Positions 1 through 64,000 of a DNA stretch of 64,000 nucleotides are shown here, in pieces. Source of the DNA: Eledone cirrhosa (lineage: Eukaryota); the NCBI GenBank assembly GCA_964016885.1, contig OZ024742.1:208692001-208756000 (forward strand), given 5' to 3'. Position numbers and translations under genes: made by a program. Position 1 is the stretch's first letter; each line of letters starts with the position of its first letter. The notes beneath the pieces were generated by a model. That model saw only the letters and a list, made by a program, of their open reading frames with translations, was not told where the DNA came from and did not search any database.

Positions 1-152
1 AAAAAACCAAAAATCAAAATCAAAACAGCACAGCAGCAACGAAAAAAGTAAAGAAAAGAAAAGAAAAAAGAAAAAAGAAAAGAAAAAAGAAAAGAAAAAA
101 GAAAGAAAAAAAAGGAAAAACAAACAGACAGACAGAGAAGGGAAAAAAAAAA
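1..152. repeat. A-rich low-complexity tract, (GAAAA)n-like
   Basis: Repeated gaaaa/aaaaag units seen directly. Confidence 0.8.
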
Positions 153-239
153 CAAAGTCAGACATTCAAACATTACTTACAATGAAACTTATTCTTTTGG
201 GGAGGGGGGGGTTTACCTATTCGTTTGTTTGTTTATTTA

Positions 240-3200
240 TGTTCGTCTACAGCGTAATAGTACCACACTAAAATCACCGGTGGTTATGTAACCATACATT
301 CACCAATCCTCGATATGAGTGTTTAAATGTCGAACCTAAACAGTTCGAATAACGCTGAAGTGGAGACTGGAATGTCATGTGATAGACTCTCACCCAGCAG
401 GTGCTGCCTGGCTCAGCAGCAGGGACCTTGCTGTCAACCAAATACTGCTGGTGTCGGAGAAGAAGAAGGAAATGGACCACAACCAACTGGACGAAAGAAT
501 TGAATAGAACTGTTATGCAATGTTACCTGAAGAGTAACTCCAAGGAGAAATGCTATAGGAAACTGATGCATAACATCTGGAAAGAGATTGGTCTATTTAA
601 ATTAGATGAACAATAATGGGCCGGGCAGGCTCGGGTAATAAGAACTAATGGGTCGATAAGCGAGCTGGAACTGGAGGAACTGAGCAGAGAGATTAGGTTG
701 GAAATGGAGAGTGGAGTATGCCAGGCAAACGAGCCATAGGGAAATGAAGGTGAAGATGATGAGAGAACGGAGGAACCATCCGAACCAGACAATGATCTGA
801 ATGCCGAAATAAATAATACCTGGAACAAAGATACGGCCATTGAGGAGATGAATGCTGACGGGCTAGGACATGATTTGGTTGATATCCTAAACTTAGTGGT
901 AGATGAATTGAACAATGATAGTGGGAAATCTATGAACCTAAGATTTGTAGACAGGAAAATGTTAAAAAAACAACTGCTAAGGTAAACAAAGTCATCCCAT
1001 ACCTTGAGGCGAGGAGCCTTCACCAGTGCAACAATATCCTCAAAGCAACAGCAAATGCGGTGAGGAAATTACTTGGCATAAAAGCGAGAGGAAACAACAA
1101 ACAAGAAAGATCAGAACCTTGGTGGCAGAAACGACTGAATGGTCAAATCAGGGAAATGAGAAATGAAATTGGAAAGCTTGAGTCCCTACTGAATGGGACA
1201 CTGAAAAACATAGACACTAAAAATAGACTGGAAATAAAGTACAAAACTAGGAGGAAAAAGCTAAATATTATCATAGAGGAACTGAAGCAACGCATTGTAG
1301 CAAAGAGTGCAAAGATTAGGCGATACGAGAGCAGAGTCAGTCAGTATAGACAGAACCGCATGTTTGACAACAACCAGAAGATGTTGTTTGGACAGCTTGA
1401 AGGGAAAGAAAGAGGCAAAGACTCGATCCCTGAGGCGGAACAAACTAAGACATTCTGGAGAGGAATATGGGAGCAGGATGTTAAATATAAGGACCAGGCA
1501 GTGTGGATTGAGACAGTACAAAAGGAGATTAGTAAACAGGCACACCAACAAACTGATTTGAGTATCACAGTTGAAACCTTTAAGGGGCTGGCCAAAATAC
1601 TAACCAACTGGAAATCCCCAGGCCCAGATGGTGTGCATGGGTATTGGATTAAAAATATAACATCCCTCCACCCGAAACTGACCACCATGTTCAATGACTG
1701 ATTGATGTCAGGTGAGGTACCAGAGTGGTTGACAAAAGGTACCACAGTTCTGGTAATGAAAGACCGAATCAAGGGTAATGATGTTACCAACTATAGACCT
1801 ATCACATGTCTGTCCGTAATGTGGAAACTGTTGACAAGCATTGTGTCTGAGGAAATCTACCATCACATCCACACAAACAACTTGTTACCGGACGAACAGA
1901 AAGGATGCCGAAAGAAGTCCCGTGGTACAAAGAACCAGTTACTTATTGATAAGATGGTAATGAGGAATTGCAAGAGGAGACACACTGGTCTTGCCATGGG
2001 ATGGATTGACTACAAAACGGCATTTGACATTCTTGGATAACCAAAAGCCTAGAGATCTTCAAGGTGGCAGATAACATCAGACAGTTGTTGGGCAAAAGTA
2101 TGAAGTCCTGGAAAACAGAGTTAACACCAGCTGGAGAATCCTTGGGAGGCATGAAGATCAAGAGAGGTATCTTCCAGGGAGATAGTATGTCCCCTCTGTT
2201 GTTTGTCCTTGCTCTGATGCCTCTGACCATTATACTGCGAAAAGTGAGAGCAGGATACAAGTTCGTAAAGGGTGAGCTTACCATCAATGACCTCCTCTTC
2301 ATGGACGATCTTAAGCTCTTCGGGAAGAGTGAGAAGGAGTTGGATGTGCTTGTTGACACTGTCCGTATTTTCAGCAATGATAAATATATGCTATTTGGTA
2401 TTAATAAGTGTGGAGTCCTAGTGATGAAGTGGGGTAAATTGAGCAGAAGTAACGGAATCCAGGTACCAACATGTGAGATGATAAAAGAAATTGATACTGA
2501 AGAAGGATACAACTATTTGGGTGTTTTGGAGGCTGATGATATCAAGAACAAAAAAATGAAGGAATTGATAAGATCTGAATACATTCGGGGAGTAAGGAGC
2601 GTATTAAAGTCACATCTGAACAGTAGGAATGCCATAAGGTCAGTAAATTCCCGAGCTGTGTCTATTATTAGGTACTGTGCGGGAATTCTGAGATGGAATG
2701 TTGCTGAACAAAAATAAATGGATAGGAAGACTAGGAAGCTATTGACTTCTACAACATGTTCTACAAGAGGAGTGATGTCGATAGACTCTACTTAAGGAGA
2801 TCTGAAGGAGATCAGCATAGAGGACTGTGTTCAGATGGAGAAAAACAACCTACACAAATACGTGACTGATAGTAAGGAGCCAATGCTCAGAATTGTACTG
2901 AAGGAGAGAACAATAGACCAGCGCATGCCCGAGGAGGAAATAACAAGGAGAAAGATCAGCCTTCATGAAAAATCCCTTCATAGAACGTTCTTTGAGAAAA
3001 CTGAATTCAGAGATCCACAGACATGGAACTGGTTAAAAAGAGGAGACCTTGAAAAGGCTACAGAAGGAATGCTAATGGCATCGCAAGAGCAGGCCTTCAA
3101 CACGAAGTGTTTGAAACACCATATTTACAAGGAGGAGGGTATCCCACTGTGTAGGATCTGTGGAGAGAGAGAGGAGACTGTGGCTCACATTGTATCCGAG

Positions 3201-3778
3201 TGTAAACACCTAGCCCAGACTCACTATAAAGGCTGGAGATATGATGTGATGGGCAGGGTGATCCACTAGCACCTATGCAAGGTAAACAATTTACCAAATT
3301 CTGAGAAGTGGTATGAGCATAAGCCAGAGTCGGTGATAGAAAACGATCAGGTGAAGGTGCTGTGGGATTTTAGGATACAGACGGACAAGAAACTGGAACA
3401 CAATTGACCTGACCTGGTGGTTTTGGACAAGGAAAAAAGATCGTGTCTGTTGTAGCCTGCCCATTCAAAACGAGAGTGCAAGAGAAGTAAGGGGAGAAAA
3501 TTAACCGATACCAGGAGGTAAAAAAGGATTTGGAACTGCCATGAAGTCAAAGTGGTCCCCATTGTCATAGGCGCACTAGATACTATCTCAAAGAGTTTCC
3601 AAGGATGGTTAAAGAAAATTAATCCAGCCCCGCTTTGTGGAACACTTCAAAAGGCATGCTTGCTGGGAACAGCAAGAAGCCTGCGATACATCCTGAATAT
3701 CTGAGGCTGCAGGTAGCGGCTTGATATTCATTTCAACAAACTTTCCAGTTAAATAACATCAATGACTGAGACTAAAAG
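240..3778 (+). mobile_element. R4/Dong-clade non-LTR retrotransposon (RT + CCHC + restriction-like endonuclease), subfamily A, near full length, degraded
   Basis: ORF pieces with [58 protein letters not shown] and an RLE remnant; many stops and frameshifts; ends at (AAT)n 3779-3796. Confidence 0.9.
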
Positions 3779-3796
3779 AATAATAATAATAATAAT

Positions 3797-6700
3797 GATT
3801 TCCTTATTGGCCACCAGGGCTGACATCAAGAAAAATATTACAGACAGCACAGGACGGTATAGGATGGTACGATGTGGGTTTTGTGCGTGTACATATTTTT
3901 ATTATTTATATAAGAAAAGAAAAGGGAAAAAGACATAGAAACATATATATATAAACAATAAAAATAAAAATTCAAACAATGAAAAATTCCCCAATAGGTG
4001 TGAAACCTCCGAGGCTCACTCGTGCCGAGAACCACACACAAGACCACCGCTACCTTGACCACCAGGGCAAGCGCCCTCTCTCTATTTATCAATCTCTCAA
4101 ACTACAGGCGTCTATTCAGAGCGATCCCGTTCACTCGGACCATTCTCGCTACATTCACCCACCTTTCAGTAAACTTGCTAGAAGGCAGCACTTTCCTCTC
4201 CACCCTGATTTTCCTCTTCAACTGAAACTTGAAAAAGTTAATTAGGAATTCGCCGAAGAGGAAAGTGTCTGTCTTTAACCCTTTCAACCTTGTCCACCGC
4301 ACAATCTCTTTCGCCATGGCCACCAGGCAGATGAAACCGCTTGCCCTTCCTCCTCAAAGGAAGACGCCGAGACCATCTGCACAATGGACTCAGTCGATTG
4401 GACAGCCGACAGCAACTGCTCGACATAGCTCCACAAGTCAGCAATGCTCGGGCACTGAACGAGTGAGTGTACGACGGTTTCGTCGCTCTACGCGCATCTC
4501 GGACAGCCTCGGCTGACGGCATTTCCGTGCCTGTAGAGCTTCTCTCGAACCGGCAACGATCCCCGGTAGCACTGCCAGGCCAGGGATTTGTGGAAGTTAT
4601 CCATAGGCCCTGGGCTGAAAGTTCTCAGGAAGAGAGCAAACAGCTGATCTTCGACGCCCAGGATCTCTCCGAGAACGTCGTCGCTCTTCCCCTCCACTAG
4701 TCCTCTATAGAACGCCGAGGTGGATGTTCCACCGATACAGGTGCCCAGCTGGCAGACGGCAGTGAGCGCCAGGAGACATTCCAGTTTCCACGCGCTAACC
4801 CTCGGTCGTTTCCTGACCCAGGACTGCAGCTCCGTCAAGGTGACGAGCTGTGGGAAAACGTGCCTGGCGAACGGCGACCACACCTGTTCACCGCCATGTA
4901 AGCACCAAAGACGTCGCAGCCTCAGCGCATGTTTGCGCATCGTCAGCCATGGCATGCCCAGTCCTCCACGCAACGGGTGTTGACAGAAGATGGATCGTCT
5001 GACCATGGGAGCGCGTCCCTTTCACAAAAGCGGAAGAGGAGACGCTCCATATTGGTGAGAGTTGGGCCGGGGCAAGGGACGACGGTGAGGCGGTAGCAGA
5101 TGACGGATGCGATGTACGCATTCGCCACCTCCTATCGGCCTTTCAGGGACAGCCTCCTCTCAGCACATTAGTGGATGAGAGAAGCCACCCTGCTCGTCAC
5201 CTCGCTCCAGTTTTTCGCCATCTGAAGGTCTGGTCCGAACCAGACCCTGAGCAATTTAACCGGTCCATCCGTCCAACGGACGATTTACCCCTCGTGCAAT
5301 TAGTTATCGCTTCCCCTATTTCACCGGCTGTTGTTGGCTTTTCGCAACACTGTGCTGCGGTCCTCGAGAGTCGAGGCAGTCCGTCGAGGTATGCACTGAA
5401 ATCCATACCCCCATACCGCCTCTACAACCCGAGCCCATTGGACCGCTTTTGTCCCCTCGTGTTGCAGAGCACGCGCTCTAGCTCTGACAACGCAGCCTTC
5501 GTGTTTTGCGTTGAAGAATTGGTCGAGTGCCAATCTCGGCGCAAGCACGTCGGTTGCGATGCCTGTCCTAAACGCCTCTTCTAGCTCTCCCTCTACTCTA
5601 TTTTCCTCCATCACTACTCACTTGCTAAACCTAACCGACTCTACTTTAATTGCCCTTTTCAGGGCGAACCACCACCTGTTGTTGACGACCGCCTCGTCAA
5701 CGCCCACTTAACTAATACGCTATTCCGGTCTCTGTAACCTTTGCGCGCCGGGAAAGACGTGTTCAGCTTCCCGTAACCGGGCCCTTGTCTATGAAGCCTG
5801 TCTATATCGATCTCACACTTCACAAATTTGAGGTCTGTGTAGTTGACTATTTTAAATTGTGGACAACTTATACTAGCCTTATCTAGTTCTCTGCAGAATA
5901 CTCTATCTAGATACGATCTGGATGACCCGATGCGCTTTGTCCATGTCTACCTTGGCACATACAGGTGATCCAATCGATACCTGTCAGACAGTTCAAAACG
6001 TCTGAGCAGTTTGGTGAGGCTCTTGCACCCTCCTACCCTGTCCACTAGCCCCACACAATCCCAGCGTGCATCCAAGATACCGCCCCAGTCGCCCACTAAC
6101 ACTAAAAATCAGGAGTCCAAGAAAGGTCTCTAGACGTCTGAAGACATCTGGCCGTCCTGCCCCAGTTGGGGCGTAGATGGCTACTAGCCTGAAAGCATTG
6201 CCTTCGCTGTCTGTCACGTCCAGCACCACCGACTTACATTCTGGGTCCAGGAAAAGGACGGCAACCCCTCCCCCGATCCTGGACGACTGGGAGATGCGTA
6301 AACATCGTAGCCGCCGAATATCGGTACGAGGGCTCGTGCCTCGGAGGTTCTGGTCTCGCTGATGGTCACCACATCTATGTTTAGTGACCTCATGTGGTTG
6401 AGCAGATGACCCTGCTTCCAAGATGACCCCAGGCCACGTGCATTTATACAGCCTATTCTAAGTACGGCCATGCTGGATGAGAAACGGGGCAAGTGAGAAA
6501 GGGTCACTTACCTTGATCGTGTGGTGAAGGGACAGTAGAACCCTCTGTTTGGCTGGTCATTGGTGTTTCCAAGAGGATGTCAGTGTATATCCTCTTGGTA
6601 ACCGACCCTCTGAAGTCTCCAACTGCGTTGGGGAATTTTTATTTTTAAAGTTTGTACTGTTCTATTTTGATATCAATGATGCTTATGCTTGTCGGGAGAG

Positions 6701-8766
6701 TTCTTGGTGTTGGTAGGGTGTAGTAGGTTATTTTTCTGTGATGTCTGTGTGCTGCTTTATATGTTGTATGGGTTCTTTATTTGCCATGTTTATGGCTGTG
6801 TACTTTTAGGTGTGGAGGGGTGATTTTGTTGCTGTTTTCTTCTTGTTGGTGTTTGGTGTGTGTGTGTTGTTGTGTTAGCGTTGTTGGTGTTTTTGATGAT
6901 GATGTTGTTGTTGGCGGTGGTGCTTGTGGTAGTGATGGTGATGGTGGTGTTGTTGCTGCAAGTCTCCTTGCAGCCTTTACCCCTCTTTGTGTGCCTTGCC
7001 TTTTGAAGGGTGAAGCTAAGGGTTTTTTCTTTTTTTCTTTTTTTGTGGCAGGCCAGTCGCCACATCACTCCCGCCTCAGACTCCATGTCAGATTCCGTTG
7101 TCTGGGAGAGGTATGTGCTCCACGGCTGTTGGTGGTTGTAGTAGAGCCCTCTCCGGCGATTTTGTTGCTGGTGCAGCTACTGAAAATGTAGCTAGTGGTG
7201 TTGCCGCCACTGATGCTGTTGCTTTAGTTGTCCGTGGCCTTGGTACGGGTGTCTCGGACGTTGCCCTCATACTCACCGTAGAAGGGGCTTCTTTGTTTGT
7301 TGACTGCCCTGCTCTTGGTAGCAGTGGACAGGTATTGGATGGAGAGGGGACTTCTTCTTCGCTGTCTTCTGAGGGCAAAAGGCCGTGAGGTGACCCTTTA
7401 ACCCACAGAGATAACATTTTGGCCGTCTTCCTTCCACGCTTATAGGGAGTTGGAGTCCGTCTCGAGGTCTATGATATCTGGGATAGCATCGATACAGTCC
7501 CGGTCAGTTTGTATAAGCATTTGCATGCCTATACCTGACCAGTTCTCTCTCCCTATTTTCTCCACTTGCAGCATGGTCGCCATGTTCTCAATTCCAGCAA
7601 GGACAGACGCGGCCAGCCAAGGTATGGGCACGTCGGGTGGGACCTGGATCACTTTGACCACCACAATTTTCTGCCCGAAGTAGGAGGGCACCAAGACTAT
7701 CCTCTCACTCTTTAGGGTTTCCAGAGAGTGAGACTTCACTTCTTGGGGTGGGGGGTGCGAAATATACGTCTACTGTGACGTACTTTCTGCCTCGGGTGAT
7801 GTGGATTTTGCGCGCCCAGACGCACCCAAAGGCCTTTTAGATTTGAGCCTCCGTGGATCTCTCCACCCGATGTGACATTTTGTTTACGGTGTGGTAAGTC
7901 ACCGTCCGTAGCTGCTGGTCCTTGAAAAAATCGGGTGAAGGTTTCAGGGAAACTCTATTGGCGTTTCTTGCCACTATTGCCCTTGCGACTGCCATCTCCC
8001 CCTCTGTGACTAACACTGTTTCGATATTTCGGGCCACACGTGCAAAGGAAGTGGTCCCTTTTTCAGCGGCACCACTATGGTTGCCGCTACTGTTCTTGCT
8101 GGTGGTGTGAGATCGCTGTTACAGTTATCGATGTCATTGTTGATATTTTCGTTGGTACTGTTGTTGCTGTTGTCGTTGTTGTTGTTTTCGTTGATACTAT
8201 TGCTGTTGTTATTATTGTTATTATTGTTGTTTTTGTTGATACTATTCCTACTCTTATTGTTGTTGTGGCTGTTGTTATTGACATTGTTATTGTCGTTCTC
8301 GACCTTACCGCTGTTATTTTTGTTGTTGCTGTTGTTATTGATGGTGTTGTTGTTGGTGTTATTGTTGGTGTTGTTTGTGTTAGAAATATTTGGTAATTTT
8401 AAATCTGTAACAATATCATTACAAATGCTATTGTTCTTCTTTTCCTTCGTAATATTTTCTTTTGTATTTATCTTCGCTGTTGATATGTTGACAAAATCTC
8501 CCTCTCTATGTGTTGTCTGACAGCGCTCTCTCTCTTTCTTGTGTTATCCATGTTGAAAGAAATTATTTTTTCAGATGATATTTTTACACAATACGACACC
8601 CCGTAAAGGGGTGCCGTATTATTTAAGAGTGAACCCCTGTATTAGGTGGGTCACTGCCTCTAAACTTTTATCAAGTTTAAAACTTGAATAAAAGGTTTAG
8701 AACGGTTGAAAACGAGGTAAACTGTTGAAAAAAAACTGGAGGCGATAAGAAACGTGGCTTACCTTC
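3797..8766 (-). mobile_element. Tx1-type (L1 clade) non-LTR retrotransposon, older degraded copy with RT core deleted
   Basis: APE start MAVLRIGCINARGLGSSWKQGHLLN (6214-6507); C-terminal pieces homologous to ORF 37114-40533; ORF1 remnants 6500-8550; (AAT)n on both sides. Confidence 0.9.
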
Positions 8767-9186
8767 AATAATAATAATAATAATAATAATAAGGGAAGAA
8801 GACGCACGTGGTGGATAGAATTTTATGGAATAGCTCCCGTAAGTTTTTGATTTTTAACATGTTTAAAACAATTGTGATATAACAATTCTTAGTACAAATG
8901 GGACATTAGGCCCCAGTCTTACCTCTCAGGAAATGAAGACCCATAATATCCTGTTATATGGCTCAGATGTTTAATTTTGTATTACAAATTTTACATTCAA
9001 TAAAGAAAATGTTTATAAATGGAAGAAAACCCTTCTGTCTACACTAAATAGAACAGCGAAATAACAGCAATTTCACCACCACCACAACCTAGATACACCA
9101 CAACTTTGTGTACGCTAAACACACCAGCCAGATAACGGCAATTTCACCACTACCACCACCACCACCAATCCAAGCATAATAATAAT

Positions 9187-9354
9187 TGTTTCTACTGTTG
9201 GCACAAGGCCAGCAATTATCCCAGTGTATTACTGGTACTTTATTTTATCGACCCCGTAAGGATGAAGGGCAAAGTTAACCTCGGCGGGATTTAAACTCAT
9301 AATGGCAAGAGCGTCAACGCATGGCGTCCGACCCTCTACCGATACTGCCAATTC
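9187..9354 (-). mobile_element. tRNA-derived SINE (octopod-like)
   Basis: Same ~185-bp family as 9377-9560; A-box-like TGGCAGTATCGG; flanked by (AAT)n. Confidence 0.85.
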
Positions 9355-9376
9355 AATAATAATAATTATTATTATT

Positions 9377-9560
9377 GTGGATTGGCAGTATCGGTAGAGG
9401 GTCAGACGCCATGCTTTGCAAGCAAAGAGTTACGGCCCTTTATTGTCTGAGTTCAAATCCCGCCTAGGTTAACTTTGCCTTTCATCCTTATGGGGTCGAT
9501 AAAATAAAGTACCAGTAATACACTGGAAAATTTGCTGGCCTTGTTCCAAAAGTAGAAACA
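9377..9560 (+). mobile_element. tRNA-derived SINE
   Basis: Pol III A-box-like TGGCAGTATCGGT, B-box GAGTTCAAATCCC, tail AGTAGAAACA followed by ATTATT. Confidence 0.85.
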
Positions 9561-10020
9561 ATTATTATTGTATCTCAAGTTTTCTCAAAATGTTTAATTC
9601 AAATATATATTAAACATAGGCGACAAACCGCATAGATATACAGATCAAACAAACGCATATTAGCTACAGTCTATTCAACAGAACTCAGTAGCTACAACGC
9701 CATCAATACAGTCACCGCCGCCACCATTCCATCATTGCTACCACTATCCCATCACCGTCGCCACCACTACATCATTGCTACCACCACTATTCCCCCACTA
9801 CCTTCTGTTAACTTAAGAAAGGAGAAGGTGTCGGTAACACTAGAGAAGGGAGACGCTAGCAAAAGATATAAATAGACTGACTTAGTGACCCGGTCAAACG
9901 TAAACGACTATAGGACTGCTGCCCCCTTCCCCACCAACAATAGAAAAAAGCACCTGCACCACCACCACCATAGCCAACAACAACAGGCAACTTCAACAAA
10001 AAGTATGTTATATTATTAAT

Positions 10021-10216
10021 TGTTTCTACTTTTGGCACAAGGCCAGCAATCATCCAGTGCATAACTGGTACTTTATTTTATCGACCCCGTATGTTATATT
10101 ATTAATAATAATAGTTTCTACTTTTGGCACAAGGCCAGATATGATCCAGTGTATTACTGGTACTTGATTTTATCGACCCCGTAAGGATGAAAGGCAAAGT
10201 TAACCTCGGCGGGATT
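10021..10216 (-). mobile_element. Two tandem 5'-truncated SINE 3' fragments
   Basis: 10021-10090 and 10113-10216 match the SINE tail; duplicated flank tatgttatattattaat. Confidence 0.75.
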
Positions 10217-10267
10217 TGGCCACAAGGGCTAACATGAAGAAAAACATTACAGACGGCAGAGAACGAC
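10215..10267 (-). mobile_element. Isolated Tx1 3'-UTR fragment
   Basis: ttggccacaagggctaacatgaagaaaaacattacagac closely matches 3807-3846. Confidence 0.7.
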
Positions 10268-10699
10268 TAATTTTTATTCAATCAGCTCTGTGGCTGAAGA
10301 TGTGAAAGGTACATATATATTTTTTTATATTTCCCCAATACAATTTTCTTTTCTACATTTTGGTCGATTGTGGCTAAATTTCAGATTTTGAAAGGAAAAT
10401 CGACGGTTGAAAGATCACTTCTCTCTCCCACCACCACATTCACACCAGTAAATCCCCAATCTATTTTTAGACTACTTTCACTGACTGCTACCTACCTCTC
10501 TTTTCTCATTATCTAATGTGTGGGTATATATATGCGTGTGTATATACATACGTGTATAACTATGTGTATAACTATGCACGTGTGAATGTATATTTATGTA
10601 TGTGTATGGAGCCCACACAACGGACAAAACAAAGGGGAAGAAAAAAAAGAATACAAGCAATCACACCCAACCCCCCCACACCCATTTACACCTCAGACT

Positions 10700-11436
10700 C
10701 AAGCATGGCACTCAATAAAGCCGATAAGTGGAAATCTGGTAGAGATAGCGTGCTAAATTTCTGGCTTTCCTCACTCACGTGCACTGGCAATATATTAGTC
10801 AATCTGTTCAACGGAATTATCAAAGATCCAAAATATACACCTGACTGGATAGCAAGTGGCATTACTTACCTTCTCCTAAAGAACAATGAAACTAAGGATA
10901 AAAAACTATCAGCCCACCACTTATAAGCTATTAACATCTATTTTCATGGAGAAATCATAGTACTTTTGGAGGACAATCTTTTTTCCCATTGAACAAAAAG
11001 AGTGCCGACGAGGTTCATGTGGTTGTAAAGATCAACTCTTGATTCAGCATATGATCCTTGAAAACTGTCATAATAAATACAGAAATCTCAGTTCTGCATG
11101 GATCCAATACAAAAAAGCTTTTGACAGCACACCGTACTCATGGCTTCTGAAATCACTGGACAACTTCAAAATCTCACCTGTGATTTCAAACTTCCTGAAA
11201 CACAATATGTCATTGAGGAACACAAATCTCCAATTATGTCATTCCAATAGAGTACTAAGTTCTAAGAATATAAACTTCAACTGTTGTATATTCCAAGGTA
11301 ACTCACTTTCACCCTTACTTTTTTGCATAGCATCAACGTGAGAGAAGAAACCTCTGCATGGCAAATATGTGGCCCGTAGCAAACAAGCTGATGTTGACCA
11401 AAAGCATATTCATCAGTGGCTACGTAGCTAGGGCTA
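10700..11436 (+). mobile_element. R4/Dong-type RT fragment, internally deleted
   Basis: Remnants KWKSGRD..NFWL, AWIQYKKAFDS, IFQGNSLSPLLFCIA, KPLHGKY..HQWL. Confidence 0.75.
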
Positions 11437-14400
11437 AACGATATCGTCGGGGTCTGACGTCCGGTCGATAGATTTGAAGATGTGCTCTTTACCGGGAATC
11501 TTCTCAATGAGCTACTCGTTAATAAAATTAACCATGGTATTTTTCGGAGGAACGATAGCTCTTTCGCTGAGACAATCGAGGTTTTTAAAGTTAGATGAGA
11601 CATTAGGAAGACTGCTCCCCAAAGGTCAGAAGGACTACTCACAATGTTGCCCAGGGAGTCAATTGCTATGCCGCCCTTGTCATCTGCAGGGACCTTGCCC
11701 TCATCAAGTGCTAAAATGTTCTGAGCAAATGCTGCAGAGATGTTGACACCATGCAAATGAGCACGCATATGTGTGCTCAGGTACAAACTCTTCACCTGGA
11801 GCCACCACATGTCCAACCCATCCTCAACGTAGCAAGGTGGTGGCAACGGGTAGTGTCAGAGCTATGCCGTCGTGAACTTCGGTTCCTGGTAGGGCCACCT
11901 AAGACGGATTGGTCTGGCACCCAGCGGTATTAGGGCCGCAAACCGGCAGAAGGGGCTCTGGTGAAAATCCGAGAGGTGTCTGTCCTGGCAACCGGCGGCT
12001 TCGGGTCGTTTATGTCTCTGCGTCTGTGGAGAATCCGCGGCAAACAAGACGTTTTTTCGCCTCGTTCTGGCTATACATGCGGGTTTTGGGGGGGACCGCT
12101 CGTGAATTCACTACTCCCATGACACTTGTTCCATGAATCCTACAAATACGAATTATGAATACGAATTGCCTTCCCGCTACGAACGCAATGCAAAGCAACA
12201 GCGCTCCTACCGCTATGGCTCTAGAGACTACTCCTGCAGTAATCCCGCTCTTCAGACGAAGGAAAGAATTGAGGGTGGCGTGCTGGAACGTTCGAACACT
12301 TCGTGACGACGGTGTCCAGGCACTTACAATGAATGCTCCGCACAGGCACTGCGTTAGTGTCGCTTGCCTTTCAGAAGTTCGACTTCCCGATGTTGGTCAT
12401 ATTCTGATCAAAGTTCCTGGGGAGGACATCTCCTACCACTTGTACCATAGTGGCGTGACTGACAACAGTGGCCTTCACGGGGTTGCTGTAACGCTCAGCC
12501 CCGGTGCGCAAGCGGCTCTGCTGGCGTGGCAGCCGATCTCACACCGACTCGCACTGGTTCGATTGAAAGGTCAAATCTCCAACGTCAGCGTAATTGCCGT
12601 CTACGCTCCCACACTCATGCGGACGAGGCGGACAAGACGCAGTTCTATGCCGAACTCCAAATAACCGTGGTTGGCGTCCCCTCCAGTGATGTCCTCATTG
12701 TCGCTGGGGACTGGAATGCGCTGACGGGGCCGGCTGATGATACAACACCGCATATTCTAGGACGCATCGCCCTAGGCGTACGCTGTGACAATGGTGAACG
12801 GCTCGTGTCCTTCGCGGATGCCAATCGTCTTATTGTCACCAACACCCGGTTCCAAGATCCTCGGCGTCACCTCGTCACGAGGCGATCCAATGACGGAAGA
12901 ACGGCCAATCAGATTGACTACATTCTGGTCAGATCTCGGTGGGCCAGCTCAGTGATGGACTCGCGTGTGTATCGAGGGGCTGATACGGGCAGTGAGCATG
13001 GGTCAGACCATACTCTTGTTCAAGCAAACCTTTTATATGCTGCTGCGGGCGTAACCTCCTCCCAACCGCCAGAAAAGGATCGACATATCGCGACTCAAGC
13101 TTGATGCTGGAAATGCTTTCCGGCTAGAGCTGCGAAACCGATTCCAAATGCTGAGTAACGAAGTGGAACAGCAACCGGAGCAGAAGTGGAACGCGCTCAG
13201 GGCGGCGACGGTTGAGGTGGCCAGAGATCATCTCGGGTCGACCCAAATACGCCATCGGGACTGGCTCTCCAGCGGCACTCTTGAACTCGCGGAAAGGGCG
13301 AGAGTGGTCCGACTCGAGGGTGTACGCAATCTTTGAGATCTCCGGGCCGATCGGAATGCACATTGGCGCGAGTTTGCGGAGCAGACGGAGAGGGCAGCAG
13401 CTTGTGTCGAGTCGCACAAGCTCTACCAACTGGTGAAGCGTGCCAGCCGAAGCAGTACGGGTATCAGTGAGACGATCCGTGATCGGAACAGGGCGGTCAT
13501 TACCAATCTTAATGACCGGCTAGTCCGATGGCGGGACCATTTCTCCGAGCTGCTCAACCACCCGCCACCACCCATGACAACCTACGTGCATCCTTCCGGA
13601 GAAGAATACGGGTGCAGATCTGCCCCTCCAACGGTCGAGGAGGTACGTAGTGTCCTGACACATCTCCGGAACAACAAGGCGCCGGGCGAAGATGGCGTTA
13701 CATCTGAGGTCTACAAGGCCAAGCCGGATGTCTTCGCAGTTTGGCTCCATTGAGTCTTCTCCTCTGTGTGGACGACGGAGCGGTTCCCTGGTGACTGGAG
13801 CAAGGCAACTCTCCTACCTTTTTTTCAAAAAAGGCGACAGGAAACTGTATTCTAACTACAGGGGTATCAGTTTAATTGACGTTGCTGCCAAAACCTTCGC
13901 AACTCTTCTGCTGAAGAGGTTCCAGGCCATCCCTGTTGTCCGTACCCGTCCTTCCCAGGGCGGCTTCCGCCCGGGGAGGGTGTGTGTTGGTCAAATCTTC
14001 AATCACCGGCGTGTCCTGGTACAACGGTGGGCACATCAACAGCCTACCATCCTCTGCTTCATCAACTTTGCAGCTGCCTTCGACTCGTTAGATCGGGAAG
14101 CCCGCTGGCGTATAATGCAGGCGGACGGCATCCCAGTGAAGGTGCTTCGTCTCATACAAGCCTACTACCTGTCGACTCTGGCTCGATGAGAGTCTATGGT
14201 GGGGAGACGGAGTCGTTCGATGTTGGGACCGGTGTTCGGCAGGGGTGTGCGCTATCGCCAACTCTTTAACTACACCATTGACTACACTCTCAACACAGCG
14301 CTCCGGGATTACCCGGGCGTAGAGATAGGGAGGGGGATCATGGTGACGGACCTGGCCTACGCGGATGACATCGTGCTGATGGGCGCTAACGGGACAAATG

Positions 14401-17400
14401 TACAAGGTGCTCTCGAAAGGGTGCACACTGCAGCCGCTGCTTTTGGTCTACGAAACAATGATGCCAAGTTGAATGTCATGACGCCACTGGTCTCGCCTGA
14501 TGCCTAGCAGACATTATCTTTTAAGGGCCTGGACCTGGAGGATGTGGAGTCCTTCGTTTACCTGGGCTCAACAGTGGTTCCAACGGGACAGGGCGCAGCC
14601 GAGGTCAAGCGTCGCATAGATTGTGCCAGATCCGCTTTTGGGCGCCTCCAGAGGTGTCTGTGAGACACAAGAGAGATCACCTCGGCGACCAAAGGGCGAA
14701 TCTACTAGGCCGTCGTTCGCACTATTCTCCTCTATGGCTGTGAAACATGGCCTATGATGGTAGTCGATCAACAAGGGCTAGAGGTCTTCGACAATGACTG
14801 TCTCCGCTGCATTCTTCGCTGCCGACGCGTTGATCGGGTACCTACCACCAGTCTTCTTCTTCGCCTAAATCTTCGACCCCTTCCTTCAGTGCTTCTAAAA
14901 TGGCGCTTGAGATGGGTTGGTCACGCGGCCCGGCGCGCTGATGGTGAGCTGATCCGCGATGTTCTCCTCCCACCTTCACTCCCTAACTAGCGCAAGCGCG
15001 TTGGCGGGCAGCTGAAGACCTGGGCAACGACGATCAAGGAGGACCTCTCCGAACTCTCAGGTCCGCAGGTGGTCTGCCTGCGCCGATGGAACCGTGAGTG
15101 GCTCGCTATCTTCAGTGACCTAGCCTGGGACCGTCGTGTGTGGGCTGCCATGGTTCGGGATTCCGTCAGGACAAGGGAAGAAGCCGGCTCAACTTTTCCA
15201 GGGTGAATGTCGACACAAGTACAAGTACAAGTAAGTACAACATAGACGCCTTAAGGCAGGCATGCACGTTATCAGCTCTTGTCCCTTTGGGGATGACAGG
15301 CAGCGTTTACCGAACATCCCAGAAGAGGTACGCCACCCATAGGAGCCATAGAATCATCCCTAATGTCTTTGAGGGTTCCGTCCAATGCCTCAAGGGCACC
15401 CTTGTGTGCCATTGCGCACTCATCCCTAACAATGAGGCAACATTTTTTGAGAACCAGAGCTTCGTGTGAACTCTTGCTGATATTGCATGTTGGTGTCTCA
15501 GTTTTTACTAAATCCAAGGGGAGTTTAAAGGTTGAATGTGCTGTTCTGCCTCCCGGCTGCAATGTTTTTCTCCTGATGAATCTTAGCGAGAATCAATTTC
15601 GTTACAAAAGTTTTACTGTACCCCCAGGAGCACCGAATAAGTAAATACCCTAAGTCTCATTTTGAACCGCGTCAATGATAGTTAAATAGGCCAACATTTG
15701 GCCCGACAGAAGTTTGGGCTCATTTTCCTCTAAGTATTGGGAGAGATTCGATGTCATATGCTGTTTCCCGCAACAAATCCGGGGTCAACGTGTTAGCTTC
15801 CTCTCTGACGGTTGACGGCAAGCCATACGTCGCCAACTCACTCTCAACCATGTCGAGGAGGGCGTCCACGATATCAATGAGTGCCCTGTTGTAGATAATG
15901 TTGATGTAACCAACTCCCACCGAAGGATACTGCAGATGAGCCAGGCGCTGGAAGTCCTCAGACATGAAGTCTCTGTACTTTTCCCATAAAGATTTAGGAT
16001 CACCCAATTCACACTTTTGAAGCAAAATGGCAAAGAGTTCCCGTAGACCTTTAGGTGATTTGAACAAAGCACCCTCTGCTAAAGTGGAATCCCATTGCGA
16101 ATCATCTTACAAAAGACCACGTTTAAAGCAGGCTTCCCGGGTCGTATCACATATTTCTCCATCAACAGTTTTGAGCTCCTAAAAACTTTGTAGGCCTACA
16201 ACTTCATACAGAAGAAGGCGGAGATGAAAGCATTCATACTGACTTGGGGGCAGTGTAAACCCTTCCAAGACAGCTGTGAAATTTTACACCAGGATGTCTT
16301 TCAACAGCCTGACCTGACTTTCTTCCCACCCAAGTGATTTTCGACCATATAAAGTAGGATCGAACCTGGGGGTACACAATTGTTTGCGCAAATGTATCGA
16401 ACTGGCAAAGTTTGAAGAAACCCGTCAGAGTGGTCTCTTTCGGATCGGCCGCCAACTTGGCGGCGGTTTGGTCCGTAAAGTAAACCCTTTGCCCATTTTC
16501 CAAATATACCGCAAGCTGTACGATGGCGGGGTGCCGTTGGTGTAGGGGTAAACCAGATAGGCGCCAAAAAGCTTCATTGGTACTGATGTAGCGCCCCACC
16601 AGTTATTCTGTGACCTCGTCCCTGCTATTTTCAGCTTGAAATGAGAACATTGCGGCGTCAGAGCCCTTATTTACATATTTGCATATGTATTTTATCGACT
16701 TGATGGAGTTGCAAAATTCAACGTTGATGTGGGCGTTGAACATCTTCAAGAGCAGCGGGCAGTAAGGGACCACCCATCTATTGTTGACTTGCGCTCCCTT
16801 TACTGTTGTGGGGAAGCCACCGTTCTCGGGCCGTCTCTGCCTGTACAAGGGGTACCCGTTGCCACCAGTCTGAGTCTGGTCAAACACGTGTGATGCTCAT
16901 TAGAATCAGACGCACACGGACCATGTTAGCTTTGACGATGTCATGTAATTCCTGGTCAGTTGCTGGGTTAGGGATTTCAGCTGAAATGAAGCAGTCTATG
17001 GCATTTGAATTAATTTTATCATCTAACCAATCAAAATGTGAGCATGTAGCAGCCCTCGTTTTTGCCATTCGACTGTGAACATGTCACATTTTATAGCCCC
17101 AAATACCTGACCCTTTTTGATTAAAGCCATGAGTTTAGCCAGTTTCAGTCTGAACACTCTGGCAATGAGGTTATGTCTGTTCGAATAATTTTGCCCAGGA
17201 AAAAGTTCTCGATTCATATGTCTATAGCATTAATCTGTTATATGAAGTGTTATTTTGCGTATTGTTATTTGTAATAAGCCGATTAAAAATGCCCCAGATA
17301 AGCCGTATGTCAATACAGAACGCTCAATACGGAACGCCCTACTGCAGTGTTATCATATAGGGAATGAAGAGCGACAGAGAGAGTAAAGTAGTTAAATTAT

Positions 17401-17704
17401 AGAGAGAGGGAATTTACGGAACGCTCCATTTGATCATACACATTGTTTCTCTCTCTGCAGTGTTGTCATATAGGGAGTGAAGAGCAACAGAGAGAGTAAG
17501 GCAGTTAAATTATAGAGAGGGGGAATGATCATGATCGATTATTGCCCTTATTGTTGATGGATTTGAAATTTTCTTTCTTCGTGACCTTTTCCTGACCAAA
17601 AGCAATAATTGTGCCGACTTTGAATAGAATCCGTTGGAAATTGTGGACGTGAATCCGTTACAAACCTTAACACAGACATCCTCATATTTATATATATAGA
17701 TAGA
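11437..17704 (-). mobile_element. Helitron H1 (Rep/PIF1 helicase remnant) split by an RTE insertion
   Basis: EWQKRGLLHAH, HINVEFCNSIKSIKYICKYVNKG, GGRTAHSTFKLP; helicase resumes left of the RTE (WLQVKSLYLSTHMRAH, 11437-11810); TCTATATATATAAA-type 5' end near 17700. Confidence 0.85.
11811..15236 (+). mobile_element. Full-length RTE-clade LINE (APE + RT), degraded, GC-rich
   Basis: CWNVRTL, LSEVR, GDWNA, SDH, NYRGISL, GVRQGCALSP, LAYADD; (ACAAGT)n 3' tail; probable 7-bp TSD ACCACAT/ACAACAT (11804-11810, 15237-15243). Confidence 0.9.
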
Positions 17705-17874
17705 GTTTTATTTTAAGCTGTAAATTATAATCAATGTGGTGTGTTAACTGACTTACCAATGTATACAGTGAGTTTATTTGCCCTAGGTGTCAGGAAGACA
17801 CTCGGCATACATCAGAAACGATAGTGATGGAAAAGAAAAACAACATCAATAATAATAATAACTGAGTATTTATA

Positions 17875-18214
17875 AAAACCTGGAAATGAAGTTTGGAAAA
17901 CTGTGGAAGTTGAGAACTAAAACAATACCACTGGTTGTAGGCGCTTTAGGAATAATACCTAAAGAATCTAATGATTACTTATTCCAAATCCCAGGGAACA
18001 CGCGTATAGAAGAAATACAAAAGATAGTACTAATGGGAACCTCCCATATACTAAGTAACTTTATGTCAATATAAATACATCACAAGTGTAAACACCTACA
18101 GAAACATGTGTGTGTGTGTGTGTTCTTTCTCGAAAATGGCGTACCTTATTGTCTCTTGGAGTCACTGGTTGTGACTTGGTGATAATACATATAAACATAA
18201 AGCAACGTGAAAGA
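17875..18214 (+). mobile_element. R4/Dong subfamily B 3' fragment followed by (AAT)n
   Basis: KLWKLRTKTIPLVVGALG..QKIVLMGTSHIL; 3'UTR like 43925-44064; (AAT)n 18215-18261. Confidence 0.85.
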
Positions 18215-18262
<48 letters not shown>

Positions 18263-18269
18263 TCCAATA

Positions 18270-18460
18270 CATACACACATAGAGATCAAAGCCAACCTAC
18301 CAGATATTATAGTTAAAGACCGCAAAGATGAAAAAATGCCTTCTAATAGATGTATCTATCCCCCAAAACGATAATATATCTTCCAACGAAATTCTACAGA
18401 TATAAAGATCTAGAGATAGAAATAACTCGAATGTGGAAAATGAAAACATAAACAATCTTA
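18270..18460 (+). mobile_element. RLE endonuclease remnant of another Dong-like element
   Basis: Manual translation KANLPDIIVKD..CLLIDVSIP..YKDLEIEITRMWKMK. Confidence 0.6.
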
Positions 18461-18674
18461 ACTATAATAAAGAGAGGAGTGCGGGACTGCGTCTAGAATA
18501 TATATTGTTTATCGCGTTTATGAAATAAGGTGGATTACTTTGATTAAATAATGAATGAATATTACATAATTTATGTACTAAATTTCGTAAATCTTGATTA
18601 AATATAAATAATTTTATTGCTTATTTAAAGATTCACTTCTTTTAAAAGATTCAAATGTTAATACTTCCGGTATG

Positions 18675-21220
18675 TCTATACTATATATATATATAGAGAG
18701 AGAAAATGATAGAGATAGATAAAGCGATTTGGATTTTTTCAACACGCTGATTTGTATGTGTGTGCGTGTGTGTATGTATGTTGTTGAAATGACAGTCTCT
18801 GAAAATGTGAATATTGTCCTACATGCTGACAAAGTAAAACCCACTGATTTTTATTTAATTTTGATACAGCATCAGGTCTGTTGGATGTTATCATTCATAA
18901 AAGTGATGGTGCTCTTCAGAGGATTCATCTGTTGCACCATTCTTATGATCCTCTGCATTATGTGCTACTGTTTCCTTGGTGGAATGATGGGTTTCAGGTT
19001 GGTTTGAAAAGGATTGACAACCACACACTCACACCCACTGATTTCTACTGTTATCGGTTTCAGATTAGGCTAGGTAACGGTAACATTATCAAGAAGAGCA
19101 GGCGGCTGATGCAACAATATGCTGTAGATGCCCAGGCAAAAATAGAAGATTGTCGCCTCAAATGGGCCCGCAACAATCAAACCATCATACGAGCTGAAAA
19201 GTATGAGGGTTTGTATGATGCTGTGGCGGAAGGATATTTAGTAAATGCAGGCCGGAGAATTGTTCTTCCTCCTTCAATCTTTGGTTCCCCTCGCTTCTAC
19301 AATGAGTGCATTCAAAATTCGATGACTAAGGTTCGACACATGGCAAAGCCATCTTATTTCATAACAGCACCAAGTCACCCTAACTGGGATGAAATATAAA
19401 ATAGTTTGCATCCTGGTGAAGAACCTAGAGACCGTCCTGATATTTGTGCAAGAGTCTTCAAGATTAAATATGACAGCTTCATGGATGACATACTGCAAAC
19501 AAATGTCTTAGGAAAAGTTGTATCTTATTCTGTTACAATAGAGTGGCAGAAACGAGGACTCACTCATGCTCATATTCTGCTGATAATGGCTGAAGATAGC
19601 AAGCCCAAAACTTCTGATGCCATTGATCAGGTACTGTACTGTGAGATTCCTGATAAAGAGATCAATCCAATTCTGCATACGACCATCACATCCTGCAACA
19701 TTCAAGGGCCACGTTGACAAGCAAATATGATGTGTTCATGTATGGAAGGGCTAGGACAACAACGCCAATGTTCAAAAGGTTATCCTAAGACATTCAGACA
19801 AACCACATTTGTTGCCGAAAATTCCTTTCCGGAGAAGAAGGGATAGACAGTATGGTTATCATACCAATACAATTCAACCTAAAGGTCAAGAATTTACTGT
19901 TGATAATCGTTAGATTGTTCAATACAACCCTTTCCTCTCATTGAGATATCAGTGCCACATTAATTGTGAGGTTGTCCACAGTGTCCAGGCTGTTAAGTAC
20001 TTATATAAGTACATCACAAAAGGATCAGACAAGATCACTTTCACTATTAAGGATGATCAAGGAAATTGTGTCCATGCCCAAAATTAGATTGAGACCTATA
20101 TCAATGCAAGGTACATCACAACCAGTAACGCATTCTGGAGAATCTATAAATTTCCATTATATCATCGCAAACCCCCAGTTGAAAAGTTCCCTTTCCATTT
20201 ACCTGGGGAACAAATGGTCGTGAATGAGCGAGGACAGGAAGAAAGTGTTGTTTTCTAGGGGACAGTCAATGACTAAGTTGAAGAATATTTTGAACTGAAT
20301 ATTAGAGGCCCACTGGCACAAAACGTATTGTATATTGATATTCCTAAATATTTCACTTGCACAAACAAAAAGTGGCCAAGAAGAAAAAAAGGACATCTGG
20401 ATGGTGATCAACAATTTATGAGTGAATCTCTTGGACGCATTCCAACAGTATCTCTCAGTAGACATCAATCTGAATTATATTATCTCAGGATGATCCTACA
20501 TCACAAGGCTGGGTCAACTTCATACACAGATTTGAGGACAATTGAAGGATTTGAATTTCAAACATTCCAAGAAGCATGCAGGAAACTTGGTCTGTTGGAT
20601 TAAGATGGAGAAAAAGACAAAGCTATGGAAGAGGCCTCATCCATTACGCTTGGTCCTCAGCTGTGAAAGATCTTCTGCACCATTTTATTGTACTACAAGC
20701 CAAATGACCTTCTGTACTTCTGGGAGAAATGGAAGAATTGTCTTGCAGAGGATATCATGCATGAACGTCGTGAGCAAGTCATGTCCATGCAAACCGTGCA
20801 GATTGTTCTACAGAAGATCCAACAAAGAATTCGACATGATGGCTTGGACATTCATGCCAACTATGGGCTTCCTCGGTAAGACCCAACCATCGTTGCCATA
20901 CCAGAAATCAACAGGGTTCTTATGGCAGAAACTGATTTCAATACACACCAACTGTAAGCAAACATAAATGAACTTTTGCCAACATTGAATCCTGAGCAAC
21001 TGGTTATTTTTCCACAAAGTAATCACCCCAGTAAATGAATTTTCTGCTTGAATGTGCAGACACAGGAAAGTGCTTGAATGTGCAGACACAGGAAAGACCA
21101 TATTGAATTATCTCCCATCTAAAAAAAATTGCACTTACCACTGCTATATATGGAATAGCAGCCACCTTGCTTCGCAAAGGTAGAAAACTTCATTCCAAGT
21201 TCTAGATTCCTATCATTATC
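18675..21220 (+). mobile_element. Helitron H2 (Rep + start of helicase), degraded, different family from H1/H3
   Basis: SYDPLHYVLLFP, LPPSIFGSPR, EWQKRGLTHAHILL (HUH motif), YYLRMILHH, TFQEACRKLGLL; TCTATACTATAT-type start. Confidence 0.85.
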
Positions 21221-21324
21221 TGTATATATCAGTCCTGAATCTTTTTATATTAACCACTCTACTACCACAAGTATCGAGTACTCTGGTGCGTGATGATCCT
21301 CCTGGTACTCTACCACACCTTTTT

Positions 21325-21327
<3 letters not shown>

Positions 21328-21363
<36 letters not shown>

Positions 21364-21402
21364 GGCTAAATTTGTGTATGTATATATATATATGTGTGTG
21401 TG

Positions 21403-21483
<81 letters not shown>

Positions 21484-21500
21484 ATGTATATATATATATA
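21328..21500. repeat. (TA)n/(TG)n microsatellite
   Basis: Seen directly. Confidence 0.95.
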
Positions 21501-21798
21501 AACAGTCAAATTTTGAACAAGAAAGATTGGAAAAAACTCACTCAAGCATTTGATTTTAATTTTAAATCTTTAATTTTTAGTTTTTAACTCCTATTAATTC
21601 TTTTTAATTGTCATTTCAATACTTAACATTACATCGAAACCGGTAATACTTTCACTACTACTTTATATATATTATAAAACTTTTTTAAAAAAGGATTGTC
21701 CCTCTCATTTTTTCAATAATGTCACTTTGACGAATCAAAGAAAGGATAAAAAAAGAAAAACAGACCCTTAAATATATTTTCCGTGCTATTTCCAATTT

Positions 21799-21911
<113 letters not shown>

Positions 21912-22247
21912 AAATGATGACACATTCCGGGTGTGTGACCTACGAGCGTGTGTTTCTTATACTTCTTTTAAATCAACATCTACTTCACATTTTTTACAGT
22001 TTGTTTGTATAAACTTGCATATGCTTCACAGCCAATTTTGAGTTACAACGTCGCTTAAGGCATATATTATCGTCTGGTTTACATTTTAACGTTATAAGAA
22101 CAAGCTGGCAAAAAATATTTGTCCTGTCTCTCAACACCCCAGTTTGGTTTTGTCATCTAACATATCTGACATTCTTTTCCAGTTTATTTTCCAGATAAAA
22201 CCATTCAAGTAAAACAATCTGGAATAGATTACAGGCGACACTCTTAC

Positions 22248-22299
22248 CAACACAGAATAACAACCAAAAAGGCGGATAAAATGTCGACGAACATATCAT
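22248..22299 (-). CDS. Candidate first coding exon of a host gene (signal-peptide-like)
   Basis: ATG(22294) MFVDILSAFLVVILC or ATG(22299) MICSSTFYPPFWLLFCV, then a G|GTAAG donor; CCAAT box about 55 nt upstream; lies in an apparently repeat-free island. Confidence 0.35.
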
Positions 22300-23099
22300 G
22301 AAAGCAATGGAATGTTCCCAGTTCATCTACGCGTAAACATTTAACGGCCATTGGCTGGATGTAAACTGAGAGCAGCCGGATAAAATAAGCTGTAAAAGAA
22401 TCTGTCTAAAACACTACAGATTAGTTATTTCGTTCGGCCGTGATACTTTTTTTTTTTTTAAGACATTTCGTTTTGTTTTTTTTTCGTTATAGTTCTATTT
22501 TCAATGTTAGTGTTTATTTGCTTAATTCTACCCTAATGTGAGTCCCAACCGAATAACATTGCTGCTTCTAATTATATAAGAGAACTACTAAACTATATAT
22601 CAATAGATTTCACATTTAGCTCTTGAAATCGTGACTCTCATGACATCCATTTGAAAATCTTCAAGTAATTGGAACCAGAAGATATTGGTGTGTCTTGCTT
22701 TTTATTGCTGTTAATGTTACTCCTGTTCGTTGTGATAAAATCATAACGCACTAGTGTTATGGACCTCCTCTAGCAAACGAATATTGAAGAAAACTGTACA
22801 ACAACTTTTAGAGAGCTATATTTAGATTTCTGAAACTTAATTTATAGAAGCAGAAGACACATTGTGAAACTCTATGTATATTTCTTATTAGTTTGTCCTC
22901 AGCCAGATTATCTTTAGATTTAAATTGAATTTTTAGCTTCTGTATAAATATGGAACTGTACAATGCTTCGCATAAACTATAACTACATTGTTATTTTACT
23001 GAAAAACAAACACCTAACAAACCTCAACTATTTCTCACATTTAACATATCAAATATGACACACATTTCCCAGGATTTAATCATCATTATTTAATGTATG

Positions 23100-23289
23100 A
23101 AGGGCGGTGGATTGGGAGTATCGATAGAGGGTCTGGCCCCATGATTTGAAGAATAAAGTTACATCCCTTTACGGTCTGAGTTCAAATCCCGCCGAGGTTA
23201 ACTTTTCCTTTTATCCTTACAGAGTCGATAAAATAAAGTATCAGTAATGTACTGGGATATTTGGTGGCCTCGTACCAAAAGTAGAAACG
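23100..23289 (+). mobile_element. Full-length tRNA-derived SINE with 15-bp TSD
   Basis: TSD ATTATTTAATGTATG at 23085-23099 and 23290-23304; B-box GAGTTCAAATCCC. Confidence 0.9.
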
Positions 23290-23519
23290 ATTATTTAATG
23301 TATGGATCAAATGTTTCCCCGCTTTTACGCCATCTTGTGTATTCTTTGTGATATGTCTCAGATTTTCCAAATGACTTTGCCACTGTTAGAGAAAGTGGAT
23401 TACACAATGCATTCACAATACATAGTTAGTGTATATCAAGTTAGTGCTTGCATGGAACACAACATTATACTCTGTATATATATATTCACTTCTGTTTGAT
23501 TTATTTTCTCTCACTTTTT

Positions 23520-24348
23520 TCTGTCCCCAGTAACTTACGCAGTTATTGACGCACTGGGGACAGACATGTTGTCTTTAATGCGTTGAATCGTCCGAGAGCC
23601 TCAACAGACAACTGAAGTGGGGACCTGTCTTTTGTTTGTGCCTTCCTTTCATTTCTAAATACACTTTATCAGTGACGACGCAGCACTTGTTTCTTCTAAA
23701 TTTTTATTCATTTTTTGTTATGACCTATTCTGTTCTCTCGATTCTCTCCCTTGTGGTTATTGTTAACTCTTTTCCTTCCTCCCTGTCCCTTTCTTTCTTT
23801 CCCTTTCTTTCTCTCCCTTCCTTCTTCTCCCTTTCTCTCTCTCTCTCTATCTCACTCTTCCACTTACTTATCCTCTCTTTCTCTCTGCTCCATCCATTAC
23901 TACTTCCGTTTTCTGTCGTCTCACTTTCTTTTCGCTGCTCCCGCCGAGGTTAGACGTGTTATTCTTTGCTGTAAAAAGGCCCCAGACTTATGCCCAAACC
24001 ACCGGTTTAACTTCCCCTCTCTCTTTCCTCTGGTTACTTTCCCCTGGTTACATGTGCTACTCCTGGTGCCCTGCCCCTCTCTCTATCGATATGTTTTCTG
24101 CGTTTTTTTCTGGTCTTTTTTTTTTTCATTTTTCACATCTGTTTAATTCATTTTCTCTCTCTCTTTTCTCTATCCAATAACCTACTCAGTTACTGACGCA
24201 CTGGGGATAGAGGTATTGTCTTTAATGCGTGCGTTGAAACATCCGAGAACCCCGGCAAACAACTGAAGAGAGAACCCGTCTCTTGTTTGCGCTATCTTTT
24301 CATTTTAAAATACACTTTATCAGTGACCACACGTCACGTTGTTCCTTC

Positions 24349-24351
<3 letters not shown>
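23520..24351. mobile_element. Non-coding element bounded by diverged ~170-bp direct repeats (pLTR-like), abutting (TA)n
   Basis: 23530-23700 similar to 24178-24350; pyrimidine-rich interior. Confidence 0.5.
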
Positions 24352-24397
<46 letters not shown>

Positions 24398-24399
24398 TA

Positions 24400-24701
24400 T
24401 CTTTTAGGCCTCTAAGGTATTCCTGGCCTCTATATGGGTTTTTTTAAATTCAATGTTCCGTACTATATTTATAATTTCATTTTCAAAATTAGCTAGGAGT
24501 TTGTTATATGGAGAATTATTTTCTAGATCGAAAAATAAGATCAAAATTATGATTCGTGTTTTTCTTATCAATTTTTTCTTTGTTTTCGAAGAGGAAAGCA
24601 CACCACCGCAGTCTTCTTATGAGAGAGTTGGATTTCTCAATAAGCCCTCTCATATATTCATCATTTGATGGTAGTGGTATACCCTTGAGGGATGTAGAAA
24701 T

Positions 24702-24705
<4 letters not shown>
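24400..24705 (-). mobile_element. PLE N-terminal ORF remnant between two (TA)n tracts
   Basis: SLKGIPLPS..LIEKSNSLIRRLRWCAFLF is homologous to the N-terminus of ORF 27385-28860. Confidence 0.7.
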
Positions 24706-24744
<39 letters not shown>

Positions 24745-24801
24745 TTGAAATAAAATGAAAATGAAATTTCATTTCTCACTCTTAGTACGGCACTTACTTA
24801 A

Positions 24802-24856
24802 ATGTAAGTATGTGTGTATACGTACATACATATATGTATACAGACGTACAGTAGCA

Positions 24857-24928
<72 letters not shown>

Positions 24929-25467
24929 CAGGTACACATACATATATGCACGTATCAGTTTAGCGGACGCTTATTATAACTCCGCTTTGTTCGTTTGTAA
25001 ACAAACTGAACAGCCTGAATGTTTATGCCGTACGGTGTTAAGGCAACCACGTCACCTTTTTGTTCAACACTGACACAGGAACGATGTACTAGTTTCAAGC
25101 TTGTTAGCTATCATCAGCACCGTATACCCATCTGCCAGATAGTTGAACATTCGAAAGTATATACTTTCCTTATGAAAATTAACGGCTGAGCAGCCTAATT
25201 TGCATATCGAGTGAGCTAAGTCGGTCAGGCATACCTGTGTCAGTGTTGAACAAAAAGGTGACGTGGTTGCCTCAACACCGTACGGCATAAAAATTCAGGC
25301 TGTTCAGTTTGTTTACAAACGAAGAAAGCGGCGTTATAATAAGCGTCCGCTAAACTGATACGTGCATATATGTATGTGTACCTGTATGTATATATATATA
25401 TATATATATGCATGCTACTGTACGTCTGTATACATATATGTATGAACGTATACACACATACTTACAT
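24802..25467. repeat. Long inverted repeat (arms 24802-25079 and 25234-25467) with a hammerhead in the spacer
   Basis: Arms are near reverse complements and differ mainly in internal (TA)n length. Confidence 0.9.
25081..25123 (-). ncRNA. Minimal type I hammerhead ribozyme
   Basis: acggtg CTGATGA t agct aaca agct t GAAA ctag TA catcgt; 6-bp stem I, palindromic stem III. Confidence 0.75.
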
Positions 25468-25577
25468 ATATATATATATATTTATATATATTATATATAT
25501 ATATATATTTGTATATGTCCCAAGGCACTGATACCATCAACACTATAAACACAGAGAGCTGGCATATCTAAGGACTG

Positions 25578-25633
25578 ACTGCCTGATGAGGTCATAGCCA
25601 TTCAATGGCTATCATCGAAATATATATAGCAGT
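25578..25633 (+). ncRNA. Minimal type I hammerhead ribozyme
   Basis: actgc CTGATGA ggtc-atagcca ttcaa tggctat-catc GAAA tatata TA gcagt. Confidence 0.75.
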
Positions 25634-25674
25634 AAATAAAGAATTATGAGTTCATGCAATTGACTTATGTTTCG

Positions 25675-25736
<62 letters not shown>

Positions 25737-25741
<5 letters not shown>

Positions 25742-28700
25742 TAAAATAACAGATTAAAGTTTAAGCAAAGAATCGCTGCTTTCACCCTTAACGGGATCTT
25801 CTGAAACTAACAAAGTCAATCTGTAAACGCAGAACTGGATATTTCAAAAATCGTTGCAACCGGAGGAAGGCAGGAAGACGATACTTTGGTTCGTGGAAAC
25901 GTTCGCTGGCAAAGAACGGGAAAAAACGAGATATACGTCATTAATAGGAGCGGTGAAAAACAATTACGCGCAAAGACAGAACCACGCTTAGGTATAAAAG
26001 AGATCGTAGACTAATGTTCTCTTAGGTGGTGCATAGAGACGTTCTCTGGCAATGAACGAAAAAACGAAGATAATAAGTCATATGTGGAGCGTGGAGAACA
26101 ATAGTACGCAAAGACAAAACCACGTAAATGGTATAGCAGAAGTCGTAGACTAAAATTCTAACTAGGAGACCAAATGAATCTCCGCTACAGAGTTAATAAC
26201 AAAGTAAATAAATACAATACAGAAGTAATAGAAATAAATAAATGCATACACGCAAACAAATACGTACATACACAAGCATACGCAAAACCTTACCATAGGT
26301 ATACAACCACGCACATATAAATATGTGTGTGTGTGTGTATGCTTGTGTACAAATAAATAAATAATTATATAAACGTATATAAGTAAATAAATACGTATAT
26401 AACAAGCGTACACACATACCTACATATAAATACACGAATGTTCGGAGACGAAAGTCAACTAAAACAAGAAGTACACATATACACACACCCACCATACGTA
26501 CGAACCTGCATACTCACGCAGACGCAACACTCCCGTATACACATAGCCAAACCCTAAATACCAGAATATATAAAAATGATACGCCATAACAATCAAATAT
26601 ACGTACGAGAAGGTATACATACCTTCACAAAACATACGGGTAATATATACTTACCTATGCAAATAAGTAAAGGAATAAACAAAACATATACTTAGCTCCC
26701 ACATCAAGACGTAAAATATCCACGTATAGATCGTACTATCCGTTAGGGTATAACGTGGGGCTGTAATACAGGAAAGTATTGTGCAATTTATGTTTACAAG
26801 CTTAAATTGACTCAGATTTTTTGTTTCAGATGTGGTCTGTGGCGTAGAGTATTTCCAGGGCCTCAGCGGCGCAGAGGTCACATGGTCTTTTATTTCCGTT
26901 ATACGATCTAGCCCTAGCTAGGATCTCCTAGTGTAACTTATATTGGGTGTGGTTGTCTTTTAGACTCCAGATATAAGCTGAAAGTGACGTCATATTCCTT
27001 CTTAGAGGGTAAAGAAAAGAATGGGTATGCATGTAAAGACGCTGCTTGAAACTATTGGCGGTTAACCCTATGTAGGCCCTACGTGGGTGTTACAACCTTA
27101 CATTTGTAGACAATGTTACTAGAGAGGCATTTCCCGGATAGGGGGCAATCAGCCCGATTCCTACAATTACAGTTAGTACTAACTACAGGGTTGCACGTGT
27201 TCCTACAGCTAGGTAGTTTAGCTAAATTTGAAGCTGTGATGTTATGTGCAAGGTTAGGAGCCGTAGAGTAAGAAATTTTAATAGTATTTCTATTAAAAAT
27301 GTTACTATATTTATGTGTAGGGGGAAAATGCTTCGTAGTAAGGGAAAGAAAGATCTTAGCTAAAGGTGTGGCCACCTCCATATTTTATGGTGGGTTAAAC
27401 CAACAAATGCGACGGGATCTATTTCTTCTAGGTCTATTTTCGTACTCTGTATATGCTACCTTATCGACAAATCCACTTCGAGCAAGAGCTTCATTGTAAT
27501 AAGTGGAATGGTCGTTGAAAATGCGCTCGTTGATGGAAAGACGGGAAAGCCTCAAAGAAACATTTCTTACCAGGTTCTTGGTTATGCTGGCAGGATGGTT
27601 GGAATGCTTACTTATGTAACTAAGCGTATCATTCGGCTTTCTATACGGGTAATACAACCCATTCAATAAATTGAGGGTAACGTCGAGGTAATTAACGACC
27701 GAGAGATTGGTCTCAACCTGTATAGAGAGGTTGAAGCCTTTAAAGAAGGCTGTGAGTTCTTTTCTGAACCTGTCGCAAGCACGAGGGCCGCACTTAGTCA
27801 TGGTCAAAAGACCATCGTCACGGTACAAACCACCGCCCGCGTTGGGGAATTCGTCCTTGATAGAGAAAAGAAGGAAAAGGCCAATAAGATCAGTAACCTC
27901 CGCAGAGTCACTGGCGCCCATACTCACGTCGAATGGGGTACTATTGGATTTTTTAATCCAAATAGAGTCGTCGAAATTAATCACCGTCTTTCGGGCATTA
28001 AGGATGACATCAACTTCGAAATCCTTAACCACTGTGAGTGTTTTAGCGAAATTGATAGCTCTAAGGAGAAGTGGTAAAGTGATGGAGGAGTAGTAATTGT
28101 TGATGTCGAATTGGATAAAACGGCAATGTTCCTTGTTACATATGCCATTGAACCAATCAATCACCGCGAAAGAATTGTTCCACAGTGCGAGAGGGGTCAA
28201 ACTTCTAATTTCAGGTATAATTCTATCAAAAATCGTTTTACTAAGTCTACCTAAATCGGACTTCGTAGGGTTAATAAGCCGAATAGAGGGGTTGTTCGGA
28301 AAATTGGATTTGTGATCCTTCAGGGTAAAGTGGGGAGAAAAATGGTCCAGAGGTTCAGTCCGGTCCAGGATGTTGAGATCAGATGTGATTTTAAACCCAG
28401 CATCGTTGATTTCATTGATGACGCGCCGATTAGTTTTACGGTAATCCTTAGTTACAGCATTATGTAGTAGTTGATGGTAAGTACTGCGCTCCACTTGATA
28501 TAGGTTGCCAGTTTTGTCGGAATGGACGTGCACGGCGTTAGAATCCTTAATATAACGAATTCTATTCTTCAGGTCTTGCTGGAAGGAATTGCTCCTATTC
28601 CGAAATTTGATACTTCGAATGAGTTCCAAGACATCATTTTCGAAGGGTAGCAATGCTGGGTTCCACGGGGGGTTATTATAGGTTTTAAATCCAAATTTAT

Positions 28701-29186
28701 CCTGTTTGTTGTCTGCTTTTCGCGGATTATCGAAATAAAAGGCACACCAACGCAACCTTTTAATGAACGCGTCTGTTTTCTGTATCAGGAGTTTTAGGTA
28801 TGTTTTCCTGCTTGGTACGGGTATGTTCTTTGTAGAAATATTCAGATGTTGTTTCTGCATGATGAATATAAGTCAGTAGAGTGCTCAACCGAGGGAGCCA
28901 AATAGTAATAATAATAAAATTGAAGACTAAAATCCAAAGAGGGCTCGATAAGGATAAATATATATCAAATATATAAGAATCGTAGAGCAAATATTTATTA
29001 AAATAACAGATTAAAGTTTAAGCAAAGAATCGCTGCTTTCACCCTTAACGGGATCTTCTGAAACTAACAAAGTCAATCTGTAAACACAGAACTGGATATT
29101 TCAAAAAACGTTGCAACCGGAGGAAGACAGGAAGACGATACTTTGGTTCGTGGAAACGTTCGCTGGCAAAGAACGGGATAAAACGA
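25737..29186 (-). mobile_element. Penelope-like element (probably Hydra clade) with ~190-bp pseudo-LTR direct repeats
   Basis: Direct repeats 25737-25928 and 28991-29186; RT + CxCx5CP linker + GIY-YIG; 3' end abuts (TA)n 25679-25736. Confidence 0.85.
26790..28860 (-). pseudogene. PLE RT / GIY-YIG polyprotein, RT region open, endonuclease disrupted
   Basis: 491-aa ORF with HSDKTGN, RLINP, FDINNYYSSI, MGASDSAE, GLYRDDGL, WFNPP; after a stop: CNCRNRADCP, IVYKC, then frameshifted YIG..FKQR and CDLC. Confidence 0.85.
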
Positions 29187-29189
29187 ATA

Positions 29190-29570
29190 ATGCCCTTTAC
29201 AAAATAATTGCCTTGATAAAAATCTAGTATATAAATGTACCATTAATGCAAATGATAATATATATAACTACATAGGTGCCACTTCATCTAAATTTAAGGA
29301 AGTTGGTATAATCACTGCCATACTTTCAACAGACCGGATAAAACATTGTCAACTTCACTTTCACAATTAGTATGGTATTTAAAGGACAATAACATTAAAT
29401 AGTCCATCTCTTGGAGGAAATTACGAAATGCTACACCCTACTGGAACTCAGCAATCTCAGAACTTTGCCATCTTTCCAATAAATAGATTCTTCACATAAT
29501 CACAAACTATGACAATTTAATCAACAAAACAAAATTAATTATTTAATTTGCTGTCATCATAAAGTTGGTA
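29190..29570 (+). mobile_element. PLE GIY-YIG endonuclease remnant
   Basis: Manual translation CPLQNNCLDKNLVYKC..NYIGATSSKFK. Confidence 0.65.
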
Positions 29571-29938
29571 AAACTTTCCAGGCAATGTACCAGTTCCAAA
29601 AAAATAAGAACAAATAACAACTTAAATATATGTAAATTTTGCCTAATTGAAGTAATAATTTATAGATGTTTATATGTAATAGAATAACATCATTGAATTT
29701 TTTTTTTATCCTATGATTTGATTAGGATAGTTCAGTATTTAATTAGACATCAATTAGGATATATACAATAGATAGTTTAAGGTTCTTAAAATATCGCTGG
29801 ACGTGAGAGAAGAGATTCCCTATAAGTTAAAAAATGCTTTTACATTGTAAATGAATTATCTTCCTTTTATTTACATTGTCCGTAATTTTTTTTTGATTAG
29901 CTTGAAAAACATATATAAAATATGGATTAATAAATAAT

Positions 29939-30120
29939 TGTTTCTACTTTTGGCACAAGGCCAGCAATTACCCAGTACATTACTGGTACTTTATGTTATC
30001 GACCCCGTAAGGATGAAAGGCAAAGTTAACCTCAGCAGGATTTGAACTCTGAATGGAAAGGGACGTCACTACGCTGGAAAGCATGTCTGACCCTCTACCG
30101 ATACTGCCAATTCACCGCCC
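29939..30120 (-). mobile_element. Full-length tRNA-derived SINE with 18-bp TSD
   Basis: TSD TATGGATTAATAAATAAT at 29921-29938 and 30121-30138. Confidence 0.9.
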
Positions 30121-30632
30121 TATGGATTAATAAATAATGATTAATAGTTAAATAATACATAGATTATCATTAAAAGGAAACTATATATATCAGAATAATT
30201 AAATACAGAAGTAAATATAACCAATCATTAAATGAAATAAAATTTATAGAGAGTAAATATAACCACAGTTGGATTCTAAGAAATAAATGAAAATTAAAAA
30301 ATAACGAAGTTTCACAAAAAGTGAATTTTGAAATTTTAAATTTAATTTAGATAATAAATGAACAAAATATATTATATATATTGATGGGGATGTATGCATG
30401 TTATATTTTAATACATATTTAATAATCATTTAATTAGGCTTTAAAGATAAATTCTTTTAAAGTTGTAGTATAATATTAATAGAATATCTTACCTTATAAT
30501 AAAAAATTATAATAATCTAGAATGAGCTAAATTAAATTAAATTAATTTAAACATATAAATTGTAATTAACTTAAATATTTGATTGCCATAGAAAGTAATC
30601 TATGCCTAATAATTTGGATACAATATACTCTT

Positions 30633-31421
30633 ATCTATATATCTAAAACAGAGAATGTCTGTCTGTCTGTCAGTCTGTCCGATCACTAAAACTCGAGAAC
30701 CACCCAACACATTGTTTTCAACCTTTACACATGTAATACTTAGGGTCCTGTGAGTGTTTTGAGCAAAAAATATTTCAAATTGTCAATGCCGTAGGGACCG
30801 CATTAGGCGATTTAGCGATCTCTCTGTCTGTCTTAGTCTTTCTCTTTTTAGATAGATACATAGATATAACGTTCCGCCCTTATAATATCTGTCTGTATGC
30901 CTGGCTGAATTGGCAGAATCAGTAGAGCGTCAGACGCCATGCTGTACGGTATAGAGTTATGGCCCTTTACGTTCTGAGTCCAAATCCCGCCCAGGTTAAC
31001 TTTGCCTTTCACCCTTACGAGGTCGATAAAATAAAGTACCAGTAATACACTGTGATAATTGCTGGCCTTGTGTCAAAAGTAGAAACAATTATGACGTAGC
31101 TGTGTGTGTATGTATATATATACATAGTGTGGGTGTAACATTTTTCGAAATATTTACTTCTCCGTTCACAGATTGATTTTTTTATTTTAGTTTCAGAAGA
31201 TACCGTTAAGGGTGAAAACAGCGATTCTTTGCTTAAACTTTAATCTGTTATTTATATATATATATATATATAATTATATATTCGTGTACAGATATGTTTG
31301 CAGACGCAATAGCAAAATATAAACAAACGTATTTATTTCACGAGGCCGTTAAGGATAAATATATTTCAAATATGTAAGAACCCTAGAGCAAATCCCGAGC
31401 AACGCTGGTCCATTCTGTTAG
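30633..31421 (+). mobile_element. Non-autonomous Helitron-like element with nested SINE and PLE pLTR pieces
   Basis: TCTATATAT..(GTCT)n 5' end; CCCGAGCAACGC subterminal motif like 57157-57172; 31140-31253 and 31349-31392 match PLE terminal sequence. Confidence 0.6.
30903..31087 (+). mobile_element. tRNA-derived SINE
   Basis: Same family; tail GGCCTTGTGTCAAAAGTAGAAACA-ATTAT. Confidence 0.85.
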
Positions 31422-31666
31422 CAATTAACTAAAGCGTAATCCAATACAAGCGATATTTACTGATAAATATGAAAACATTTCTAATTTCTAATGTTGTCTA
31501 ACATTTGAATACAACGGTTTTTTATTCTCCCCTCTATTTTACCATATCCTTTTCCTCTTCTACGTTTTTCTTTATTCCCCTTCTTTTTTTTCTTTTTTTT
31601 TCTCCCTGCGTCTTCCCTTTCTTCTGTTTCATTCCCCTTTTTTCTCTTACATCTTCTTTTCTTCTT

Positions 31667-31697
<31 letters not shown>

Positions 31698-31883
31698 TTT
31701 GTTTATTTCTGTTCCTTTCCTTTGCATCCCCCTTCTATATTTCTACCTTGCTCTACGCCCTCGTCTTCTCTAAGTTTATCATATTATTTGTGATATAAAA
31801 ACGTTGAGGGTTGGTGAAATAAATCACTGCCACCATTGGAATTGAATAATCAAAACCGCAGCGGTATGTCGCATATCCAATCT

Positions 31884-31950
31884 TATATTTTGTCTGATGA
31901 AAACGTACTTAAACACCATTTTACCTTTGAAATATGTATAATAAAATATG
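31884..31950 (+). ncRNA. Type I hammerhead ribozyme
   Basis: tatattttgt CTGATGA aaacgta..taccttt GAAA tatgta TA ataaaatatg; 10-bp stem I; about 44 nt before (TA)n. Confidence 0.6.
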
Positions 31951-31989
31951 TTTTGATTATGAGAATACTTTTCATTTATTAATATTTTG

Positions 31990-32137
<148 letters not shown>

Positions 32138-32424
32138 AAGGAAAAAAGATGAAATCGAAAATGCAACTGGAGTCTTTTTTTTTTTAAATATATATTTATT
32201 TGGTTTCTTTACCGGTTTCGCAGTTTTTCTGCTTTTCAAAAGTAGAATTGAGATGGAATGTCTGTGGTTTTTCTCACAGAGATGTGAGAAAAACCACAGA
32301 GCCTCCGAATCAATTCTACTTTTGAAAAGCAGAAAAACTGCGAAACCGGTAAAGGAACCAAATAAATATATATTTAAAAAAAAAAAGACTCCAGTTGCAT
32401 TTTCGATTTCATCTATTTTCCTTA
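32138..32424. repeat. Near-perfect palindrome (~140-bp arms, 4-nt loop) with mirrored variant hammerheads
   Basis: Centre ttctcaca gaga tgtgagaa; HHR-like motifs at 32207-32242 (-) and 32319-32354 (+). Confidence 0.9.
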
Positions 32425-32502
32425 CACTTTCACTCGTGTAGCACACCTCGGTTATTTTTTCATTTTGTTAAAAAAAACCTTACTTTCTTATATATATATA
32501 TA

Positions 32503-32885
32503 TATTGACCTGCGTGCATATTATTTTATCTTTTTATGTTTTGCGATGACCTCCCCTTTCCGCTTGGTGACGGTGTGAGATTTCTCTTGAATTGGCCAGA
32601 GGTGAAAATTTCCAGATATTTTTAGGTAAGACTTTCATTATTTATTCTTTGTATGAAATATTGATTGTTTTTCCAGCATCTTGTCTCTGTTTTTAGCCTG
32701 AGAAAATACCTATATGCATGTATAAATAATACATGCATATATATATTTTTTTATATCCAATTGAGTTCTTCACGCATGGTTAACATTCTTGACAGAATTA
32801 ATTGACCTGCGTGCATATTATTTTATCTTTTTATGTTTTGCGATGACCTTCCCTTCCCGCTTGGTGACGGTGTGAGATTTCTCTT
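32503..32885. repeat. ~85-bp direct repeat pair next to (TA)n
   Basis: attgacctgcgtgcatatt..gagatttctctt at about 32504 and 32800. Confidence 0.75.
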
Positions 32886-33291
32886 TGTGAGACTGCTGGA
32901 ATTTCAAAGTTCGCGGTCGCGCTAACACTGACGGGTACCATCGCTGAATGCTAATATTGGTAGGGCTTTTTTTATATCGATATAGTTGGGCATCCACTGA
33001 TGATTTATATGTGCCCACCTGCATATATTCCTATGGACTATGTGTAGGCTTCTACATAACCTGGACATTATTTTCCCAACTTGTAGAAAACTTATAATGA
33101 AACGATCGTTTGGAAAGTGGGATGTATTTAATTATGTCTATATATAAAATAATACAACTGGCTATCCGCAAAATACGTATAGATAACACCCCAAACGTAT
33201 AATTGGGATTATACTAAGGTATATCCTAATGTTTGTTGAGTGAGACGGAAGTCGGTCGGAGTATTGCTTAAAGCTTTCTCTCTTAATGTAT

Positions 33292-33323
<32 letters not shown>

Positions 33324-34094
33324 CTAGCAGAGGTAACCGGCGTTGCTCAGGTATTAAATAGCAGTTATGTATACCATTTATGTCAATACTTCAGTGCTGC
33401 TTCGAAAACGATACTTTTACAAAATCATCGGCTTTTTCCCAAAGGGGCTTCCTTCCCCCAGGGTTCCGTTACTCAATATGTGATAATTCACATTTATCTG
33501 TAGAACAAACGTAGCCCATGTGTAAAGTTTTTTGAAAATCGGTTGAGAACTCCAAAAGTTGCGACGTTTTGTTGCATTGCACTGCAGTGCTTCAGTCGAC
33601 TCCAAGGAAGCAGTTGAAGGGGGTTATCTGCTGGGCGGCCCTATAATCAATATCTAGAAAAATGAAAGTACCCATGACCATCCGGAGTACATAAGTAACC
33701 TATGTCTTAAGTTTGGTAAAACTAATGGAGTTAGTGAGGGAATAGTGGTGGTAGCGATGATTCAGTGGTTGCTGTGGTGATGGGATAGTAGTACTATAGT
33801 GATGGTGTTGCTGCAGCCGTTGGTTTGTATTTGGCTAGATTTTTTCTGGTAGTAGTGATGGTGGCGGCTGCGGTGGTGGTGTTGGTGGTAAAATTATTTG
33901 TCTGTTGCTTGTAACCATTTTATTTTTTAACTATAACATTTCTGATACAAAATTAATTATTAAATATTGGAGCCCTATGCCATAATGTGATACGTTGTCA
34001 CTTCCATTTGTAATAAGAATTATTCTATCACAATTGTTTTAAATATGTAAAAAATCAAAAATCTAACACTCTATCCACCATGTGCGTAACTTCC
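33324..34094 (-). mobile_element. Non-autonomous Helitron-like repeat 'X'
   Basis: Minus-strand 3' end CCTGAGCAACGCCGG..CTAG|T; 5' part homologous to 8793-9810. Confidence 0.6.
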
Positions 34095-34127
34095 ATATTC
34101 TTCTTATTATTCTTATTATTATTATAT

Positions 34128-34856
34128 TTGCATTTATCTTGCTTTATATTCATACAATTTATCACCAAGTCACAACCAGTGACCTCAAGAGACTACAAGG
34201 TCCGCCATGTTCAAGAAAAAACACGCATACACACACATGCATCTTTAGGTGTTTAGACTTGTGATGTATTTATATTGACAGAATCTTCCTTAGTATATGG
34301 GCAGTTCCCATTAGTACTAACTTTTGTGTTTCTCCTATACGCGGGTTTCCAGGGATTTGCGATAAGTAATCATTAGACCCCTTAGGTATCATTCCTAGAG
34401 TACCTACAATCACTGGTATTGTTTCAGATCTCAATTTCCATATTTTTCCATTTTCTATCTCCAGGTCCTTACACTTGCTCAATTTTTCAAATGTTTTTAT
34501 AGATACATTCTTGTCTATTGGAACGGACATATCAATTAGCAGGCATACCCTCTTTTTAAAGGCCTTCAGTATTATATCAGGTATATTTGCATCTATTTTT
34601 CGGTCTGTTTGGATGCTAAAGTTCCACAAGATTGATGTGAGCTTTTTCAAGTACGGGAGGTGGTTGATGCTCCCACCAATTCTTTTGATGAGGCAGGGCA
34701 AAATGCTTACACATTATCCAATGTATGTGTTGTACAGCCCTGTCGTGCCTGTTTAGCTATTCGGTTGGAGCTATAGGACTGCACATTGAAATGATATGAT
34801 CAATGGTCTCTGGTTGTTTTTTACATACACGGCATAATGGGCTGCATCCATTTTTT
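34128..34856 (-). mobile_element. R4/Dong subfamily B, 5'-truncated
   Basis: ORF 34270-34701 PDIILK..LIDMSVP..EK..DL; CCHC remnant; (ATT)n on both sides. Confidence 0.9.
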
Positions 34857-34898
34857 GTTTTTTATTATTATTTATGATTATTATTATTATTATTACAG

Positions 34899-34936
34899 TT
34901 GCATTTATCTTGCTATATGTTCATACGAGTTATCAC
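34899..34936 (-). mobile_element. 38-bp extreme 3' end of Dong subfamily B
   Basis: ttgcatttatcttgctatatgttcatacgagttatcac matches about 43924-43961; between two (ATT)n tracts. Confidence 0.75.
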
Positions 34937-35174
34937 TTATTATTATTATTATTATTATTATTGACGAAAGTGGATGTACGTTTTTTGAAGCTCCGTGAGT
35001 AAGCAATTTTTTGAGGATTAATTGTAGAGAATTGTTTATTTTTTGTACCGCTGAAGCATTATAAGACATTAATTTGTATCCTGTGAAGGAATAACTCATA
35101 ATATTTGGGCCTTTTGGCCCAAATATTTGAACTTTATTTTGAAAAAAAATAATAATTTTTTTTCTCAAAAAAAC

Positions 35175-37084
35175 ATGGCGGAGCCACGCCCCCTAGAGGC
35201 GGGTCTGCTGTCGTGCAACGGCGACTTGAGCGTTGAGAGGAGAGGTGAGGCGAGGAGCGCCACCAGCACGAATGTGAGCAGCGACAGTGCCAGCACCAAC
35301 GGGCCGAGCGGCGCGGAAGGTGGTAACAGCGACAACACCAACACCAACAAGCCGAACAGCGCAGAAGGTGGTAATAGCGAGAGCACCAACAAAACGAACA
35401 GCACAGAGAGTAATAGTAGCGACAGCAGCAGCACCAACAAGGCCAACAGCACAGAAGGTAACCACGACGCAGGGGAGAACAACAACAGCAATAGCAGCAG
35501 CAACACCAACAAGAACAACAACAGTGACAACACCAACAAGAACACTTTCGCTGCTGTGGCAGCGGCTAAAAGGAGACCATGCTACAGCATCGACTTAACC
35601 AACAGAGAGGAAAAGTTGGCCCAGGCCTGGAAAATCATAAATCAAGAGCAGACCTGGGCAAACTTAACTGTCCCGGCAGAAGCCACTGAGGCAGTGGAAA
35701 AAAGAACGGTGCATTTCAGATGCATCTCAGTAGAGACAAAGAGGGCAGCGATAATCGCCCAAGCTGACATAGAAGCCGCACTGAAATACATCAGAGAGGA
35801 CACAGACTTCATAGAGAGGGGCAGGCAATACGGCACCGTTTCGGTGCTGTTCAAGTCTGAAGCCCTCGCTGTGAAGCATTCAATGACCCCTTGCAAAACC
35901 AGCAAGGTCATAATGTACCCCTCCCACATGGGAAAACGAATAGCACGTGTGCGCATTCCCAGGATTCCACCAGGACTTGATATGTGGTGGCTCCTGGGCT
36001 GCGTAATCGTGGAAGGAACGGATACAGTCCCGGTAGAGGCAACGAGAACTGCCAGGGACGACTGGTCCGGGGTTGATCTGGAGATACTGCTCCAAATCAG
36101 ACCCGAAAACGTAAAAACAATCCCGGACCACATCCGCCTCCAAAACGGGAGGGTGTTGCATATAATGACTGAGGGCAAAAGGCCGCATTGTTTCCTTTGT
36201 GGGGAAACGACACACTTGCGAGCCTTCTGCCCTCAACTGCCGAAAAGCGCAAGGGGTCGAAAGATTCCACTGCTGGCGACGCCGGGACAAGGACCACCAG
36301 CAACACCGTCAACAATGGAACCACCAAAATTGCACACCCAGGGGGGAAACGAGGAAAGCTCTCCCATTCCCCCCCCCCCCAAATACACACACGAACAAGA
36401 ACATAAACACTCACTCAGACACAAACACGCTCACAGCCACAGACCCCTCATCCTCCAGCAGTGAAGATGAGGGAAAACCAAAGTCCCCCAAAATACAAAA
36501 AACAAAACACAAAAAAAAAAGAAATCCACAAAGCACAAACACCCCCACAAAAAAAAAATACACACACCACCCACACAAACATTTTCCCCACAGCATCACC
36601 AACACAACCACCAAAATCCCCCAAACGCAAACAAGCTAAACAGACACAAGAACAAATAGACACACAAACATCAGAAACTACAGACACCCCACCCACAACA
36701 AACGCAGACACAATAGAAACAACACTAACAAAGCTATCACCACCACAATCACACGAACAAATAAAACCCGAGCAACAAAACATTAAAAACTTCGTGCTTG
36801 CCAGAAGGGCCAACAAGGAATTGATGGCCCATGTAGCACGAAGCACAAACATCGAAAAAGACGGGGAAACATTTGAAGCGAGCACATTTCGCGTACCAGA
36901 TAATTTGCTTCTGATGCGAATGTCGCTCGCTTCATACAAAGAAATTCGAAAGAGCTTTCCTCGGGATGTGGGAACCCCGAACGTAAAACCCACGTCAAGA
37001 CTATTAAAGGGGTTCCCAAAAGAAACCCCACAAACCATGGAGGTCGAACCACCCGACCTTCACAAGACCCCGGAAGGTAAGTAA
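35175..37084 (+). CDS. Tx1 ORF1 (gag-like, zinc knuckle) with two homopolymer frameshifts
   Basis: ATG 35175; CFLCGETTHLRAFC (CX2CX4HX4C); frame changes near the C run 36369-36380 and the A run 36549-36558. Confidence 0.75.
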
Positions 37085-37113
37085 ACCTTTCCTCTCCCAT
37101 TCATCCTGCCAGC

Positions 37114-40100
37114 ATGGCCATAAGAGTAGGAAGTTTAAATGTTCGTGGCCTGGGGTCGCCCTGGAAGCAAGGTCACTTGCTCAACGACCTCAGGTCACTA
37201 GGAATGGATGTAATTGCCATCAGCGAGACCAGAATTTCCGACACACGCGCACTGGCGCCGATTTTCGACGATTATCAGATCTTTGCATCTGTTAGTCGGC
37301 CGGGAATGGGAGGTGGAGTGGCTGTGCTGTTTAGGAAATGTCTGGATCTCGAGGTAAGGTCAATCTTCCGGGATCCTGACGGAAAGTTGGTGGTCCTGGA
37401 CGTGAGCAATAGCGAAGGTGGTGCCTTTAGACTGGTGGCCGTCTACGCCCCTACTGGGGCCGGTCGGCCGGACTTCTTTAGGCGCCTGGAAAACTTTCTG
37501 CTTACGTCTCGCCCTTTACTGTTAATAGGGGATTGGAATGGCATCTTAGAAGCACGCTGGGATTGTGTGGGAGTATCTGATAGGAGCGGGGGGTGCAAAA
37601 GCCTCAAGTACCTGATCAGCCAGTTTCAACTGTCTGACAGGTACCGACTAGATTTCCCTAATGCGCCAGTATGGACCTGGACCAATCGCATAGGGTCATC
37701 TAGATCGTACATAGATAGGATTTTCATTAGGAAAAGAGATAGAAATAGTGTAGGATGTCCACATTTTAAAACGGTTGCCTATTCAGATCACAAGCTTGTG
37801 ATCTGTATGGTCGACCTAGATAAGACACGTAGGTTAGGACCTAGCTACTGGAAGCTAAACATGTCGTTTCCGGCACGTAAAGCTTACAGGGACCGGGTCA
37901 ACAACCTAGTTAAGCAAAAGTTGACAGGGGGGGTTGTCAACAACAGGTGGTGGGGGGCACTCAAAAGAGAGATTAGAGCAACCTCGATAGGATTTAGCAA
38001 AGAAGTAGCAATAGAGAAAAATAGAAAGGAGGAGGGGCTGATAGCTAAGTTAGACGAGGCTATTTGTAGTGGCATTGCAACAGACGTGCTAGCGGCGAGA
38101 ATGGCACTAGACCATTTCTTCAATGCGAAACACGAAGGTTGCATTGTCAGAGCTAAGGCGCGTGCTCTGAGGAACGAGGGAACCAAAGCTGCCCGATGGG
38201 CTCGCTTTGCAGAGACGCAGCGTGGAAATAAAACCACAATTCGGTCTTTGACGGATCGAGATGGACACGAACTGAGCGATTCCAAGCAGATGTGTGAGGC
38301 CTTTCGCCAGCACTTTGCTCGATTGTTCGGGAGGATGGGTGAGTCGGAGACGGCGGCGGACTTCAGTCCCTACCTCGACGGCTTGCCACGCCTCTCGACG
38401 GCCGACGCTGAGCGCTGCGAAGAGCCGATAACATCAGCCGAAATTCAGGACGCCCTTGTCGGCTGCTCGAGTCGCAAGTCACCCGGTTTGGATGGTCTGC
38501 CCTACGAGCTTTACGTAAATATGCCAGACTTGTTCTCCGATCTCCTCGAAGCGCTCTACTGCAACTGGCAGCAGAACGGGAGCATTCCCAGTTCTGTGAG
38601 CCGTGGCGTAGTGACGCTGATAAGGAAAGACGAGAACAAGAGGGACACACTAGATAATTTCAGGCCCATAACCCTGCTCAACACAGAGTTTAAGATTTTG
38701 GCCAAGGTGTTAGCGAAAAGGTTGGCGCTTGTCGTCAAAGATTTGGTTGGGGAGGCGCAAACTTGCGCAATCCCGACCAGGTCCATACACGACAACCTCC
38801 ACCTCATGCGATACATCATAGAGAGGGTTGGGTGCAAACCTGGCTTCGGTGGGGCTCTGATCAATTTAGATCAATCGAAAGCATTCGATAGGGTCGACCA
38901 TCGGTACTTGGAGGCTGTCCTCGAGGCGGCTGGCTTCGGCCCCGTCTTCAGAAGCTGGATCGCTGCAATGTACAGCGGCATCCGCTCGGTGGTCAAAGTT
39001 AATGGCCACCTCTCGGAACCGTTTCAGATCTCTCGATCGGTCCGTCAAGGGTGCCCTCTCTCCTCACTTCTGTACGTATTGACTCTTGAGCCTCTACTGC
39101 GGAAGCTGGAGTTGTTGCAGGGCATCCCGCTCGAACCGGGACGTAGAAAGGCTGCGTCCGCTTATGCGGACGACATCACCGTGATGGTGTCGGACACCTC
39201 GGAAATCGAGGTGATCCGCACCCATTTGGAGGAATATGAAAGGTTGACGGGAGCAAAACTTAACCCGGAAAAGTTGGTGGGCTTGCAGCTCGGCACCTGG
39301 AGAGGCAAGTCCATGCCGTCCAACAGCGTCGTTGGGCGCTGGACAGACGGACCGGTAAAGTTGCTCGGGGTTTGGTTCGGACCAGACCTCCAGGTGGATA
39401 AGAATTGGGACGAGGTGACGAGCAGGATAGCCAACCTCACCCAGAAATGGGCTGAGAGAAAGCTATCACTGAAAGGGCGGGCGGAGGTGGCGAACGCGTA
39501 CATCGCGTCCGTCATCTACTACCGCCTGACCGTCGTGCCTTGCCCCCGTCCACGCCTCGCCAATTTGGAACGGCTCCTTTTCAAATTTTTGTGGAGGGGA
39601 CGGGTCCCGTTGGTGAGGCGGTCCATCTGCTGCCAGCACCCTCTTCGTGGAGGGCTGGGCATGCCGTGGCTAATGATGCGCAGACATGCGCTGAGGCTGC
39701 GACATCTCCAGATATTTTGCCTAAACGGTGAACAGGTGTGGTCGCCGTTTGTTAGACGGGCCTTTCCGCAGCTCATCTCTTTGACTGAGCTGCAGTCCTG
39801 GGTCAAGAAGAGACCGAGACTGGGCGACTGGCATCTGGAATGTTGCCAGGCGCTCACTGCACTCTGCAAGGTGGGCAATGCGGTCAGTGGAACTTCCACT
39901 CAAGATTTCTATAGAGGATTAGTGGAGGGCAAGTGCGATGACGTACTAGGAGAGGCTCTGGGCGTCAACGAAGTAGAACTGACCAGTATGTTCCGGAGGA
40001 CTTTCGAGCCGGGGACGATGGATAACTTCCAGAAATCCCTCGCTTGGCAGTGCTACCGGGGGGCGCTGCCGGTTCGGGATAAACTCTACAGGCACGGAAG

Positions 40101-40533
40101 TGCTGTCAGACGAACCTGCCCGAGATGCACGCAGAGCGACGAAACCGTTCTGCACGCACTCGTCCAGTGTCCGTGCATTGCTGACTTGTGGGGTTATGTC
40201 GAACAGCTATTGTCGCGTGTAGAACGGATCCGGCTATCGTCCGAGTCCATAGTGAAGATTGACCCGCCGCCTTCTTTTGGTCAGGAAGGGCAGGCAATTT
40301 TCCTCTGCCTGGTGGCAGTAGCGAAAGAGGTTGCATGGTGGACCAGGTTGAAAGGACTGAAGACAGACACTTTTCTCTTCGGCCAATCCCTCATCAACTT
40401 CTTCAAGTTTCACTTGGAAAGGAAGGTGAGGGTGGAGAGAGAAGTGCTGCCCCCCAGTACATTTACTGAAAGGTGGGTGAATGTGGCGAGAATGGCCCGC
40501 GTGAGTGGGCCTACTCTGATCATGCGCCTGTAG
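37114..40533 (+). CDS. Tx1 ORF2: AP endonuclease, reverse transcriptase, CCHC zinc finger (1139 aa, uninterrupted)
   Basis: NVRGL, ISET, VYAP, GDWN, SDH; KSPGLDG, FRPITLLN, LDQSKAFDRV, QGCPLS, YADD; CPRCTQSDETVLHALVQC. Confidence 0.95.
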   Translation: MAIRVGSLNVRGLGSPWKQGHLLNDLRSLGMDVIAISETRISDTRALAPIFDDYQIFASVSRPGMGGGVAVLFRKCLDLEVRSIFRDPDGKLVVLDVSNSEGGAFRLVAVYAPTGAGRPDFFRRLENFLLTSRPLLLIGDWNGILEARWDCVGVSDRSGGCKSLKYLISQFQLSDRYRLDFPNAPVWTWTNRIGSSRSYIDRIFIRKRDRNSVGCPHFKTVAYSDHKLVICMVDLDKTRRLGPSYWKLNMSFPARKAYRDRVNNLVKQKLTGGVVNNRWWGALKREIRATSIGFSKEVAIEKNRKEEGLIAKLDEAICSGIATDVLAARMALDHFFNAKHEGCIVRAKARALRNEGTKAARWARFAETQRGNKTTIRSLTDRDGHELSDSKQMCEAFRQHFARLFGRMGESETAADFSPYLDGLPRLSTADAERCEEPITSAEIQDALVGCSSRKSPGLDGLPYELYVNMPDLFSDLLEALYCNWQQNGSIPSSVSRGVVTLIRKDENKRDTLDNFRPITLLNTEFKILAKVLAKRLALVVKDLVGEAQTCAIPTRSIHDNLHLMRYIIERVGCKPGFGGALINLDQSKAFDRVDHRYLEAVLEAAGFGPVFRSWIAAMYSGIRSVVKVNGHLSEPFQISRSVRQGCPLSSLLYVLTLEPLLRKLELLQGIPLEPGRRKAASAYADDITVMVSDTSEIEVIRTHLEEYERLTGAKLNPEKLVGLQLGTWRGKSMPSNSVVGRWTDGPVKLLGVWFGPDLQVDKNWDEVTSRIANLTQKWAERKLSLKGRAEVANAYIASVIYYRLTVVPCPRPRLANLERLLFKFLWRGRVPLVRRSICCQHPLRGGLGMPWLMMRRHALRLRHLQIFCLNGEQVWSPFVRRAFPQLISLTELQSWVKKRPRLGDWHLECCQALTALCKVGNAVSGTSTQDFYRGLVEGKCDDVLGEALGVNEVELTSMFRRTFEPGTMDNFQKSLAWQCYRGALPVRDKLYRHGSAVRRTCPRCTQSDETVLHALVQCPCIADLWGYVEQLLSRVERIRLSSESIVKIDPPPSFGQEGQAIFLCLVAVAKEVAWWTRLKGLKTDTFLFGQSLINFFKFHLERKVRVEREVLPPSTFTERWVNVARMARVSGPTLIMRL

Positions 40534-40828
40534 GCTGGTGAATTCGAGAAGGAGAGGGGTGCCCTTCCCGGGTGCCCTAGGAGCGTCGGGTGGCTCAGGA
40601 CTGGTGGGGTGCTTGAGTCAACCCTGGGTGGTGATCCCTCTTATTGGGGAACTTTCATTGTTGTATTTTTATTGTTATTTTGTTTTTGTTTTTTTGTTAT
40701 TTATACTTACTCGATCTCTATGTAAACCCCCACTGTCCCTGTCTATTGTGTTGTCCCCTATATGTCGGCCCTTGTGGCCAATAAATGAAATCATTATTAT
40801 TATTATTATTATTATTATTGTTGTTATT

Positions 40829-42874
40829 CCTTGATCTCAGTCATTGATGTTGGTTAACTGGAAAGTCCGTTGGAATGAATATCAAGCCAATACCTGCAGC
40901 CTCAGATATTCAGGACGTATCAGAGGGTTCTTGCTGTTCCAAGCAAGCATGCCTTTTGAAGCGTTCCAAAAAGCGTGAAAGGGCCGATTTTCTTTAACCA
41001 TCCCTGGAAACTTTTGGAGATAGTCCCCAGTGCGCCTATGACAATCGGGATCACTTTGACTTCATGGCAGTTCCAAATCCTTTTCACCTCCCACTTTAGG
41101 TCCTGGTATCGGTTAATTTTCTCCCTCTCCTTCTCTTGCACTCTCGTGTCGAAAGGGCAGGCCACATCCACAATCAGACACGATCTTTTTTCTTTGTCCA
41201 CAACCACCAGGTCAGGTCTATTGTGTTCCAGTTTTTTGTCCGTCTGTATCCTAAAATCCCACAGCACCTTCACCTGATTGCTCTCCATCACCGCCTCTGG
41301 CCTATGCTCATACCATTTCTCAGAATGTGGTAAATTGTTTACTTTGCACAGGTGCCAGTGGATCACCCTGCCCATCACATCGTGTCTCCAGCCCTTATAG
41401 TGGGTCTGGGCTAGGGGTTTACACTCGGACACAACGTGTGCCACAGTCTCCTCTCTCTCTCTCCACAGATCCTGCACAGTGGGCTAGCCTCCTCCTTGTA
41501 AATATGGTGCTTCAACCACTTCGTTTTGAGGGCCTGCTCCAGCGCAGCCATTAGCATTCCTTCTGTAGCCTTTTTGAGGTCTCCTCTTCTCAACCAGTTC
41601 CATGTCTGTGGATCTCTAAATTCAGTTTTCTCAAAGAAGGTACTATGAAGGGATTTTCCCTTAAGGCTGCTCTTCCTCCTTGATGTTATTTCCTCCTTGG
41701 ACATCCCCTGGCCTACTGTCCCCTCCTTCAGTACAGTTCTGAGCATTGGCTCCTTACTATAGGTCACGTATTTGTATAGGTTGTTTTTCTCCATCTGAAC
41801 ACAGTCCTCTATGCTGATAAGACCTCTTCCACCCTCAGATCTCCTTAGGTAGAGTCTATCGACATCACTCCTCTTGTGGAACATGTTGTAGATAGTCAAT
41901 AGCTTCCTAGTCTTCCTATCCATTTCTTTTTGTTCAGCAACATTCCATCTCAGAATTCCCGCACTGTACCTAATAATAGACACAGCTCGGGAATTTACTG
42001 CGCTTATGGCATTTCTGCTGTTCAGATGTGACTTCAATACGCTCCTTACTCTCCGAATGTATTCAGTTCTTAACAATTTCTTCATTTTTTTGTTCTTTAT
42101 GCCATCAGCCTCCAGAACGCCCAAATACTTGTATCCTTCCTCAGAGTCAATTTCCTTTATCATCTCACCTGTTGGTATCTGGATCCCGTTACTTCTGCTC
42201 AACCTACCCCTCCTCATCACAATGACTCCACATTTACTAATACCAAACTGCATACATATATCACTGCTGAAAATACGGACAGTGTCAACAAGCACATCCA
42301 ACTCCTTCTCAATTTTCCCGAAGAGCTTAAGATCGTCCACGAAGAGGAGGTGATTGATGGTAAGCTCTCCCTTTCCCAACTTGTATCCTGCTCTCACTTT
42401 TCGCAGCATAATGGTCAAGGGCATCAGGGCAAGGACAAACAACAGAGGGGACAGGCTATCTCCCTGGAAGATACCTCTCTTGATCTTCACGCTTCCCAAG
42501 GATACTCCAGTTGATGTCAACTCTGTCTCCCAGGACCCCATACTCCTGCCCAGCAACTGTCTGATGTTATCTGCCACCCTGAAGATCTCCAGGCTTTTGG
42601 CGATCCAAGAATGAGGCACCATGTCAAATGCCTTTGTGTAGTCTATCCATCCCATGGCAAGATCAGTGTGTCTCCTCCTGCAATTCCCCATTACCATCTT
42701 ATCAATAAGTAACTGGTCCTTTGTACCACGTGTCTTCTTTCGGCATCCTTTCTGTTCGTCCGGTAACAAGTTGTTAGTGTGGAGGTGATGGTAGATTTCC
42801 TCAGACACAATGCTCGTCAACAGTTTCCACATTACGGACAGACATGTGATAGGTCTATAGTTGGTAGTTGGTAA

Positions 42875-42875
<1 letters not shown>
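40829..42875 (-). mobile_element. R4/Dong subfamily A, 5'-truncated, young
   Basis: Long open RT ([18 protein letters not shown]), CCHC and RPD..VD..EK endonuclease; one frameshift in a (TC)n run near 41455. Confidence 0.93.
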
Positions 42876-42908
<33 letters not shown>

Positions 42909-42914
42909 GTTATT

Positions 42915-43906
42915 CCTTGAATCTCAGTCATTGATGTTGGTTAACTGGAAAGTCCGTTGGAATGAATATCAAGCCACTACCTGCAGCCTCAGATATTCAG
43001 GACGTATCGGAGGGTTCTTGCTGTTCCCAGCAAGCATGCCTTTTGAAGCGTTCCAAAAAGCGTGAAGGGGCCGATTTTCTTTAACCATCCCTGGAAACTT
43101 TTGGAGATAGTCCCCAGTGCGCCTATGACAATCGGGATCACTTTGACTTCATGGCAGTTCCAAATCCTTTTCACCTCCCACTTTAGGTCCTGGTATCGGT
43201 TAATTTTCTCCCTCTCCTTCTCTTGCACTCTCGTGTCGAAAGGGCAGGCCACCACCACAATCAGACACGATCTTTTTTCTTTGTCCACAACCACCAGGTC
43301 AGGTCTATTGTGTTCCAGTTTTTTGTCCGTCTGTATCCTAAAATCCCACAGCACCTTCACCTGATTGTTCTCCATCACCGCCTCTGGCCTATGCTCATCC
43401 CATTTCTCAGAATGTGGTAAATTGTTTAATTTGCACAGGTGCCAGTGGATCACCCTGCCCATCACATCGTGTCTCCAGCCCTTATAGTGGGTCTGGGCTA
43501 GGTGTTTACACTCGGACACAATGTGAGCCACAGTCTCCTCTCTCTCTCCACAGATCCTGCACAGTGGGCTAGCCTCCTCCTTGTAAATATGGTGCTTCAA
43601 CCACTTCGTTTTGAGGGCCTGCTCCTGCGCAGCCATTAGCATTCCTTCTGTAGCCTTTTTGAGGTCTCCTCTTCTCAACCAGTTCCATGTCTGTGGATCT
43701 CTAAATTCAGTTTTCTCAAAGAAGGTACTATGAAGGGATTTTCCCTTAAGGCTGCTCTTCCTCCTTGATGTTATTTCCTCCTTGGACATCCCCTGGCCTA
43801 CTGTCCCCTCCTTCAGTACAGTTCTGAGCATTGGCTCCTTACTATAGGTCACGTATTTGTATAGGTTGTTTTTTCTCCATCCGAACACAGTCCTCTATGC
43901 TGATAA
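42915..43906 (-). mobile_element. R4/Dong subfamily A, shorter 5'-truncated copy nearly identical to its neighbour
   Basis: ORF 42989-43888 with intact CCHC + RLE. Confidence 0.93.
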
Positions 43907-43924
43907 ATTATTATTATTATTATT

Positions 43925-44787
43925 TGCATTTATCTTGCTTTATGTTTATACGAGTTATCACCAAGTCACAACCAGTGACCTCAAGAGACAACAAGGTCCG
44001 CCATGTTCAAGAAAGAACACACATATTCACACATGCATCCTTAGTGTTTAGACTTGTGATGTACTTATATTGACAGGATCTTCCTTAGTATATGGGCAGT
44101 TCCCATTAGTACTATCTTTTGTATTTCTCCTATACGCGGGTTTCCTGGGATTTGCGATAAGTAGTCGTTAGACCCCTTAGGTATCATTCCCAGAGCGCCT
44201 ACAACCACTGGTATTGTTTTAGTTCTCAATTTCCACATTTTTCCAATTTCTATCTCCAGGTCCTTATACTTGCTCAATTTTTCAAATGTTTTTATAGATA
44301 CATTCTTGTCTATTGGAACAGACATATCAATTAGCAGGCATACCCTCCTTTGAAAGTCCTTCAATATTATATCAGGTCTATTTGCATCTATTTTTCGGTC
44401 TCTTTGGATTCTAAAGTTCCACAAGATTGAGATGTGATCTTTTTCAAGTATGGGAGGTGGTTGATGCTCCCACCAATTCTTTTGATGGGGCAGGTCAAAA
44501 TGCTTACACATTATCCAATGTATGTATTGTGCAGCTCTGTCATGCCTGTTTAGGTATTCGGTTGGAGCTATAGGACTGCACATTGAAATTATATGGTCAA
44601 TGGTCTCTGGTTGTTTTTTGCATACACGGCATAGTGGGCTGCACCCATTTTTTATTATGTTGGCTTGGTAATTTTTTGTTGGCAGACACTGATCTTGTGC
44701 GGATATAATCAGTCCTTCAGTCTCCGATTTCAGTCCAGAGGATGCCAACCACTGATGGGTTAAAGTTTTGTCAACATCAGGATTGTT

Positions 44788-44790
<3 letters not shown>
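43925..44790 (-). mobile_element. R4/Dong subfamily B, 5'-truncated
   Basis: ORF 44065-44748 CRVCKKQPETIDHIISMC, RH, RPDII, LID, EK..Y.DL. Confidence 0.93.
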
Positions 44791-44828
<38 letters not shown>

Positions 44829-44876
44829 TGTTGTTGTTGTTGTTGTTGTTGTTATTATTATTAATATTATTATTAC
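44791..44876. repeat. (ATT)n(GTT)n(ATT)n compound microsatellite
   Basis: Seen directly. Confidence 0.9.
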
Positions 44877-45509
44877 TACATATATGTTTATATACATTTT
44901 TTCTTCTAACTTAAATTTTATACCTAATTGTGTATGGTTGACGATATATTTAATCGATTTCCACGCGCTATTGAAATGCTGGATACATATTCTGTAGCTA
45001 TTGATCGCGAATAGATGGCTGTCGCTTATTTATCTATTATTTCTTCATAGGTACCTTTTAATCTTATAGCCTTGTTTAATTGTTTTTTTGTGTAGTTGAT
45101 TATGCTGATTGGGAGTGGAAATGGTGTATATATCTTATCAAATGATTCTATGGACATACTTTATAGTATATATATATATGAATATATATTTTTTGTGTAT
45201 GTGATGGTTGTTTTCCGAAACCTCAGTATGCAGGTTGGAGGACTCAATAAGGGCGCAGGCTGGTTTGTTTGCTCGAGAGAGATGTAAAATAAAAAGTGTA
45301 AGTCAACATGTAAAAGTTTGTTTCGTTTATCCAAATGTATTGCTATACATATTTTAGTGACAGCCATTATTGGCTATGACTTCATCACGCGGTAAGAATT
45401 TATGCAGAAAAAACAGGATAACATGATGTTGTAATGGGTTTTACCTTGTTAATTCATCGATATGTCCAGCTCCTGGGGATGTTGTTAGTCCTCAATGGAC
45501 GAAATTCTT

Positions 45510-45564
45510 ACTGTCTGATGAAGTCATAGCCAATAATGGCTGTCACTGAAATATGTATAGCAGC
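45510..45564 (+). ncRNA. Minimal type I hammerhead (same family as 25578-25633) in the right arm of inverted repeat 45311-45590
   Basis: ctgt CTGATGA agtcatagcca ataa tggctgtcact GAAA tatgta TA gcag; mirrored, core-mutated copy at about 45340-45395. Confidence 0.65.
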
Positions 45565-45716
45565 GAATTTGAATAAACGAAGACACTTTATTTTTTTATA
45601 TGAACATATATATATATATATATAAAGTGTTTTCGAGGAAAGGTAAAGGAAAGGAGAGTGCTTTATGTAGACTACAGAGATTTTTAGTTATGTAATAAAC
45701 AACATAATATAATTAT

Positions 45717-45787
45717 TTCACTTACCAAATGTTTCACGAAGACCGCCGAGCTTGACTCAGACGTCTAAAATCGTTCGTCAGAATGAA
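45717..45787 (-). ncRNA. Type I hammerhead with extended stem II
   Basis: ttcatt CTGACGA acga..tcgt GAAA catttgg TA agtgaa. Confidence 0.55.
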
Positions 45788-46379
45788 CATTTATTTAAAT
45801 CGGATGTGAGATATCGATTTCAAAACAAAGTCTAGAACAATTGAAAGCGAGGCTGAAATAAAATAAGGGACGTAATTTAAAGGGGAAAATAATAAATGTA
45901 TATGTATATATATAAAAATATACACATACATATATAAGCACATACCCACGCATATACTTATACTTACATACACATACGTATATGTACGCATAAATATATA
46001 TACAAATACATACATACACACGTACACTTACACATGCACATACACATATCTAAAAATAAATATATATATATATACAATATGCACATACACGCACACATAC
46101 ATATAGACGTACATGTACACATGCATACACATACATATATATGGATATATATATAAACATACATATATACATATATATACACGCACACATACATATACAT
46201 ATATACATGCATACATGTACACACACGCACACACACATACATATACATATATACATGCATACAAGTACACACACGCACACACACGTCTATAGATATTTTC
46301 AATAAAGCAGTCCCTTATGATAATTAGGCCCTTAAAAATAGCGGTTTCAACGAACAAATCAAATATATACCAACTCCTC

Positions 46380-47090
46380 CTTCTACCATTAAACACAATA
46401 ACAGGAAAAGAACAATTATATGGTTTACTCCACCTTTCTCTTTAAGTGTTAAAACTCATTTAGGAAGAAAATTCGTTGAGCCTCTAGACAAACATTTCCC
46501 CTAACAACATAGATATAATAAGATATTTAATAGAAATCTAGTTCAAATTAGCTACTTTTGCTGCCGATCCATGAAATCCAAAATTACCAACTCGAATATA
46601 ACTAACGGAAACCCAGGATGTAGTTGCAGGAAACCAGAAGAATGCCCCGTTACAGGGCAAATGCAATACGAAATCAATCGTATATGAGGCCAAACTGACA
46701 CCCATTAAAAAGACCCAACCAGCCAGGAGTGAGCGATGTGTGGGTATAACACAAGATAATTTTAAAATCAGACACTATGCACATGTCGCTTCCTTCAAAC
46801 ACCCAGATAAACGAACATCTATGGCGCTGGCTATTAAAGTGTGGGAGATTAAAGAACGCAAGACTCCATACTCAATTGATGGGTCTATTTTAGACCACTC
46901 AAAAGAATACCAAAAAGGCACAAAGAAATGTTCTTTGTGTATAACTGAAAAGTACAGAATTCTTCAAAACCTGAAAACTCCTACCACTTACCTCAATTCT
47001 AAAACTGAGATTATCAGAAGTTGTCCACTCCTGAAATCACATTTCCTTTCCAGCTGGTATAATATATCTACGAACACTCAACTACCCTGA
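46380..47090 (+). mobile_element. PLE (Hydra-like) linker + GIY-YIG remnant
   Basis: IIWFTPPFS, KHFP, CSCRKPEECP, VGITQDNFKIR, KCSLCITEK, LNSKTE. Confidence 0.8.
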
Positions 47091-47696
47091 GCTTCCTCTT
47101 TACAAAATAACTCTTCCACTCACTACCCAGATCGCTTTATTAAAACATGAATTTTACCCAGATAGACTTATAAACACATATTTTTACCACAACCATTATA
47201 CACAATTATCTCCCACTTGTTTATTTTATTTATACCTTCGCCCATTTTCTGTCAAACATTTAACACATGCACACCCACCACCTTCTTTCTGTCCAGCTTT
47301 TTTAACCCCTTTTTTAGAGATCCTGAACACTTCCACCCCCCCCCCCTCTTAACCTTACCTTTATCTACAACCAATAACACTCACATATTCACTTTATTCG
47401 CATATCATTTGGCAAATCGTATCACTACTTTTATCCCTTCTTTCTACTTATTAGTTATACGCTTTCTACACACACACTTACATTCCATTATTTTTTACGG
47501 GAACCCTATTTCTACTTTTCAGATATTATATTCATAGTTATGTATGAATATATGTTTATGTATGTATACATTTTTGTATGCATTTATTTATAATTGCGTG
47601 TGAATTCTTACATATTTGTGTAATTATATATGGTTTGTCATAGGTATGTGTGTATGTATCTACATGTCTATATATGCGTATATATATATATATATA

Positions 47697-50383
47697 GTTA
47701 AAACTTAGACGCGAATAAAAACAGAGTGGCAATACAAATAAGAGTTTATTAGGTTCACGCTTTTAAGAGTGGGGGGAACGACGTTTCCGGCATAAGCCCA
47801 TCATCAGGAGAAAGGTGGGTAGGCAGAGATTTCCGAGGGTGTGTGGGGAAGTGGTGGAAAGACATTTAGATAAATGGGGAGGAGAGAAAAGGGAGGAAAA
47901 ACGATTGAAGAAGTCCAAATAAAAATAAAAATAAGCATAAAAATAAACATAAAAATAAAGAAGTGATGGAAGGGTGTGAGGCGTATAGGGTTGGTGGCGG
48001 GTGGAGTTGGGAGAGGGATCGTGGGTCAGAACGGGGAAGGCTAAATGTGGTGTTTGTGTGTGTGTGTGTAGGTGTACGTGTGTGTGCGTGTGCCTGTGTA
48101 TGTGAATGTGAAAGTTGGGGGAAGAACGAGGTTCCATGTTCAGAAAAAGTTGTGTGTAGTGTGGGTTGTAAGACGGGGTGTGCGTGCGTGTGGATGGAGA
48201 GGAGTCATATGGGTGGGAGAGGTAGGGGGTTCGTGTGGATTGCGGAGGTTGAGTGTGTATATGTGGGGATGCGCACATGTGTGTTTGTGCTTATACGTGG
48301 TGTGGATGTAGGTGGCGTGGTTCGAAGAAAAATGTGAGTGCTTGTTCGTGGGTAAGTTCCTAAGGTAGTTCTGTGGATTGTACGATAATATGTTGGAAAT
48401 TTCTCATGTTATAGAGTGGATAGCTGGAACGATGACCGGTGGTGTGGAATCCATTACTGGTGGTGGTCGAAAGTGGAGAGATGTGGGGTGCGCGCGCAAC
48501 AGGAAGTTAGTATTATTAGTTGTTAATATTATTAGCTGTGGGGTGGGGAAAGGGGGCGGGGCGGTGAAAAGGAGGAGTGTGTTAGTGATGATAGTGATGG
48601 ATGTGTGGGGGGAAAATGTGGATGGTCGAAGGCTAAAAGAATAGGGGCGATGAGTTCAGGGCGGGGGGGGGGATCTGTAGGGTGAAGATGGTGTGTTGTT
48701 AGACCGTGAGGTGGTGGGCGATGGGGGAATTCCCGCCGAGGCGAATATCCCGGAGGTGTTCAGTGAAACGGTCCGCCAGGCGACGTCCAGTCTGTCCGAC
48801 GTGGGTTGCGTTGCACTCCTAGTCCATGGACTAGGTTGGAGGAGGTGCAGCGGAAGGCGTGCCGGACAGTGAGAGAGTGGCCGTTGGGACCCTGGGAGGT
48901 GGTGATGTTGGTTATGTGGAGGCAAGTGTGGAAGCGATGCCTGGAGCAGGGAAGGGATCCGGGGGGATGAAGAAAAGCGTGGGTTGGTGGTAGGGAACCG
49001 CGGACGAGGAGGGTGCGGAGATTGCGCGCGCGTTTCAAGGCGGGGGATGGGATGGGAACATGGGGGTGGTGGAGGGGGCGGACAGGAAGCGTCGGAAGAG
49101 GCGGAGGATGGTGCGGTGTAGGGTGGAGGGTGGTAGTTGATGGGGAAGGGGAGACGGTGGGCGGGAGTGGGTTGTCGTCGGGTGAGGGCAGTGGACCGGT
49201 GGACAGCACGGGCGCGAGTGGGGGCGGTGTGGACGTGGGAGGGGGGTAACCTCTCCGGATGAAATGGCTGACTAGGGAAAGAGCCTGGGACTCAAAGTCA
49301 GCATCTCGGCTGCAGAGGCGGCGGATCTGGAGGAGTTGGGAGTAGGGAATAGAGTGTTTTGTGTGTGTAGGGTGGGAGCAGGTGACGGCGAGGTAGGAGT
49401 TGAAGTCGGTGGATTTGAAGAAGGCGGAGGTGACGAGGGAGCGGTGTGAGGGGTCGATAGCGACGGAGATGTCTAAGAAGTGGACGTGGGTGGTAGAGAT
49501 AGAGGTGATGAAGTGGAGAGACGGGGGAAGGAGCTGAAGTAGGAGAGAAAGGAGTCGAGCTGTTTGCGGGTGAGGGTCGTGGCTCCGATGCAGTCTTCGG
49601 TGTAACGACCGTACAGGTCGGGTGTGGGGCCTGTGTACCAGGCAAAGATTTGGGCCTCAACATGGCCAACGAATAGGTTGGCATAGTTTGGGCCCATTCT
49701 TGTGCCCATTGCTACCCCCGTGACCTGTTGGTAAACTCACCCGAGAAGAAGAAGCAGTTGAGGTTGAGGACCAGCTCGGCAAAGCGAAGGAGGGTGGGTG
49801 GAGGGGATGGGGAGTGGCGAAGGTCGAGGTAGTGCCGGAGGGCACGTAGGCCCTCGGCGTGAGGGATGATAGTATAGAGGGACTTTGTATCTAGGGTGAA
49901 GAGGAGTGGGGGTGGGCCGGGTGGGAAAGTGAGGATGTCGAACAGGCGAAGGGCGTCGTTGGTGTCGGAGATGTGATAAGAGATGGTCGTGATGAGGGAG
50001 CGAGGATGGACTCAAGAAAGGCGGAGAGGAGTTCGGTGGGCCAGTTACAAGCGGAGACGATGGGGCGCCCGGGGTTGTCGAGTTTGTGGAGTTTGGTGAG
50101 GAAGTAGATATTGGGGGTTCGGGGGTGCGGACGATGAAGTGGGAAGTGGTGGGAGGGAGGAGGGAGGAGGAGACAAGGTGTTGGATGGTGGAGGAAGCTT
50201 GTCGTTGGTAGAGGGTGTGTGGTCGGAGGGTAGAGGGTGGTAGAAGAGGGATTTACAGAGCTGCCTGAGGGCTTCGGCCGTGTAGAGGTCAGCGCCCCAC
50301 AACACCACGGCGCCTCCCTTGTCCGCCGGTTTCATGACGATGTCATCTCGGCTACGGAGGGAGCGGAGAGCGAGGAGTTCGCC
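47697..50383 (-). mobile_element. Neptune-like PLE, degraded, GC-rich, 5' end cut off at Helitron H3
   Basis: KPADKGGAVV, MGTRMGPNYANLFVGHVE, YGRYTEDC, PCSRHRFHTC Cys linker; HHR core CTGATGA tgggcttatgccg GAAA cgtc at 47776-47812 (-). Confidence 0.8.
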
Positions 50384-50392
50384 ATATATGTA

Positions 50393-53300
50393 TCATCATC
50401 ATCATTATCTATAAAAGGCAGATTGTTGTTGTGTGTGTTTGCATGTTCCATGTTCATAGATTTGCACAATTTTAAACCAATTCGACTCAACATCTGTAAC
50501 AATGTTGTAAATCGTTTAACTTAAGTCACCGACTGTTTATTTTCTTCCAACTCACCCTCGATTATGGAAATAATCGATAAAACTAAATACATGACGCTTT
50601 ACCCCTCTAATACTATTTGATATCCTCTCTCTACTCCCATTAAAAATCGATAAAACTACATACATGCTGCAACTTTCTCTTATATACACTTACAAACTTC
50701 CTTTAGGAACGCAGGCGAAAGAAGAGAGAAAGAAATGAAGGAGAGAGAGAGAGAGAAAAAAAAGAAGTGAGTGAAGTGAGCGAGAGAGTGAGAGACAGTG
50801 AGAGAGAACATTTGTTTTTGAGTGTGGAACGGTCAAACATTCTTTTACTTCAATGACAACGAAGATAACTTATTACATTTCATACCAAATAACAATTATT
50901 CCAAAGCAACAGATAAATTTATTCAACAACAAAAAAAATAGCGAAAAATCTTTTTTTTTTAAATCCCAACGAACGTGGAAGAAAGAAGAGAGAAACACAC
51001 AAACACACTCAAACACATGCTCAGACAGACCCAAACACACATACATAAACAAAAAAGAAACTACCAATTGTATCAGTTTATTTACTATACACAATAATAT
51101 CCTCTATGATGTCACTAAACCTGCTAGAAACAGCAGCTAACTCTCCCCCATATCACACCACTCACTACTGTCTTAAATTTAGAAAACACACATTAGACAA
51201 CCATCCCTAATAAATAGACAGGATATCAAACCGATTCGACTAAATGCCGGTAAGAATGTTGTAAATGGTCTAACTTAAGTCAACAAATATTTATTTTTTT
51301 CCAACTCACCCCCAATTACATTTTGGGTATAACATATTTAAACGTTTATTGATTGAAAACAGAAAAACATAGGGATTTTTGGTCAAACAACTTCAACTTG
51401 CAGACAGAAGCGCGCTTTCACCAAACTGTGAGTTATTTATTTGCCGTTCGTTCTCCCCTTTTTTTCCCCTACGGAACGCCTCCAGTTTTCAGCCTTATAC
51501 TTTCAAAGGCAATTTTGCTGTAGAAGTAACTTTTACCCTTTGTTTTTGACATAGAATGCCATCTAAAATGAGAAGTCGCCTCGGTCGCCATACCGCGTCA
51601 GCGGCGCCGCAGAGGGCGATTACAGCAAACGGGTCCCTCGAGGAAACTGCTTTAAGACTTTCACTGAGCGCCTTACGTTCAGCGTAATGCAGAGCTGCTG
51701 AAAGTTTCCAACAGCGCACCGCACGCCTAGCCAAGCTGGCTTCATACGACGCCTCGAGACGTGCTGCGATGTGCGATTCAGAGCGGGCGATACGTCATTA
51801 AAAAGTCACCGCTTCTACTGTTGCTTCCGGGGGGCCCGGAACAAAGGTCGACTCGCCTGGCTAGAAACGCTGTTGCTACTGCTGCTTCCAGGGCTTCAGA
51901 GGGTCCGCAAAAATGGTCGACTCGCCTGACTAGAAACGTTGCTGCTACTGCTGCTTTCAGGGCTTCAGAGGACTCAGAACAAAGGGCGACTCGACTGACT
52001 AGAAACGGTGCGGTTACTGCTGCTTCCAGGGCTTCGGAAGGTTTGGAACGGCGGACGACTCGCCTTGCTAGGAACGCTTCGGCTATGACTGCTTCCTTGG
52101 CTTCTGAAGATGCAGACGGGCGGTCCATTAGGATTGCAAGGGTGGCTTCTGCTACTGCTACGAGAGCTTCCCACGACCCACAGGAGCAACGTTCTATTTG
52201 GAGCGGAACAGTCGACGACGAGAAGCTGCCCGCGGTGTGACGAGCCCATACTGGATCCTACGGGCTTTCAAGTATGAGCCCAACGTTAACTACTCGATGC
52301 GCGCCGCCATAAATATAAGGTAAATGCGCTTCAATTGCCAATTCTGCAATGCTAAATAGTGGGCTGGGGAGCCACCTACAATGTGATGCTTAAACGGTAA
52401 GGTCAGCTTGCTCCCTCTTGGGGAACCGCCAGAGCCTTTGAAGGAACTACTTACTGGTTGTACCTCAAGGTCATCCAAATTCCTTCAACTCATCAGGAAG
52501 TACAATTGTGCGTTTCAAATGACTTCTTTCGGGGCTAACGTAGTCAGAGAAAGTGGTTTGATGCCTACTTTCAAGGTCCAGGGTCAGGTGTACCATCTTA
52601 TTGGGTCGCTCCAGCCACTTCAAAATTGCAAGCCTTCGTTCCTTCAAATTTACTTTATTTCTAACTACAGTAGGAAAGTTGATGCGCGGTTCGGCGTTAT
52701 TCCACCACCTGCAAACACTGACTCTGACACTTCTGACAGGGACGTGCTGCTCAGTCTTCAAGACATGCTTCATGAGCACAACAGTTACATTCGCAGTTTC
52801 GAATACGCTTTGGAAACAGCCCCTTCACCAAACTTTACCATTGTCATCGATGCTGACAAAAGACCTTCTGGGGAGCACGCACGCCATAATAACGCTCCTT
52901 CGTGCAATGAAGTGACCGTAGTTCTCCATGGTGAACAGCACAATAAGCGAGACATAGTTCTTCAAAGCCGTGACAGTGGTCTTCGACGTATTAATGAGTC
53001 GCATCGTTCATACGACGCCCTGCAGTATCCCCTTCTTTTTGCATACGGAGAAGACGGGTACCATTTCGGCATTCCTCAGCGCAAACCAAACGAGCCCACT
53101 GCTGTGACATCTAAAACTGTTTCATGTATGGCTTTATACTCATACCGCTTCATGACGAAGCCTAAAGATTTTAGCACCCAGCACAGGTCACGGGAACTGT
53201 TTCACCAGTTTGCAGTTGACATGGCTGCAAAGATGGAGTCGGAGAGACTGTGCTTCATAAAATTGAATCAGAAGCAGCTGCGCTCAGACTCCTACATCCA

Positions 53301-56300
53301 TTTGCGTGATGGCATCAGGAATAACACTGACCTCCGGAACATCGGCAAAATGTGCATTCTCCCCTCAACCTATACGGGGGGGGGGGGGGGGGCGGTACAT
53401 GCACGAGCGAACACGGGACGCTATGACGTTCATTCGGCATTATGGGCGCCCCGATTTATTCATCACGTTTCCGTGTAACCCCAAGTAGGTTGAGGTTACG
53501 CGAGAACTTCTCCCAGGGCAGCAGTACTGCCATCGGCATGATATTATTGCCAGGGTTTTCAGGCAGAAGCTGGCTAAGCTAATTGATCTAATCAAAAAAG
53601 AGCAGGTTTTCGGGCCTGTTAAGTGCGACATGTATACTGTTGAGTGGCAGAAGAGAGGGTTGCCACACGCGCACATTTTGGTTTGGTTGTCACCAAAATA
53701 GTTCCTACAGTTCTAGATGACGTCATCGCAGCGGAAATCTTGGACCCCGTTGTTGACCGGCAGCTGTACGACATAGTGAAGGCACACATGGTGCACGGTC
53801 CGTGCGGTCCCGGTTTTCAAGCGGTCTCCTCATGCCACAAAGACATGTGTGCACTAAACGATAGCCAAAGAGGTTCATTTAGGGGACCCCGACCGGCGGC
53901 GACGGATACACACCTTACAGACGAAGGCGGCCTGAGAACGGTGGATTCACTATGACGTTACGGGGTCATCAAGTTGATAATAGGTGGGTGGTCCAGTACT
54001 GTCCATTACTGATGAAAACTTTCAACGCTCATATAAATGTGGAGATCTGTCATTCAGTGAAGTCAATAAAGTACATATGTAAAAATGTTAACAAATGTTC
54101 TGACGCTGCCCTGTTCGGCCTTCAAAACGACAATAGCATGGACGAGGTATCGGAGTACTTGGCAGGTTGATATATCAGCAGTGGTGAAGCTTTTGGCGGA
54201 TATTCAGGTTGCCCCTTCACCAAAGGCACCCCACCATCGTACAACTAGCGGTTCATTTGTAAAGCGGCCAGCGGGCTTCCTTTACTGAATTGCTGCTCAA
54301 TTGGCGGCCAATCCCAAAGAAACAACTTTGACTGTTTTCTTTAGGCTTTGCCAACTTGACACATTTGCCAAAACACTTTTATATCCTAAGGTCCCGTCCT
54401 ACTACGTGTGGTCAAACAACACTTGGGTGCGTAGGAAGTCAGGTCAGGATGTTGAAGGACATCCTGGTGTCAAGTTTGACAGTTGTATAGGAAGAGTGTA
54501 CACTGTACCTCCCAACCAGCATGAGTGTTTTCACCTGCGCCTTCTCCTCCATGAGGTTTTTGGCCCATAAGAACTGTTGACGGTGAATTGTGTGATACTT
54601 TCCGTGAAGCCTGCTTTAGGCGTGGCCTTTTGGAGGATAATTCACAATGGGGCGCCACTATGGCAGAGGGCGTTTTGTTGAAATCTCCTAAAAGACTAAG
54701 ATCGCTTTTCGCTATTCTACTCCTATGGTGCGACTTGGGTGATCCTGCCTCTTTATGGCTTAGCTACAAAGATTACATGTCTGAAGATTTCCTGCGTCAG
54801 GCTCAGTTGCTAAACCCATCGATGGGGGTCGGGTACAGTGACCTCATTTACAACAGGGCGCTGCTTGAAACCGAAGATACTGTTCTCGATATGGGCGGTA
54901 GTGCGTTGGCGGTGTATGGCCTACCTTCAACAAACCGGGAAGGCGCAAACACTTTGTCTTCGGATTTGCTGCGTGAGACATCTTATAATGTTGGCGAGCT
55001 TGCCCAGTACATAGCGGAGAATGAGCCAAAGCTCCTTCCAGAACAGAAATTCGCTTATAACTCCGTTGTTAATTCTGTCTGGGGTAAAGCCCGGTATCCT
55101 GGACGCTCCTGGGGGGGGGGGACTTTTCTCACCAAATTAATATTAGCTGAGATTAGGCGAACAGAAGGCATTGGCTTAGCCGTGGCATCATCTGGAATTG
55201 CGGTTACTTTGTTGCTGGGCGGCAGGACAGCTCACTCCTCTTTCAAGTTTCCACTTGACTTAGCGAAGACTGAGACACCCACTTGCAACATCAGTAACAG
55301 CTCCGATCAGGCAGAAGTGTTCAGACGATGCAAGCTTATCGTTTGGGACGAATCCAGCATGGCCCACAGAGGTGCTCTTGAGGCGCTAGATAGAACTCTG
55401 AGAGACATCAAAGACTCTACGGCCCCCATGGGAGGCATAACTTTTCTTCGTTCAGGGGACTTCAGGCAAACACTTCCCGTTATTCCCAAGGGGACTAAAG
55501 CTTATGCAGTACGTGCGTGTCTCATGTCATCCGTATTGTGGCCCCTGGTGAAGACTCTGAAACTTAACTCTAACATGCGTGCTCATAAGCGAGGTGATAT
55601 CGCATCAGCAGCATTTTCTCACACCCTCCTTGCACTTGGCGAAGGCAAAACGCCCGGGGATGAAAAGGGTAATATTGCCATCGAATGAATTTGTACCGTT
55701 GTTAGTACGCCTTCTGATCTCAGGGATGCAGTGTTCCCAGATCTCCAAGCAAATTATCAGAATATGGATTGGCTTGGTCAAAGGGCTATTCTGGCCCCGA
55801 GGCATAAAACTGTTAACCATATTAATGATCAAATGCTAAAACTCATTCCTGGGAATGGCTACGTATATAAGTCTATCGATAGAACTCCTGACCCCGAGGT
55901 CGTCATCAACTATCCAATAGAGGTACTAAATTCCTTTGAGCCCACCGGAATACTCCCACACATTTTGAAACTTAAAGTTGGTGCCCCTATAATGCTCATT
56001 CGAAATTTGTTTCAGCCGAAACAATGCAATGGCACACCTTTGGTCGTTAAGTCCTTAGCTCGCAATAACAAGGTGCGGTCGGGGCAAGGTTGTGCTCATA
56101 CCGAGGATGCATCTTTTCCCATCAGGAGCAGACCTACCTTTCACATTTCGGAGGTCCCATTTCCCGGCAGGCCATGCTTCGCAATGTCAATTAACAAAGC
56201 GCAAGGGCAAAATCTGTCTGTCGTGGGAATACATTTGGGGGAGCCGTGTTTCTCTCATGGTCAGCTTTACGTTGGCTGCTCGCGTGTGGGCAGCAAGAGT

Positions 56301-57184
56301 GATGCTTTCGTGTTCGTTCCGCAAGGCAAAACAAAACAACATTGTCTACAAGGAGGTTTTATAGAATTACCTCGCTTCCTAATTTTATAACTTTTTTATT
56401 TTTTTATTTTTTGCCTTTTCGTGAGTAATTTCTAAGTAGGTTAACCTTCACTGCAGTGCACTAGACACTCCCCACCATCGGCCGAACAAAGGCTTATTCT
56501 CGCGGCGTTACAAAGCTTCATTACAAATCCGACCCTACTCAAATACCAGCTGTTGCCCCTCACCAATCCCCGTTTGGTGGGCCTCGGAGGACCGTGGACA
56601 GGTTACTATTTCACCTCCGTACGACTCTCAAAGGGTGAACAGTGATTTAATGACGGGATTTACATTTTTAGGCGGTTCCTGCAATTACTTCACACTTCAC
56701 CAACACCTGGCCTCCGCTCAGCTCTATTTCCTTCCCTCCGTTGGCACAGCACCAGGCTCATCTTCTACGTCCGACGTACATGATGCACCAACCATACAAT
56801 GACCCCTCTTCCTCTTTTTTTGTTCTCATAATTCGACAATGTTTTCAGGCACCTGTTTGCGGTTCCTTCATTCCGCGACCCTCCTCCGTTAAAACATGTC
56901 ATGTAGAACAACTCCATCGCAGCTCTGTTGTTCGGCTGGCATCGTCTACGCGCGTGTAGCGCAAGTACTGTGAAACAATAAATTTCAACACTTCTTTGCA
57001 CAGAGATAATATCCATATGCGAAACTACAATTGTCACTGCTGGCGCAGCTCCTACTTTGGAAGTCCAGGTCTGCAATTCATTCACCCAGTGCCTGGCTGA
57101 CGTAAAAGTGCTGCCATAAAATGGATGGTGCAACCTAATATTGGTAACTTACAAATCCCGAGCAACGCCGGGCTTTAATGCTAG
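50393..57184 (+). mobile_element. Helitron H3, both termini present, Rep/helicase ORF degraded
   Basis: A|TC start; 3' hairpin CCCGAGCAACGCCGGG then CTAG|T at 57181-57185; SYDALQYPLLF, EWQKRGLPHAH, GGRTAHS, DE, GDFRQTLPV, FAMSINKAQGQ, HGQLYVGCSRV. Confidence 0.92.
51556..56390 (+). pseudogene. Helitron RepHel (STPR-like repeats, HUH Rep, PIF1 helicase)
   Basis: Collinear ORF fragments with many stops and frameshifts. Confidence 0.85.
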
Positions 57185-57312
<128 letters not shown>

Positions 57313-57903
57313 CAACTGATATATTCAATTTGTTGGTAATTCAGCAAATATAAATGTTTATAACTGTTTATAACTATAAATATAAACGTTTATAACTATC
57401 CAAGGAAAATTGAACCATTAAGGTATCTTTTTCTTGTTTATGTTAAAATTTATATTACAAACTTTGTATTTTATCTGACGAAAGTGTACTAAAGATTTGG
57501 TACCCTTCAAATATATATAATAGAATAAATATGGTTTTATAAATATAGTTTCCATTTATTTAATATCATTGTATATATATATATATTGTTATACTTGGGG
57601 AGGGTCATATTGTTGTAATAATATTGCTAGATATAATAACAGAACACACTCACTGTTGGTTTTCGCTTCTACATCTTTTATAACTCCATAGATAATTTAT
57701 TTGACAATCAATGTTTATCATTGACTGACCAACGGTTAAAAAATACAGATATAAATATATATATATATAGACTAACAAAGTTCTTTCGTTGGACATCTGC
57801 AACATCATCAGTGGTACTATTATCATGCTTCCTCCTATTGTGTTGTATTGTAATGTTCACGCCATTTTTATTTCATATAAAATTAAATTAAAATGGCGTG
57901 AAC

Positions 57904-57934
<31 letters not shown>

Positions 57935-58081
57935 CACCTATAAATACATACATATACATATACATACATACACATATATATACACACATATACACACATA
58001 CATACATATATATACATACATACATATACACACAAAAGCATACATATGTATATATATATATTCTATATATGTTTACAAATG

Positions 58082-58124
<43 letters not shown>

Positions 58125-58349
58125 GGGATAACAGATTATTGTTATATGTAGTCCACTTAGGTGTAGTCCAGTTAGGGTACTCCGAGTAGTGGATGATATC
58201 AACGCTTGGCTAAGTTTGACTCAACAAGGCGTTTCTATAGTGATGCTGTGAGTATGCGGTGATTTCTATGTTGTAAACACTTGGAGTAATGATAAATCAA
58301 GAAAGAAAAGTGACACGGCTTGCTATACAAAAAAGGTTTTTAATCACAT

Positions 58350-58456
58350 TGCTGACAATTGTTTCTCTGAACTGGTAGGTCTAGAGATCGCTACCCGTTT
58401 GTTTTCGCGTCAATCGTCACCAATACATAGTTGTAACCAGTCAATTCATCAGAGCA
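58350..58456 (-). ncRNA. Type I hammerhead candidate with ~80-nt stem II domain
   Basis: tgct CTGATGA attg-actggt..accagt-tcaga GAAA caattg TC agca; palindromic stem III, GUC site. Confidence 0.55.
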
Positions 58457-58696
58457 TACATACATACACACACACACACACGCACACACATATATAACGA
58501 AGGAAGTGTCGTTAAGAACCAGGTGGACCATAACGCACCAGAGTACTCGATACTTTGGGTAGTAGATTGGGTAATAGGTAAAGGTTAAGGACCCCGACGG
58601 CAGAGCTCAATCCGTTTCAATGGTTATATCTAGACGCTGGAGTTCAGAAATAGCCGTCGAAACGGCTTGAGCCCTCCAGTCGGGGTGAACCTTTTT

Positions 58697-58724
<28 letters not shown>

Positions 58725-58733
<9 letters not shown>

Positions 58734-59466
58734 ATAAACGTGCTGCGAGGTTGGTAATGGGTTACATATGAATAAATTTAGTCCTTCATCAGTGATCTTC
58801 CAACCATCATTGGTATTTCATCGCTTTAAAGACCATATACCACCGGTTGGTGCGAGCAGCGGCTAAAAAAAGTCGTTGGGACACGTAAATAAAGGGGACA
58901 CGAGAGTGTAAACAAACAAAGATGGTAAACCAACGAAAAGTGAGGAAGAAAGAGTCAAGTCCCAAATTTCCACGAATATAAGTTCGGTGAAATCGTGAAC
59001 GAGAGAGAATAAAGATCATCAAACCTGGTTGGAATGTGAGCAAGGAAGGAATTCCGTACAGGTCTAACGGGAGGAAGAAGGAATCTAGTCTGTGAAAACG
59101 GTGAACATAACTTCTGTGAAATCGTAGACGAGAGAGAGAAAAAAAAACGAACCTGCCTGACCAAGGGTGCGAAAGAAAAGAATTACGCACAGGTCAAACG
59201 AGAAGAAGGAGGAGGAGGAGAGGTAGTAACAGAGAGTGAGTGAGTGAAGGGTGAGGAAGAGGCTAACAGAGAGAGTGACTGTTAGAGAGGGTAAATATAC
59301 AGAGAAAGAGGAAGCAGTAAGAACGAAATAGACGGGTCACAGCGGGGGAAAAAATATGTGTAAATATGAGAATAAACGTGCTGCGTGGTTGGTAATGGGT
59401 TACATATGAATAAAGTTGGTCCTTCATCAGTGATCTCCCAACCATTATTGGTATTTCATCGCTTTA
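58725..59466. mobile_element. Non-coding element with ~100-bp terminal direct repeats inserted in (TA)n
   Basis: 58726-58828 similar to 59365-59466; (TA)n on both sides. Confidence 0.7.
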
Positions 59467-59480
59467 TATATATATATATA

Positions 59481-61935
59481 AGTCCGACTTCCACGAAAGT
59501 CCGACTTCCACGCCGATCTCAATCTGTGGCACGCCGCCCGGGCTTTGCTCTTCCTCTCGACCACATCATCTTCCGTATTCCTAATCTTTGCTCCCAAATA
59601 CAGGAAGTCCTCAACCAATTCTACCGGCTTCCCGCCTACATTACTAATCTTCTCTGGCTTCTTAATATTCTGTACCAGATATTTTGTCTGAATCTCATTC
59701 ATTCTCAGCCCCACACTCATCGATACAGTCTCCGCCTCCTGCCTCCTTCACTATATTTGTCACTGTATTGGTCACCAAAACTATGTCATCCCATCAGGTG
59801 TAATAACTTGGGATTTGGTGTTGGTGTAGAGCAGTGATATCAGGTCCCCTATCTTCTTGGAGATTCCATACGCCTGTAAGATCTTCATCAGGCAGTGACG
59901 GTCAACAGAATCAAAGGCCTTCTTAAAGTCAATGAAAACCATGACCGCAGGAAGGTACTTTCTTTGCTTTGTCCCCTCTAATATCCTCCTTAGCATCAGG
60001 ATGTGACTGGTGGTTGATCATCACTCTCTGAAGCAGTTCTGGTGTCACTTAGCTTCTTCTCCATCTCGGGCTGGAACCTGTTAAGAATCATCCTGTTGAG
60101 TGTCTTTGCCACAAGTGACGTCAGTGAGAACCCCATGTAGTTGGTGTTAGAGACATCTCCCTTTTTCGGCACTGGGACGATGTTACTGATCCTCCACTGA
60201 TTTGGGGAAACTCCTTTCTCCAGTACCTGGTTACAGAACTCCAGGATGATATCATCAAAATCACACTTCTTCATCACCTCTGATGCCATTACATCTTCTC
60301 CATAAGCCTTGCCCTTCTTGATCTGCTCGGCTCTTTGAAGCTCCTCTCTGGTGAAGGGCCCTGTCTCAATATCAAGTCCTCAAATAGCCGCCTGATCTCA
60401 CCAGTGATCTGGGCTGTGGAGAGCGGCTCTCCTAGTAAGGTTCTAAAATGGCCCAGCGATCTCCCCTTCCTATCCTTGGGCCCTGTTCCCTGGATCTGAC
60501 TCGAACACCTCTTCCTCTCTGTGATCTCGTTGGATCATCCAGCTCGCCTTACATCCAAACCTGCTAACCGCTCTCTCAGCACCTCTGATCTTCTCTCTCA
60601 GTGCTTCCTCTCTGGCCTCAGTATAAGCGGTACAGAGTTCTTCCCTCATCACCTCCACATTCTCCTTCCTCTCCTCCGTAGGATCAGCATAGAATTTGTC
60701 TTTGGCAGCTTTCATGTGTTATCTGGCTAAACAACACTTTGGGTCTGCAGAACTAACGTGCTTCCTTGTATTATTTCTTCTCGGCACCAGGGTCTCCTTG
60801 TTCCTGCCACTGCATTGATGAAGTACCCGTACCTCCTCGTCACACTCTCCTCAGTCCCTCCAATCTCTCTCTCCTGTGTCTCTCCTCACTTCTACCGTGA
60901 ACCTCTCCTGTAGCTGATCATCTTCCTAGAAAGCTCCCCAGTCATAGATTGCTCTCCGGGACTGAGCCTTGCTCTTTCTTAAGCTCACTCGGGCGTCACT
61001 CATAACAAGCCGGTGGTCACTACCCAGTGTACTGAAATAGTTGTGTGGTTCTGTGTTCAGAACACTATTCAGCCACTTTTCCCTCACCCGAATGAAATCA
61101 ATCTGGGACTTGGACAGGTGCATATCTGAGATGTAGGTCCACAACTTCCCCAGATTCTTCCTAAACCTCAGGTTGGTTGCTATCAAGTTCGCCTCCAGCA
61201 GGGTGTCTCTCAGTAGTCTTCCATTTCGATTGTTGTTGTTATGGAAGTACCAGCAAGGATCTTCACTGCTCTCCTTACTCAGATGTGCATTGAAGTCCCC
61301 CAGAGCAAACAGGATGCTGTGAACTTGTGTGGTGTTGACAGCTCTACACACCTCCTCATGGAACTCTTCTGCACTCACATCACTGTCTCACTCGGTTGGA
61401 CTATAGGCCGAGATGACTGTCTGTCTTGGGTTTCCATTGAAGGTCACCCTCAACACTCGCGGGAAGACAGGTATTATTTCCCTCACAAATAGATTGGTTT
61501 TTGCGCTGAAACAAAACCAACTCCTACTGCAGCATTGATCATGTTCTTCACTGCTGATGTGGTAATCTCCCCAGTTATCGCACTCCTCACGGGCTCATCG
61601 TGTAGGATCCTGTGTTATTGGATCGCAAGTATCTGCATTCCACTCTCCTCGAACAGATGAGCCAACTCCTGTCTCTTCTCCAGTGTCAAAATACTCCTCA
61701 CGTTCAAAGTGCCGATTTTGATGGCTCTTCTGCAGGATAAAACTGCATTCTTTATATTTGTCTAAGAAACAGCTGATCCATCATCCACTGGCCGTCCCTG
61801 TGGCTCCAAGCCAGCAGAGTCATAACGACCAGACTGCTCCTTGAATGTGTAGTTAGGGGTTCCAACCCTAATGCTGTTAAATACACTCTCCATGGTTCTT
61901 TTCAATGGCTGATAATACCCTACCGGCACCACTCG
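59481..61935 (-). mobile_element. RTE-type LINE (APE + partial RT), degraded and internally deleted
   Basis: IGTLNVRSI, GDFNAH, SDH, PKKGD..NY, FIDFKKAFDSV, DFLYLG. Confidence 0.85.
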
Positions 61936-62161
61936 AATAAAGTAATTATTTATTCCATAAATGAGACCCTAACAGGTACTACTACTCCGGGCCAAAGCAG
62001 ACCTGGGACTCAAGACAACTAACGGGTAACTTCACATTCCCCACAGCTCCTGAACTCCCGAACTGGAACCTTGCCACTGGATGTAGTTTAATGTCATACC
62101 CAGGACAATAATATATATATATATATATATGTATGTATATATATGTGTATATATATATATT

Positions 62162-62246
62162 TGTGTCAGGTCACCAGTTGGTGCTACTGGTAACATGTAT
62201 CCCAGTACAACCTGTCTCATGGTCGGGACGTTGGCGACTAAACTGG
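62162..62246 (+). ncRNA. HDV-like ribozyme fold candidate at the start of a repeat
   Basis: P1 tgtgtcagg/cctgtctca (2 mismatches), P2 ccag/ctgg, P3 ttg/caa, GG, P4 tcg/cga, CTAAA. Confidence 0.35.
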
Positions 62247-62758
62247 CAACCCCACCAAGGTTTCTTGGTGAGGAGGCTGACTTTGGACATCCTGCAGGAC
62301 TAAAAACAAAACCTGTCAAAGGGCAAAGGAGCTCTTAAGAGTCAATGGCCATCCAAAATCACCGGGAGAGATGTCAAGGCAGAATTCTAGGAGAAGGAAA
62401 ACTCTGATATAACACCTGCAACCCTGATGGTATCCAATGATGTTGACTTGTTCTTCTTTTTGGTAAATATCATCTTGGTTAAGAGAGTGGGACTGGCTTT
62501 GTGCAGTGCCTTTGCTCACTATAAAAGCTTCACGGCACAGGCATTGCTTTATATCTGGAGATCTCTCTGCACTTGTCCTCACATGGTACCATGGGCCCAG
62601 CACTATGTGTCAATAATTGTCACAAGTGTAGTGTTTGTACCAGAGTTTTCAAGTCGCTGGCTGGACTAAAAAGTCACACTCGTTCAGCGCATCAGTAGGC
62701 GTTCTCCTACATGGATATAAAGTAGTGGCCGTACTCGAAAACGAGTTGGCAGCCACCA

Positions 62759-62804
<46 letters not shown>

Positions 62805-63190
62805 TATGTAGGTCTCCCTGCCCTAACCATAACACCCCAGTGAGCAAGCGGTATGAACAAACATATGTGAACCAAATGTACATCACAGACCCTGTTCGAA
62901 TAAGCATTAGTGAAGCAACACCCACTAAATAATAAATGTGCATCCCAGACCCAACTTGAACAGGCACTAGTGAAACAACACCCATAATATAAAAATGCAA
63001 AACACCATCATATGAACAGATATAAAAAACCAAGTGGGACTAGATTGTTTGAACACCGGCCAGAGTTACTGCCCCTGCTCAGCGATAATAACAGCACATT
63101 GACGTAGGCGAAGAATGAACTCTGATGTGAATTTAACCGTGAAACCCCTCCTGGGTCGTGTATTGATCATTTTTTTTTTGTTTTCCATGT

Positions 63191-63226
63191 CCTTGATAAG
63201 CTCAATCTGGGCGAAACATACGTAGG
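63191..63226 (+). ncRNA. Variant hammerhead (U3:A8)
   Basis: cc TTGATAA gctca atc tgggc GAAA catacg TA gg; about 57 nt upstream of (TA)n. Confidence 0.45.
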
Positions 63227-63277
63227 TGAACTGTTATATAAACATGTTTTAACGGTTTTAAACTCCTTATATTCATT

Positions 63278-63335
<58 letters not shown>

Positions 63336-63751
63336 ATAACTATTTTCATTCTTCTGTATGCAGAATTATCGACGTATGAATAAAGTATATGCGCCGCTTA
63401 GTTTTTAACCATGTATATTAATGTCGACCAGCATGTATAATTAAAGATTATATCGCTTCCGAAATGTCTCCCTTGCTTCATTTATATTTGGTTTAATAAA
63501 ATGTACGCATTTAATTTCAGCAAACATCAATATTATCATTCTTTTATTTTCTTCTCTTGTTTTAGAATTCCACATAGAAACCTTACTAGCAATATTATCT
63601 TTAACTAGCCCGTCACTTTACTCATTCTATCTTTTTCTATGTTTATCGCCTTACAATAAACATGTTTATCGTTCCTTAAAGTCTGCTTCTACTTTCTCCT
63701 ACACCTATCCATTTTTCTCTAGTTCTCCCTAAATATACCCAATATAACTGC

Positions 63752-63922
<171 letters not shown>

Positions 63923-64000
63923 CTATATTTTATAAAGAATAGGAAAAATATTTAATTATTGGTGTAGGTTATATTTTTCTTAGAAATCAGTTTATAATTC

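Follow-up and report, generated by a model that had tools for sequence, protein, structure and literature searches.

A candidate Tx1 LINE-SINE partnership in Eledone cirrhosa with a common 3' tail and a common ATTAT target

An abundant SINE of Eledone cirrhosa and a group of LINEs with Tx1 traits that insert at ATT sites have in common their 3' tail, the junction with the target, the strand, target duplications that begin at that junction and the absence of poly(A). ATT-targeting Tx1 elements are very likely the partner group of the SINE, and comparison of the sequences suggests that their ORF2 protein probably copied the SINE in trans by recognizing a hairpin in the tail. The SINE likely captured its 3' end from a Tx1 ancestor, and most of its copies likely go back to older ATT-targeting families (A', B and E) rather than to the burst of family A now under way. 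The partnership was first proposed from one stretch of DNA of 64,000 nt, here called the window (contig OZ024742.1, positions 208,692,001 to 208,756,000), whose features are given in Table 1.

Table 1. Mobile elements and their parts in the window (positions counted from the first letter of the window)
Feature	Position	Strand	Remarks
Full-length young LINE with Tx1 traits, family A	34963-40792	+	5.83 kb; without poly(A)
ORF1 of this LINE	35175-37084	+	CCHC knuckle; frameshift at a poly-C tract in the window copy
ORF2 of this LINE	37114-40533	+	1139 aa; APE endonuclease, reverse transcriptase, C-terminal zf-RVT
Predicted Tx1 3' hairpin GGCC-CTTGT-GGCC	40767-40779	+	GGCC 40767-40770, loop CTTGT 40771-40775, GGCC 40776-40779; covariation, 13 family or subfamily representatives
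Tx1 terminus AATAAATGAAATC	40780-40792	+	AATAAA and terminal GAAATC; element ends at 40792
(ATT)8, 5' side of Tx1	34939-34962	+	target repeat or duplication
(ATT)9, 3' side of Tx1	40793-40819	+	
Older decayed Tx1, family E	3797-6514	-	ATT-targeting, differs from A; tail at 3797-3821 reads AGCC-CTGGT-GGCC AATAAG GAAATC
Tx1 tail fragment, family E, about 50 nt	10216-10267	-	joined directly to a truncated SINE
SINE copy	9187-9355	-	head to head with the copy at 9377
SINE copy	9377-9560	+	loop variant
SINE copy	10021-10091	-	5'-truncated
SINE copy	10113-10218	-	5'-truncated
SINE, full-length	23102-23289	+	15-nt TSD, 23085-23099/23290-23304
SINE, full-length	29939-30120	-	182 nt; 18-nt TSD, 30121-30138/29921-29938
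A-box-like motif of this SINE	30093-30110	-	
B-box-like motif of this SINE	30038-30049	-	
UCON3-type core of this SINE	about 29982-30033	-	
Hairpin TGGC-CTTGT-GCCA of this SINE	29951-29963	-	
SINE copy	30906-31087	+	stem variant
R4/Dong-type	40820-44910	-	
R4/Dong-type	34000-34936	-	
R4/Dong-type	1785-3790	+	
R4/Dong-type	17857-18248	+	
Helitron piece	52387-56390	+	Helitron pieces: Helitron_like_N, PIF1 helicase
Helitron piece	15271-16876		
Helitron piece	18848-19399		
Endonuclease fragment of another LINE	12137-13104	+	Exo_endo_phos_2
495-aa frame	27385-28872	-	no Pfam match

The LINE in the window appears to be a member of the L1 superfamily with Tx1 traits, and the name Tx1 rests on these traits, not on a reference phylogeny, as no named Tx1 reference was among the homologues, the ESM Atlas returned generic names and the tree was built from local families and unnamed outgroups. 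ORF2 has the APE endonuclease and L1-type reverse transcriptase of the Tx1 clade (Pfam matches PF03372, PF00078 and PF13966), and its best solved relative is human L1 ORF2p (E 1.6e-56, with R2 proteins at 1e-22). A CCHC zinc knuckle in ORF1 is likewise a feature of the Tx1 clade, and the pattern C-x2-C-x4-H-x4-C can be read in ORF1 here; Pfam assigned no family to the ORF1 pieces. In six of eight other family A copies examined, ORF1 is open (620-636 aa). Target preference, for which the threshold in the literature is more than 20% of flanks (PMC4494074), is evident in 17 of 19 sampled Tx1-type ends that are followed by ATTAT or TATCT. Among distant relatives on metagenome contigs, the CTTGT hairpin tail was absent by eye from six 3' regions. 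Contigs of one expression run (X1) cover the tail and not the remainder of the 3' UTR, a weak hint of expression.

Family A is young. All 20 fetched copies, which were picked by score and hence are the youngest of the family, are 5.78-5.83 kb long with a common start base, and all 20 have ATT runs on both sides and lack poly(A); the last 316 nt are 100% identical in the 40 matches listed. Divergence from the family majority is 0.2-0.6%, as estimated from the two to six unbiased copies available for each Tx1 family. On the same kind of sample the older ATT-targeting families differ by 2.4-4.7% (B), 1.2-5.6% (A') and about 10% pairwise (E).

The family in the window is part of a larger radiation. 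Exact matches to a degenerate pattern of the form hairpin (CTTGT loop)-AATAAA-GAAAnn number at least 19,779 in the 3.0-Gb genome, and in most of the 69 tails that were read the ORF2 C-terminus lies 200-300 nt upstream. Among these 69, tails of families A, A', B and E are followed by (ATT)n, those of C, D and F by (TATC)n, while all G tails adjoin a single fixed site that is not a repeat; a further ATT family of older age, H, turned up once. The TATC families and G form one clade (94/100) in the tree of local families and unnamed outgroups. The endonuclease hairpin loop, which has been tied to target choice (PMC1950540), reads NRNG in TATC families (two copies) versus NRIG in ATT families (six copies). 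TATC families account for 6 of the 19 Tx1 ends in our sample, and their ages overlap that of the SINE. Family G (loci L216, L225-L230 and L245) is also young, at 0-1.4% divergence; its fixed flanking sequence is not a microsatellite, and one tandem array has six tails about 6 kb apart (G000:C1, about 4.229-4.259 Mb).

The SINE is 182-215 nt long, with A- and B-box-like motifs in its head (by eye) and, immediately after the head, a core in which 36 of 49 positions match UCON3 when compared by eye with its row in the supplement to PMC7245038. A Meta domain was considered for the core and dropped, as by eye it is unlike the BivaMeta-SINE1 and BivaMD-SINE1 rows. ARAGORN found no tRNA gene in the window and Rfam no match to one SINE copy. 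Exact SINE tails number 117,888 genome-wide. In an unbiased sample of 99 evenly spaced 10-kb stretches (990 kb, mostly from the largest contigs) there were 161 SINE core matches and 114 scored 3' ends; 50 core matches lacked a scored end and are decayed tails, truncations or members of a sister family. Scaled up from 114 ends per 0.99 Mb, the SINE would number roughly 345,000 copies. Poly(A) is absent from the profile of the 3' flanks of these 114 copies, and the SINE lacks the AATAAA that the LINE tail carries, as expected of a Pol III transcript. Copies of the short subfamily are 2.8-13.7% from the majority (median 6.6, n=58) and those of the long subfamily have a median of 13.6% (n=14), with the youngest SINE clusters at about 2-3%. 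Since the SINE thus spans 2-14% versus 0.2-0.6% for family A, the older ATT families are the likelier drivers.

The preliminary description of the window held up in its main observations and needs correction in several details. The young Tx1 does end in GGCC-CTTGT-GGCC-AATAAATGAAATC followed by (ATT)n (40767-40819), and the two TSDs reported, 15 nt at 23085/23290 and 18 nt at 29921/30121, are real and begin ATTATT in the SINE sense. The seven SINE 3' ends that had been read as one tail before ATTATT, three of them as slight variants (9187, 9560, 10021, 10113, 23289, 29939 and 31087), lie at the positions given and show small deviations in three copies; the one at 9187 reads GCCA-ACAGTA, and ATTAAT follows the one at 10021. 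For the old Tx1 and the fragment near 10215, which had been said to keep the same hairpin, only 3 bp pair and there is an outer A-C mismatch; the loop of the old Tx1 is CTGGT, not CTTGT. As to age, the SINE seems to overlap with families A', B and E, judged from two to six unbiased copies of each, and it predates family A (<1%). Accordingly, of the claim that an (ATT)n-specific Tx1 drives the SINE, the Tx1 group is retained, but the target is ATTAT and the copy in the window is too young to have driven most of the SINE copies.

The insertion sites of the SINE define this target. Based on the genome-wide search, ATTAT follows 96,796 of the 117,888 exact SINE tails (82%), so that the bias and polarity seen in the window hold throughout the genome; in the unbiased sample it follows 90 of 114 SINE ends, with a background of 0.29% of positions (990 kb). 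Among 111 assessable copies, an adjacent duplication of at least 7 nt was found in 60 (control 16.6) and of at least 10 nt in 54, compared to 6.2 in a flank-swap control; in the other 51 of the 111 no TSD was found. The duplications have a median length of 13 nt (range 7-27) and begin exactly at the 3' junction. The upstream TSD copy begins with ATTAT in 41 of 54 cases, and at 15 variant sites the same variant was present on both sides in 7, upstream only in 6 and downstream only in 2. Because most upstream copies start with ATTAT and some variants are matched on both sides, ATTAT is genomic target DNA. There is some sign that the RNA supplies the first base of the site. Immediately before the SINE site, C is over-represented (31%, background 15%) and G under-represented (2%, background 9%).

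The SINE target is ATTAT and not an (ATT)n array. At TSD-defined SINE sites (ATT)3 was present in 8 of 54, versus 10% of background ATTAT sites, while three or more ATT units follow 20 of 25 Tx1 ends, and the median ATT run is 5 units at Tx1 ends versus 2 at SINE ends. Truncated copies of ATT-family Tx1 elements, some of whose loci had been picked as SINE-containing, were informative in 17 rows once two mis-delimited ones had been removed; in about 9 of these 17 a duplication starts at the junction, and for about half of the truncated copies no TSD was found. Several such duplications lie exactly at a SINE 3' junction and some at non-array sites (L232, L236), and the SINE and Tx1 TSD lengths overlap, in line with the original proposal. 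TATCT, the site of the other Tx1 group, follows none of the 117,888 exact SINE tails, and a search with HATCT gave four matches, none with T. A sister SINE that has the same head and core with another tail lacks ATTAT after all eight ends listed; therefore, the target travels with the tail. The sister tail is longer and ends in CATA-like repeats (L144, L143, L083, L093, L151, L008, L397, L303).

Other aspects of the SINE junctions are worth recording. At 5' junctions (L002, L005, L008, L021, L019) the SINE is often preceded by a few additional bases copied from part of the TSD, which suggests primer slippage during second-strand joining. In tandem SINE arrays (L028, L123, L134, L119, L023) one TSD lies between neighbors, each insertion recreating its own target. 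The SINEs at 9187-9560 surround a palindromic AAT/ATT spacer and are possibly two opposite-strand insertions or an inverted duplication. Two lines of argument were dropped. Nesting order was set aside as a clock, as insertion is possible at either TSD copy and the order is ambiguous. The Tx1-SINE junction at 10216 was likewise not used as proof of an amplified chimera or of template switching, because it occurs once in the genome and is also explicable by a microhomology join with target deletion.

To find which LINE best matches the SINE end, 20 LINE ends drawn from about 1.9 Mb (eight Tx1, five CR1-type, one I/Nimb-type, two RTE, one unassigned and three R4/Dong, with clades labeled by eye from reverse transcriptase motifs) were scored over 28 nt against the two commonest SINE ends. 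Tx1 ends hold the top seven ranks of 20, as had been predicted: F scored 36, C and G 30, D 27, A and E 25 and A' 24, with B alone lower at 18, versus 19 for the best of the 12 non-Tx1 ends. Masked random 28-mers reached at least 24 in 6 of 20,000 cases, at least 30 in none and at least 18 in 303; the score of 25 between family A and the SINE was reached by 2 of 20,000. The tails of family A and the SINE match at 20 of 30 columns, and the shared 3' end, made up of the predicted hairpin with its CTTGT loop, a spacer and GAAA, is about 25 nt, shorter than the 35-61 bp that bivalve SINE-LINE pairs share (PMC11481361). The most SINE-like tails belong to TATC-targeting families and yet no exact SINE tail lies at TATCT; thus more than the hairpin is needed to determine the partner.

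The hairpin in this tail is weak, with a predicted stem of 3-4 bp. When nine Tx1 and four SINE ends (13 rows) are aligned without gaps, ten tail columns are invariant, stem pairing is 86.5% versus 71% in shuffled rows, and covariation is 0.397 versus 0.144 when shuffled and at most 0.154 when slid. Both sides change in three of the four stem pairs, with G-C/A-U in B, U-A in D and G, and C-G to G-C in the SINE, which supports the original view that the stems differ yet still pair. These compensatory cells trace to about three independent events in related sequences, from which the structure itself was also derived. The closing C-G pair never varies, and in 6 of 13 rows the outer position is unpaired. 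Shuffled sequences fold as well as the 61-nt ends (z 0.08 for Tx1-A and -0.46 for one SINE), and folding energy was dropped as non-significant, so the case for the hairpin rests on covariation, not stability.

Several other explanations of these data were considered. ATT-targeting Tx1 elements may have driven the SINE without reading the hairpin, which would then be a leftover of tail capture, with GAAAnn and AUUAU pairing sufficient for priming. Such a scenario would fit a hairpin that is weak and often broken at its outer pair, and whose likeness is no guide to the Tx1 group that has the target in common with the SINE. We regard it as rather unlikely given the compensatory changes in three pairs, among them the C-G to G-C swap between SINE and Tx1, the retention of loop and closing pair across Tx1 families that are only about 60-70% alike over their last 650 nt, and the SINE subfamilies, in which the spacer varies while the hairpin stays constant. 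It is improbable that an unsampled LINE, of low copy number or extinct, has a closer tail and that the likeness to Tx1 reflects a shared or convergent 3' signal. The 20 ends compared came from about 1.9 Mb, a sample that might miss a family if it is rare or extinct, and the SINE stem differs at one pair from every Tx1 stem seen. However, in the genome-wide matches to two patterns of the SINE stem plus a poly(A) signal (52 and 6, respectively), all 36 loci read were SINEs, with no separate LINE carrying the SINE's own stem plus AATAAA among them; a relaxed scan of the 990 kb likewise returned only SINE and Tx1 ends as clear matches.

The remaining candidates are LINEs of other clades. A young CR1-type family has the same terminal (ATT)n and polarity as well as its own 3' hairpin, 6,071 exact tails and intact 957-aa frames. 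That it drives the SINE is nonetheless very improbable, as its tail score of 8 equals the null mean and its 5' flanks, unlike those of the SINE, are without ATTAT; of 30 copies, 24 had a resolved 5' end, with a clear duplication in 1, a doubtful one in 4 and none in 19. Given these flanks and the few duplications, the (ATT)n of the CR1-type family looks intrinsic. R4/Dong and RTE elements are both abundant, and Dong elements lie in the same microsatellite arrays, which would be consistent with one of them as the driver and with a Tx1 tail likeness that arose by chance in an AT-rich genome. This is the least probable reading of all and can be nearly dismissed: Dong ends are followed by AATAA or AACAA in 9 of 9 cases, the opposite strand, RTE ends are followed by GAT repeats, and the tail scores are between 1 and 13 (RTE 13 and 5; R4/Dong 9, 9 and 1). 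Copying by ATT-targeting Tx1 elements through recognition of the hairpin probably accounts best for the data.

Under this preferred scenario, the SINE would be copied by target-primed reverse transcription. The endonuclease would nick the bottom strand at 5'-ATAAT/N-3' (the slash marks the cut), the freed DNA end would prime synthesis at the GAAAnn of the RNA, and the duplication would result from another nick some 13 nt downstream. ORF2 may bind the hairpin through its loop and closing C-G, which are nearly invariant, leaving the stem letters free, much as L2 proteins bind a 3' stem-loop (PMC4176376). Transcription of both elements would likely continue into the flank, so that each RNA ends in an AUUAU of its own able to pair with the nicked primer. 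In the LINE the AATAAA lies 6-7 nt from the element end. This spacing is shorter than the usual cleavage distance, and the LINE RNA would therefore carry flanking AUU repeats. A SINE RNA made by Pol III would carry AUUAU from its own duplication; the median distance from the SINE to the next T4 is 122 nt. Read-through pairing would explain why ATT runs are longer at Tx1 ends, why the SINE prefers a 5-nt site and why it is missing from TATC sites, although a difference in endonuclease and RNA binding between Tx1 groups would explain the last of these equally well. We tentatively suggest, as a possibility somewhat short of even, that this is the first stringent, hairpin-recognizing pair of the L1 superfamily in animals, in which a captured tail is combined with an ATTAT target and pairing between read-through RNA and nicked DNA serves as a second code. 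If so, the ATT and TATC families would be a natural swap experiment that separates RNA recognition from target priming.

Tail-sharing SINE-LINE pairs are familiar for L2, CR1 and RTE. Surveys of bivalves give CR1, CR1-Zenon, L2 and Nimb as partners, Tx1 going unmentioned in their partner accounts (PMC11481361, PMC4824008). In a comparison that covered sources other than Repbase and the 1994 octopus SINE paper (OK, OR1, OR2), we found no report of a Tx1-SINE pair with a shared tail for animals. The initial remark that no description of the pairing was known therefore holds for a pair with a shared tail but not for a Tx1-driven SINE as such, which was proposed for SINEU and Tx1-Mar of crocodilians (Kojima 2015, PMC4494074). 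There, as here, a SINE was linked to Tx1 by target and orientation, with overlapping ages in the crocodilians and a tentative overlap here, SINEU-3 has tandem insertions with a TSD between them, and Tx1 families prefer different sites (PMC4494074). Unlike the SINE here, SINEU has a U1/U2 snRNA head and poly(A), and that account gives no LINE with its 3' end; its copies are put at about 10,000 with a target preference of 13-90%, versus more than 117,000 and a 5-nt target here (PMC4494074). Membership in SINEU is not indicated, as Rfam gave no match (one copy) and poly(A) was absent (114 flanks). Insertion of Tx1 elements in simple repeats, with related families differing in target, is known from Kibi in (TC)n, Koshi in (TTC)n and the crocodilian (TTCC)n and (TTTC)n elements (PMC4494074); the families here insert instead at (ATT)n, at (TATC)n or, in one case, at a non-repeat site.

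The UnaL2/UnaSINE and ZfL2-1/ZfL2-2 systems (Hayashi 2014, PMC4176376) resemble the present one in a shared short stem-loop with a specific loop and a pairing stem. They differ in belonging to the L2 clade, in their microsatellite tails and in that binding was established by experiment, whereas the present case is built on sequence comparison, concerns the L1 superfamily and has a sequence-specific target with duplications of 7-27 nt. Closer in lineage are ZmSINE2/3 with LINE1-1_ZM and SINEX-3_CR with L1-1_CR, L1-clade pairs of plants and algae with a conserved hairpin and loop, compensatory stem changes and tRNA SINEs (Ohshima 2013, PMC3747384); the pair here is instead from an animal, belongs to a Tx1-like target-specific lineage and is without poly(A). 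Such shared-hairpin pairs of the L1 clade come from maize, sorghum and Chlamydomonas, and these three plant and algal SINEs support the proposal that the L1 superfamily was ancestrally stringent and relaxed to poly(A) in mammals and plants (PMC3747384). A covarying hairpin shared by a SINE and an animal Tx1-type LINE whose ORFs are intact and were recently active would add the missing metazoan case. In its core, and perhaps in its head, the SINE resembles the UCON3-domain SINEs (Kojima 2020, PMC7245038), which have a tRNA-type head and a UCON3 core and exchange tails between families. Their published tails are RTE-type, CR1-type or unassigned; the main text of that paper is without the terms Tx1 and octopus, and its supplements are without the latter (PMC7245038). 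The set of LINEs here (Tx1, Dong-R4, RTE and CR1) resembles those of octopus reports (PMC13282606, PMC8967140).

The pairing would name a likely engine for a dominant SINE in a setting where SINEs are a major genome component and their partners are unassigned in the literature at hand. It would also explain why SINEs, Tx1 and Dong elements gather at ATT sites, a point that matters for the interpretation of repeat hotspots and of ATT microsatellite markers. In the window, R4/Dong elements of two families share the ATT/AAT arrays with both Tx1 copies, to which they lie tail to tail on the other strand, and this arrangement recurs elsewhere (L039, L043, L045 and others). In the CR1-type (ATT)n family the last 113 nt are tandemly duplicated in three long copies (L307, L312, L313), and tails of this type supply ATTAT sites that were then used by SINEs (L388, L389, L405).
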